Positions 1-47,494 of a stretch of DNA of 47,494 nt are shown one piece after another (position 1 is the stretch's first letter; each line of letters begins with the position of its first letter). The notes beneath the pieces are model-generated. The model had not been told where the DNA came from. It saw only the letters and a list, made by a program, of their open reading frames with translations, and searched no databases. Where the stretch lies: the sequence record SRR2962707_3475; one strand, given 5' to 3'. The translations under genes and the position numbers were made by a program.

Positions 1-995
1 GTCGCCATGTAGCCGTTGTAGAAGACGTTGCCCGGCACCTTCATCGACGTATCGGGATACATTTCCTGATACTGCTGGACGAATTCTTTCACGCCCGGCA
101 GATCGAGCTTGTAGTACCACGTGGTCCCAAACACCCCGAACAGGTTGTCGAGCGGCAGACCGTAGACGTCCGGCCAGTCCTGCTGGTTGTTGATCCACGC
201 CATCTTGTCGCCGAGGCCAAGCTGCGCGACCTGCTGACGCATGGCTTTCTGATCGTCCCCGCCAACCGCGGCGGCAACGACGTCGGGGCTTGCCTGCTGG
301 ATTTTGAGAAGGAAGGATGAGAAATCGCGGGTCCCCTGCGGCACCATCAGCTCGTCGACGATCTCGGCGCCATACTTGTCGGCAAGCGTACGGGTCGCTT
401 TCGAGGTGTTATGTCCCCAGACATAATCGTTCGTCAGCAAAATCCATTTTTTACCGTAGGCATCGACCGCGTTCTTGACCGCCGCCTGGGCAAAGTTGTT
501 GCCGTTGCCGTCCCAGACGAATTTGACGCGGTGGCAGTTCTTTCCGGACTCTGTCGGCGATGAAGAGTTCGTGTTGAGGTAAACCGTGCCGTATTTCTGG
601 GCAACCTGCGAGATCGCGTTGGCAACACCGGAGCTGACGGCACCGATCAGAAAGGCACACTCGTCGCGCTTGATCAGGCGTTCGGCAACGCGTGAGCCTG
701 TCGCCGGCGTGGTTTCGGTATCGATGTGGATCGTTTCAATCTTGCGGCCGTTCACACCGCCCTTCTTGTTGAACTCGGCAATGGCCATTTCCATGCCGCG
801 CCGGTCGGATGCACCGGAGTTGGCGTACTGACCGCTGGCATCCGAGGTGATACCGATCTTGATCGGCTTGTCACTTGCAGACGCATACATGTGATTGTGC
901 TTCCACGGACCGAAGAACGCGGCCCCGGCCCCGGCAGACGCAAGCCCGAAGCGCTTAAGCGCACTGCGCCGGGAGATATTCTTTGACTTCGACAT
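1..995 (-). CDS. ABC transporter substrate-binding protein, LIV/branched-chain (PBP type 1) family, Tat signal; 3' end runs off the window
   Basis: Not in the ORF track (no stop in window). Manual translation gives MSKSKNISRRSALKRFG...KPIKIGITSDASGQYANSG...AIAEFNKKGGVNGRKIE...DFSSFLLKIQQASPDVV. Twin-arginine SRR motif; GGAGG RBS upstream of the ATG at 995. Confidence 0.9.
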   Translation of the reverse strand, partial: MSKSKNISRRSALKRFGLASAGAGAAFFGPWKHNHMYASASDKPIKIGITSDASGQYANSGASDRRGMEMAIAEFNKKGGVNGRKIETIHIDTETTPATGSRVAERLIKRDECAFLIGAVSSGVANAISQVAQKYGTVYLNTNSSSPTESGKNCHRVKFVWDGNGNNFAQAAVKNAVDAYGKKWILLTNDYVWGHNTSKATRTLADKYGAEIVDELMVPQGTRDFSSFLLKIQQASPDVVAAAVGGDDQKAMRQQVAQLGLGDKMAWINNQQDWPDVYGLPLDNLFGVFGTTWYYKLDLPGVKEFVQQYQEMYPDTSMKVPGNVFYNGYMA

Positions 996-1094
996 GATTT
1001 CCTCCTGTTGGGACCGAAAGTCCCGTTGTTCCCGTTTCATGATTTCCGCACCGATTCTCTGATCGGTTTCGGCAATCGGACACACCTGACCTAA

Positions 1095-1991
1095 CTAAAG
1101 AATTTTCACTCCGTTCAGTTTCGATTGCGCACGGATCAGATCCCCGACGAAACCGTCCTCGAAGCCGATATTGAGCCCCTGAACCAGCGCATGGTGGATC
1201 CCGTTTCCGAGGTTCCCCGTGAGCTGCGCGTCTTCCGTCATGCGCGTGTAGTAGCGAAGATCCTTGGCCGCATTGGCCAGGGAGAATTTGAGCCCTGAAA
1301 AATCGCCGTTATCCATGGCGGGCGGCATGATGAGCTGGAAGATGCCGCTGTTTGCGCCACCGGCAGTTACGACGTCATAGTACTTTTTGACGTCGAGTCC
1401 CGTCGCTGCGCAGGCACAGATGGCCTCGGCGATCAACGCGGCCTGCCCCATGGCCATGAAGTTGTTGATGAGTTTGCACTTGATGCCGCTTCCGACCGGT
1501 CCGACATGAAAGATGTTCTCGCAGAATGTCTGCAGAATCGGTTCAACTTCGGCAAAGTCCGCATCCGATGCACCGACCATTGAGTTCAGCTTGCCCGCCT
1601 CCGCCTCGACCGGCGTGCGCGCCAGCGGCGCATCGACCAGCGTCGCGCCGGCGGCATTGATATCTTCGTTGATCCGGGCCGTCATCGCAGGCTCACTGGT
1701 CGAGCAGTCGATCACCTTCATCCCCGACTCCAGGCCGGCCAGCAGACCGTCGTCACCATAGACAACCGTCTCAACCTGCGGCGCACCGGTGACGCAAATG
1801 ATTACGACATCTGACGCGGCGGCGATCTCGCGCGGCGATTTCGCCTCGGACGCGCCCTTCGAAAGAAGATCTTCAAGAGGCTCCCGGTTCCGATGCGCCA
1901 TCGCCGTCACGGCGTAACCTTTTTCAAGAAGGTTCTTCGCCATGCCGTGCCCCATGAGCCCAACACCGATAAAGCCGATCCGTTGTGTCAT
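1095..1991 (-). CDS. NAD(P)-dependent beta-hydroxyacid dehydrogenase (3-hydroxyisobutyrate / 2-hydroxy-3-oxopropionate reductase family)
   Basis: IGFIGVGLMG Rossmann motif, DAP motif, catalytic KLINN. Start trimmed to MTQRIG, which has a GGAG RBS. Confidence 0.9.
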   Translation of the reverse strand: MTQRIGFIGVGLMGHGMAKNLLEKGYAVTAMAHRNREPLEDLLSKGASEAKSPREIAAASDVVIICVTGAPQVETVVYGDDGLLAGLESGMKVIDCSTSEPAMTARINEDINAAGATLVDAPLARTPVEAEAGKLNSMVGASDADFAEVEPILQTFCENIFHVGPVGSGIKCKLINNFMAMGQAALIAEAICACAATGLDVKKYYDVVTAGGANSGIFQLIMPPAMDNGDFSGLKFSLANAAKDLRYYTRMTEDAQLTGNLGNGIHHALVQGLNIGFEDGFVGDLIRAQSKLNGVKIL

Positions 1992-2058
1992 TCGTTCTCC
2001 CCTCCTTGCCGCATACGCGGTGAAAACACCGGTCAGACGTTCTTTCAAAAAAAATATT

Positions 2059-2102
2059 AGAACGAATTTTCTTTTATGGTCAAATATAAAAAATTATGTT
2101 CT
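2059..2102. promoter_or_regulatory. Candidate RpiR/IolR operator pair in an AT-rich divergent promoter region
   Basis: AGAACGAATTTTCT (2059-2072) and AAAAATTATGTTCT (2089-2102), in inverted orientation, between divergent genes. Confidence 0.4.
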
Positions 2103-2162
2103 ATTTTTTTCAAGCTGGAATTTCCGGCATCCGGATTGCTTTCGCGATTATGTTGAGGAGCC

Positions 2163-3038
2163 ATGTCGACAAACAAAGAAAAGAAGCCCAAAGGACCGGA
2201 AACCTTCAGTGGGCTGAAGGATGTTATCACCGACAGGTATCCTGAGCTTCGCGGTCAGCTTAAGCGGATCGCGGAGTTCGCGTTGGACAATCCGAACGAC
2301 CTTGCGCTCAAGACCGTCAGCGCCGTTGCCGAGGAAATCGGGGTGCAGCCATCAAGCATGGTGCGGTTCGCCAAGCACTTCGGGTATGACGGATTTTCGG
2401 ACCTGCAGCAGGTCTTCCGCTCGCGGCTCGTGGCCCAGTCGCCCAGTTATGCTGAGCGTATTCAGCGCATCCGGCATACCGTGGACAGCCGTGGGCAGAG
2501 CGATACGGCAAGCCAGGTGTTGTCGGATTTCGTCGACCAGGGCATGGCGGCGCTCGACATGCTGCGGGCAAACACCCCAGTTCAAAGCATCGAACGGGCC
2601 GTCGAAATCATGGCGGACGCGGACGATATCTACCTGCTCGCCCAGCGCCGTGCATTTCCGGTGTCTTTTTATATGAGCTACGCGCTATCGCGATTGGAGC
2701 AGCGCTGCATCCTCGTCGACGGCATCGGCGGATTGATGGGCCAGCAGATATCGCTTGCCCGTAAACAGGATGTCGTCATTGCCGTCAGCTTCCGCCCGTA
2801 CACGGCGACAGTTGTAGAACAGGTCGTCGAGCTTGCCCAACGGGACGTCCCGATCATCGCGATCACGGACAGTGCCTTGTCACCGATCGCCCTGCACGCC
2901 GACGTCGCTTTCGAAATTCAGGAACCTGACGCCGGTGGGTTTCGGACGCTGTCCGCGCCGATGTGCCTGGCTCAAAGCATCGTTGTCAGTCTTGGCCATC
3001 ACCTGGCCGCAAACCGCAGCAGAAGAAAACGAAAATGA
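2163..3038 (+). CDS. MurR/RpiR (IolR-like) transcriptional regulator
   Basis: N-terminal HTH (VQPSSMVRFAKHFGYDGFSDLQ) and C-terminal SIS domain (AITDSALSP); GAGGAG RBS. Confidence 0.93.
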   Translation: MSTNKEKKPKGPETFSGLKDVITDRYPELRGQLKRIAEFALDNPNDLALKTVSAVAEEIGVQPSSMVRFAKHFGYDGFSDLQQVFRSRLVAQSPSYAERIQRIRHTVDSRGQSDTASQVLSDFVDQGMAALDMLRANTPVQSIERAVEIMADADDIYLLAQRRAFPVSFYMSYALSRLEQRCILVDGIGGLMGQQISLARKQDVVIAVSFRPYTATVVEQVVELAQRDVPIIAITDSALSPIALHADVAFEIQEPDAGGFRTLSAPMCLAQSIVVSLGHHLAANRSRRKRK

Positions 3039-4960
3039 CCGGCGAAGATAAAAGCCTCGATATCATCTGTCTCGGCCGGTCGTCGGTTGACCTCTACAGC
3101 CAACAGATCGGCACGCGACTCGAAGACGTATCGAGCTTTGCAAAGTATGTCGGCGGCTGCCCCACCAACGTGGCCGTCGGCACATCCAGGCTGGGGCTCC
3201 GAAGCGGCATCATCACGCGGGTCGGGGACGAACAGCTCGGCACGTATATAACCGATACCCTGGCCGCCGAACGGGTCGACGTATCCAACGTGACGCGTGA
3301 TCCGGACAGATTGACGGCGTTGGTTATTCTCGCCATCCGTGGTGACGGTACGTTCCCTCACATCTTCTACCGCACCGACTGCGCGGACATGGCCCTGCGC
3401 GCGGAACACATTGATCCGGCATATATCGCAAGCGCCCGGGCGCTGCTGGTCACCGGAACCCATTTATCGACCCCAGGCGTGGAAGAGGCGACAAAAGCGG
3501 CGATCCGTGCCGCCCGCGAAAACGATGTCCGCGTGGTTCTGGATATCGACTACCGGCCCTCGTTGTGGGGACTGTCCTCGCATGCGGACGGCGAAAGCAG
3601 GTTCGTTTCCGATCAGCGCGTGACGGCGAAATACCTCGAAATTCTGCCCGAGGTGGACCTTGTCGTCGGCACCGAGGAAGAGATTTCCATTGCCGGCGGA
3701 AGCAGTAACCTGCTGACGGCGCTGCGGACGGTGCGCGCCCTGACGCCCGCGGGAATCGTTCTGAAACGCGGTCCCATGGGCTGCATTGTCTACCCGCTCG
3801 CCATCCCCGACGATCTGGAAGACGGGATTGTCGCCATGGGATCTGAAGTCGAGGTCTATAACACGCTCGGTGCAGGGGACGGATTCCTGAGCGGATTTCT
3901 TCGCGGGTGGGTCAGGGATGAACCGCTCGAAACCTGCGCACGATATGCGAACGCCACGGGTGCACTCGTGGTGTCCAGAAACGGATGCGCCCCGGCGATA
4001 CCGAGCTGGCAGGAACTGCAGGCATATCTGGACGGCAGGTTCCCCGGCCCGACCCTGAAAACCGACACCGCGCTGGCCCGCATGCATCAGGCAACGACCC
4101 GAACAAAAGAGTGGCCGAACGTGTTCGCGATGGCATTCGATCACCGCGCCCAGTTTGAGCAGCTTGCGTCAAGGCATGGCGCCGGCAGCCGGGAGATACG
4201 CGCCTTCAAGAGCCTTTGCACGGATGCCCTCGTTCAGTCATCGGGCGAAATACCCGGCGCCGGGGTGATCATCGATGACAAGTATGGTGCCGAGGCCCTT
4301 GCCCGCCTTTCCGGCACCAACACCTGGATCGCCAGCCCCGTCGAGCTTCCGGGGTCCCGCCCCCTCGCATTTGAATACCCGGGCGATATTGGGCTGCACC
4401 TCAACACATGGGACCGCGACCGGGTCGCCAAATGCCTCGTGTTCTATCACCCCGATGACGACGATGCGTTGCGTGAAGAACAGCTGAACCGGCTGAGCAT
4501 CCTCTACGATGCCTGCCTGCAAACCGAGCGGGAGTTGCTTGTCGAGGTCATTCCGCCTGAAGGGACGGCCCCCGGCAATGCCGGCATCGCCCGTGCAATG
4601 ACGCAAATGTACGGCTACGGCATCCGTCCCGACTGGTGGAAACTGCCGCCGACCGACAACCCGGCCGAATGGCAAGCTGCCGGGGACGCGATCAGGGAAC
4701 ACGATCCCTTTTGCCGGGGCATTGTCGTGCTCGGTCTGAACGCACCTATTCCCGATCTCGCGCGCAGTTTTCAGTCCGCCAGGATCGAGCCGCTGTGCAA
4801 AGGCTTTGCCGTTGGGCGCACCGTCTTCGGAGACGTGGCCGAGCAGTGGTTTGCCGGAAGCATGAGTGACACGGATGCGACCCGGATCATGAATCAGCGC
4901 TTTCGCGAACTGGTCGAAAGCTGGGCGTTGGAGCGCGAGAACGAATCCGCCGCGAGCTAG
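3035..4960 (+). CDS. iolC: 5-dehydro-2-deoxygluconokinase (PfkB) fused to a DUF2090 aldolase-like domain
   Basis: LDIICLGRSSVDLY...YVGGCPTNVAVG, PfkB signature NTLGAGDGF, C-terminal AFDHR / PDWWKL / GFAVGRT. The ATG at 3035 overlaps the rpiR stop (ATGA). Confidence 0.92.
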   Translation: MTGEDKSLDIICLGRSSVDLYSQQIGTRLEDVSSFAKYVGGCPTNVAVGTSRLGLRSGIITRVGDEQLGTYITDTLAAERVDVSNVTRDPDRLTALVILAIRGDGTFPHIFYRTDCADMALRAEHIDPAYIASARALLVTGTHLSTPGVEEATKAAIRAARENDVRVVLDIDYRPSLWGLSSHADGESRFVSDQRVTAKYLEILPEVDLVVGTEEEISIAGGSSNLLTALRTVRALTPAGIVLKRGPMGCIVYPLAIPDDLEDGIVAMGSEVEVYNTLGAGDGFLSGFLRGWVRDEPLETCARYANATGALVVSRNGCAPAIPSWQELQAYLDGRFPGPTLKTDTALARMHQATTRTKEWPNVFAMAFDHRAQFEQLASRHGAGSREIRAFKSLCTDALVQSSGEIPGAGVIIDDKYGAEALARLSGTNTWIASPVELPGSRPLAFEYPGDIGLHLNTWDRDRVAKCLVFYHPDDDDALREEQLNRLSILYDACLQTERELLVEVIPPEGTAPGNAGIARAMTQMYGYGIRPDWWKLPPTDNPAEWQAAGDAIREHDPFCRGIVVLGLNAPIPDLARSFQSARIEPLCKGFAVGRTVFGDVAEQWFAGSMSDTDATRIMNQRFRELVESWALERENESAAS

Positions 4961-4988
4961 CCCGCGAAGCCGTCCTTACTAAAGTCCC

Positions 4989-6104
4989 TCAGTGACGGCG
5001 CAGATAGGGGCTCAACACTTCCAGATCGGGCATCACCCCGAGGCCCGGCGCATCGCCAAGATTGGCGGCTCCCTCGTTGACGTCATTCAGTGAACCGCAC
5101 AGCAGCATCCGCAACGGATTGTCGTTGGAATCTATTTCAAGCATCCCGTCACCCCCGACGGCGGCGAGAACGTGCCCTGAAGCGAGCAGCCCGATACCGC
5201 CCCCCAGATAGTGCGGACAGTATCGCCGTCCCGCCGCCAGCACGTCACGGGCCACAGGCGTGCATTCGCTAATACCGCCCCATTTCGCGAGGTCGGGCTG
5301 CACCACGGCGACGGCCTTCGATGCGATCAACGCCGCGAAGCCGTCCCGGCCGGCGACATTCTCTCCCGCCGCCAGCGGCACGCCGCATGCCTGCGCCAGC
5401 TCGGACCATTCATCCCATGCGCGGTCCGCACGTAGGGGTTCCTCGAGCCACCCCAATCCGTGCTCTGCGAGCCCGGCCGCTTCCGTCAGCGCTGTTTTCA
5501 GGTCCCAGGCCTGATTGGCGTCAGCCATGACGTTGAGGTCCTCGGCAACACCGCGGATACGCTTCAGGTTTGTGATATCGACCTCGGACCCGAACCCGAT
5601 CTTGAGCTTGAAATCGCGATAACCTTCCCGGTAGCGTTGCGCGACGACACGTTCCGGCTCAACCGGGTTGAGGCCGCTCGCATACACCGGGATGCGGTCC
5701 GTGTTGCCGCCCAGCACCGACCACAGCGGCTTGTCCTGCCGGCGTGCCCAGAGATCCCATGCCGCGATATCGATCCCGGCAATCGCCTGTGCGAACGGGC
5801 CCGGCTCGCCCGTCTGCAGGGTCAGCACATGCATCTTCGACGTCAGGAAATCGAACAGCGCGCCCGGGCCGTCAAATGCTTGCCCGATGATCAGCGGGGC
5901 CAATATCTCGTCGACAATACGGGCGCGGTGTTCCGCGCCGATGGACGGAAAATTGCACCATACTTCGCCCCAGCCGACGGTCCCGTGTTCGTCTTCAAGG
6001 CGGACCAGCACCATCGGCCGGTCATACATGGTGCCGAAAGAGGTCTGCACCGGCACCGAAACCGGCGCCCGGAAAACGAATGCTGCGATCTTGTCTATTT
6101 TCAT
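4989..6104 (-). CDS. Mandelate racemase / muconate lactonizing enzyme (enolase superfamily)
   Basis: GWGE, KLKIG, metal ligands in ADANQ / WLEEP / AGEN, plus QPD and CPH motifs. Confidence 0.9.
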   Translation of the reverse strand: MKIDKIAAFVFRAPVSVPVQTSFGTMYDRPMVLVRLEDEHGTVGWGEVWCNFPSIGAEHRARIVDEILAPLIIGQAFDGPGALFDFLTSKMHVLTLQTGEPGPFAQAIAGIDIAAWDLWARRQDKPLWSVLGGNTDRIPVYASGLNPVEPERVVAQRYREGYRDFKLKIGFGSEVDITNLKRIRGVAEDLNVMADANQAWDLKTALTEAAGLAEHGLGWLEEPLRADRAWDEWSELAQACGVPLAAGENVAGRDGFAALIASKAVAVVQPDLAKWGGISECTPVARDVLAAGRRYCPHYLGGGIGLLASGHVLAAVGGDGMLEIDSNDNPLRMLLCGSLNDVNEGAANLGDAPGLGVMPDLEVLSPYLRRH

Positions 6105-7003
6105 CTTGAGCCTTCTTCTCTTGCCGCTTCGGCGCTTTTCACGAGCAATGTCAGGGTGCGGTTGACCGGCACATCCAGCCCATGCTTTTCAGCCCGGCTG
6201 ACAATTTCGCCATTGAGAAAGTCGATCTCGGTCGGCTTGCCGCGCATCAGGTCCTGGGCGGTGGATGAATACTGACCGGCCATGGCCACCGGGATATTCC
6301 GGATGGCCTCGAACACGGCGGGCGGCACGGCAATGCCTTCCGCCTGCGCGACGCTGATGGCTTCGCGGGCAATCACTTCCATCAATTCGGGCATGCCGTC
6401 CTGCGCCGCCAGCTTTCCATAGGGCAGACGCGAAAGCGCCGAGAGCGGATTGAACGCGCAATTGACCACCAGCTTCATCCACAGGGCCGCCATGACATCA
6501 TCCGAAACCCGTGTTTCGATGCCCGCCGCATTGAAGGCGTCGGCAATCCCATCCGCAACCTGCGCCGTCAGTTCAAGATCGCCACGGCCTTCGTGACGCA
6601 CCACACCCGGTCCGGTCATGCGGCTGGCGACATAGACGACGACAGGTTCCACCCGGCGGCCAATCACGCCGGACAGCCTCTCCGCGTTGGAAACACCGTT
6701 CTGCAGACTCAGCAGCGTGCAATCCGGGTCGAGATAGGGCGCGATCTCACGGCCGGCCTGTTCGCTATCGCCGGATTTCACACAGATCAGGACAATCCCC
6801 GCCCCCTTGATCGCCGCAGGGTCGCTGCTGGCTTCGACGCGCACCACCTGCTGCGCCTTATCCTTTTCCAGGATCAGACCGTTCTGCGTCACCGCGTCAA
6901 CGAAAGCGGCACGCCCGACAAGCACGACCTCATGGCCGGCAAGCGCAAGCATGGCGCCATAGTAACAGCCGACGGCACCCGCCCCCATCACGGCTATTTT
7001 CAT
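6101..7003 (-). CDS. Ketopantoate reductase (PanE/ApbA) family 2-oxoacid reductase
   Basis: GAGAVG, SLQNG, WMKLVVN, SSTAQDL and TEIDFLNG motifs; ATGA overlap with the enolase gene. Confidence 0.9.
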   Translation of the reverse strand: MKIAVMGAGAVGCYYGAMLALAGHEVVLVGRAAFVDAVTQNGLILEKDKAQQVVRVEASSDPAAIKGAGIVLICVKSGDSEQAGREIAPYLDPDCTLLSLQNGVSNAERLSGVIGRRVEPVVVYVASRMTGPGVVRHEGRGDLELTAQVADGIADAFNAAGIETRVSDDVMAALWMKLVVNCAFNPLSALSRLPYGKLAAQDGMPELMEVIAREAISVAQAEGIAVPPAVFEAIRNIPVAMAGQYSSTAQDLMRGKPTEIDFLNGEIVSRAEKHGLDVPVNRTLTLLVKSAEAAREEGSR

Positions 7004-7015
7004 CGGTAAACTCCT

Positions 7016-7900
7016 TCAAACATCTTGTCTGGACGATTGCAGCAGCCTGACCTGTTCCGGCATGAAGGCATCACCCTCGCCCTTTTCAACGAGGCTGCCG
7101 AGCGTCCGATAGACGGCATCCGCCATCACCTGCGCTGCGTCCAGTTCACTGGCCATCTGCTTGTAGTAGCCGGCGTCCTTATGCGCATTGCTGATGGTAA
7201 AGCGCAGCAGATCGGCGTTTCCTTCAAGGATGTAAGGCGCGACCCGCTCCAGCGCCGCGCCGCCGGCACCGCCCTTGCGCAGACAATCCACCATCGCCGA
7301 CGCATCGACACCGTCCTGCAGGGCGCAGGCGGCAACTTCCGAGATCAGGGTCACGGTCCCCAGCGAGATGAGGTTGTGGATCAGTTTCAACTGGTGACCG
7401 CTGCCGACGCCGCCCGCCACGAAGATGTTTTCCGCAAAGCATTCCAGCAACGGCCTGATCCGGGCAATGGTCGCCTCTTCGCCACCGACCAGAAGGTTGA
7501 GCCGGCCTTCTTCGGCTTCTTTCGGGGTCCGGGTCATCGCCGCATCGACGAAATCACAGCCTTTCTCGCGCACACTGGCCGCAAGCGCGCGCGTGGAACT
7601 GGGAATAGCCGTCGAGCAATCGACTACGACGGCACCGGGCTGCAAAGCCGCGAGCACGCCGCCGGATCCGATCAGCACATCTTCCACCTGCGGGCTGCCG
7701 GTCACACAAATCAGAACAATGTCACAGATCTGCGCGAGTTCTCCGGCGGTGTCATGCGGCGTCGCACCGGCATCCAGCAGATCATCCGTCGGCTGGTTGC
7801 CGGCCTGATCCAGAAAATGCAGTTCCCAGCCCTTCGCCGCAATGTTCCGGCCAATGCCATGGCCCATCAGGCCGACACCTATCAATCCAATCTTTGTCAT
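7016..7900 (-). CDS. NAD(P)-dependent beta-hydroxyacid dehydrogenase (paralog of 1095-1991)
   Basis: IGLIGVGLMGHG, VDCST and KLIHN motifs. Confidence 0.88.
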   Translation of the reverse strand: MTKIGLIGVGLMGHGIGRNIAAKGWELHFLDQAGNQPTDDLLDAGATPHDTAGELAQICDIVLICVTGSPQVEDVLIGSGGVLAALQPGAVVVDCSTAIPSSTRALAASVREKGCDFVDAAMTRTPKEAEEGRLNLLVGGEEATIARIRPLLECFAENIFVAGGVGSGHQLKLIHNLISLGTVTLISEVAACALQDGVDASAMVDCLRKGGAGGAALERVAPYILEGNADLLRFTISNAHKDAGYYKQMASELDAAQVMADAVYRTLGSLVEKGEGDAFMPEQVRLLQSSRQDV

Positions 7901-7944
7901 GCTGTCCGCATCATGCCGGGCATCGTCATGGCGATGCGCCGTCC

Positions 7945-8874
7945 CTATTGCTCGATGGTTGGGAAACTTCCTTCCACGGTCACGCGGCGCAGTTCACGGG
8001 GGTAGGTCTTGTCTTCGTATCTGCGCACCCTGTGCATGGTGGAGCGGTTGTCCCAGATCACCAGATCACCGACCGTCCAGCTGTGTGCGTAGACGAATTC
8101 GCGCTGCGTGGCGAATTCGGTGAGTTCCAGAATCAATGATGTCGCTTCAGGCGTCGGCCAGCCTTCGATCCGGCCGATATGCGATGACAGATACAGCGAT
8201 GTGCGCCCGGAGCTTTCGTGCTGACGGACCAGCCTTTGGCGGACCGGCGTGCAGCGGGCCTTTTCCGCTTCGGTGAATTCGTCAAAGCCGAGCTTGTAGC
8301 GGGAATAGATCACCGAGTGATGACAGACGAGGTCGCGCGTCATCTCTTTCATTTTCTCCGGCAGCGCATCCCAGGCGGCGCGCATGTCGGCGAATTCCGT
8401 ATCGCCGCCTTCGGGCGGGATCACGCGGGCGTGCAGCATCGAGTACTTCGCCGGCACCGGTTTGAAGCTGCTGTCGCTGTGCCAAAGCCGGTTGCCGAGG
8501 TTGTACATCCGGCGGCGATCATCGGCGGGCAGGATCTTGCCGTCGACGCCGACGTTGGTGATGTCGTTGATATGCTTGTTTTTGAGCCGCCTTCTTTCCT
8601 GATCGACGGCGGTCGGCACATCTTCGATCTTGCCGAACTTGGCCCCGAAGGCGAACTGCTGTTCATCGTCAAAGGTCTGGCCGGAAAAGACGAGGACCGC
8701 GAAGTGATCCATCGCGTCATCGATGGACTGCAGCATGGACGGCGACACGTCTCCGCTGAGATCGACCCCGTCGACACGGCCGCCGATATGGGGCGTGAGG
8801 GGTGTGATGTTCAGATCGCCGATGCGGACTTTCTCCGCTGCGGCTTGCGTCGTCTCCTGCGTCTGCGTGCTCAT
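7945..8874 (-). CDS. Fe(II)/2-oxoglutarate dioxygenase, TauD/TfdA family, TfdA-like subgroup
   Basis: WHSDSSF (HxD), GGDTEFADMRAA and WDNRSTMHR motifs. Confidence 0.92.
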   Translation of the reverse strand: MSTQTQETTQAAAEKVRIGDLNITPLTPHIGGRVDGVDLSGDVSPSMLQSIDDAMDHFAVLVFSGQTFDDEQQFAFGAKFGKIEDVPTAVDQERRRLKNKHINDITNVGVDGKILPADDRRRMYNLGNRLWHSDSSFKPVPAKYSMLHARVIPPEGGDTEFADMRAAWDALPEKMKEMTRDLVCHHSVIYSRYKLGFDEFTEAEKARCTPVRQRLVRQHESSGRTSLYLSSHIGRIEGWPTPEATSLILELTEFATQREFVYAHSWTVGDLVIWDNRSTMHRVRRYEDKTYPRELRRVTVEGSFPTIEQ

Positions 8875-9070
8875 GTGTCTGTTCCTGACCCTGAATGCCT
8901 GATCCTGCCCGTTGTTTTTTTATTTGATGTTGCGCGGACTGTGATGTGGTCCCCGTTAGTTGTATCCATGAAAACTACGCCCGAAACAGGCCGCACGACA
9001 AGCGGCAGGTTCGCCCTGGCCGCGTCACGTGCATTTACCGTCGCCGTTTTCGCACCCGGTTCGAGGCCGT

Positions 9071-10657
9071 TCAGGCTTTCCGTCTGGCCGGGTTGGCGAA
9101 AAACAGGATCAGCACCGCCATGACCAGAAACGCCAGCGCAATCGGCGATTTCAGCAGGAACAGCGGGTCGCCCCCGGACGCCGAATAGCCGCCCCGGATC
9201 AGCTCTTCGAGCCGGGGTGACAGCAGAAACCCGATGACGAAAGGCAGGATCGAAATATCCAACCGGCGCAGCACATAGCCGATCAGGCCGAAGATCATCA
9301 CCACCCAGATGGCGACGAACCCGCCGTCCTGGGCATAGACAGCGGTCAGGGTGATCAGCAGGACGACCGGCAGCATGATCGATTTCGGAATTCTGGCCAG
9401 CACCCCAAGTGAGCGCATGAGCACACCACCGACGGTCCAGTTGAAAGCGTTGGCGATCACCATAAGCGTGAACATGGCAAAGGCGATGACCAGGTCCTTG
9501 TTGATGATGGTGCCGTACCCTTCGATCTCCTTGATCTCGGTGAACCGGAAGACCTGCGGACCCAGGGTGAAGTCGCCGACCGATTCCACGGCGAGGATAA
9601 TGAACACGGCAGCGAAGTTGCCGGGAATACCGAGGCTCATGACCGGGATCAGGTTGGCGCCGGACACCGACGAGTTGGCCGCTTCCGTCGCCGCCACGCC
9701 TTCGGGAATGCCGGTGCCGTATCTTTCCGGTTTCTTCGAGAACCGCTTGGCGAAGTCGTAGCCGAGGGTCGCCGCGAGCGTCGTGCCGATCCCCGGCAGG
9801 GCGCCGATCACGGTACCGATCAGCGACGACGAACAGATCACCGGCATGATGGTTTTGATATCGGCCCATCGAAAGCGGTTGTCGCCGTGGGCCTTGTTCT
9901 GAATGGGCTTTTTATTGGCGATCCGGTGGCGTGCCGCGTCCTCGATGCCGATGAAGACCTCGCCGACGATCAGCACACCCAGAATGGCCGACGACAGCGG
10001 CAAGCCATTGCCCAGTTCCGCAATCCCGAAGGTCATCCGGGGACCGTTGCCCGACAGGGTGGAGCCCATCAGCGCCAGCAGCATGCCGAGCACGCCGATC
10101 ATCAGGCCCTTGAGCGGCGCACTGCCGGCAACGGCTGCCATGAAGGACAGCGACAGAATAATCAGCGCCGCTTTCTCGGGCAGGTCGAGAACGCTTTCGA
10201 TCAGCACCGCAAGCACCGGCGCGGTCAGGAACAGCGCCATGTCACTGAAGGTATCGCCGCAGACGGAACTGAAATGAGACACCTTCAGCGCCTTCGGCCC
10301 CTGGCCGTTGAGCGCCATCGGATGACCGTCGAGCGTCGTCAGATAGGCATCCGGTGTGCCGGGCGTATTGAACAGAATGGCCGGGACCGCCCCGCCGACG
10401 GTCGCCCCCTTCATCAGGCCGATCAGGAATCCGAGGATCGGCAGCAAGGCATCATCACTGACCCCGAACACCCAGATCAGCACCGGCAACGACAGCGCCA
10501 TGGCGAAGGGGCCGTTGAGGCCGGGGGTCGCGCCGACGATGATGCCGACGATCAGCCCGGCGAACACCATGATCAGCGGCATCCAGTCCAGGCTGCCGTC
10601 CGACGCCGTAAACACATCGGCGATACCGCGCAGCACGTATTCGAGAACCAGTTCCAT
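9071..10657 (-). CDS. tctA: Tripartite tricarboxylate transporter large permease
   Basis: Multi-TM protein with GATPGL, ILFNTPGTP, TTLDGHPMA, GALPGIG and GIPG motifs. Confidence 0.9.
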   Translation of the reverse strand: MELVLEYVLRGIADVFTASDGSLDWMPLIMVFAGLIVGIIVGATPGLNGPFAMALSLPVLIWVFGVSDDALLPILGFLIGLMKGATVGGAVPAILFNTPGTPDAYLTTLDGHPMALNGQGPKALKVSHFSSVCGDTFSDMALFLTAPVLAVLIESVLDLPEKAALIILSLSFMAAVAGSAPLKGLMIGVLGMLLALMGSTLSGNGPRMTFGIAELGNGLPLSSAILGVLIVGEVFIGIEDAARHRIANKKPIQNKAHGDNRFRWADIKTIMPVICSSSLIGTVIGALPGIGTTLAATLGYDFAKRFSKKPERYGTGIPEGVAATEAANSSVSGANLIPVMSLGIPGNFAAVFIILAVESVGDFTLGPQVFRFTEIKEIEGYGTIINKDLVIAFAMFTLMVIANAFNWTVGGVLMRSLGVLARIPKSIMLPVVLLITLTAVYAQDGGFVAIWVVMIFGLIGYVLRRLDISILPFVIGFLLSPRLEELIRGGYSASGGDPLFLLKSPIALAFLVMAVLILFFANPARRKA

Positions 10658-10669
10658 CAGTTTTCCCGG

Positions 10670-11290
10670 TTAGTAATCGGCGTTGGGGGGCAGCAGGACG
10701 TTGGTCAGCAGCTGATCGAAAATGATGATCGAGACCACGATCACGGTCAGTACCGAGATGACGCCGACGCGCCGCACCCGACCCTCGGTCCAGGCAATCA
10801 GTGCGACCGTCATCAGGAACCCGCCGGTGACGTATCCGAGATATTTGTAGGGCGCCGTATCCGTCAGATAGCGGTACTCGACGTCGATCACGCCGAAGCT
10901 GCGCATCACCCACGCCGCGGCCGGCCCCAGTAAATACATAATAAGAAGTCCGGTGACGCAGATCGCCGTGAACAGGATCAGGAAGCGGATGTTGTCTTTG
11001 GTCAGATGCCCCTGCGCACCGGGACTGACCGGCGGCGATCCCCGCGTCAGGGACAGAAAAAGCTGCAGCCCGCTCAGCAGGGCCAGCGTGCCCGCCAGCA
11101 GGGTCGGAAAAAAAGCGTCGCCGGGTTCGGTCTTGCCGATCGGATTGACGAAAAAGAACCCGCCGCGCATGTCGTTCGGAAACCACAAGAAAATCGCCGC
11201 CAGCGAGGCGACGAAAATAACGGCGCCGAACCCGATATCCCAGGGGTCCGGCGCCGCATGTTTCTGATTGTCGGAAGCGTTCACGCTCAC
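10670..11290 (-). CDS. tctB: Tripartite tricarboxylate transporter small membrane subunit (long variant)
   Basis: Hydrophobic, PGDAFFP and C-terminal LLTNVLLP; lies between tctC and tctA; GTGA overlap with the tctC stop. Confidence 0.8.
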   Translation of the reverse strand: MSVNASDNQKHAAPDPWDIGFGAVIFVASLAAIFLWFPNDMRGGFFFVNPIGKTEPGDAFFPTLLAGTLALLSGLQLFLSLTRGSPPVSPGAQGHLTKDNIRFLILFTAICVTGLLIMYLLGPAAAWVMRSFGVIDVEYRYLTDTAPYKYLGYVTGGFLMTVALIAWTEGRVRRVGVISVLTVIVVSIIIFDQLLTNVLLPPNADY

Positions 11291-12225
11291 TTAACCAGTT
11301 TGACCAGTTCTTTGTTGGCTTCGAGGTTCTTTTTAAGCTGAGCCTCCAGCGCCGCACCGGACGTCATCAGCGGACCCGGGGGGTACTGCTTGGTGATGAA
11401 CTTGGCGGTTTTCGATTCCGGGTTATTCAGAACTTCGTGAATCGCAGCGGCGTAGGCGTCACGCGCTTCGTCGCTCATGCCTTTCGGACCGGCCAGCAGG
11501 AACTGGAAGCCGAGACCGGTTTCCATCACGCCGAGATCGATCAGCGTCGGCTGATTGGGCGCCTGTACCAGCGGCTTGGGTTCCGCGGATGCCAGGATCA
11601 CCAGTTCGCCCGCGGCGACCAGCGGTCCCTGTACACCACCGCCCCAACCGACATTGGCGTCCTTGGCGACCAGCGCGTTGATGGCGGATTTGCCGCCCTT
11701 GCCGCGCAGGTGGTTGACGGTGATGCCATAATGACGCGCCACCATTTCAGCACCGGCCTGAACCTGGTTGCCCCAGTTGGCCCAGACGATGTTGGTGCCG
11801 CTCTTGGCAGCCTTGACCATGTCGTCGAGCGACTTCCAGCCGCTGTCGGCACGTGCCAGCACGGCCATTTGCGAACCCGCCGTCATCGTGATGTAGGTGA
11901 AGTCATCGATCGAGATGTTCTCGTTGCCGATGGTCGCAAAGTCGAAGGTGGTGTTGATTGCGAGACCAACCGTCTGACCGTCGGCGGGTTCATTCTTCAA
12001 CTGCGCCGCCATCACGGCACCGCCGCCACCGGCTTTGTTTTCCGGGATGATGCGCCAGCCCTTAAGGGCTTCCAGTTCTTCGGCAAGGGCGCGGGCCTGG
12101 GTGTCGGTACCGCCGCCGGCGCCGAAGCCGATCCAGAACTTGATCGGGCCTTTGGGTGCCCATTCGGCGTGAGCCGGACCGGCAAACAGCGCAAGCGCTG
12201 CGAGTAAGGGTAAAAAGCGTTTCAT
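11287..12225 (-). CDS. tctC: Tripartite tricarboxylate transporter binding protein (Bug/TctC)
   Basis: Signal peptide MKRFLPLLAALALFAGPAHA, FGAGGGTD, ENKAGGGG and PADGQT motifs; start trimmed to the ATG with a GAGGAG RBS. Confidence 0.9.
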   Translation of the reverse strand: MKRFLPLLAALALFAGPAHAEWAPKGPIKFWIGFGAGGGTDTQARALAEELEALKGWRIIPENKAGGGGAVMAAQLKNEPADGQTVGLAINTTFDFATIGNENISIDDFTYITMTAGSQMAVLARADSGWKSLDDMVKAAKSGTNIVWANWGNQVQAGAEMVARHYGITVNHLRGKGGKSAINALVAKDANVGWGGGVQGPLVAAGELVILASAEPKPLVQAPNQPTLIDLGVMETGLGFQFLLAGPKGMSDEARDAYAAAIHEVLNNPESKTAKFITKQYPPGPLMTSGAALEAQLKKNLEANKELVKLVK

Positions 12226-12308
12226 TGACGTGCTCTCCTCTGGTTTGAAGTGTCGCTCATGTTTTGTTGGGTTCTCAAGTTTCTTCCGTCTTTTTTTATT
12301 TGTACCGA

Positions 12309-13088
12309 TTACATCCCGTAGGACTCGGTAATTTCGACCGGTCTGTGACCGGGCGGCAGCTGATAGCGCTGGAACAGGATCGGGACATCCTGAATGGTGA
12401 AATCCTTGATGTCCCAGACGGTACCTGTAGTGCCTTGCGGCAGAAGCAGATGCTGACATGCCTGTTCGTCCAGCGCACGGCAGCTGATGGCGTGTTCCAT
12501 ACGCACCGTCGGCAGATTGAAGCGGTCGATCAGCATGCGGTGCAGGGATGAGCCGTTGAGGTCCTCGATCGCCTGATCGAGATAGACCCGCCCATGCTCA
12601 TAGGTGAAATAGACGCTCGAATACGCCGGCGGCTGCTGATCGAACCACACCAGCCGGTCGACGCGCACGCACCTTTTGACCTGCAATGATTCCTGCCACG
12701 GTCCGGGGTTGCTATCCACATTCACGGCAAGGGTGCGCACAAACGGCATCATGTATTTGCCGGTATCGGGATCCCTGTAGCGGTAAACGAAGACTTCACT
12801 GACCAGCGAACTGCGATCGGCGATGAACGTGCCGGTGCGGCGATGGCGGACGACAAGGCCGTTGCTGACCAGTTGCGCCAGCGCCTTTTGCACGGTCCCG
12901 ACGCTGACCGGGAGCTTTTCCGCAAGCGACGTTTCCGTCGGCACCCGTTCGCCGGGCTTGAAGCAGCCGGAAATCACGCACTCGGAAAACGCTTCCACCA
13001 GACGCTGGTATTTCGGCATGCCGTTGGCGGGCATGCCGTCACCGACGGATTGCAATAGCGCATCGATGGCAATTTCCTGGGTCGACAT
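12309..13088 (-). CDS. GntR-family regulator, HutC/UTRA-type
   Basis: PGERVPTETSLAEKLPVSVGTVQKALAQL...GTFI winged helix; C-terminal region fits UTRA. Confidence 0.88.
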   Translation of the reverse strand: MSTQEIAIDALLQSVGDGMPANGMPKYQRLVEAFSECVISGCFKPGERVPTETSLAEKLPVSVGTVQKALAQLVSNGLVVRHRRTGTFIADRSSLVSEVFVYRYRDPDTGKYMMPFVRTLAVNVDSNPGPWQESLQVKRCVRVDRLVWFDQQPPAYSSVYFTYEHGRVYLDQAIEDLNGSSLHRMLIDRFNLPTVRMEHAISCRALDEQACQHLLLPQGTTGTVWDIKDFTIQDVPILFQRYQLPPGHRPVEITESYGM

Positions 13089-13118
13089 GCGGCTCCATAT
13101 ACTTAATAGTTTTAATTG

Positions 13119-13136
13119 ATATACTATATAGTATAT
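13119..13136. promoter_or_regulatory. Perfect 18-bp palindrome, probable operator of the adjacent GntR
   Basis: ATATACTATATAGTATAT equals its own reverse complement and sits in the 103-bp divergent intergenic region. Confidence 0.65.
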
Positions 13137-13191
13137 AAAATCGGATCACCGTCAACACGCTGTTTCACCAACCGGTACAAGGAAGCGACTT

Positions 13192-14079
13192 TTGAAAATC
13201 ACCCTTTTGGGGACCGGAACCCCCGCGCCTTCCCTGACACGCCAAAGCTCCGGCTACCTGATCGAGATCGGCAACGACGTCATCATCATGGACCACGGCC
13301 CCGGTGCGGCGCACCGTCTGCTTGAGGCCGGATGCCACCCGACCAAAGTCACGCACGCCTTCCTCAGCCATATGCATTACGACCACATCATGGACTATCC
13401 GCGTCTGGTCCTGCAGCGCTGGGACATGGGCGCCGGCAAGATTCCTGAACTGAAGGTCTACGGCCCGCAGCCGCTGGCGCGGATCACCGAGCGCCTGATC
13501 GGCGAGGACGGCGCGTTCGGACTGGATATCGAATCCCGCGTCTCGCATCAGGCCAGCAAGGACGTGTACGTATCGCGCGGCGGCGTGCTGCCCCGGGCCA
13601 AGCCGGCACCGGAAATCAATGAAGTCGCGCCCGGCGATGTCGTCGAGGGGGACGGCTGGCGGATCGTCGTCGGCGAGGCCGCGCATTTTCAGCCGATCAT
13701 GGATTGCCTCGGCTTCCGCCTCGAAACCGATGAAGGCACGCTGGTCTATTCCGGTGACAGCGGCGGCGTGCCGGACAGCATGGTCGAGCTTGCCCGCGAT
13801 TGCGACATGCTGATCCACATGTGCCATTTCGCCTCCGGGATGGAACCGACCGAGGCCTACCGGCTGGCCAGCGGCAATCACATGGATATTGCGGAAGTGG
13901 CAAAACGTGCCAATGTTAAAACGGTTGTGCTCACCCACTTCATCCATCTGCTCGACAGTCCGGGCGTTCTCGAACAACTGGTCACGGAAATGAAAACCGT
14001 CTTTTCGGGGAATATCATTATCGGCCGCGATCTGATGAAATTGTCACTGAACGTGGATTTGCCGCACCGGATCGACTGA
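13192..14079 (+). CDS. Metallo-beta-lactamase-fold hydrolase, RNase Z / AtsA (arylsulfatase-like) group
   Basis: LLGTGTP, DHGPG, SHMHYDH (HxHxDH), YSGDS and LTH motifs; TTG start with AAGGA RBS. Confidence 0.88.
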   Translation: MKITLLGTGTPAPSLTRQSSGYLIEIGNDVIIMDHGPGAAHRLLEAGCHPTKVTHAFLSHMHYDHIMDYPRLVLQRWDMGAGKIPELKVYGPQPLARITERLIGEDGAFGLDIESRVSHQASKDVYVSRGGVLPRAKPAPEINEVAPGDVVEGDGWRIVVGEAAHFQPIMDCLGFRLETDEGTLVYSGDSGGVPDSMVELARDCDMLIHMCHFASGMEPTEAYRLASGNHMDIAEVAKRANVKTVVLTHFIHLLDSPGVLEQLVTEMKTVFSGNIIIGRDLMKLSLNVDLPHRID

Positions 14080-14093
14080 ACAGGATTAACAAG

Positions 14094-15866
14094 ATGATCA
14101 AAGCCCGCCCCGTCGTACATGCCCAGAAATATGCCGTCTCGGCGGGGCACGCGCTCGCCACCCGGGCCGGGATGGAAATCCTCAAAGCCGGCGGCAATGC
14201 GGTCGACGCCGGGGTCGCGGCGGGACTGGCCATCGGCGTCCTGCACTCCGACCTCGTCAATTTCGCAGGCGTCGCACCGATCATCATCCGCATGGCGGAC
14301 AGCGACGAGACGGTCACCATCGACGGCCTTGGCGTCTGGCCGAAACGGGCGTCGGTCGACTATTTCGAACGCGAACACGGCGGCGCCATGCCGCAGGGGC
14401 TGATGCGCACCGTGGTGCCGGCGGCCCCGGCGTCCTGGATCGCCGCGCTGGAAAAGTTCGGGACCATGCGCTTTGCCGATGTCGCGCAGTTCGCCGCGAG
14501 CTATGCCCGCGACGGATTTCCCGTCTATCCGGTTTTCGCCGATTTCATCGCCACCAATGAAGCCGCGTACCGCCGGACCCCGGCGTTGCAGGACATCTAT
14601 CTGCCGAACGGCCGCCCGCCGAAAGTCGGCGAGACGTTTGTCCAGAGCGACCTGGCGGCGACGATCCAGTACATGATCGATCAGGAACAAGCCGCGGGCG
14701 GTGACCGCCTCAAGGGTCTCAAGGCGACGCGCGATGCGTTTTATACCGGCGACATCGCCCGCAAGATCGTCGATTACCACGCCGCCAACGGCGGCTTTCT
14801 CGGGGCCGACGATCTGGCCGACTTTCAAGTCCGTTTCGAAGCCCCGCTCAAGGTCAAATTCGGCGATGCGGAAATTCATACCTGCGGCGCATGGTGTCAG
14901 GGGATTTCGCTGGCGCAGGCCTTCAGGATGCTGGATGGCATCGATCTGTCCGGCCTCGAACACAATTCCGCCGACTATATCCATACCCTGACCGAGGTTT
15001 TCAAACTGGTGTTCGCGGACCGCGAGGCCTATGTCGCCGACCCGGCCTTTGTCGATGTGCCGGTCACGGAAATGCTGGATGAAAAGTATCTGGCGTTGCG
15101 GGCCGGGCTGATCGATCCCGGCCATGCATTCGACGCCATGCCGCCCGCGGGCGATCCCGTCAATATGCGGGCCGTGCTCGACGACGCGAGCGGAACCGCA
15201 CCGGATGCGGTGGACGGACCGGAAGCCGATCCGCATGACACACGTCCCGTCGACAAACATAAGATGGCCGACCCGGCCTCCGCCGACACGTCATATGTGT
15301 CGGTGATCGACGCCGCCGGGAACATGTTCTCGGCAACCCCCAGCGATACCTCCGCCGATACCGAGGTCATTCCCGGCACCGGGCTCTGCCCGTCATCGCG
15401 CGGATCGCAATCGCGCGGGATCAGGGCCTCGATCAACGCCGTGGCGCCGGGCAAGCGGCCCCGCCTGACCCCCAACCCGGCCCTGGCGATCAAGGACGGC
15501 AAGCCGCTGATGGTGTTCGGCACACCGGGCGGCGACGTGCAGATACAGGCGATGATCCAGGTCTATCTGAACTGCTTCCATTTCGGCATGGATATCCAGA
15601 AAGCCGTCGAAGCGCCGCGCTTTGCGACCTACAGCTTCCCGTCCTCATTCGCGCCGAACGCCTATTTTCCGGGCCTGTTGATGGTTGAGGAGAGCATCCC
15701 TGATGCCGTCGCCGAAGACCTCTCGGCCCGCGGCCACAAGGTCGAACGCTGGCAGGACGGCACCTGGAAAGCCGGCGGTGTGCTGGCGGTGGTGCGTGAT
15801 TCTGAAACCGGATTACTGACGGCGGGCGCCGATCCGCGCCGCGCCGGCACTGCAGATGGAATCTGA
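14094..15866 (+). CDS. Gamma-glutamyltransferase-family Ntn hydrolase (cytoplasmic, non-canonical)
   Basis: GGNAVDA, autoprocessing D|TSYVSVID, GTPGG and GADPRR motifs; no signal peptide. Confidence 0.9.
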   Translation: MIKARPVVHAQKYAVSAGHALATRAGMEILKAGGNAVDAGVAAGLAIGVLHSDLVNFAGVAPIIIRMADSDETVTIDGLGVWPKRASVDYFEREHGGAMPQGLMRTVVPAAPASWIAALEKFGTMRFADVAQFAASYARDGFPVYPVFADFIATNEAAYRRTPALQDIYLPNGRPPKVGETFVQSDLAATIQYMIDQEQAAGGDRLKGLKATRDAFYTGDIARKIVDYHAANGGFLGADDLADFQVRFEAPLKVKFGDAEIHTCGAWCQGISLAQAFRMLDGIDLSGLEHNSADYIHTLTEVFKLVFADREAYVADPAFVDVPVTEMLDEKYLALRAGLIDPGHAFDAMPPAGDPVNMRAVLDDASGTAPDAVDGPEADPHDTRPVDKHKMADPASADTSYVSVIDAAGNMFSATPSDTSADTEVIPGTGLCPSSRGSQSRGIRASINAVAPGKRPRLTPNPALAIKDGKPLMVFGTPGGDVQIQAMIQVYLNCFHFGMDIQKAVEAPRFATYSFPSSFAPNAYFPGLLMVEESIPDAVAEDLSARGHKVERWQDGTWKAGGVLAVVRDSETGLLTAGADPRRAGTADGI

Positions 15867-15869
15867 ACA

Positions 15870-16388
15870 ATGACCAACGCCGCCCCCGATAACGACACCA
15901 TGCATCAGGCCCTGGACACCTGTACCCGGACCATCGCCCAGGCCCCCGATGCCGACACCGCGTTTCGTATTGCCGAGAAAACGGCGGCGAACCTGATCGG
16001 CCACCGGCTGTTTACGGTCATGGCGTTCCACCGTGACACCATGGAAGTGGAGCGTTGCTATTCGAGCAACCCGGATAAATATCCGGCGGGCGGGCGCAAA
16101 CAGAAGCGCGACACCGCATGGGGCGATCAGGTGCTGACAAAGGGTGAGCCTTTCATCGGCCATAACGCCGACGATATCCGCGCCAATTTCAACGACCATC
16201 AGGTGATCCAGGACCTTGGGCTGGAATCCGTTCTCAACATGCCGATCAAGGCCGACGGCAAAACCCTGGGCACGATGAACCTGCTGGACAGGGCGGGGTA
16301 TTACACCACCGGGCATCTCGACATCGCGCGGACGATTGCCGGTGCCCTCGCGGCTGTGTTGCAGAACAGAAAACCGTCCGGCGAATAA
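15870..16388 (+). CDS. Stand-alone GAF-domain protein
   Basis: GHRLFTV...YSSNPDKYPAGGRK...LGLESVLNMPI...LGTMNLL pattern. Confidence 0.8.
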   Translation: MTNAAPDNDTMHQALDTCTRTIAQAPDADTAFRIAEKTAANLIGHRLFTVMAFHRDTMEVERCYSSNPDKYPAGGRKQKRDTAWGDQVLTKGEPFIGHNADDIRANFNDHQVIQDLGLESVLNMPIKADGKTLGTMNLLDRAGYYTTGHLDIARTIAGALAAVLQNRKPSGE

Positions 16389-16455
16389 CGGCGCCGCACG
16401 CGGGAAACCCAATTTTCCTGAATGGGAAGTGACGCGCGGCAACAACCGTAATCTC

Positions 16456-16542
16456 TCAGAACAACTGAAACTGCACCGGGACGGACAGCGTCAGCTCGGA
16501 CTGCTGGAAGTCGTCCGGGAACGGCGGCAGCGGCGCGGATCG
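16456..16542 (-). pseudogene. 3'-terminal remnant of a TonB-family (TonB_C) gene
   Basis: Minus-strand translation RSAPLPPFPDDFQQSELTLSVPVQFQLF*, with GC3-rich codons that change abruptly to AT-rich non-coding-like sequence above 16542. Confidence 0.65.
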
Positions 16543-16789
16543 AAGTATTTTGATTTGCTTTTTGAATATCTCATTATTCAATCTCGAAACGGCCCTTAAA
16601 TCGGCTTAAACGGGCTTGTAACCGTTAACAAATCGTCCTTCAGGCCGGCTTTTTCGGAACACGTGCAGTTCAAAGCAGGAAAATGCAGGGGTGAACGCGG
16701 ATGCTTGCGCCGCCGCAGGATGCACTTAACGTATGATGCGGCTATAAATATCTGCGGATGAAAAAACCTGCCCATGAAAGAGAGAAGAA

Positions 16790-17179
16790 ATGCCGACATC
16801 GAAAATTTACGGTCTGCGAAGCGAGATCGAGCCGGTTCAGGATGCCATGTCCGACGCCATCCATGATTGCGTGTCGGAAGCACTGCAGTTCCCCCGGGAA
16901 AAGCGGCTGCAACGATTCATCTTGCTTGATGAAAAAGATTTCCGGTACGGCGAAGGCCGAACAAGCAAGTACACCGTCATCGAAATCGCGATGTTCGAGG
17001 GGCGCAGCACCGAAACCATCAAAGGCCTGATCAACATGCTTTATGAACGCGTCCCCGCCGCGACCGGCATCCCGCGCGAGATGATCGACATCACAATCCA
17101 CGAAATCCCGAAAACCCGGTGGGGATTGCTGGGCCGATTGGGGGATGACCAGGATCTGGGCTATACGGTTTCTGTCTGA
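16790..17179 (+). CDS. Tautomerase superfamily protein (4-OT / MSAD-like, 129 aa)
   Basis: Pro directly after Met (catalytic Pro-1); IEIAMFEGRS and ITIHE...WG motifs. Confidence 0.88.
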   Translation: MPTSKIYGLRSEIEPVQDAMSDAIHDCVSEALQFPREKRLQRFILLDEKDFRYGEGRTSKYTVIEIAMFEGRSTETIKGLINMLYERVPAATGIPREMIDITIHEIPKTRWGLLGRLGDDQDLGYTVSV

Positions 17180-17308
17180 GGCCGGCACCCGGGCGGCAAG
17201 ACAGAACCTCATCCCGGGATATCTTGCCGAAACGATGCAACCGGTTTATGCCGTAAGTCCTTCCCGCCGACCTCCTTGCCAAGAGACCGACGCTCCCCAA
17301 CAGACTGA

Positions 17309-19015
17309 ATGAATAGATCGATGACCGCCACGCCCCCTGCAACAGAGACCCTGCTGATCGTCAACGCCGATGTCTGGTCCCTTGACGACACTCCTGTATC
17401 CGGTGATGCGATCGCGATCCGGGACGGTAAAATCGCCGCCGTCGGCACCCGTCAGCACTGTGACGCCGTGAGCGGCCCGGCAACATCCGTGATCGATGCC
17501 GGGGGGCATTCCGTCATCCCGGGACTGGTCGACGGCCATGCGCATATGGACCGTGAAGGCCTGAAGGGTGAAATCCCGTCACTGGCCGGCTGCCGATCCA
17601 TTGCCGACGTGAAGGAAAAAATCCGCGCCCTCGTTCAGGCGGCCGAGCCCGGCGAATGGATCGTGACCATGCCGCTTGGCTCGCCGCCGGATTTCCGGGG
17701 CATGCCGGAATCCCTCAGCGAAGGACGTTGGCCGACCCGCCATGACCTGGACGAGGTCGCGCCCGACAACCCGGTCTATATCCGCGCCATCTGGGGTTAC
17801 TGGCGGCACACATTACCGTTGGTGTCGATCGCCAATTCCAAAGCGCTTGAAATCGCCGGGATCGATCGCAACACCCCCGCCCCGTTTCCTGGTATCGAGA
17901 TCGAACACGACAGCGGTAGCGGCGACCCGACAGGGGTCTTTATCGAAAACAACTACATGCCGCTGGTCGAGTTCACGTTGATGAAATGTGCCCCGCGGTT
18001 TTCCGCCGCACAACGGCTGGCCGGGCTCAGCCGGTCCATGGCCATCTACAACGGCTTCGGCACCACCGCGGTCTACGAAGGTCACGGTGTCGCAGACGAG
18101 GTACTGGCGGCGTATCAGGGGCTGCGCGAGACCGGCCCTCTGCCGGTACGTTCGCACCTGACGCTGAGCCCGCGCTGGGGCGGGGCAACGGCGGACACCG
18201 TTCGCGAATGTCTGGGCGAGTGGATGTCCTGGCTGCGCCGCCGCGGTCTGGGTGATGACTATCTGCGGGTCCAGGGCCTTTATACCGAACCCGGCATCAA
18301 CGCCGAGAACAGCCTCCGCGCAGCCGAGGGCGGCAGCTACACCGGCTGGGCCGGATTCTATTACGATGCGGGCCTGCCCCCCGAAGCGCTGGGCGTGCTG
18401 ATGGAAGAATCCGCCATGGCCGGAATCCGGGTTTCGGGGATCGGAATCGGCATGCTCGAAGGCTATGCCAGGGCGCACCGCCGTGCTTCCATTGCCGATG
18501 CCCGCTGGGTCGTCGAGCACATTTCGTGGGTCAGCCCTGAAGAGATCGAGATCGCGCACGACCTCGGCGTTGTCGTGACCACCCACACCAACCGCTATCT
18601 GTGGAAAGAGGGGCCGATGCTGCTGGCACAATCGCCGGCCCGCGACCCCAACGAGCTTGTCCCGCTCCGGCGTCTTCGCGATGCCGGGGTGCCGGTGTGT
18701 CTGGCGACGGACAACGTGCCGCCGTCGATGTTCAACCCGATCAGCCAGGCGGTGAACCGTCTTGGCCGCGACGGCAGCCCCGTCGCACCCGATCAGGCCC
18801 TGAGTCTCGAAGAAGCGCTGCAGAGTTCCTGCCGCAACGGGGCTTATCTGTGTTTCGCCGAAGACCGCCGTGGCATGCTGCGCCCCGGCATGGATGCCGA
18901 TGTGGTTATTCTCGACAGGTCGATCAGAAAAGACGATGTGTCGGACATTGCCTCAACAACCGCCGAGACGACCATCGTCGGCGGCAAAATCGTCCATGAT
19001 ACAAAAAACCCCTAG
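17309..19015 (+). CDS. Metal-dependent amidohydrolase family 3 (YtcJ-like); start may be 17321
   Basis: IPGLVDGHAH (HxH), VEH, ATD and GMDADVVILD motifs. Confidence 0.88.
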   Translation: MNRSMTATPPATETLLIVNADVWSLDDTPVSGDAIAIRDGKIAAVGTRQHCDAVSGPATSVIDAGGHSVIPGLVDGHAHMDREGLKGEIPSLAGCRSIADVKEKIRALVQAAEPGEWIVTMPLGSPPDFRGMPESLSEGRWPTRHDLDEVAPDNPVYIRAIWGYWRHTLPLVSIANSKALEIAGIDRNTPAPFPGIEIEHDSGSGDPTGVFIENNYMPLVEFTLMKCAPRFSAAQRLAGLSRSMAIYNGFGTTAVYEGHGVADEVLAAYQGLRETGPLPVRSHLTLSPRWGGATADTVRECLGEWMSWLRRRGLGDDYLRVQGLYTEPGINAENSLRAAEGGSYTGWAGFYYDAGLPPEALGVLMEESAMAGIRVSGIGIGMLEGYARAHRRASIADARWVVEHISWVSPEEIEIAHDLGVVVTTHTNRYLWKEGPMLLAQSPARDPNELVPLRRLRDAGVPVCLATDNVPPSMFNPISQAVNRLGRDGSPVAPDQALSLEEALQSSCRNGAYLCFAEDRRGMLRPGMDADVVILDRSIRKDDVSDIASTTAETTIVGGKIVHDTKNP

Positions 19016-19428
19016 CCGCGCCTGACGCTACCCGTGGTGCCGTCGACATCGAGCGCTTCGCCGTCTTTGACCGACGACCAGAAAGCCTCATCCGTGATCA
19101 CGACAATCGGCACCTCGGCCAGGAATGCACCCTGCACCACCGAGGCGTCCGGCAATTCACGCATTACCAGCGCGCACGGGTGGGTGCCGTGCACCTTGAG
19201 CTGATACAGGAACCGCCAGGCCCCGGCCGAGCCCCGTGTCGCCGGTAAAACCAGTGCGGCACCGGCCAGCGACCGGCCGCGCAGATCATTGGACTGCCCG
19301 ACCACGTTGCCGGTTCGGATGTCGACGTCCCCCAGAAACGACAGCGCACTCCCGGAGACCATCGCCGGCCCGCCTGCCTGCCCCTTGACGACGCCGCGTC
19401 CCTGCCACGTGGTGCCCGGCTCAGTCAT
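19012..19428 (-). CDS. Aconitase X small (swivel) subunit, DUF126
   Basis: LSFLGDVDIRTG, RGS (catalytic Ser position) and VDGTTG; the ATG at 19428 overlaps the large-subunit stop. Confidence 0.87.
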   Translation of the reverse strand: MTEPGTTWQGRGVVKGQAGGPAMVSGSALSFLGDVDIRTGNVVGQSNDLRGRSLAGAALVLPATRGSAGAWRFLYQLKVHGTHPCALVMRELPDASVVQGAFLAEVPIVVITDEAFWSSVKDGEALDVDGTTGSVRRG

Positions 19429-20692
19429 TGGGGCGCAGCCGTGGCTGGAAGCGGCCGGTGACGGCGGACTCCACCGCCCGCTCACCGGTCGTGAACAATG
19501 TCGGGCACTGGATCATGTCGCGGACGTAATGGGCCTGCTTGGCGGAGTCGACGAGAATGGTCTTGATCGGGGGCGGCTCCACACCCAATGACGGATCGGG
19601 TGAACAGGTCCGGGCAAAGTGGCATGAAATCGGGCAGGTATCGGAAATGACTTTCGCCCCCGCCGCGATGATCGGCACCAGCAATCCCTGATCACGGGCC
19701 ATCTGGCGCACCGTGCGATTGGTGGTGATCCAGCACTGCACGCCGTCGGCGATGCGGCGGCCTTTCAGCAGTTCCGCATAGTATTTGAGTTCCTCGAAAG
19801 ACGCATGCGGACAACCCAGGTGGACAAATTCGAACCCGGTTTCCAGGCCGTTGCAGAATTCGGCATACACCCAGTCGATGTCGTCTTCGTCGATATCGAC
19901 GTCCGGCAGTTTCAGCGATGCAATATCCGTATCCTCATCCCACGGCGGGGTGACTCCCGGCAGGATGAACATCGCCACGCCCCCCGACGTCGCCATGCCG
20001 ACCCCCAGCGCATCGAGCTCATCAAGATCGGGTCTCCGCGACAGACCGCTCAGCACCGGAACCCCGTTCTGGACCTTGCGGCCGATGGCGTAGCCCAGTG
20101 CGGTAAAGTCGGCGGTGCCCCGGGCGCGGGCACGGACCCGGACATGATGGGTGGGGCGGCGGTTTTCATTCTGATGCAGGCCGAAGCGGGGGTAGCGTCC
20201 GGTCAGCCCGGCATAGACGGCAAAGAACCCGTCCCGGTTGGCGCGTGCACCCAGCACGGAGTTCGAGAACACCGTCACGCCGCTTTCGATCGACGCGATA
20301 TGCATGTTGAACGTCGGCCAGTGTCCGGCCCAATAGGGTGTGCAGGTAAAAGACGTTGCGCTGCCCATGGCGCGGTGCGCAGCTTCGGCGCGGGATTGCA
20401 GTTTGGCGAGGGATTCAGGCGCCCCGGTTTCCTGCCAGTTGCCCATGTCCGCATTGGCGATGTTGGTGGAGACCGGCACTTTCATTTTCGCGCCCCGGAC
20501 CGCCAGATCCTCGATCAGACCGACATCATCCAGATACATCGCCATCCCGGCATGCACGTGCGCGTATCCGACCTCGACCATGTCCGGCGCATCAAAGGCT
20601 TCGCCCAGTTGCACCAGCGCCTCCATGGCCTGACGCGCGGTATCGCCGTCATCGCCGTTGAGCAGGGATTTGTCGTAATCGGACAGGCGCAT
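19421..20692 (-). CDS. Aconitase X large (catalytic Fe-S) subunit, DUF521
   Basis: MRLSDYDKSLLNG N-terminus, FTCTPY, NSVLGARANR, LGCPHAS and SDTC motifs. Confidence 0.9.
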   Translation of the reverse strand: MRLSDYDKSLLNGDDGDTARQAMEALVQLGEAFDAPDMVEVGYAHVHAGMAMYLDDVGLIEDLAVRGAKMKVPVSTNIANADMGNWQETGAPESLAKLQSRAEAAHRAMGSATSFTCTPYWAGHWPTFNMHIASIESGVTVFSNSVLGARANRDGFFAVYAGLTGRYPRFGLHQNENRRPTHHVRVRARARGTADFTALGYAIGRKVQNGVPVLSGLSRRPDLDELDALGVGMATSGGVAMFILPGVTPPWDEDTDIASLKLPDVDIDEDDIDWVYAEFCNGLETGFEFVHLGCPHASFEELKYYAELLKGRRIADGVQCWITTNRTVRQMARDQGLLVPIIAAGAKVISDTCPISCHFARTCSPDPSLGVEPPPIKTILVDSAKQAHYVRDMIQCPTLFTTGERAVESAVTGRFQPRLRPND

Positions 20693-20695
20693 CTA

Positions 20696-21514
20696 TCAGC
20701 TTCCTATCAAAAGGCCGCCGTTGAGACGGCGCAGGGCTGCCATAATACTCAGCGAAACGATCCGGCTGGTCCGGTTGTTCAGCGGCGACGGGAAGTTCTG
20801 CGACACCATTTCCAGTTCCACTTCGTCGGAAATCACCGTCAGCGTATGCCGCGCACCGGGCAACGTGCCGTCGGCGCGGATCCGCACTTCGGTCTTATCA
20901 AGCCCGATCCCGGCCAGCCCCAGCGTCACCGCAACATTGAAATGGCGCGGAAAATTTTCCGCCGCTTCGCGTGCGGTGCCGTCCAGCACCGGCACCGGTC
21001 CGGTTTCAGCCGGACCCAGATCAATCCCGTGTTCGGCGATGTAAGGTTCGTGCACCAGCGACGCCGGATGAATATGCGATGTCAGCACCACGGAACTGAT
21101 GCTGCCTTCGCGTGCGGCACGGAGGATATCCAGCCCCGGTAGGGTGCCGCCGGCGATCTGCAGCGTGGCCCCGGTCTCATGGGTCAGATCGATCAGGTCC
21201 ATGTTCGCGGCCAGTGCACCGACGCTGATCGCGATGACCATGCCGCCGGCCCGGATTGTCGGTTCGACCACATCGCGAAAACCTTCATACGTCGCACATT
21301 CCACAAGCACGGCATCGTATCCCGGCGCTTCGTCGGCAGAGATGATCGGCACATCCAGACCGAAGCTCTCAGCCTTCGATTTGGCTTTCGCCTTGTCGCG
21401 TGCAGCGATCGCAACGATCTCGATCGTGCCGCTTTCATCTTCCTGAACCTTGCGGACAATCTGCTCGCCCACATTGCCGAAACCACCGATGACGATACGT
21501 GTTTTGGAACTCAT
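20696..21514 (-). CDS. L-aspartate dehydrogenase (NadX/DUF108) family oxidoreductase
   Basis: GGFGNVG, VECA, SVGAL, GTAREAAENFP.HFNVA and N.RTS motifs. Confidence 0.85.
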   Translation of the reverse strand: MSSKTRIVIGGFGNVGEQIVRKVQEDESGTIEIVAIAARDKAKAKSKAESFGLDVPIISADEAPGYDAVLVECATYEGFRDVVEPTIRAGGMVIAISVGALAANMDLIDLTHETGATLQIAGGTLPGLDILRAAREGSISSVVLTSHIHPASLVHEPYIAEHGIDLGPAETGPVPVLDGTAREAAENFPRHFNVAVTLGLAGIGLDKTEVRIRADGTLPGARHTLTVISDEVELEMVSQNFPSPLNNRTSRIVSLSIMAALRRLNGGLLIGS

Positions 21515-21547
21515 TTTTCCTGCTTCTTACCGTTGAGAAATGAATTG

Positions 21548-21575
21548 ATTTTGTATTCTATACTGTATACAAAAT
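21548..21575. promoter_or_regulatory. Inverted repeat, candidate GntR/FCD operator
   Basis: ATTTTGTAT-N10-ATACAAAAT in the divergent promoter; a near copy lies at 23814-23834. Confidence 0.65.
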
Positions 21576-21619
21576 TTTGCTGCAAGTCGTAACCCAAAGA
21601 CCATAAAGGATTCTACCGC

Positions 21620-23011
21620 ATGCCGGACAGGGCCCCGATCACATCTCAATTGGCAGCTTTTATCGCCGACTTCACCCCCGACAGTCTGCCCGTCCCGGTC
21701 ATGGATTACACCCGCAAGCTGGCGTCCGACGGGATCGGCGCCCTGTTCGCCGCCATTCATCCCAGCGTCACGGCCAGCCAGGGAATCGGTGATTTCGCGG
21801 AATCCATTGCCGGTACCGGCAAGGCCACACTGATCGGGCGCGGCAAGAAAGTCGATCCGGTCAGCGCCGCACTTGCCAACGGTACCCTCGGCTATGCCGC
21901 CGATTTTGAACCGCATCACCCCGAAGCGATTTTGCATCCCATTGCCGTCATGATCCCGACCGCCCTTGCGGTATCGGAAACCGAAGACCGCAGCGGCAGC
22001 GATTTTCTGGCCGCCATCGCGCTCGGCTGTGAAATCGAGTACCGGGTCTCAATGGCGATGAACCCGCGCGAACTTTATGCCCGCGGTTTTCACCCGTCCG
22101 CCGTAACCGGCAGCTTCGGCGCCACGGCAGCGGCAAGCTTTCTATTCGGTCTGAACAAGGATCAGGTCGTGGCCGCCCTCGGGCTTGCCGCGCTGCAGAC
22201 CTCGGGCCTTCTGGCCTGGCAGGACGATCCGCGCGAAGATGCACGTCCCTTCCAGATGGGCCTCGCGGCCCGCAACGGCGTCATGTCGGCGATGCTGGCG
22301 CGGAACGGCTTCGGGGCGCCGGACCGGATTTTCGACGGCGGGCACAACGTGCTCGATGCCTTCAGCGGCGTCGCCACCACCGCACCGTTGACCGATGGGC
22401 TCGGCACCGTCTGGGACGGCGTCATGGAACTGGCGATCAAGCCTTATCCGTGCGTGTCATTCCTGCACCCGGCGCTTGATGCGCTCACCAACCTGCTGAA
22501 CACGCATCAGCTCAAATCTCAGGATATCGCAAAGATCGAACTGCGCTTTGCCGAAGCCGGGGCGCACTGCGTCGACGATAACCCGCTGAAGGGTCACAGC
22601 GCCCAGTACATTCTGCCGGTACGTGCGGCCATGGGCCGGTTGTCGTATCTCGATCTGTTCATCGACCGCCGTGACACCGACCCGGAAGTCGCCCGCCTTG
22701 CCGCCAGTGCCGGTGTCATTCGCGATCAGGGTGAATTCGACGCCCGCTTTCCGGATTTCTATGTCGGCGAGGTGATCCTGACCCTGACCGACGGCAAGAT
22801 CGTTTCCGAAACGTCCGAAATCGCCCGCGGCTATCCCGAGCAGCCTTTGTCGCAACAAGACCTGGACGCCAAGTTCGCCGAGCTTGCCGGCTGCGTTGCC
22901 GATGATGCCCGCACCACGGCCCTGATCGACGCCATCAAGGGGCTTGGCGCGGCGAAAACCGTCGATGCTCTGGCGGCACAGCTTTCGGCGCCGGCGAACG
23001 CCCCGGTCTGA
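21620..23011 (+). CDS. MmgE/PrpD family protein (2-methylcitrate dehydratase / iminodisuccinate epimerase / cis-aconitate decarboxylase fold)
   Basis: AALANG, LHP, RGFHPS, KPYPC and RGYPEQPLS...KF motifs. Confidence 0.9.
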   Translation: MPDRAPITSQLAAFIADFTPDSLPVPVMDYTRKLASDGIGALFAAIHPSVTASQGIGDFAESIAGTGKATLIGRGKKVDPVSAALANGTLGYAADFEPHHPEAILHPIAVMIPTALAVSETEDRSGSDFLAAIALGCEIEYRVSMAMNPRELYARGFHPSAVTGSFGATAAASFLFGLNKDQVVAALGLAALQTSGLLAWQDDPREDARPFQMGLAARNGVMSAMLARNGFGAPDRIFDGGHNVLDAFSGVATTAPLTDGLGTVWDGVMELAIKPYPCVSFLHPALDALTNLLNTHQLKSQDIAKIELRFAEAGAHCVDDNPLKGHSAQYILPVRAAMGRLSYLDLFIDRRDTDPEVARLAASAGVIRDQGEFDARFPDFYVGEVILTLTDGKIVSETSEIARGYPEQPLSQQDLDAKFAELAGCVADDARTTALIDAIKGLGAAKTVDALAAQLSAPANAPV

Positions 23012-23035
23012 TCCAACAGTAAAGGTATCGGATAC

Positions 23036-23776
23036 ATGAACACGCCGTCAGATCAATCATCGCAGATCGCAAAGGGCGGCAAGGTGCTGTACGGCGCGCC
23101 GCTGGGCATTCTGATGCTTGAAGCCCGGTTCGCCCGCATTCCCGGCGACATGGGCAATGCGGAAACCTGGCCGTTCCCCGTTCTGTATCGCGTGATACGC
23201 GGGGCCGACCCTGAACGCGTCGTGCGCAACGGTGCAGAGGGTCTGCTGGATGCTTTTATCGACGGCGCAAAAGACCTCGTTGATCTGGGCGCCGAAGCCC
23301 TGACCACCAACTGCGGCTTCCTGTCGATTTTCCAGAGCCAGATTTCAGCCGCCGTAGGCGTTCCCGTCGCCACTTCGTCGATGATGCAGGTCCCCTGGGT
23401 GCAGACACTGCTCGCACCCGGCAAACGCCCGGGCATCGTCAGCATCAGCAGCGCCACCGTCACCGATGCGCATCTGGATGCGATCAATGTGCCACGCGAC
23501 ACCCCGCTTGAAGGCACCGACGAGGACGGCGAGTTTTTCCGCGTCATCGTCCGTGCGGAGAAGCCCGACCTCGATGTTGCGCGGGCCCGCACGGATGTGA
23601 TCAACGCCGCCCGCCGACTGACGGAAAAGCACCCCGACGTCGGCGCCATCGTTCTCGAATGCACCAACATGGCACCCTATGCCCGCGACGTCGCGGAAGC
23701 GACAGGTCTGGCGGTTTTCGATATATATTCACTGACCAACTGGCTACATGCAGGGATCAGACCGCGCCGGTTTTAA
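23036..23776 (+). CDS. Asp/Glu/hydantoin racemase superfamily protein
   Basis: LGILMLEARF, two catalytic-type Cys in TTNCGF and LECTNM. Confidence 0.87.
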   Translation: MNTPSDQSSQIAKGGKVLYGAPLGILMLEARFARIPGDMGNAETWPFPVLYRVIRGADPERVVRNGAEGLLDAFIDGAKDLVDLGAEALTTNCGFLSIFQSQISAAVGVPVATSSMMQVPWVQTLLAPGKRPGIVSISSATVTDAHLDAINVPRDTPLEGTDEDGEFFRVIVRAEKPDLDVARARTDVINAARRLTEKHPDVGAIVLECTNMAPYARDVAEATGLAVFDIYSLTNWLHAGIRPRRF

Positions 23777-23813
23777 CCGGACCACGGCGAGGTTGACGCG
23801 CCACGGCCCCAAT

Positions 23814-23834
23814 GCATACAATTTAGAATACAAA
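23814..23834. promoter_or_regulatory. Second copy of the 21550-21570 operator, upstream of gntR
   Basis: Reverse complement TTTGTATTCTAAATTGTATGC vs TTTGTATTCTATACTGTATAC: 18/21 identical. Confidence 0.65.
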
Positions 23835-23860
23835 CGCGATACGGATCAGGAGGCACATAC

Positions 23861-24550
23861 ATGGCAGCTCGAGATACGGCTGATACCGAAGCCAAGGTGT
23901 CCTCTTCACACCGCGCCTACGAAATGCTCCGCGACCGTCTGCTGCGGTTTTCGATTCTCCCCAACCAGAAAATCAACGAAGTCACGCTGGCGGCGGAACT
24001 GAACGTCAGCCGCACGCCGCTGCGCGAGGCGCTGAATCGCCTGGTGGCTGAGGGTTTGCTGGTCAATCGCGAACGCGGCCTGTCGGTGCCGGACCTGGAG
24101 CCGGACCTAGTCTGTGAACTGTTCGAGGCCCGCGTCGAAATCGAATGCAGCATCGTCCGTCTGGCCTGCGAACGCGCATCGGACGAAGCCCTTGCGGAAG
24201 TTTCCGCTTTTGTCGCGGAAAGTGCCGCCGAATCGCCCGAGGCCTCGACCGACCGTCTGATCGAACTTGATATTCATTTTCACAGCACACTCGCCAAGCT
24301 TTCCGGCAACCGCATCCTGCAAAAGACTCTGGCCAATCTGAATGACCGCATTCATCTGGTGCGCTGGATCGCCATGGAAGGCCGGCGCGACCGTACCCAG
24401 AGTGAACACCGCGACATCCTGGATCGCATCATGGCCCGCGATTCCGATGGCGCCGTTGCCGCGATCCGCAAACACATCATTCACCGGAACGAAGATATCA
24501 TGGCCGCCATCAAGGCCGCCTATGGGCATGTCTATACCCTGTCGGCGTGA
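23861..24550 (+). CDS. GntR-family regulator with FCD domain
   Basis: VSRTPLREALNRL helix-turn-helix; DIHFH, SGN and EH FCD motifs; AGGAGG RBS. Confidence 0.92.
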   Translation: MAARDTADTEAKVSSSHRAYEMLRDRLLRFSILPNQKINEVTLAAELNVSRTPLREALNRLVAEGLLVNRERGLSVPDLEPDLVCELFEARVEIECSIVRLACERASDEALAEVSAFVAESAAESPEASTDRLIELDIHFHSTLAKLSGNRILQKTLANLNDRIHLVRWIAMEGRRDRTQSEHRDILDRIMARDSDGAVAAIRKHIIHRNEDIMAAIKAAYGHVYTLSA

Positions 24551-24596
24551 CCTGCCTGCCGGTTACATAAACATTCAAAGATAGTCAGGGGGAGGC

Positions 24597-25337
24597 ATGG
24601 AACGCTATGTGATCATCGGATCCGGCTCCGGGATCGGTGCCGCGATCGCCCGCTCACTGGCCGGCCCTGAGACACAACTTCTCCTGCACACAGGACAGAA
24701 TCAGGAACGGCTGGACCGTGTGGTTGCGGATTGCCGCGACAGCGGCGCCGATGTCTCGACATGCCTTGGTCTGACCGATGACGAACAGCTGTTTAGCTCA
24801 GTGGCCGCGTGGGCCGAAAATGTCCCCGACGGCATGCTCACCGGTTTCGTCTTCGCCGCCGGCTACGCCAAGATCGGCATCATCGATGAAACCCCGGTTG
24901 AGGTTCTCGAAGAGGCGCTCCGCGCCATGCCCATCGCCTTTCACAAACTGGCCAAGATGCTGGTGCCTAAACTGACACCGTCCCGCGGCCGCATCGTCTG
25001 TATCAGCGCCTTCGGTGCGCACCGCTCAAAGTCCTACAGCTACGCCGCGACGGCCCCGGCAAAAGCAGGCCTTGAGGCCCAGGTGCGGGTCTATGCCGCC
25101 AATCTGGCGCCGCGCGGGATTACCGTGAATGCTGTTGTGCCGGGATTCGTCGAAAAGGAGCCGGGGACGCCGTCGTCGCTGACCCCGGCCGAATGGGAGA
25201 AGGTCAGCGCCGGCATCCCCATGAACAGAATCGGCCGTCGCGACGAGATCGCTGCGGTGGCCGGTTTCCTGCTCAGCGAACAGGCCAGCTACATCACCGG
25301 GCAGAGCATTCATGTCAACGGCGGGCTAACCCTATAA
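24597..25337 (+). CDS. SDR family oxidoreductase with a Y-x6-K active site
   Basis: IGSGSGIG, YAATAPAK, VNAVVPG and YITGQSIHVNGG motifs. Confidence 0.88.
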   Translation: MERYVIIGSGSGIGAAIARSLAGPETQLLLHTGQNQERLDRVVADCRDSGADVSTCLGLTDDEQLFSSVAAWAENVPDGMLTGFVFAAGYAKIGIIDETPVEVLEEALRAMPIAFHKLAKMLVPKLTPSRGRIVCISAFGAHRSKSYSYAATAPAKAGLEAQVRVYAANLAPRGITVNAVVPGFVEKEPGTPSSLTPAEWEKVSAGIPMNRIGRRDEIAAVAGFLLSEQASYITGQSIHVNGGLTL

Positions 25338-25406
25338 TGGTCCGGAGTTTGTTTGTCTAAAAGGGTTTTCTGGGGCTTGTCTGATGTCGACATTTGTGCA
25401 TAATTC

Positions 25407-25420
25407 TTTGCATACAAACT
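25407..25420. promoter_or_regulatory. Candidate operator TTTGCATACAAACT
   Basis: 13/14 match to the palindrome at 31676-31689; upstream of the ThDP enzyme. Confidence 0.55.
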
Positions 25421-25477
25421 TTCCGGCGCCGTCAAACGTGCCGGAAACTGCTTAAATGCCGGAATAAAAGGTGATCC

Positions 25478-27169
25478 TTGGAAAACAAGCTGAACGGTGC
25501 GGAAACAATGGTGCGGATGCTCGAAGCACATGGCGTACGCCATATCTTCGGGCTTTGTGGCGATACGACATTGCCCTTCTACGATGCAATGCACCTCCTC
25601 AATCACGATATCAAACACGTCCTGACCCGCGATGAGCGGTCCGCCGGATACATGGCGGACGCCTATTCCCGCGTGACCGGCCGGCCCGGCGTCTGCGAAG
25701 GCCCGTCCGGTGGGGGCGCCACCTATATTCTGCCGGGGCTGATCGAGGCCTCGGAAAGTTCCTACGCCATGCTGGGCATCACCACCGACATCTCGGTGGC
25801 GTCGTATGGCAAATACCCGCTGACCGAAGTTGATCAGGAAGCCATGATGCGTCCCCTGACCAAGTGGAACACCGTGATCCGCCGCGCCGATCATATTCCG
25901 CGCATGGTCCGGGCCGCGTTCCGGGCAATGACGACCGGCCGTTCCGGCTCGGCGCACATCGGTCTGCCCTACGATGTCCAGTATGATCCCGTCGACCCGA
26001 CCGATGTCTGGGCCGACAGCAATCTTCACACCTATCCCGCGTACCGCACGTCGCCCGAACAGGACGCCATCGAAGCCGCCGTGGATGCCATTCTGTCGGC
26101 GAAGAAACCGCTCATCGTGTGTGGCGGCGGCATCGTCATTTCGGATGCCATGTCCGAGCTCGACCGTCTTGCGACACGTCTAGACATTGCCGTGGCAACA
26201 TCGATTTCCGGACAGGGGTCGCTGGCCGACACCCATCCGAACGCGCTCGGCGTCGTCGGCTCCAACGGCGGCACCGACCAGACATGGGAAATGATGCTAG
26301 CGGCCGATCTCGTGATTTTCATGGGCTGCCGCGCCGGGTCGACCACGACCGCACGCTGGGAAGCGCCAAGCCCCGGCACACGGATCGTCCACTTCGATTC
26401 CGACCCCATGGTCATCGGCGCCAATTATCCGACGGAAGTCGGCGTCGTCGGCGATCTGCGCAATGCCCTGCGCATGGTGAACGCCGAGCTGGACCGCCGC
26501 AAACAGGGTGAAGCCAGTTTCGGCGGTGCGGCGGCTGTCGCCGACATCAAACGCCGCAAGTTTGAAATCTTCGATGCCATCGCCAACGGCGACGACATGC
26601 CGATCCGCCCCGAACGCGTCATCGCGGCGCTGATGAACGTGTTGCCCGCAGACGCCACGGTGATTTCGGACCCGGGCACGTCTTGCCCGTATTATTCGGC
26701 CTATTACCAGCAGTCGCTGGCCGGGCGATATTTCATCACCAACCGCGCCCATGGCGCGCTGGGGTATTCGCTCTCGGCGGCGCTCGGCGCCTGGTACGGC
26801 CGCAGCGACAGCAAGGTCGTGGCGCTGATGGGTGACGGCTCGTTCGGCTTCACCTGCGGTGAACTGGAAACCGTGTGCCGCTCCAACGCACCGATCACGT
26901 ATGTCGTCTTCTCCAATTCCAACTTCGGGTGGATCAAGGCCAGCCAGATGGCCGACAAGGGATCGCGTTATTACAACGTCGACTTCAACCGCACCGATCA
27001 GGCCGCCGTCGCGGCAGCCTACGGCGTCAAATCATGGAAGGTCGAAAACCCGGCTGATCTTGAGCGTGTCCTCAAGGAAGCCGTTGAGCATGACGGCCCG
27101 ACGCTGGTCGACGTGATGACGCAACCGCTGGAAGAAGCCAACGCACCGGTCCGTCGTTGGATGGGCTGA
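25478..27169 (+). CDS. Thiamine-diphosphate-dependent enzyme (acetolactate synthase large-subunit-like)
   Basis: RDERSAG (conserved Glu) and MGDGSFG...N ThDP motif; TTG start. No small subunit is adjacent, so probably catabolic. Confidence 0.9.
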   Translation: MENKLNGAETMVRMLEAHGVRHIFGLCGDTTLPFYDAMHLLNHDIKHVLTRDERSAGYMADAYSRVTGRPGVCEGPSGGGATYILPGLIEASESSYAMLGITTDISVASYGKYPLTEVDQEAMMRPLTKWNTVIRRADHIPRMVRAAFRAMTTGRSGSAHIGLPYDVQYDPVDPTDVWADSNLHTYPAYRTSPEQDAIEAAVDAILSAKKPLIVCGGGIVISDAMSELDRLATRLDIAVATSISGQGSLADTHPNALGVVGSNGGTDQTWEMMLAADLVIFMGCRAGSTTTARWEAPSPGTRIVHFDSDPMVIGANYPTEVGVVGDLRNALRMVNAELDRRKQGEASFGGAAAVADIKRRKFEIFDAIANGDDMPIRPERVIAALMNVLPADATVISDPGTSCPYYSAYYQQSLAGRYFITNRAHGALGYSLSAALGAWYGRSDSKVVALMGDGSFGFTCGELETVCRSNAPITYVVFSNSNFGWIKASQMADKGSRYYNVDFNRTDQAAVAAAYGVKSWKVENPADLERVLKEAVEHDGPTLVDVMTQPLEEANAPVRRWMG

Positions 27170-27221
27170 CCGCTTAACCCGGGGACCGGACAGCCGGTTT
27201 CGCAAACAGGAGAAACGCGCT

Positions 27222-28454
27222 ATGCAGATCGTGGTCATCGGCGCCGGCATCGTCGGCGTTTCAACGGCCATATGGCTGAAACGATCCGGCCACGAGGTGA
27301 CACTGATCGACCGTGCCGCCCCCGGACAGGGTACGTCCTACGGCAATGCCGGCCTTCTGGCTTCAAGCTCGGTAGCGCCGGTGACGTCGCCCGGTCTGAT
27401 CGGCAAGATTCCCAGCATGCTGTTCAACCCGGAGTTTCCGCTGTTCATGCGCTGGGCGCACCTACCCCGCCTGATGCCGTGGCTGATGCGCTACCTGTCG
27501 CACGCAAACGAAGCCGACACCCGGCGCATCGCCCGCAACCTGGCGCACATCGTCACCGACACCATCGAGCAGCACAAAGCCATTGCCGGCGGCACCCCCG
27601 CCGAAAAATGGATCCACGACTGCGATTACAAATTCGCCTACCAGAGCCGTGCTGCGTTCGAATCCGAAGCCTTCACCTGGGCCCTGCGCCGCGAAGCCGG
27701 CTTCGACCCCGAGATCATCGAGGGCGAAGCGATCCGCGAACTGGACCCGGCGCTGGGACCGTCGATCAAGTGTATCGCGATGATGAAGAACCACGGCTTT
27801 ATCAGCGATCCCGGCAACTATGTCGCCGATCTCGCCAAGGTTTTCGAAAATGAAGGCGGCCGCGTCGTTATGGCTTCGGTTGAGGATTTTGAACTCACGG
27901 ACGGCAAGATTGCCGCCGTTCTCAGCACGGCCGGACGTTTCGAGTGCGGCCATGCCGTACTGACCACGGGCGTGTGGTCAAAGCCGCTGATGAAAAAACT
28001 CGGCCTCAACGTGCCTTTGGAAACCGAACGCGGATATCACATCGTTTTCCGCAATCCGTCGGTCAAACCCCGGACCCCAACCATGATCGCCGCCGGAAAA
28101 TTCGTCGCCACCCCGATGGCGGCGGGTCTCAGGTGTGCCGGTGTGTTGGAGTTCGGCGGTCTTGATGACGATAAGTCGGACGCCCCGCTCAAATTACTGC
28201 GCAAGAAAGTGATGGAAGCCTTCCCGACGCTGACGGCGTCCGAGGAAGATACCTGGCTCGGCCACCGTCCGGCCCCGTCGGACAGTCTGCCGCTGATCGG
28301 TGAAGTCCGCAACACGGGGATCTACACGGCATTCGGCCATCATCACATCGGCCTGACCGGCGGTCCGAAAAGCGGCCGCATGATCGCGCAGATGATTTCC
28401 GGCGAACCCGGTAACGTCGACCCCGCACCTTTTGATCCGAACCGGTTTTCCTGA
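27222..28454 (+). CDS. FAD-dependent D-amino acid dehydrogenase / oxidase family protein
   Basis: GAGIVG, TSYGNAG, ERGYH, WLGHRP and FGHHHIGLT motifs. Confidence 0.9.
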   Translation: MQIVVIGAGIVGVSTAIWLKRSGHEVTLIDRAAPGQGTSYGNAGLLASSSVAPVTSPGLIGKIPSMLFNPEFPLFMRWAHLPRLMPWLMRYLSHANEADTRRIARNLAHIVTDTIEQHKAIAGGTPAEKWIHDCDYKFAYQSRAAFESEAFTWALRREAGFDPEIIEGEAIRELDPALGPSIKCIAMMKNHGFISDPGNYVADLAKVFENEGGRVVMASVEDFELTDGKIAAVLSTAGRFECGHAVLTTGVWSKPLMKKLGLNVPLETERGYHIVFRNPSVKPRTPTMIAAGKFVATPMAAGLRCAGVLEFGGLDDDKSDAPLKLLRKKVMEAFPTLTASEEDTWLGHRPAPSDSLPLIGEVRNTGIYTAFGHHHIGLTGGPKSGRMIAQMISGEPGNVDPAPFDPNRFS

Positions 28455-28486
28455 TCAACGGGGATACAAACCGCCGTTATACATGA

Positions 28487-29977
28487 TCATTCTCTGGCGT
28501 GGTTGGGACGAATTCTCAGGAAGTAGACGAACATCACCGTCAGCAGCAACAGGCCGATACTGATCGGGCTTGAGACGAAGACCAGCGGGTTCAGCTCGCT
28601 GGTGATCAGGGCCCGGCGCATGTATTCCTCGAGATACGGACCAAGAATAATCCCCATCAGCATCGGGACCAGCGGATAGGACATGACCCGCAGCAGATAG
28701 GCGAAGACCCCGATCCCCAGCGCCATCCACATCTGCACCACGGAATACGACGAGGCAAAAGTGCCGACCATCGAGACCATGGCGATGAAAGCATACAGCA
28801 CGCCCCGGTTCAGCTGGGCGATCCGCATGTAATACGGCCCGAACATAATCACCGAGATAAAGACAAAGCTTGCGGCAACGAACAGGGCCGCGAACATCGG
28901 CGCAATTGTGTGCAGCTCCGTCGTCAAAAGCCCCGGCCCCGGGACAAGACCGTGGATCAGCAGCACGCCGAAGATGATCGCCGTCACCGAATCCCCCGGA
29001 ATACCGAGCGTCAACAACGGCACCACGGCGCCGCCGCACATGGCGTTGTTGGCTGCTTCGGATGCGGCCAGACCCTCGTGTGAGCCGTTGCCGTATTTTT
29101 CAGGTTCCTTGGTCACACGTTTGGCTTCGGCGTAGGCAATGAAGGAAGCCATCGACGCGCCGCCACCGGGCAGCATGCCGACCAGCACGCCGATCACCGA
29201 ACTTTTGACGTATGTGATAAAACCGACCTCGCGGATTTCCTTCAGCGTCGGAATGAAATCCCGGTGCCGGGGTTTGAAATCTGCAGCGATCGACATCCCT
29301 TTCGCAACCGGACCGCCCTGAACCAGAAGCTCACACACGGCAAACAGGCCGATCACGGCGGGCAGTAATTGCACGCCTTCAATCAGGTGATAGCTGCCGA
29401 AATCGAAACGCCCCATCGCCACCATGTTGTCGAAACCGACAGTGGAAACCATGATGCCAAGCGTAATCGAAGCCAGCCCCCGCCAGATCGATCCTTTGGC
29501 GACAATGACCACACTCACGACGGCCATGAACACCAGGGCGAATTTATCCGGGGTCTGGAACAGCAGGGCAAACTGGCTCATCGGCACGGCGATGAACATC
29601 AAAACAATGGCACCCAGCATGCCGCCGATGCTCGACGCAAATGCATCCAGGCCAAGCGCTTTCGCCCCGTGCCCGCGTTTCATCAGCGGGTGGCCTTCCA
29701 TCGTCGTGATGGCGCCCGACGGTGCGCCGGGGATGTTGACGATGATCCCGGTAACGCTACCGGCGTAGATCCCGGCCATGAAAATACCCATGACCATCAC
29801 CAATGCGTCCGTCAACTGCATGGCGAATGTAAAGGGCAGCAGCAGGGCAACAGCCAAGGTTGCGGTCAGACCGGGAATGGCACCAAACACCAGCCCCATC
29901 AAAAATCCGGCGACCAGACACAGAAAGGTCACAGGGTTTGTCAGTGCGGTAAAGCCGGAGAGGACCTCGAAGCTCAT
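28487..29977 (-). CDS. tctA: Tripartite tricarboxylate transporter large permease
   Basis: GAIPGL, NIPGAP, EAANNA and LGIPGD...HGLVPGP canonical motifs. Confidence 0.93.
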   Translation of the reverse strand: MSFEVLSGFTALTNPVTFLCLVAGFLMGLVFGAIPGLTATLAVALLLPFTFAMQLTDALVMVMGIFMAGIYAGSVTGIIVNIPGAPSGAITTMEGHPLMKRGHGAKALGLDAFASSIGGMLGAIVLMFIAVPMSQFALLFQTPDKFALVFMAVVSVVIVAKGSIWRGLASITLGIMVSTVGFDNMVAMGRFDFGSYHLIEGVQLLPAVIGLFAVCELLVQGGPVAKGMSIAADFKPRHRDFIPTLKEIREVGFITYVKSSVIGVLVGMLPGGGASMASFIAYAEAKRVTKEPEKYGNGSHEGLAASEAANNAMCGGAVVPLLTLGIPGDSVTAIIFGVLLIHGLVPGPGLLTTELHTIAPMFAALFVAASFVFISVIMFGPYYMRIAQLNRGVLYAFIAMVSMVGTFASSYSVVQMWMALGIGVFAYLLRVMSYPLVPMLMGIILGPYLEEYMRRALITSELNPLVFVSSPISIGLLLLTVMFVYFLRIRPNHARE

Positions 29978-29978
29978 A

Positions 29979-30479
29979 TCAGAAAATTCCCTCTGTGATT
30001 CCGGCGGGCAGTGACAGCCCGAATAGGGTCATAAAGAAAAGCCATCCGGCCGCGGTGACCCCGGCGGCGATACAACTGGACGTCAGCAGAGAGAACGGCA
30101 GTGAAATTTCACGCTCGCGCTCGAAAAGCCAGGCAATCGTGCCGGTGTAAAGAAATGTTGCAATCCAGTAGCCCAAAGGCGCGAAAGCCCAGACGAACAA
30201 GACCGTGGCCAGAATCAGCACGATGCTGCGCGGGGCAATTTTAACGCTGCGGTCGACTTCTTTTGCATCTTCTTCGGAAACCGTATCGGCAAGTTCCTGC
30301 CACAGGATCCGGACACAGGAGACAAATAAAATGAGTGAAAGAATAATCGGCAGGAATGCCGGGCCAGGTTCGCCAAGCTGGAAGGGACGCGGGAGGCTCA
30401 TCGCCTGGGCGAAATACCCGACATCCAGAATAATCAGAAAGAGAGCGAACAGCGCTTGGCGGTTCATCTTTGAAATCAT
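29979..30479 (-). CDS. tctB: Tripartite tricarboxylate transporter small subunit
   Basis: PGPAFLP and C-terminal FGLSLPAG; 4-5 TM segments; start uncertain (30479 or 30467). Confidence 0.85.
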   Translation of the reverse strand: MISKMNRQALFALFLIILDVGYFAQAMSLPRPFQLGEPGPAFLPIILSLILFVSCVRILWQELADTVSEEDAKEVDRSVKIAPRSIVLILATVLFVWAFAPLGYWIATFLYTGTIAWLFEREREISLPFSLLTSSCIAAGVTAAGWLFFMTLFGLSLPAGITEGIF

Positions 30480-30508
30480 GGCTGAAAAAATACCACCCTT
30501 GTAAGAGA

Positions 30509-30538
30509 ACACCAGGCCGGGGTTGGTCGGCCTGGTGT
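30509..30538. terminator. Intercistronic stem-loop between tctC and tctB (terminator or mRNA stabiliser)
   Basis: ACACCAGGCCG-N8-CGGCCTGGTGT, 11-bp perfect stem, weak U tract on the minus strand. Confidence 0.6.
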
Positions 30539-30576
30539 CTCCACTATATCAAACTGAGCTTAAGTCCGTCCTGCAC

Positions 30577-31563
30577 TTACTTCGCAAGCAGACCCTGGCT
30601 CGCCAGTTTATCCAGCATCTTCGTCGCCCGCTCACGGGTACGCTTCACATATGCTTCGGTTTCGGTGGCATCCAACCAGAAAGCATTCATGCCGGTTTTC
30701 TTGGCTTTGGCCTGGAACTCGGCATTATCAAACGCGGCTTTCAGACCGGCGGTCAGTTTAGCCTGAATATCCTTCGGCGTTTCTGCGGGCACAGCAACAA
30801 CGCGCATACCGCCCCAGATCACGTCATAACCGAGTTCCTTGAACGTCGGGACGTCGGGAATGCTCGGGTCGCGTTCTTCGGAGGTCACGGCAAGGACACG
30901 GACCTGACCGGCATCAACAGCCGAGGAAACGGTGGCATAGCTGACGCTGGCCAGTTCGTTTTCGCCGGACAGCAGCGCTTCACGCTGCGGTGCGGATCCG
31001 TTCGGGAACGGGATGTGGTTGACTTCGATCCCCATGGACTCGGTCATGTCGAGCGCATGCAGGTGCCAGATACCACCGGTCCCGGAGTTGGAGACCTTGT
31101 ATTTGCCCGGGTTCGCCTTGGCGTCCTTGATGAAATCAGCAAGCGTCTTCCACGGCATTTTGGCGTTCACGGCCAGAACCGTCGGGTAAAGCGTCACGGT
31201 AGCAAGATAGCTCAGCGCGTTCATGTCATAACCGGGTACGATTTTCTTGTAAGGCACCGTGATCATGCTGTCCCAGGTCAGCGTACCGATCGTGTACCCG
31301 TCCGGGCGCGAGCGCATCAGCTTCATCGTGCCGACGCCGCTCTGGGCACCGGTAACGTTCTGCGTGCGAATAGCTACGCCAAGGGGTTCTTCGGCATAAT
31401 GCAGGAAGGTCCGCATCACCGTATCCGTACCGCCACCGGCACTCCACGGCATGATGTGGTTGATATCCTTCGACGGAAAATCGGCAGCGGACACGGTCAT
31501 CGTGCCGGCCACCAGCACCGCAGCGCCCATCAAGGCCGCTTTGAGGTTCTGTTTAAGTCCCAT
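30577..31563 (-). CDS. tctC: Tripartite tricarboxylate transporter binding protein (Bug/TctC)
   Basis: Signal peptide, PWSAGGGTD, PDGYTIG, SGTGGIWHL and PDVPTFKELG motifs; GAGG RBS before MGLKQ. Confidence 0.93.
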   Translation of the reverse strand: MGLKQNLKAALMGAAVLVAGTMTVSAADFPSKDINHIMPWSAGGGTDTVMRTFLHYAEEPLGVAIRTQNVTGAQSGVGTMKLMRSRPDGYTIGTLTWDSMITVPYKKIVPGYDMNALSYLATVTLYPTVLAVNAKMPWKTLADFIKDAKANPGKYKVSNSGTGGIWHLHALDMTESMGIEVNHIPFPNGSAPQREALLSGENELASVSYATVSSAVDAGQVRVLAVTSEERDPSIPDVPTFKELGYDVIWGGMRVVAVPAETPKDIQAKLTAGLKAAFDNAEFQAKAKKTGMNAFWLDATETEAYVKRTRERATKMLDKLASQGLLAK

Positions 31564-31673
31564 AATAAGTAATCCTCTCTGTCCCTTTGAAAATCTGAAA
31601 GGCCGTGCACTCGGACGATCGTGCATTCAGGCCTTTGGGCCGTGTGCTTTTTGATCAGCATTCAACCCGATAA

Positions 31674-31689
31674 AGTTTGCATGCAAACT
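31674..31689. promoter_or_regulatory. Perfect 16-bp palindrome AGTTTGCATGCAAACT, candidate operator
   Basis: Self-complementary; about 110 bp upstream of tctC; near copy at 25407-25420. Confidence 0.6.
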
Positions 31690-32024
31690 GTTATACATAT
31701 CGGAATGCATTGCAATCCCTTTCAAGGCAAAAATATTGCAGGTGCGAGAATGCAGCGGTTTCCTGGTGCTGAAGGACACTATTCCGTCCCCTGCCGGTGA
31801 CCTTCCTCAGCCTGTCACCGGCGCCGCTCCAACGCACGATGCGTCATGGCTTACAGGCATACATTATCATGCCGTCCCGGCCATTGCTTCAGGGAAATAT
31901 CCCCGCTTCGCCGGTTGCACTCCCCGGCCATATCGCCTATCGAATGGCAACGCCGGAGACTACCCCGGCCCCACTTCAGCCACCTGCCTTTTAAGGCTTC
32001 CGGCAAGACGCTGTGTAAGGAACC

Positions 32025-33248
32025 ATGTCCAGAATTGCCGTGATCGGCGCCGGGGTAACCGGCGTCACGACCGCATACGAATTGGCCCGGCGTAATCACG
32101 AGGTCTGCGTTTTCGATGCCCGTGAAGGCGCGGCCATGGAAACATCGTTTGCCAACGGCGGGCAGATTTCCGCATCAAACGCCGAAGTGTGGAACACCTG
32201 GCCGATGATCCGGACGGCGCTCGGCACGCTTTTGCGCCATGACGCCCCGCTGCGGATCAACCCGCGTCCCGATCTACACAAGATCAGCTGGTTTGCCGGG
32301 TTCTTCCGTGCCGGACTCAACCACCGGCGCAACACGCTCGAGCTTGCGGAAATGGCCATCAAGAGCCGCGCCGCGCTCCGCGACATCGCCCGGCGTGAAG
32401 ACATCCGTTTCGACATGAACGAGTGCGGGCTTTTGCATGTCTACCGGACACCGCAGCAGTTCGACATTGCGTGCCGGGCGAACGAACTTCTGAACCGTGC
32501 CGGGCTGGAACGCTATGCCGTCAGCGCCGGGGATATCAGCCGGATCGAACCCGCGCTCGCCGGTGACTATGCCGCCGGACTGTTTACACCGGATGATTTC
32601 GCCGGGGATATCCATGCCTTTACGCGCGGACTCGCCGATATCTGCCTCTCACGCGGCGTGACGTTTCATCTCGGCCACCGCGTGACTGGTCTTGAGACCG
32701 GCGCCGGAAAAATCCGCATCCGGCACGCCCCTGTGGAAACCCCTGATGATGCAAGACTGTCGGATTTCGAGCGGATCGTGATCTGTGCCGGTGTCGGCTC
32801 ACGCCGCCTCGCGCAACTGGCGGGTGACTGCGTCAATGTCTATCCGGTGAAAGGCTATTCCCTGACCATCGACATCCCCACTGATCAGCCGCCGTCCGCC
32901 GCCCCCATGGTCTGTTTGCTTGATGAAGAGGCGAAGATCGTTACCAGCCGTCTCGGCAACCGCCTGCGCATTGCCGGTCTGGCCGAATTCAACGGTGCGG
33001 ACAAAAACATTGATCCGCACAGGGCGGCCATCCTGTCGCACTGGTGCCGGGAACATTTTCCCCGGCTAGACCAGGGCAATATCGAATACTGGACCGGCCT
33101 GCGCCCGATGATGCCGCGCATGGTCCCGAAGATCGGCCGGGGCAAGCATGCGAACGTGTTCTACAATACCGGACACGGCCATCTAGGCTGGACGTTATCT
33201 GCCGGAAGCGCGGCACGGATCGCCGACATCATCGACGCGGCTGCGTAA
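32025..33248 (+). CDS. dadA: D-amino acid dehydrogenase
   Basis: GAGVTG, METSFANGGQIS, YPVKGYS, WTGLRPM and NTGHGHLGWT motifs. Confidence 0.88.
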   Translation: MSRIAVIGAGVTGVTTAYELARRNHEVCVFDAREGAAMETSFANGGQISASNAEVWNTWPMIRTALGTLLRHDAPLRINPRPDLHKISWFAGFFRAGLNHRRNTLELAEMAIKSRAALRDIARREDIRFDMNECGLLHVYRTPQQFDIACRANELLNRAGLERYAVSAGDISRIEPALAGDYAAGLFTPDDFAGDIHAFTRGLADICLSRGVTFHLGHRVTGLETGAGKIRIRHAPVETPDDARLSDFERIVICAGVGSRRLAQLAGDCVNVYPVKGYSLTIDIPTDQPPSAAPMVCLLDEEAKIVTSRLGNRLRIAGLAEFNGADKNIDPHRAAILSHWCREHFPRLDQGNIEYWTGLRPMMPRMVPKIGRGKHANVFYNTGHGHLGWTLSAGSAARIADIIDAAA

Positions 33249-33249
33249 A

Positions 33250-36200
33250 TCAGCCGCTGACCTCACCCAGCAACGCGGCGTTACCGCCCGCCGCCGTGGT
33301 ATCGATGCAGATGCTCTGCTCCTGGAAATAGGCGCATGACGGCCCCGGTGACGTCACCAACGGAATCAGCACACCGTCCCGCGCCGCCAGCACCTTGCGG
33401 TAACCGCGGGCTACGTCGGCTTCCGCCCACAACGCCACCGCGTCAATGCCGTCCACTTCGGCGATGCTCGATGCGGCAACAACCCCATCGAGGCATTTGA
33501 CCCGCGCGCCGTATTCGGCGAACGCGCTTTTAAGGGATGCCGCATCGGGCGTCGCGATCAGCACGCTACAGCCGAAGGTCAAGGCGGCTTCCGCCTGCCG
33601 GGCGGCGGCGTCGTTGCCGGGTCCCAGGCACAACACGACACCGCGCGGGTGCATGATCAGCCGGTTTTCCTCGCCGGTCGGACCGGGCAGGACCAGCGCC
33701 TTTTCAATCGGCGTGCGGTTGGGAACCGCCAGACCGTCGAGTGCCGACGTCAATGCCGCGGCCGATATCTCCGCGCCGGACGGCATTGCCGCTTCGGTCT
33801 CTTCCGTCGCCGCGAAGCGTTTCAGATAATTCGGGCCGCCGGCCTTGGGACCGGTGCCGGACAATCCTTCGCCGCCGAACGGCTGGGATTCGACAATCGC
33901 GCCGATCTGGTTCCGGTTGATATAGACGTTGCCCGCATGAATGCGTTGGGTGACGTCCGACACGCGCCGGTCGATCCGGGTCTGCAGGCCGAACGTCAGC
34001 CCATAACCCGAACCATTCACGGCATCGATCACTTTGTTGATGTCTTCACCCTCGAAGGTCGCGATGTGCAGAATGGGACCGAAGATTTCTTCCGTCATGT
34101 CCGCCATGCCGTCGACGGCGATCACGGATGGCGCCATGAAATACCCGTCTGTCGGCACGTCGCAGCGCTTCAACAGGCGCCCGTCGTTTTCCGCAGCCGT
34201 GACATACGCACCGATCTTGTCCTGCGCATCTGCGTTGATCAGCGGCCCGATATCGGTCGAGAAATCGGCCGGATCACCGACATGCAGTTCATCCATGGCC
34301 CCGAACAGCATGGTCTTCACGGTCTCGTAAACATCTTCCTGAACATACAGAAGCCTGAGCGCCGAACAGCGCTGGCCCGCGCTCTGGAACGACGACGCGA
34401 TCACGTCCCGCACCACCTGTTCCGGCAGCGCCGTGGAATCCACGATCATCGCATTGAGACCGCCGGTCTCGGCGATCAACGGCGCCCCGGGCGCCATATG
34501 CTCGGCCATTGCCCTGTTGATCCGCTGGGCGGTCGCCGTTGAGCCGGTGAAGCAGACCCCGTCGATCCTGGGATCGGATGTTAGCGCCGTACCGACAACG
34601 CTGCCCTGGCCCGGCAGCAATTGCAGGGCCGCCGCCGGCAGCCCCGCTTCATGAAACAGCTCAACGGCACGGGCCGCGATCAGGGTGGTGGTCTCCGCCG
34701 GTTTGGTGAGGACCGCATTACCAAGCGCCAGCGCGGCAGCGATCTGTCCGGTGAAAATCGCCAGCGGGAAGTTCCATGGCGAGATACACGTGAACACGCC
34801 CCGTGCTTTCAATTCCGGCGCCGCCGCCGCCTGCATCGCATAATAGCGCAGGAAGTCGACCGCCTCGCGGATTTCGGCGATGCAATCCGGGAGCGTCTTG
34901 CCGGCTTCGAGCGCCAAAAGCGCACAGAATTCCGGCGTATGGGTTTCGTACAGATCGGCAACTTTCCGCAGCACGTCCGCCCGGGCAGAGACGTCTTCCG
35001 CCGACCAGGCTTGGTGGCCGCGGCGGGCACTTTTCAGGGCAGTCTCGATATCCGCCGGTGCACTTTCGATCACCTCACCGATCACATGATCCGGTTTATG
35101 GGGCATGCTCACCGAGCGCTTTTCGGCCCCCTTGGCTTTGCCGTCGATCATCGGTGCGGCCTGCCATGTCTTGTCCATGAAAGCGCCGCGCTGCTGCAAG
35201 AGTGTGTCCAGCGTCCGGGGATCGAGAAAATCATAGCCCCGTGAGTTGACCCGCCCCGACGGATAGATATTGGCCGGTTTCGGAATTTTCGTATTCGACG
35301 CGTAAGATTTCTGCGCCGCTGCGGCAAAAGGATCGGCGGCGATTTCAGAGCTTGGCACGTCGTAATCCGCCATCTGATTGACGAACGAGGAATTGGCGCC
35401 GTTCTCGAGCAGTCTGCGCACCAGATAGGCCAGCAGATCGCGATGCGCCCCGACGGGGGCATAGATCCGGCAGCGCGTGCCGTTTTTCTTTTTCACGGTT
35501 TCATGCAGCGCTTCGCCCATGCCGTGCAGGCGCTGGAATTCGTATTCGTCCGTATCCAGCCTGGCCTCCTTGGCGAGATGCAGGATCGCCGTCGCCGAAT
35601 GCGCGTTATGCGTGGCGAACTGCGGATAGATGCGATCCGCCATGCCCACCAGCTTGCGGGCGCAGGCGATATAGGAAATGTCGGAATGCACCTTACGGGT
35701 GAAGACCGGAAAGTCCTCGATCCCCAGCACCTGCGAGCGCTTGATTTCCGTATCCCAATAGGCCCCTTTGACCAGACGCACCATGATCCGGCGGTCATGC
35801 ATATTCGCAAGCGCGTAGAGCCAGTCGAGAACAAGTGCGGCACGCTTGCCATAGGCCTGCACGACGATGCCGATCCCCTCCCACGCCGCAAACGTCGGAT
35901 CGGAGACCAGGGCCTCGATCACGTCCAGCGACACGTCCAGACGCTCGGCTTCTTCGGCATCGATGTTGAGGCCGATCCCCGCTTCATGGGCAATCAGCGC
36001 AAGACTGCGCAGCCGTTCGATCAGCGTCGGCAGCATCAGTGACTTCTGGGTCGTTTCATAACGCGGATGAAGCGCCGACAGCTTGACGGAAATACCCGGA
36101 TTGCGGCGCACGTCGGTGCCCTCGGCGGCGGCGGCAATGGTCCGGATCGCATGGCTGTAGGCATCCAGGTAACGCAGCGCATCCTTGTCGGTACGCGCCG

Positions 36201-36813
36201 CTTCACCCAGCATGTCATAGGAATAGGTATAGCCCTCGCGGACCCGTTTCTGGGAACGCTTCAGCGCTTCGTCAATGTCGCGGCCATGCACGAACTGACG
36301 GCCAAGCTCGCGCATCGCGGCGAGGACGGCGACACGCACCGCAGGTTCGCCGATGCGCTGGGTCAGTTTCTTCAGCGTGCCCGTGGTGCCGTCACTGTCC
36401 GGCCCCAGCAGCTTGCCGGTCAGCGCCAGCGCCCAGGTGGACGCATTCACGACGGCAGAGTCCGAGGTTCCGGACAGACGGTCCCAGTCGCGGGTCGAAA
36501 TCTTGTCTGCGATCAGCAGATCGACGGTTTCCGCATCCGGCACCCGTAAAAGCGCTTCCGCCAGACACATCAGTGCCAGACCTTCGTCCGTCGAAAGCCC
36601 GAAGTCGGTCAGAAACTGCTCGGTAAAATGCGGATGTGACGACTTGCGAACCTGATCGACCAGTTGCTGTGCCTGCCCGCTGATCGCCGCACAGTCATCA
36701 GACGACAGGTTGGCCGTTTCCACCGCCTGGCGGACAACCGCCGTCTCGTCGCTGAGATAGTTGTCGCGGATTTTCCGGCGCAGGGTCGAAAGGTCGGGGC
36801 GGTGCAGGTTCAT
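33250..36813 (-). CDS. putA: Bifunctional proline dehydrogenase / P5C (GSAL) dehydrogenase
   Basis: SYDMLGE, SVKLSALHP, RLVKGAYWD, FATHN, RRLLENGANSSF, GQRCSA and C-terminal DTTAAGGN. The ATG at 36813 has a GGAGG RBS (alternative start 36825). Confidence 0.97.
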   Translation of the reverse strand: MNLHRPDLSTLRRKIRDNYLSDETAVVRQAVETANLSSDDCAAISGQAQQLVDQVRKSSHPHFTEQFLTDFGLSTDEGLALMCLAEALLRVPDAETVDLLIADKISTRDWDRLSGTSDSAVVNASTWALALTGKLLGPDSDGTTGTLKKLTQRIGEPAVRVAVLAAMRELGRQFVHGRDIDEALKRSQKRVREGYTYSYDMLGEAARTDKDALRYLDAYSHAIRTIAAAAEGTDVRRNPGISVKLSALHPRYETTQKSLMLPTLIERLRSLALIAHEAGIGLNIDAEEAERLDVSLDVIEALVSDPTFAAWEGIGIVVQAYGKRAALVLDWLYALANMHDRRIMVRLVKGAYWDTEIKRSQVLGIEDFPVFTRKVHSDISYIACARKLVGMADRIYPQFATHNAHSATAILHLAKEARLDTDEYEFQRLHGMGEALHETVKKKNGTRCRIYAPVGAHRDLLAYLVRRLLENGANSSFVNQMADYDVPSSEIAADPFAAAAQKSYASNTKIPKPANIYPSGRVNSRGYDFLDPRTLDTLLQQRGAFMDKTWQAAPMIDGKAKGAEKRSVSMPHKPDHVIGEVIESAPADIETALKSARRGHQAWSAEDVSARADVLRKVADLYETHTPEFCALLALEAGKTLPDCIAEIREAVDFLRYYAMQAAAAPELKARGVFTCISPWNFPLAIFTGQIAAALALGNAVLTKPAETTTLIAARAVELFHEAGLPAAALQLLPGQGSVVGTALTSDPRIDGVCFTGSTATAQRINRAMAEHMAPGAPLIAETGGLNAMIVDSTALPEQVVRDVIASSFQSAGQRCSALRLLYVQEDVYETVKTMLFGAMDELHVGDPADFSTDIGPLINADAQDKIGAYVTAAENDGRLLKRCDVPTDGYFMAPSVIAVDGMADMTEEIFGPILHIATFEGEDINKVIDAVNGSGYGLTFGLQTRIDRRVSDVTQRIHAGNVYINRNQIGAIVESQPFGGEGLSGTGPKAGGPNYLKRFAATEETEAAMPSGAEISAAALTSALDGLAVPNRTPIEKALVLPGPTGEENRLIMHPRGVVLCLGPGNDAAARQAEAALTFGCSVLIATPDAASLKSAFAEYGARVKCLDGVVAASSIAEVDGIDAVALWAEADVARGYRKVLAARDGVLIPLVTSPGPSCAYFQEQSICIDTTAAGGNAALLGEVSG

Positions 36814-36934
36814 CAGATCCTCCATTAAGGCACCCCTCACCCTATCAATTATCGAGTAGTGTGTTTTCTTGTATTCAGGATAATTTTGGGAAATAACTAT
36901 ATTTATAGGCAATAATTCATGGATATTTCCTGAT

Positions 36935-37390
36935 ATGGTCGCAAAAAACAGAGATATCGATAGCTTCGACCGCAACATCCTCAAGATTCTCGGCACCGAC
37001 GGGCGCATCACCCTGACCGACCTAGCGGCGCGGGTCGGGCTATCGACAACGCCATGCCAGCAGCGTGTCCGCCGGCTGGAAAAGGACGGCTATATCCTCG
37101 GATACCGCGCGGTGCTTGATCTGCCGCGCATGGGGCTGGCGCAGATCGCCTTCGTCCAGGTCAATCTTTCCGATACCCGCGAAAAATCATTGCAGGATTT
37201 CAGAAACGCCGTCGCCGGGATATCCGAAATCGAGCAGTGCCACATGATCGCCGGTGGGTTCGATTACCTGATCAAGGTCCGGACGCGCGATATCGAAAGC
37301 TTCCGCAAGGTTCTCGGCGAAAAGATTTCCGCCCTGCCCTTTGTCGCCCACACCAGTACCTTCATGGTAATGGAAACGGTCCGGGACTGA
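36935..37390 (+). CDS. putR: Lrp/AsnC-family regulator, divergent from putA
   Basis: DRNILKIL...VGLSTTPCQQRVRRLE...CHMIAGGFDYLIKV; classic putA-putR arrangement. Confidence 0.9.
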   Translation: MVAKNRDIDSFDRNILKILGTDGRITLTDLAARVGLSTTPCQQRVRRLEKDGYILGYRAVLDLPRMGLAQIAFVQVNLSDTREKSLQDFRNAVAGISEIEQCHMIAGGFDYLIKVRTRDIESFRKVLGEKISALPFVAHTSTFMVMETVRD

Positions 37391-37398
37391 GTTCCGGC

Positions 37399-37827
37399 TC
37401 AGTCTTCGTATTTGTCGACAAGGCGGCAGCGGAGGATTTCGCGCCGATCCGCCGCATCGAGGAGGACGACCGAAACCCTGACGAACGTCCCGTCGTCACG
37501 GCGGCGAACATCCGTGATCGTGATCCGGGCCTGCACACCGGCACCGGCATGAAGCGGCGACAGAAACCGCACATCGTCATATTTCACCGTCAGGGCACGC
37601 TGCATGTTGCCGACCTCAAAAGTGCCCTGCAACAATTGCGGGATCAGGGAGATCAGCAGGTTCCCGGGCACAATCCGCGCGTCTGCCGTGGCCGCGTGAA
37701 TCCACTGCCGGTCCCCGCTCAACGCAACGAACTGCGTGATCATGTCATCGCTGACCGTCACGATGGGGCTTTCCAGCTCCGTGTCCAGATATCCGCCGAG
37801 ATCCGAAGCATGATCGACAACAATCAC
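37399..37827 (-). CDS. MaoC-like (R)-enoyl-CoA hydratase, hot-dog fold
   Basis: FVALSGDRQWIH hydratase-2 motif and VRFLSPL; GTGA overlap with the thiolase stop. Confidence 0.85.
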   Translation of the reverse strand: MIVVDHASDLGGYLDTELESPIVTVSDDMITQFVALSGDRQWIHAATADARIVPGNLLISLIPQLLQGTFEVGNMQRALTVKYDDVRFLSPLHAGAGVQARITITDVRRRDDGTFVRVSVVLLDAADRREILRCRLVDKYED

Positions 37828-38966
37828 CTGGCGTCCTCCCGGTGCAATACCATGGCACTGCCCTGCCCCCCGGCGGCGGCAATGGCGGCAAGCCCGAGGC
37901 CGGGGTCGTCGCTGCGAACCAGATCATGCCACAGCCGCACCGCCAGAATGGCCCCGGACGCGCCGATCGGGTGTCCCCGTGCCAGCGCCCCGCCGCGCAT
38001 GTTAACCCGCGACGGATCAAGCCCGGCCCCGTCGATGCACGCCATGGCCTGCACGGCGAAGGCTTCCATCATCTCAACACAGGCAAAATCATCGACTGCC
38101 CATCCGCCGTCGCGACACACCTTTTCAATCGCGGCGATCGGCGACAGCGCGGGCATTTCCGGATCCCCACCGACCGAGGCCGATCCTGCAATCGCGACCG
38201 CCGCGCCCCGATTCTTCAGGGAGGCCCGCACCCTTTCACTGACGACGAGCACCACCGCAGCGGCATCGGCCTCGACCGCCGTCGTCGCCGCCGTCAGTCC
38301 GCACGCGGCATCACCCGCCAGCACCGGCAGCCGGGCACAGGTTTTCAGCGTCATGGCCCGGGTGAAGGCATCGCGATCCAGCCCGGCCATGGGGACAAGT
38401 TCCTTCACCGCATACTCATCGAGACCGGCGTGGCGATGGCTTTCAACGGCGTAGGCTTCCTGATCGGATCGGGCGATCCCCCGTGCCGTAGCCAGGGCGG
38501 CGGCAGATGCCAGCATATCCGGATCACGCGACGGCCAGGGCGAAAACGGTGGGCGTTCATAGGCCTCAGGCACATCGCCGTCATCCAGCGGCCTGCGCTG
38601 ACGGATCGGGGCACGGCTGTAGCTATCAAGCCCGCCGGCGAGAATGACATCCGCATCCCCCGCTGAAATCCGGGACGCCGCAAGGGCAATGGCATCCAGT
38701 CCACTGCAGCATTGCGTGTCCACGCTCAAGGCCGGCACGGTCTCGGGCAGGTTTGCGTCAAGCGCCGCCATCCGGGCCGGATTGCCGCCGCCGTAAAGTG
38801 CATTCCCCATGATGACCGCATCCACGGCATTGCCCTGCATGTCGGCGTCATCAAGAACGGCGCGGATCGTCTCTGCGCCCAGTTGCCATGCTTCGACACG
38901 GGACAGTCCCCCGCCCCGCGGCGCCACCGGGGTTCTTTTCGCGGCGATGATGTACGCGCCGCTCAT
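37824..38966 (-). CDS. Thiolase-family protein with non-canonical catalytic motifs
   Basis: AAKRTP, GNPARMAAL, DTQCCSG, MEAF, GHPIGASG and AAIAAAGG; ATGA overlap with the ligase stop. Confidence 0.9.
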   Translation of the reverse strand: MSGAYIIAAKRTPVAPRGGGLSRVEAWQLGAETIRAVLDDADMQGNAVDAVIMGNALYGGGNPARMAALDANLPETVPALSVDTQCCSGLDAIALAASRISAGDADVILAGGLDSYSRAPIRQRRPLDDGDVPEAYERPPFSPWPSRDPDMLASAAALATARGIARSDQEAYAVESHRHAGLDEYAVKELVPMAGLDRDAFTRAMTLKTCARLPVLAGDAACGLTAATTAVEADAAAVVLVVSERVRASLKNRGAAVAIAGSASVGGDPEMPALSPIAAIEKVCRDGGWAVDDFACVEMMEAFAVQAMACIDGAGLDPSRVNMRGGALARGHPIGASGAILAVRLWHDLVRSDDPGLGLAAIAAAGGQGSAMVLHREDAR

Positions 38967-40870
38967 GGCCGGGCTCCTGTTTCCATCTGCTCGACCCACG
39001 TCTGCATCACCGGCAGGTTCGGCTTGTGCGACGCCGTCAGCGGCCATGCATCCATTTCGACAAAGCGCATCGGCACTTTATAGCGGGGCAGGAATGTCCG
39101 GCACCACGCGATCAGGTCTTTTGGGGAAAGCGCATGGCCGTCTGCCGGATCGATCACAGCGACAAGCCGCGTCCCGCGCCGTGCATCCGCCACCCCGAAT
39201 ACCGCCGCACGCCGGACTGACGGATGGCGGGCGAGCACGGTTTCGACTTCTTCCGGATAGACGTTCTTGGCCGAACATATCAGCATCCGGTCGGCCCGGC
39301 CGACGAGATAGAGATACCCGCTGCTGTCCAGATACCCCACGTCCCCCGTGGCGAGCGCCGCGCCGGACTGCAAAAGCGGGCGTTCATCCGACAGGGCATA
39401 GCCCGAAAACCGGAACGGACTTTCCACGAAGACCCGGCCCGTCTCACCCGCCTTCAGATCACGAAAATCATGATCCAGTATCCGCACCGTCACTTCCGGG
39501 AACGGCCGGCCCACCGACTGATCGGGGGCTTCGCCATCGCGGGCATAACTGATGTAGCTGAGTTCAGACGAGCCATAGAATTCGCAGGTTTCCGCCCCTG
39601 GGCAGACCGCCCGCAACCTGTGCTTCAGGGCTGGCGGCAACTTCGCCCCTGATGACAGCACAAGCCTGACCGACGGCAGTTCAATCCCGCCCTGCTCAGC
39701 CGCCAGCGCCAGTGCATCGAACTGGGTCGGCGTGCCGTAAACGACCGTTCCTCTATTTTTTTCGATACTCTCCAGAATGCGGTTCGGTCGGAACTGCGGG
39801 AACATCACCGTTCGTGCCCCGGCATACAGCCCCCGCATCACCGCATAAAGAAACAGCGAATGCGCCAGGTTGCCCAGCGCAATGAAGACATCGTCACCGG
39901 AGAAATCAAAAGCCCGCTGATCGCTTTCAAAGCTTGCCACCCATGAGGCCTGGTCCCGCTCGAACCCACGTGGGAATCCGGTCGAGCCCGAGGTAAAGCC
40001 GGTATAGAACAGATCGCCCAGTCGATCGGGGGCGGTCACGTCACCGGGCAGTTCCGGCGGCGGCTCACCCGCCATCTGATCCGGACCGAAGACCGGGATG
40101 CCGACCGGCTTGGTGATAGCGCGACCATCCGCAACAAGCGCATCGGGTTTGAGAACACGCAGCACGTTGCCGACGGTATCCGCCGGCCATTCCGGGTCCA
40201 GCACCTGCACGTTCAGGCGTCGCGAGACACCGGCGAGAAAACATGTCACCAGTGCCGCAGAATTTTCGAGCCGGACCGCCAGCCGCCCCCCGGCAGGCAC
40301 TTCGCCGAGAAGCGCCGACTTGCGCCGGATATCCTCAGCCAGTTGGGGCCATGTCAGATCAGTCTCGCCGACGGTCAGGGCCACACCGTCGCGATGCATC
40401 CCAAGATGAATAACCCTGCCGCCGATGTCGCGGGGCAACGCCGCCGTCACCGGTTTCAGCGCAGCCTTTGCAAAGCCCGTGGCGGCTTCCGCCGAACATG
40501 CGTCATGCCACGGGCAGGCGGTGCACGCCGACCGCAAACTGCCGTCGGCGAAGCGGGCGCGCAGCAGCGCCAGTTTATCATCCGTGACAACGAAACGGCG
40601 CGGCCCGTCCTGATCCATCCCGAGCAACGCCGCGATGTCCCGCCAGGCCCGCGCATCCCGCGTTTGGGCGACGGCGCGATCACAGTGCCGCGATGCGTCG
40701 CACGCGAGGGTGGCGCAGAGATCATCCGTCCCGTCGATCAGTTCAATCGTTTCACCGCTTTGAACCCGCGTGATGATCCCGTCAAAGCAGTGTGTGAAAG
40801 CGTCATTATACCCTCGACCGGCATAACCCAGCATGCACAGAACATGATGTGGTCTCAGCTTGAGGGTCAT
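38963..40870 (-). CDS. DUF1284 (Cys/His-rich) domain fused to an AMP-forming acyl-CoA ligase
   Basis: N-terminal LRPHHVLC..GRGY..DDLC..CTACPWHDAC; C-terminal FTSGSTGFPRG, YGSSE, TGDVG and GRAD, all in one frame. Confidence 0.85.
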   Translation of the reverse strand: MTLKLRPHHVLCMLGYAGRGYNDAFTHCFDGIITRVQSGETIELIDGTDDLCATLACDASRHCDRAVAQTRDARAWRDIAALLGMDQDGPRRFVVTDDKLALLRARFADGSLRSACTACPWHDACSAEAATGFAKAALKPVTAALPRDIGGRVIHLGMHRDGVALTVGETDLTWPQLAEDIRRKSALLGEVPAGGRLAVRLENSAALVTCFLAGVSRRLNVQVLDPEWPADTVGNVLRVLKPDALVADGRAITKPVGIPVFGPDQMAGEPPPELPGDVTAPDRLGDLFYTGFTSGSTGFPRGFERDQASWVASFESDQRAFDFSGDDVFIALGNLAHSLFLYAVMRGLYAGARTVMFPQFRPNRILESIEKNRGTVVYGTPTQFDALALAAEQGGIELPSVRLVLSSGAKLPPALKHRLRAVCPGAETCEFYGSSELSYISYARDGEAPDQSVGRPFPEVTVRILDHDFRDLKAGETGRVFVESPFRFSGYALSDERPLLQSGAALATGDVGYLDSSGYLYLVGRADRMLICSAKNVYPEEVETVLARHPSVRRAAVFGVADARRGTRLVAVIDPADGHALSPKDLIAWCRTFLPRYKVPMRFVEMDAWPLTASHKPNLPVMQTWVEQMETGARP

Positions 40871-40874
40871 TCGC

Positions 40875-41510
40875 TCACACCCTTGCCTGTCCGTCCTCAA
40901 CACGGGTGTCCTCCGATGAAAAGGACCGCGCTTCGATGGCATCCGCAATGTCGTCCGACATTTTCAACATCCGAACGATCACCGGCAAGGCCACGGCAAG
41001 GATACTGTTCTCAAGCCCCCGTGCCCGCTGGGCTTCGCGGACCTGTTGCGTGACCCGCCCGACGACAGGGATAAAGCGCAACGCCAGTGACAGGCTCATG
41101 CTCACCATCTTGACGTTTACCCCGATCCTCGCCGCCGGTTTCAGAAACCGCTCGAAGGCATCGATCATCGCCGTTGTCCGCGTGGTCAGCGTGACCAGCG
41201 AGGCAGCAAGGATCAGCGCCGCAAAACGCAGCACGACGATAGCACCGATCCGCCAGTCAGCGATGAACCATTGCGCGGCGAAAATGATTACCAGCAGCGG
41301 CACGGCAAACCGCATCTGCTGCCAGGCGACGGCCACCGGCACCCGGGCAACGGCATACAGCAGGACGACACCGCCGCACACCGCAGCGGCAACGCGGATA
41401 TCATTGAACAGGAAGACCACCGTGCCGAGGATCATCACGAACAAAAGCTTGGGGCCCGCCGGCAGACGATGCAGCAGCGTGTCGCGTTCATGATAGAACG
41501 AGCCGATCAT
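40875..41510 (-). CDS. bioN: ECF transporter T component, BioN-like
   Basis: LHRLPAGPKL, LRFIPV, AQRARG and AIEARS motifs. Confidence 0.85.
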   Translation of the reverse strand: MIGSFYHERDTLLHRLPAGPKLLFVMILGTVVFLFNDIRVAAAVCGGVVLLYAVARVPVAVAWQQMRFAVPLLVIIFAAQWFIADWRIGAIVVLRFAALILAASLVTLTTRTTAMIDAFERFLKPAARIGVNVKMVSMSLSLALRFIPVVGRVTQQVREAQRARGLENSILAVALPVIVRMLKMSDDIADAIEARSFSSEDTRVEDGQARV

Positions 41511-42181
41511 GGGAACAGCGCCTTGTAGGCGGCGATCACATCATCCGGCTTGCCGTCGGCATGCACCTTGCCGTCGTGCAGGCAGATCACGCGGTCGAAC
41601 GATTCCAGCAGATCAAGATCGTGCGACACCAGAATGACGTGCTGCGACAGACCGTCGATGGTCGCCATGACTTTCTTCTTGTTACCGAGATCCAGCAGGG
41701 TCGTCGGTTCATCGAATATGATGTAGGCCGGTTCCATGATGGTGACACCGGCTATGGCGACAAGCTGCTTCTCGCCGGCGCTGAGCTGGTGCGTCAGCCG
41801 GTCGCGCAGCCCGGACAGACCATAATGCGCGAGCGCCGCGTCGATTTTCTGCGCCAGTTCCTGCTTTTCAAAGCCCAGGTTCTTGAGCCCGAAGGCCAGG
41901 TCTTCGCCAACGGTCGGCATGACGATCTGGTTATCCGGGTTCTGGAAAACGAAGCCGACCTTGCGCCGGACTTTCTTGCCGTCACTGCGGGTCGACACAC
42001 CGTCAATCGTGACCTCGCCTTCGCTCGGCAACAGCAATCCGTTGAGTAGCCGTGAGAACGTACTTTTACCGGCCCCGTTGGCACCGATCAGGCCGATCCG
42101 GCGTTCCGACAGTTCCAACGCGGGAATCCTCAGAAGTTCCCGGCCCTCCCGGCTGAATACGACACCGTCAAACGCAATCAT
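41507..42181 (-). CDS. bioM: ECF transporter ATPase, BioM-like
   Basis: LSERRIGLIGANGAGKS, FQNPDNQ, LSAGEKQ and FDEPTTLLD motifs. Confidence 0.88.
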   Translation of the reverse strand: MIAFDGVVFSREGRELLRIPALELSERRIGLIGANGAGKSTFSRLLNGLLLPSEGEVTIDGVSTRSDGKKVRRKVGFVFQNPDNQIVMPTVGEDLAFGLKNLGFEKQELAQKIDAALAHYGLSGLRDRLTHQLSAGEKQLVAIAGVTIMEPAYIIFDEPTTLLDLGNKKKVMATIDGLSQHVILVSHDLDLLESFDRVICLHDGKVHADGKPDDVIAAYKALFP

Positions 42182-42229
42182 GCAGGTTACAATCTCTGTT
42201 CGGTTTCAGGCCCGGTCATGACCTGTTCA

Positions 42230-43195
42230 TCATAAGACGTCCCGGTTGACGATACAGTTTTCATCAACCCGGCCGTCCAGACCATCCAGAACATTCCGCA
42301 TGCAGACCTCGCTGACACGGCGTCCCGTTTCTTCGGTCAGGGCCGAGTTGTGGGGCGTGAACAGTACGTTGTCGAGACCCAGAAGCGGATTATCCGCCGC
42401 CGGGGGTTCCTGCGTATAGACGTCGAGCCCGGCCCCACCAAGAGTGCCGTCGGTGAGCGCTTGATACAGCGCCGCTTCATCGATCAGCGAGCCGCGGGCC
42501 GTATTGACGATATAGGCCCCGGGTTTCATGGCGGCGAATTCATCCGCCCCCAACAGGACGCCGCCGCCTGCGCGGCCCGGCAGGTGCAGGCTGACGAAGT
42601 CCGCGTCACCCAGTGCAGTTCTGAAATCCTCGACAAAGGCATATCCGTGTTCGGCGGCGCGGGCGCGCGAGCTTTCGCGACCGGCGACGATGATCTTCAT
42701 GCCGAACGCCGCGCAGCGCTTGGCGGCTTCCAGACCGATCTTGCCAAGGCCGATCAGCAGAACCGTCTTCCCCAGCACTTCGTGCCCCGGGGTCGTATAG
42801 CGTGCTGCGAAATTGCCGGTCCGCGTATTGCGGTCCATGACGGCGATCCGTCGCGACAGGCCGAGCATCATCATGACGGTGTGTTCCGCAACGGACACGG
42901 AAAGCGCATCCCCGCAGATGGCCAGCGGTATGCCGCGCCGGGTCAGGGCATCCACATCAATATGATCGAAGCCGACACCGTACCTGGAAACAATTCTGAG
43001 CTTCGGCGCCGCGGAAATGATGTCTGCCGTCAACGGGGTCAGTCGCAGGACAATGCCGTCGGCATCGGCGACAGCAGCTTTCATTTCTGCGGCGGAAAAA
43101 TTCTCATGGACCCTGAACGACACATCATCGCGCGCCTCGAGCATGGCACGGCCGAAATCATGGATCGGTCCTTCAACAAAGAGTTTTAACGTCAT
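42230..43195 (-). CDS. D-isomer-specific 2-hydroxyacid dehydrogenase (SerA-like, no ACT domain)
   Basis: RYGVGFD, GLGKIG, NTARG, LDVYTQEP and TPH motifs. Confidence 0.9.
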   Translation of the reverse strand: MTLKLFVEGPIHDFGRAMLEARDDVSFRVHENFSAAEMKAAVADADGIVLRLTPLTADIISAAPKLRIVSRYGVGFDHIDVDALTRRGIPLAICGDALSVSVAEHTVMMMLGLSRRIAVMDRNTRTGNFAARYTTPGHEVLGKTVLLIGLGKIGLEAAKRCAAFGMKIIVAGRESSRARAAEHGYAFVEDFRTALGDADFVSLHLPGRAGGGVLLGADEFAAMKPGAYIVNTARGSLIDEAALYQALTDGTLGGAGLDVYTQEPPAADNPLLGLDNVLFTPHNSALTEETGRRVSEVCMRNVLDGLDGRVDENCIVNRDVL

Positions 43196-43239
43196 GGTCT
43201 ATCCCTGGAGATACAGGGCCGGAAATTCAGCCGGCGGCA

Positions 43240-44205
43240 TCAGGTGTAGCGGTGGATAATCTTTTCGCCGAAGAACCGCATGCCGTCCATCGGCGGCATC
43301 GGCTGAATGACGATGTTGGTGACACCAGCGTCGACCCATTCATCGATCCGCTGGCAGACCTGTTCGACACCGCCGTACAGGTTGGATTCCAGAATGTCGT
43401 CAACGGTCGGCGGGATGGGGAAGCGGTGCTTGCGCTCTTCGGCATACATTTCTGCCCACTTCATGGTTTCCGCTTCACCGGTGCCGGTCAGGCCGACGGT
43501 GGAAATCGCGGTTTCCCAGGGGCGGTCCGTCAACTGCTGCTTCATGCCGTCAATCAGGCCGGCGACCACGGAAGGCGACTTCGAATACATGAACCAGACA
43601 TCGCCGTGCTTCTTCATCAGTTCCTGCGTCGGCGGAGAATCTCCGGCAATCCAGATTGGCGGATACGGCTTTTGCGGCGGCTTGGGATTACAGAACGCGT
43701 CCTTCAAGGTGTAGAAATCGCCGTCGAAGCTGAACCCGGCAGGGTCTTCGTTCGAGATCAGACCACGGATGATCGACAGGCATTCATCAAGCCGCGCAAT
43801 CCGGGTCAGACCGTCATCGGACCATTCGGTGAAGCCATAGGATTTGGCTTCGGTCCCGAACCATCCGGACCCCGGCGCCAGAATCACCCGCCCGCCGGTG
43901 ATCTGGTCCAGCGTGCAGGCGATTTTCGCCGTCAGTCCCGGATGACGGAAGGTATTGTTGATCGAATGGCCGCCAAGCCGGACACGCTTCGTCAGCGCCC
44001 CGATCGCCGTCATCGCGGTCCAGTATTCAAGGATTGGCTTGGAACGGTCCAGATGGGCATTTTCGACGTGATCCGGGATCCACACGGAATCAAACCCCAT
44101 ATCTTCGGCGATCTGCGCCATTTCGAGGGCGTAATCGAACCCTGAAGATGTCGCGCCCATTTCACCCTGAACCGCAAGGCGAATGCCGAATTTAACTTTA
44201 CTCAT
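43240..44205 (-). CDS. Luciferase-like (LLM) flavin/F420-dependent oxidoreductase
   Basis: GFDSVWIPDH, FRHPGLTAK..TLDQITGGR and PPIWIAG motifs. Confidence 0.88.
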   Translation of the reverse strand: MSKVKFGIRLAVQGEMGATSSGFDYALEMAQIAEDMGFDSVWIPDHVENAHLDRSKPILEYWTAMTAIGALTKRVRLGGHSINNTFRHPGLTAKIACTLDQITGGRVILAPGSGWFGTEAKSYGFTEWSDDGLTRIARLDECLSIIRGLISNEDPAGFSFDGDFYTLKDAFCNPKPPQKPYPPIWIAGDSPPTQELMKKHGDVWFMYSKSPSVVAGLIDGMKQQLTDRPWETAISTVGLTGTGEAETMKWAEMYAEERKHRFPIPPTVDDILESNLYGGVEQVCQRIDEWVDAGVTNIVIQPMPPMDGMRFFGEKIIHRYT

Positions 44206-44321
44206 AATGTCCCGACCCTGGCATACGATGAATTTTGCGCACGACGTCGCAAGTGACTACCGGCATCATTTCACGATCCGTGCGGCTCGGCAAATCAGGG
44301 AATAATCGGGAACGCCCCGGA

Positions 44322-44735
44322 TCAATAATTGGAATCGATCATTTCACCGGCGACGATATCGTACAAACTTGCCCAGGCATTCCTGGTCTCGTCGTCAAAT
44401 TCATCACCGATGAATTCGCCCATCGTGTCGAGAAAGACATCCCTGAGAACATCGTAATGCACCGGCACGGCACCATAATCGACATGGCGGCGGCCGAGTT
44501 CACGAATGTCATGGCGAAGCGCATCCAGGTTATTCACGCTTCTGACCACCAGGGCCAGTGTCGCAACCAGCTTCTCGCGCTGCATGTCCATGTTGGTCGA
44601 AAACAGCGGACGTACTGAAGGTGCGACCGTAAACAGCCTGTCGTAGAAGCTCTTTGAAAATGCGTCCCGGTCCGCCACCACTTTGGAAAAGGTCAGCCTT
44701 ACCTTTTCGGCTTCTTTCGTCGTCAGATCAGTCAT
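44322..44735 (-). CDS. Single-domain globin (flavohaemoglobin / Vgb-like)
   Basis: FYDRLF (B10 Tyr), PLF (CD1), Q at E7, LGRRHVDYG (F8 His), HY and AW motifs. Confidence 0.9.
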   Translation of the reverse strand: MTDLTTKEAEKVRLTFSKVVADRDAFSKSFYDRLFTVAPSVRPLFSTNMDMQREKLVATLALVVRSVNNLDALRHDIRELGRRHVDYGAVPVHYDVLRDVFLDTMGEFIGDEFDDETRNAWASLYDIVAGEMIDSNY

Positions 44736-44768
44736 GTTTTCGGCACCATTTTTCTGGTCGCACGCACG

Positions 44769-45605
44769 TTATTCAGGGTGCAGCTCATTGAAATCTTTTT
44801 CACCCGCTGAGCAGGCATCAGAGAAATTCGGGTTGGCATATAACTGGTGCCAGTTCTCGAACAGGCTATCGAGTTCATTCTTTTTGGCGACGTTGCAGGC
44901 CAGCATGGACGCCCGCAGGAAGTCCATGAACCGGACTTTCATTTCGAGGCTGCTCTTGGCCGCCGCGTTGACGAGCCCCGTCAGATAGCCGAAACGGCGG
45001 ATGCGCGATTTGACGGAATGATCGGACAGGTCCGGCCATTTCTCCTTCAGCGTTTCAAAGGCGTCACTGACTTTCTTTATATCCGGATGCGACAGCAGTG
45101 TACTTGCATCGCCTACCGGTTCAACCGTCGGCGCTCTTTCCAGAGCACCGCCTTCAAGCTTTTCGATGAGCGTCGATGTCTTTTCGATAATCTGCTGGCG
45201 CTGGCGTTCGTTGACCCGGCGGCTGGAGCCCCGTGCCCAGTAATTCACACGTTCCATCACCGCAGATGTCGGACCACCCTTGACGATAAAATCATCCCCG
45301 CCCGCTTCGATGCACTGCTGCAGCACATCGACGGTGTCATTGGATGTAATGAAGATGACAGGCGCCTTGGACGTTGCCAGTGGGCGCGCGCGCCTGCAGA
45401 CCTCGATCCCGCTGATCCCCGGCAGATCGATATCCAGAATGACGAGCCTGGCCTGATGCTGGCTCAGCAAAGCCAGGCCTTCCTCACCGGTCTCTGCAGC
45501 AAGCACGGTAAAGCCCTGCTGCTTGAGACTGGCCGTATAGATGCGGCGGGTGACAGGATCATCCTCGACGAAAATGACCAGTCCATTTGAAGCTTTACTA
45601 CTCAT
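44769..45605 (-). CDS. Response regulator: REC domain plus an unrecognised C-terminal domain
   Basis: VEDD, ILDIDLP (phospho-Asp), FITS and FIVK; overlaps the kinase stop by 8 nt. Confidence 0.88.
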   Translation of the reverse strand: MSSKASNGLVIFVEDDPVTRRIYTASLKQQGFTVLAAETGEEGLALLSQHQARLVILDIDLPGISGIEVCRRARPLATSKAPVIFITSNDTVDVLQQCIEAGGDDFIVKGGPTSAVMERVNYWARGSSRRVNERQRQQIIEKTSTLIEKLEGGALERAPTVEPVGDASTLLSHPDIKKVSDAFETLKEKWPDLSDHSVKSRIRRFGYLTGLVNAAAKSSLEMKVRFMDFLRASMLACNVAKKNELDSLFENWHQLYANPNFSDACSAGEKDFNELHPE

Positions 45606-47494
45606 TGGCTCGTATATCTTCGATCAATTTCATGAGTTCCAGCTGCGCCGGCCCTGCCAGATCACCGACCGTGGAGAGCAGCTCTTCCGTGACGTCATTG
45701 TCACCGGCTTTCGCACTTTTTTCGATCTTACGGAGTAGTCCCGTAATTACAACCAGACCAGCCGCCCCCATGGACCCGGCTGCCTTGTGTGCCGTCTTTG
45801 CCAGCGTCTTTGTATCGTCTTTTGATGACGCGAGTGTATTGTGTAAAACCGCAAGTTGATCATTTATGTCATCAAGGATTTCACACGTCTCATTACGGCC
45901 CAATTGACGGATCAGATCATCGATAATGGGTTGAGCCACAATGGTTTCCGGGGTCTCTTCGGAGACAGCATCATCGGCCGGGGCGTCGTGATCCGGGTTC
46001 AGCGCCAGCAGTCCCTGGCGCAATGTGGACGACGTATACGGCTTGGTGACGACGCCCGCAAAAAGCCCGGCATAGGGCGGGTTTGCAATGTTCAGCATGA
46101 CGTCTGCCGTCACGGCGATGATAGGCGTGTCGGCATTCATGCCGCCGGATGCACGAATCGCCGTCGCAGCCTCTGCACCATCCATTTTGGGCATATGAAT
46201 ATCCATGAGAATGACGTCATATGGCATCAGGGCGGCTGCTTCGACCGCTTCCTCACCATCCTCGGCGAGGTCGACCGTGCACCCCATGCCTTCGAGCATG
46301 TTCAGGGCAATGCGCCGGTTGACGGGATTGTCTTCGGCGGTGAGAACCCGCAAATCAAGTGAAACGGCGGCCTGCCCCGCAAGCTCTACTCCCGGTTCGT
46401 AAACATCAACGTGCTCGCCCCCGGCACGCAATGCCGACAGCACCGCTTTACGGGTAATCGGTTTCATCAGCCGCGCATCGAACAGGTCCGTCTCAACGGC
46501 GTTTATGCCGACGGCGCTTTTGATGGACGACACCAGGATCAGTTTCGTGCCTTCGAGTTCCGGATGGTTCTGGCGTATTTCCCGGGCAAGGGTGACACCA
46601 TCCTTTTCCGGCATGCTGTAATCCACCAGGACAAGGTCATACGGGTCGGTTGTTCGTGCGGCAGACGTCAGCAGGCGCATGCCTTCGTCCGCGGACAGTG
46701 CCGTATCAAAACGGGCCCCGAAGCTCTGCATGTAACCTGAAAGCACACGGATACTCGTTTCACTGTCATCAATGATGAGGACGGATTTGTCCTTGAGATA
46801 CGTGCGATCACGATCCACCCGGCGGCGCTCGGCGATGTCAAATGTCACGGCGAACCGGAAGATACTGCCGGTGCCCAGTTCACTTTCAACGCCGATGCTG
46901 CCGCCCATCAACTCGACGAGCCGCTTAGAAATACTCAGGCCCAGACCGGTGCCGGAATGTTTCCGGGTGATGGAGGAATCCACCTGCGAGAAATCCTTGA
47001 ACAGCCGTTCCTGACTTTCATTTGAAATCCCGATACCGGTATCACGGACTTCAAAGAGAACCGTGACGTCTTTGTCGTTGCGGGCCTGTTGAATGACTTC
47101 GATGGTCACGGCGCCCTTGTCCGTGAACTTCAGCCCATTCCCGACGAGGTTGATCAGAATCTGCCGGAGCCGGGCCTGATCCCCAAACAGGCGGCCCGGC
47201 AGTTCGGGGTCAACGATCACCCCGAGTTCGAGCCCCTTCTGTTCAGCCATATACGACAGCGGTTCGACCACGGATTCCATCAGCTCGCTGACGGAAAATG
47301 CGGTCCGGTCGAGGTCGAAACTCCCGGACTCGAATTTCGCCAGGTCCAGAACGTCGTTGAGAATCTGCAGCAGGCTTCTGGCCGACGAGGAAACGGTCTG
47401 GGTGAAGGCAAGCTGCTCCTCGCTCAGATCGGTTTCCAGAAGCAGTTCGCTCATGCCGATGATCCCGTTCATCGGGGTACGGATTTCATGGCTC
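45598..47494 (-). CDS. Hybrid histidine kinase (HisKA-HATPase-REC-REC-HPt); 5' sensor part lies beyond the window
   Basis: The window end translates to the H-box SHEIRTPMNG; NLVGNGLKFT, DTGIG, GTGLGL, two REC domains (VDYSMP, MDIHMP) and HPt AHKAAGS. Confidence 0.93.
   Translation of the reverse strand, partial: SHEIRTPMNGIIGMSELLLETDLSEEQLAFTQTVSSSARSLLQILNDVLDLAKFESGSFDLDRTAFSVSELMESVVEPLSYMAEQKGLELGVIVDPELPGRLFGDQARLRQILINLVGNGLKFTDKGAVTIEVIQQARNDKDVTVLFEVRDTGIGISNESQERLFKDFSQVDSSITRKHSGTGLGLSISKRLVELMGGSIGVESELGTGSIFRFAVTFDIAERRRVDRDRTYLKDKSVLIIDDSETSIRVLSGYMQSFGARFDTALSADEGMRLLTSAARTTDPYDLVLVDYSMPEKDGVTLAREIRQNHPELEGTKLILVSSIKSAVGINAVETDLFDARLMKPITRKAVLSALRAGGEHVDVYEPGVELAGQAAVSLDLRVLTAEDNPVNRRIALNMLEGMGCTVDLAEDGEEAVEAAALMPYDVILMDIHMPKMDGAEAATAIRASGGMNADTPIIAVTADVMLNIANPPYAGLFAGVVTKPYTSSTLRQGLLALNPDHDAPADDAVSEETPETIVAQPIIDDLIRQLGRNETCEILDDINDQLAVLHNTLASSKDDTKTLAKTAHKAAGSMGAAGLVVITGLLRKIEKSAKAGDNDVTEELLSTVGDLAGPAQLELMKLIEDIRANE

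What the first reader, a model, noticed from the sequence alone, without database searches (positions are those of the whole stretch)
19012..25337. Candidate undescribed pathway: aconitase X, aspartate-dehydrogenase-like enzyme, PrpD-family enzyme, two-Cys racemase and SDR under one GntR
Seen: divergent units (nadX-like, acnX large, acnX small) and (prpD-like, racemase, gntR, SDR) are linked by a repeated operator, and there is no nadA/nadC, prpBC, UbiD/UbiX, proline racemase or mevalonate gene nearby. Known: characterised AcnX enzymes are cis-3-hydroxy-L-proline dehydratase and mevalonate-5-phosphate dehydratase; the PrpD fold includes iminodisuccinate epimerase; NadX oxidises Asp to iminoaspartate. 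Inference: epimerisation, dehydration and imine redox steps on an aspartate-like, hydroxylated or N-substituted amino-polycarboxylate, which would be a third AcnX function. This is my best candidate for a new system in the window.
Basis: partly seen in the sequence, partly recalled or inferred. Interest (0 to 1): 0.8.

Follow-up and report, generated by a model that had tools for sequence, protein, structure and literature searches.

The report
Conserved aconitase X catabolic gene cluster
A regulator-controlled set of about a dozen genes, kept together in many bacteria, is built around an iron-sulfur dehydratase of untested specificity and probably breaks down a still unidentified carboxylate-rich amino acid.

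Summary
Window 19012-25337 encodes nadX-like/acnX-large/acnX-small on one strand and prpD-like/two-Cys racemase-like/GntR-FCD/SDR on the other. An 18-bp operator is repeated in two of its promoters.

The unit is larger than reported. A related operator precedes an ALS-like TPP enzyme plus DadA-like flavoenzyme operon (25478-28454) and tctCBA (28487-31626).

The gene set is conserved. In 48 related loci with at least 8 kb on both sides of acnX-large, nadX-like occurs in 40, prpD-like in 37, the TPP enzyme in 30, the racemase-like gene in 25, DAO in 25 and SDR in 21. Carriers include Alphaproteobacteria, Burkholderiales and Acidimicrobiia.

The AcnX is neither known enzyme. It keeps the catalytic Ser/Glu/Lys/Tyr and three Cys in the archaeal [4Fe-4S]-type pattern. 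[quoted passage not shown] It forms a discrete clade with its own His45-x-His47/Met50/Tyr53 signature.

Best reading: a catabolic regulon in which AcnX dehydrates a beta-hydroxy, carboxylate-rich amino acid (beta-hydroxyaspartate type) and the coupled AspDH-family enzyme reduces the enamine/imine. The substrate is inferred, not shown. This is a good enzyme-discovery lead, but uncharacterised AcnX subclasses were already flagged in print in 2021.

The parts
19012..19428 (-). AcnX small (swivel) subunit. The ORF is open to a GTG at 19485, but the likely start is the ATG at 19428.
   Evidence: PF01989 scores 71.7 bits. Best PDB matches are 7cnr_B at 1.6e-17 and 2hi6 at 1.7e-18. ATGACTGA overlaps the acnXL stop. 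The catalytic Ser86 is conserved in at least 95% of 57 sequences.
19421..20692 (-). AcnX large subunit, with a three-Cys ([4Fe-4S]-type) ligand pattern and a clade-specific His45-x-His47 signature.
   Evidence: PF04412 scores 359 bits. PDB matches are 7cnr_A at 6.9e-49 and 7cnp_A at 3.9e-46. Invariant residues are C117, E136, S137, C294, C353, C357, K385 and Y389. Landmark residues were compared.
20696..21514 (-). Aspartate-dehydrogenase-family (NadX-like) NAD(P) oxidoreductase, first gene of the nadX-like/acnXL/acnXS operon.
   Evidence: Asp_DH_C plus NAD_binding_3. The best AspDH equivalog scores 186.8 against a cut-off of 253. His223 aligns with T. maritima His193, and the FPRxxNVA motif is kept.
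21549..21574 (.). Operator region in the divergent nadX-like/prpD-like promoter: TTGTATTCTATACTGTATACAA, containing the palindrome TGTATACA.
   Evidence: TGTATACA is conserved upstream of nadX-like in 18 of the 33 loci where nadX-like directly precedes acnXL. Those 18 are all the loci with the gntR-type arrangement.
21620..23011 (+). MmgE/PrpD-family protein. It is not a 2-methylcitrate dehydratase equivalog and is closest to IDS epimerase and bacterial IRG1.
   Evidence: Pfam. PrpD equivalogs score 34.4, 21.1 and 18.5 bits against cut-offs of 950, 575 and 458. PDB matches are 2hp3 at 5.7e-30 and 7bra at 1.1e-29. The equivalents of His99, Tyr145, Asp88, His150 and Lys266 are kept; His85 is Tyr and Lys198 is Arg.
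23036..23776 (+). Two-Cys Asp/Glu/hydantoin-racemase-superfamily protein (PRK07475 subfamily).
   Evidence: NCBIfam scores 306.8 against 231. Cys93 and Cys209 are conserved. The AlphaFold model has pLDDT 87.3. Foldseek top hits are hydantoin racemase 2eq5, arylmalonate decarboxylase and aspartate racemase.
23811..23836 (.). Second copy of the operator, upstream of gntR.
23861..24550 (+). GntR-family regulator with an FCD effector domain.
   Evidence: FCD 103.2 bits and GntR 53.7 bits.
24597..25337 (+). Short-chain dehydrogenase/reductase.
   Evidence: adh_short_C2 scores 143.9 bits. An ortholog is present in 21 of 48 full-flank loci.
25407..25420 (.). Related operator TTTGCATACAAACT, upstream of the TPP gene.
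   Evidence: None of 100 shuffles reached the 3 matches observed.
25478..27169 (+). Acetolactate-synthase-like thiamine-diphosphate enzyme of unknown specificity.
   Evidence: Three TPP domains. All NCBIfam models score below their cut-offs. Best PDB matches are BbmA 8x3x at 2.3e-73 and glyoxylate carboligase at 5e-65. It is 83-85% identical in Rhodobacteraceae loci and present in 30 of 48 full-flank loci.
27222..28454 (+). DadA-like FAD-dependent amino-acid dehydrogenase (DAO family).
   Evidence: DAO scores 180.6 bits. PRK00711 scores 180.6 against 383. A DAO-family gene at 30% identity or more is present in 25 of 48 full-flank loci.
28487..31626 (-). tctA (28487-29977), tctB (29979-30512) and tctC (30577-31626): a tripartite tricarboxylate-type transporter.
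   Evidence: Pfam. Orthologs are present in 15 (tctA) and 13 (tctC) of 48 full-flank loci.
31674..31689 (.). Palindromic operator TTTGCATGCAAACT, upstream of tctC.
   Evidence: TTGYATRCAA lies 36-161 nt upstream of tctC in 7 of the 14 gntR-type loci that hold tctC.

Best explanation
Window 19012-31626 is one GntR(FCD)-controlled catabolic regulon for a polar, carboxylate-rich amino acid that has not yet been identified.

Its core is a two-subunit, three-Cys ([4Fe-4S]-type) aconitase X, translationally coupled to an aspartate-dehydrogenase-family enzyme. AcnX removes water from a beta-hydroxy acid. The conserved Ser of the small subunit takes the C2 proton, the Fe-S cluster takes the C3 hydroxyl, and the product is a 2-amino-enoate (enamine/imine). 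The NadX-like enzyme then reduces that product with NAD(P)H to an L-amino acid, as a Pyr2C reductase does after cis-3-hydroxyproline dehydratase.

The PrpD-like protein and the two-Cys racemase-like protein interconvert stereoisomers by enolate chemistry. The DadA-like flavoenzyme, the ALS-like TPP enzyme and the SDR handle the D-isomer/2-oxo-acid branch by oxidative deamination, decarboxylation and carbonyl reduction. TctCBA imports the substrate.

The most likely substrate class is 2,3-disubstituted succinates, with the beta-hydroxyaspartate stereoisomers as the simplest candidate.

Shown: gene content, operators, conservation and residue patterns. Inferred: every reaction and the substrate.

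My odds:
- a functionally linked, conserved catabolic unit with an AcnX of new specificity: about 0.85;
- the dehydratase plus enamine/imine-reductase mechanism: about 0.4;
- beta-hydroxyaspartate itself: about 0.2.
For: (1) Operon structure. The nadX-like stop lies 3 nt before the acnXL start, and acnXL/acnXS overlap as ATGACTGA.

(2) Shared regulation. The 18-mer operator occurs twice. A related 14-mer lies upstream of TPP and of tctC. TGTATACA is conserved upstream of nadX-like in 18 of 33 loci, all of them the gntR-type ones. The motif lies upstream of tctC in 7 of 14 loci.

(3) Conservation. In the 48 loci with at least 8 kb on both sides: acnXS 46, nadX-like 40, prpD-like 37, TPP 30, racemase-like 25, DAO 25, SDR 21. 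In all 80 loci the counts are 74, 56, 52, 38, 38, 33 and 27. The record titles span Rhodobacteraceae, Rhodospirillales, Stella, Burkholderiales and Acidimicrobiia.

(4) The AcnX catalytic set is kept. The equivalents of Ser70, Glu292, Ser293, Lys530 and Tyr534 are present, together with Cys117, Cys294 and Cys353, which correspond to TkAcnX Cys110, Cys283 and Cys342 (PMC8184944 sections 9, 11-13).

(5) The NadX-like protein keeps the canonical AspDH His and the FPRxxNVA motif. An AspDH-family member was recently shown to be an NAD(P)H-dependent reductase of the enamine 2-aminomuconate, giving an L-amino acid (bioRxiv 10.64898/2026.06.05.730449; abstract and section 9 read).

(6) All characterised PrpD-family enzymes act on a 1,4-dicarboxylate backbone by C2 (de)protonation (PMC12290011 discussion). 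The window protein keeps the His/Tyr pair of the two epimerases.

(7) The DAO enzymes are DadA-like. Transporters in other loci are of polar-amino-acid ABC or TAXI-TRAP type.

(8) In the Acidimicrobiia-type loci that lack nadX-like, three tandem Ldh_2-family genes and an aminotransferase sit in the cluster. From recall, Ldh_2 includes imino-acid reductases.

(9) A tartronate-semialdehyde-reductase-like gene adjoins the cluster in L058 and L044. The TPP enzyme's second-best solved relative is glyoxylate carboligase, whose product (from recall) is tartronate semialdehyde.
Against: No enzyme was assayed and no substrate is known.

The two residues that bind the amine of C3LHyp in AtAcnX are lost: Asp203 is His47 and Thr72 is Gly88. 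This argues against an alpha-amino group in the same pose. It fits an extra anionic group, or a non-amino hydroxy acid.

A beta-hydroxyaspartate route to aspartate or oxaloacetate would not need a TPP enzyme. Yet the TPP enzyme is among the best-conserved members (30 of 48 loci, 83-85% identity).

DAO, racemase-like and SDR genes are each present in only about half of the full-flank loci.

The periplasmic binding proteins give no specific clue. The ABC binding protein's best NCBIfam hit is EhuB at 59.5 bits against a cut-off of 190.9. The window TctC has no NCBIfam hit and only family-level PDB matches.

Ldh_2 and SDR enzymes can equally be 2-hydroxy-acid dehydrogenases.
Confidence: 0.4

Rival explanations
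1. A hydroxy-polycarboxylate route with no amino group. The PrpD-like protein dehydrates an alpha-hydroxy di- or tricarboxylate, such as a citrate, tartrate or citramalate analogue. AcnX rehydrates the enoate to the beta-hydroxy isomer, as PrpD plus AcnB do in the methylcitrate cycle. The racemase-like protein isomerises the enoate or epimerises it. NadX-like or SDR oxidises the product, and the TPP enzyme decarboxylates the resulting 2-oxo acid.
For: - The amine-binding Asp203 and Thr72 are lost and His45/His47/Tyr53 are gained in AcnX, which suggests an extra anionic group.
- PrpD-family and aconitase-family enzymes cooperate this way in propionate metabolism (PMC5144071 Fig. 2 legend).
- The transporter is TctCBA.
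- The TPP enzyme and a dehydrogenase are conserved.
- An MLE-type enolase-superfamily gene recurs in 20 of 80 loci and a Glyoxalase_3 gene in 17 of 80 loci, which could point to lactone or enoate chemistry.
Against: - A DadA-like D-amino-acid dehydrogenase is present in 25 of 48 loci.
- An AspDH-family enzyme with the canonical catalytic His is present in 40 of 48.
- Nine loci carry a polar-amino-acid-type ABC transporter.
- The Acidimicrobiia-type loci carry an aminotransferase.
- All of these point to a nitrogen-bearing substrate.
Confidence: 0.25
2. The same dehydratase/reductase logic, but acting on a cyclic or otherwise non-succinate beta-hydroxy imino or amino acid. Examples would be a hydroxypipecolate-, dihydroxyproline- or hydroxyectoine-like compound. 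The racemase-like protein would be the 2-epimerase.
For: - Both AcnX enzymes known from bacteria act on a cyclic beta-hydroxy imino acid.
- The triad of racemase-like, dehydratase and reductase proteins resembles, from recall, the proposed EutABC steps for hydroxyectoine.
- The ABC binding protein's best, though weak, NCBIfam hit is EhuB.
- PutA lies 1.6 kb beyond tctC in this window.
Against: - The ring-contacting and N-contacting residues of AtAcnX are all replaced.
- The PrpD family is so far restricted to 1,4-dicarboxylates.
- PutA is not found in any of the 80 loci at more than 40% identity over more than half its length.
- The racemase-like protein has no match to an EutA model at E<=0.001.
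Confidence: 0.12
3. [quoted passage not shown]
For: Some metagenome sources name relatives 'cis-L-3-hydroxyproline dehydratase'. The best NCBIfam hit is that equivalog.
Against: - The equivalog score is 247.5 against a cut-off of 700.
- All 4 substrate-specific residues differ, and the Cys pattern is that of the archaeal type.
- The paper states that the C3LHyp-binding sites are completely conserved in Type IIa.
- The neighbours are conserved with it across phyla.
- No hydroxyproline genes were seen in the loci that I annotated.
Confidence: 0.03

Closest known systems
[quoted passage not shown]
   Same: Same protein family and fold. The catalytic Ser of the swivel domain is kept, as are the equivalents of Glu292/Ser293/Lys530/Tyr534. 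The logic of a dehydratase next to an NAD(P)H reductase is also shared.
   Different: - The substrate-specific residues Asp203, Thr72, Trp35 and Ile206 are all replaced.
- The Cys ligands follow the three-Cys [4Fe-4S] pattern (Ser449->Cys, Cys510->Ile).
- The reductase belongs to the AspDH family.
- The neighbours are PrpD-like, TPP and racemase-like genes, not Lhp genes.
Mevalonate-5-phosphate dehydratase (AcnX Type IIb, archaea; TkAcnX 7cnr)
   Same: Two-subunit architecture. The three Cys equivalent to Cys110, Cys283 and Cys342 are present. This is the best-scoring solved structure, at 6.9e-49.
   Different: - Of the three phosphate-contacting side-chain positions checked, two differ: Ser50(L) is Met50 and Asn53(L) is Tyr53. 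Asn79 is kept.
- The host is bacterial.
- No mevalonate-pathway family is among the 41 window ORFs scanned.
L-Aspartate dehydrogenase NadX, and its relative human ASPDH (2-aminomuconate reductase)
   Same: Asp_DH_C plus Rossmann domains, the catalytic His at the canonical AspDH position, and the FPRxxNVA motif. The human enzyme shows that the family can reduce a 2-amino-enoate dicarboxylate to an L-amino acid.
   Different: It scores below every AspDH equivalog cut-off (186.8 against 253). There is no nadA/nadC context. It is fused into an operon with AcnX.
MmgE/PrpD family: iminodisuccinate epimerase, methylsuccinate isomerase, cis-aconitate decarboxylase and 2-methylcitrate dehydratase
   Same: Both Pfam domains are present. 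The equivalents of His99, Tyr145, Asp88, His150 and Lys266 of IDS epimerase are conserved. The family acts on 1,4-dicarboxylates through an enolate intermediate.
   Different: It matches the solved members only weakly (E about 1e-30). His85 is Tyr and Lys198 is Arg. The PrpD equivalog scores are negligible. There is no prpBC or itaconate context.
Beta-hydroxyaspartate cycle enzymes BhcB (dehydratase) and BhcD (iminosuccinate reductase). This is recalled; I saw only search listings that mention the cycle.
   Same: The proposed chemistry is the same: beta-hydroxyaspartate to iminosuccinate to L-aspartate.
   Different: The proteins would be non-homologous. As recalled, BhcB is PLP-dependent and BhcD belongs to the ornithine-cyclodeaminase family. 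Here the pair would be an Fe-S AcnX and an AspDH-family enzyme. No bhc genes were looked for.

Membership tests
Aconitase X (AcnX), Type II (two polypeptides) | Catalytic domain PF04412 and swivel domain PF01989 on separate, adjacent polypeptides. | tested here: met
   359 bits against 31.5, and 71.7 bits against 27. The ORFs are separate and overlap as ATGACTGA.
Aconitase X (AcnX), Type II (two polypeptides) | Catalytic Ser of the swivel domain, plus the Glu/Ser and Lys/Tyr that hold the carboxylate and the C3-OH. | tested here: met
   Ser86(S), Glu136, Ser137, Lys385 and Tyr389 align with AtAcnX Ser70, Glu292, Ser293, Lys530 and Tyr534. They are conserved in the clade.
Aconitase X (AcnX), Type II (two polypeptides) | A bound Fe-S cluster. 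| not testable with these tools
   Only the ligand pattern can be read. Cys117, Cys294 and Cys353 match TkAcnX Cys110, Cys283 and Cys342. A fourth invariant Cys, Cys357, is of unknown role.
[quoted passage not shown] | C3LHyp-binding residues Asp203, Thr72, Trp35 and Ile206, stated to be completely conserved in Types I and IIa. | tested here: not met
   The aligned residues are His47, Gly88(S), Leu51(S) and Met50 (PMC8184944 sections 9, 12, 14).
[quoted passage not shown] | NCBIfam equivalog NF051439 above its cut-off. | tested here: not met
   247.5 bits (large subunit) and 56.3 bits (small subunit) against 700.
[quoted passage not shown] | Hydroxyproline (Lhp) gene context. | tested here: not met
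   No Lhp-type families appear in the cluster or in the 8 related loci that I annotated. PutA is nearby in this window only.
Mevalonate-5-phosphate dehydratase (AcnX Type IIb) | Phosphate-binding Ser50(L), Asn53(L) and Asn79(L). | tested here: not met
   The aligned residues are Met50, Tyr53 and Asn (kept), so two of the three differ.
AcnX subclasses IIc-IIf (uncharacterised; Watanabe 2021) | Placement in the paper's tree and alignment (Fig. 1d, Supplementary Fig. 8). | not testable with these tools
   The supplementary figure is not held as text. I can only show a discrete clade. The nearest full-length 50%-cluster representative scores 573.6 bits at 60% identity; the next scores 313.8 bits at 40%.
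L-Aspartate dehydrogenase (NadX) | An equivalog model above its cut-off. | tested here: not met
   The best model, PRK13302, scores 186.8 against 253. TIGR03855 scores 107.9 against 206.55.
L-Aspartate dehydrogenase (NadX) | The catalytic His (T. maritima His193). | tested here: met
   His223 aligns with it and is conserved in at least 95% of 54 sequences.
L-Aspartate dehydrogenase (NadX) | NAD-biosynthesis context (nadA, nadC). | tested here: not met
   Neither family is among the 41 window ORFs scanned.
2-Methylcitrate dehydratase PrpD | An equivalog model above its cut-off, with prpBC context. | tested here: not met
   Scores of 34.4, 21.1 and 18.5 bits against cut-offs of 950, 575 and 458. 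No prpB or prpC was found.
MmgE/PrpD epimerases (IDS epimerase, methylsuccinate isomerase) | The catalytic His99/Tyr145 pair, plus the carboxylate-binding residues His85, Asp88, His150, Lys198 and Lys266. | tested here: inconclusive
   His99, Tyr145, Asp88, His150 and Lys266 are kept. His85 is Tyr and Lys198 is Arg. The Tyr is also present in the aligned B. subtilis IRG1, so it does not discriminate between epimerase and decarboxylase.
Asp/Glu/hydantoin racemase superfamily | The two-domain fold with one catalytic Cys contributed by each domain. | tested here: met
   PRK07475 scores 306.8 against 231. Cys93 and Cys209 are conserved. Foldseek finds 2eq5 at E 1.3e-9 with TM 0.60-0.68. Which reaction it catalyses (racemase, epimerase, isomerase or decarboxylase) is not resolved.
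GntR family, FadR/FCD subfamily | An N-terminal winged HTH plus an FCD domain, with palindromic operators in its own regulon. | tested here: met
   Pfam. Operators. Binding itself was not tested.

The most novel reading that the evidence does not exclude
This clade is a third catalytic specificity of aconitase X: an Fe-S-dependent dehydratase for beta-hydroxyaspartate-type (2,3-disubstituted succinate) amino acids. Its enamine product would be reduced by a dedicated AspDH-family iminosuccinate reductase. That pair would be a PLP-independent, non-homologous counterpart of the BhcB/BhcD pair. It would sit in a roughly ten-gene regulon that also assigns first functions to a PrpD-family epimerase, the PRK07475 racemase-like subfamily and an orphan ALS-like TPP decarboxylase, and that lets bacteria use all stereoisomers of the compound.
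Probability: 0.2. Interest if true: 0.75.

Novelty: new variant of a known kind. Interest (0 to 1): 0.62.

Why it matters
Only two reactions are known for the whole aconitase X family. The 2021 structural paper left four bacterial subclasses without function.

This clade now comes with four things that make it testable:
- a precise residue signature;
- a conserved partner set (an AspDH-family reductase, a PrpD-family protein, a TPP enzyme and a two-Cys racemase-like protein);
- a defined regulator and defined operators;
- cultured carriers named in the record titles, such as Salipiger mucosus DSM 16094, Stella vacuolata ATCC 43931 and Pseudooceanicola and Chachezhania strains.

Solving it would assign functions to several orphan subfamilies at once. 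It would also reveal a carbon and nitrogen source used by marine and soil Alphaproteobacteria.

Tried and rejected
- **Whole-genome relatives.** The genome search 'relatives' failed because no genome is held for the window. I used the search for related loci and locus handles instead.
- **Greedy ORF calling.** Longest-ORF calling plus clustering of neighbours recovered only 39 of 80 acnXL genes, because of long shadow ORFs in GC-rich DNA. I used it only to find extra families. All counts come from tblastn.
- **MLE as a replacement for the racemase.** I considered that the MLE-type enolase replaces the racemase-like gene. Rejected: 8 loci have both.
- **The window's own MR_MLE gene (4989-6104).** It is not the ortholog of the recurrent MLE, at 26% identity.
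- **The second DAO gene (32025-33248).** It is not the ortholog of the cluster's DAO. It is 23% identical to DAO1 and 24-30% to the DAOs of the loci.
- **PutA linkage.** Not conserved.
- **Racemase-like protein against PDB by sequence.** Only E 0.13. The fold search gave superfamily-level matches only.
- **TPP enzyme.** Its best solved relative is BbmA. Two literature searches for BbmA found nothing relevant, so I do not know its reaction.
- **Binding proteins.** They gave no ligand clue.
- **Supplementary Fig. 8 of PMC8184944.** It defines subclasses IIc-IIf but is not readable here, so I could not name the subclass.
- **Literature searches.**
  - 'aconitase X / AcnX' gave 25 papers, 24 listed, titles and abstract starts seen.
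  - None showed a paper that describes this cluster or a third AcnX reaction. Subscription journals are not covered.
- **Earlier findings of this scan.** None were found by place, words or sequence.

Full report
**1. Observation**

On the minus strand:
- 20696-21514 is an aspartate-dehydrogenase-family protein (Asp_DH_C 69.8 bits, NAD_binding_3 52.3 bits).
- 19421-20692 is the aconitase X catalytic subunit (359 bits).
- 19012-19485 is the AcnX swivel subunit (71.7 bits).

These three form a tight operon. The nadX-like stop lies 3 nt before the acnXL ATG. The most plausible acnXS start, the ATG at 19428, overlaps the acnXL stop as ATGACTGA.

On the plus strand:
- 21620-23011 is an MmgE/PrpD-family protein.
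- 23036-23776 is an Asp/Glu-racemase-superfamily protein. Pfam scores it just under the cut-off, but NCBIfam PRK07475 scores 306.8 against 231.
- 23861-24550 is a GntR/FCD regulator.
- 24597-25337 is an SDR.

The racemase-like protein has two conserved Cys: Cys93 in 36 of 36 ungapped rows and Cys209 in 35 of 37. A confident model (pLDDT 87.3) matches hydantoin racemase, arylmalonate decarboxylase and aspartate racemase structures.

The repeated operator is real. TTGTATTCTAnnnTGTAT occurs exactly twice in 47.5 kb, in the nadX-like/prpD-like intergenic region and upstream of gntR. None of 100 shuffles gave a match.

**2. The unit is larger than reported**

A related 14-mer, TTTGCATRCAAACT, lies upstream of the next gene, an acetolactate-synthase-like TPP enzyme (25478-27169). 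It also occurs as a perfect palindrome upstream of tctC (31674-31689). None of 100 shuffles reached the three matches seen.

The TPP gene is followed after 53 nt by a DadA-like FAD enzyme (27222-28454). tctA, tctB and tctC run convergently at 28487-31626.

Phylogenetic footprinting supports the operators.
- TGTATACA lies upstream of nadX-like in 18 of the 33 loci where nadX-like directly precedes acnXL. These 18 are exactly the loci that share the gntR arrangement. The other 15 have another gene upstream in the same direction.
- TTGYATRCAA lies 36-161 nt upstream of tctC in 7 of the 14 gntR-type loci that include tctC.

**3. Conservation**

The AcnX large subunit has many close relatives. At E<=1e-20 there are 961 proteins, and the best 120 are all at least 62% identical.

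A scan of one genome per species found 95 encoding stretches, of which the best 80 were kept. L001 and L002 are Rhodospirillales MAGs that are 99% identical to the window. The others come from the following groups, as given in the record titles:
- Rhodobacteraceae (Salipiger, Pseudooceanicola, Sedimentitalea, Chachezhania, Maritimibacter, Roseovarius);
- Pelagibius, Thalassobaculaceae and Geminicoccaceae;
- Stella and Reyranella;
- Burkholderiales and Betaproteobacteria MAGs;
- Acidimicrobiia.

I searched these loci by tblastn with the window's proteins, requiring at least 60% of the query length.

| Gene | 48 loci with >=8 kb on both sides | All 80 loci |
|---|---|---|
| acnXS | 46 | 74 |
| nadX-like | 40 | 56 |
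| prpD-like | 37 | 52 |
| TPP enzyme | 30 | 38 |
| racemase-like | 25 | 38 |
| DAO family | 25 | 33 |
| SDR | 21 | 27 |
| gntR | 19 | 23 |
| tctA | 15 | 16 |
| neighbouring amidohydrolase | 3 | 3 |

Nine full-flank loci have all six enzymes besides AcnX. One has none.

The TPP enzyme is 83-85% identical in Rhodobacteraceae loci, where the other enzymes are 60-77% identical.

Other genomes add recurrent members that the window lacks:
- an MLE-type enolase-superfamily gene, in 20 of 80 loci;
- a Glyoxalase_3 protein, in 17 of 80 loci;
- TAXI-TRAP or polar-amino-acid ABC transporters in place of TctCBA;
- three Ldh_2-family genes plus an aminotransferase where nadX-like is missing, in Acidimicrobiia-type loci.

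**4. What the AcnX is and is not**

I read the HMMER alignments against the residues described in Watanabe et al. 2021 (PMC8184944; sections 9 and 11-14 read). The PDB chain is numbered 10 higher than the paper. I inferred this because the paper's named residues (for example Cys273, Glu292, Cys508, Lys530) fall on matching residues at that offset.

The shared catalytic apparatus is kept: Ser70 is Ser86(S), Glu292/Ser293 are Glu136/Ser137, Lys530 is Lys385 and Tyr534 is Tyr389.

The four residues that hold the ring nitrogen and ring of C3LHyp are all changed: Asp203->His47, Thr72->Gly88(S), Trp35->Leu51(S) and Ile206->Met50.

The cluster ligands follow the archaeal pattern: Cys117, Cys294 (Ser449 in AtAcnX) and Cys353, with Ile at the Cys510 position. 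Two of the three phosphate-contacting side-chain positions checked for the archaeal enzyme also differ: Ser50 is Met and Asn53 is Tyr.

The C3LHyp dehydratase equivalog scores 247.5 against a cut-off of 700.

The paper says that Type IIa keeps all C3LHyp sites. It also says that subclasses IIc-IIf have no landmark residue of either known enzyme and are uncharacterised. The window's enzyme fits that description. I could not name the subclass because Supplementary Fig. 8 is not readable here.

An exhaustive HMMER search of 1.84 billion cluster representatives shows a discrete clade. The nearest full-length representative scores 573.6 bits at 60% identity. The next scores 313.8 bits at 40%. There are 1933 representatives at E<=0.001 and 387 at E<=1e-30.

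Of the 150 representatives listed, 133 are full length. Among those 133, only P0121, the window clade's own representative, carries His45-x-His47, Met50 and Tyr53. The other representatives show S, A, D, L, P, G, V or Y at position 47.

A close relative's chromosome holds a second, very different two-subunit AcnX beside a sulfatase. Paralogs with distinct specificities therefore coexist.

**5. The partners**

*NadX-like protein.* It scores below every AspDH equivalog cut-off (best 186.8 against 253). It keeps the canonical catalytic His, since His223 aligns with T. maritima His193, and the FPRxxNVA motif. A 2026 preprint shows that human ASPDH is an NAD(P)H-dependent reductase of the enamine 2-aminomuconate and gives an L-amino acid. 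In that enzyme the His is shifted by two residues relative to AspDH (abstract and sections 9 and 11 read). The family can therefore serve as an enamine/imine reductase. The window protein has the AspDH-type geometry.

*PrpD-like protein.* It is far from 2-methylcitrate dehydratase, with equivalog scores of 18-34 bits against cut-offs of 458-950. It is closest to IDS epimerase and bacterial IRG1, at about 1e-30. It keeps the equivalents of His99, Tyr145, Asp88, His150 and Lys266. His85 is Tyr and Lys198 is Arg. Gonner et al. 2025 (PMC12290011; abstract and discussion read) make the point that all characterised members act on a 1,4-dicarboxylate backbone by (de)protonation at C2. Those members are 2-methylcitrate dehydratase, cis-aconitate decarboxylase, IDS epimerase and methylsuccinate isomerase.

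*TPP enzyme.* It is an orphan. All NCBIfam models score below their cut-offs. Its best solved relatives are BbmA, whose function I could not find, and glyoxylate carboligase.

*DAO enzymes.* They are DadA-like.

**6. Most likely mechanism**

The strongest link is nadX-like/acnXL/acnXS. The genes are translationally coupled here, and nadX-like lies directly upstream of acnXL on the same strand in 33 loci.

The simplest reading copies the only bacterial AcnX precedent. A beta-hydroxy-alpha-amino acid is dehydrated to an enamine/imine, and a dedicated reductase converts that to an L-amino acid.

Several lines point to substituted succinates, and beta-hydroxyaspartate is the simplest candidate:
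- the AspDH ancestry of the reductase;
- the PrpD family's 1,4-dicarboxylate rule;
- the aspartate-racemase-superfamily protein;
- a DadA-like enzyme.

On this reading the two enolate-chemistry proteins would interconvert the four stereoisomers. DadA-like oxidation of the D-forms would give a 2-oxo-3-hydroxy acid. The TPP enzyme could decarboxylate that to tartronate semialdehyde, and the SDR could reduce it. In L044 and L058 a tartronate-semialdehyde-reductase-like enzyme could do the last step.

All of this is inference. Three points count against it:
- The AcnX has lost the acidic and polar residues that bind the amine in AtAcnX.
- The TPP enzyme is too well conserved to be a side branch.
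- The binding proteins say nothing specific.

The main rival keeps the enzymes but drops the nitrogen. PrpD-like dehydration and AcnX rehydration of a hydroxy-polycarboxylate would be followed by oxidation and TPP-dependent decarboxylation.

My odds:
- a conserved, co-regulated catabolic unit with an AcnX of new specificity: about 0.85;
- the dehydratase plus enamine-reductase mechanism: about 0.4;
- beta-hydroxyaspartate itself: about 0.2;
- the non-amino route: about 0.25;
- a cyclic or otherwise non-succinate beta-hydroxy amino acid: about 0.12;
- ordinary C3LHyp dehydratase: about 0.03.

**7. Novelty**

The families are all known, and the existence of uncharacterised bacterial AcnX subclasses is in print. 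The following appear not to be in the open literature that I could search (listings and abstract starts only; subscription journals not covered):
- this conserved gene set;
- its regulon structure;
- the clade's residue signature;
- the coupling of an AcnX to an AspDH-family enzyme.

I rate it a new variant of a known kind and a strong, directly testable enzyme-discovery lead.

Noticed in passing
L088:9794-11442 (G001:C1:2177793-2179004 and downstream); also L089:9654-11479: The chromosome of a close relative holds a second two-subunit AcnX, only 31% identical to the window's. It lacks the Cys294 equivalent and has DTG in place of ESG. It sits beside a sulfatase, a GntR/UTRA regulator, tctCAB and a family-III CoA-transferase. 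G004 has a similar paralog beside a PALP enzyme, an AMP-ligase and a CoA-transferase. This is another untested AcnX subclass.
   Followed up: partly
window 4989-13088 (- strand): A separate catabolic-looking cluster: an MR/MLE enolase-superfamily gene, an ApbA/PanE-like reductase, a 3-hydroxyisobutyrate-dehydrogenase-like gene, a TauD-family dioxygenase, TctA and TctC homologues and a GntR/UTRA regulator. The MR/MLE gene is only 26% identical to the one that recurs in the AcnX loci.
   Followed up: partly
window 32025-37011: A second DAO-family gene (32025-33248, 23% identical to the cluster's DAO) lies divergent from tctC and directly abuts a full-length PutA (33250-37011, - strand). Neither is conserved next to the AcnX cluster in the other loci.
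   Followed up: partly
window 17309-19015 (+): An Amidohydro_3 protein of 568 aa overlaps the acnXS stop by 4 nt, in convergent orientation. It is kept only in the three closest loci (L001-L003). No NCBIfam model reaches its cut-off.
   Followed up: partly
window 2163-4960: An RpiR/SIS regulator is followed by a 665-aa fusion of a PfkB sugar kinase with DUF2090.
   Followed up: no
P0121-P0270 (representatives nearest to window 19421-20692): Across 133 full-length AcnX cluster representatives the three Cys are almost universal. The substrate-pocket positions 47-53 vary widely (S, A, D, L, P, G, V, Y, H at position 47). This suggests many untested specificities in the family.
   Followed up: partly
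L012:8061-9182 and 19 other loci: The MLE-type enolase that recurs in the AcnX loci matches three structural-genomics entries labelled only 'muconate cycloisomerase' (3i6t, 3my9, 3i6e) at E 7e-106 to 1.5e-97. Solved structures of this orphan partner may therefore already exist.
   Followed up: no
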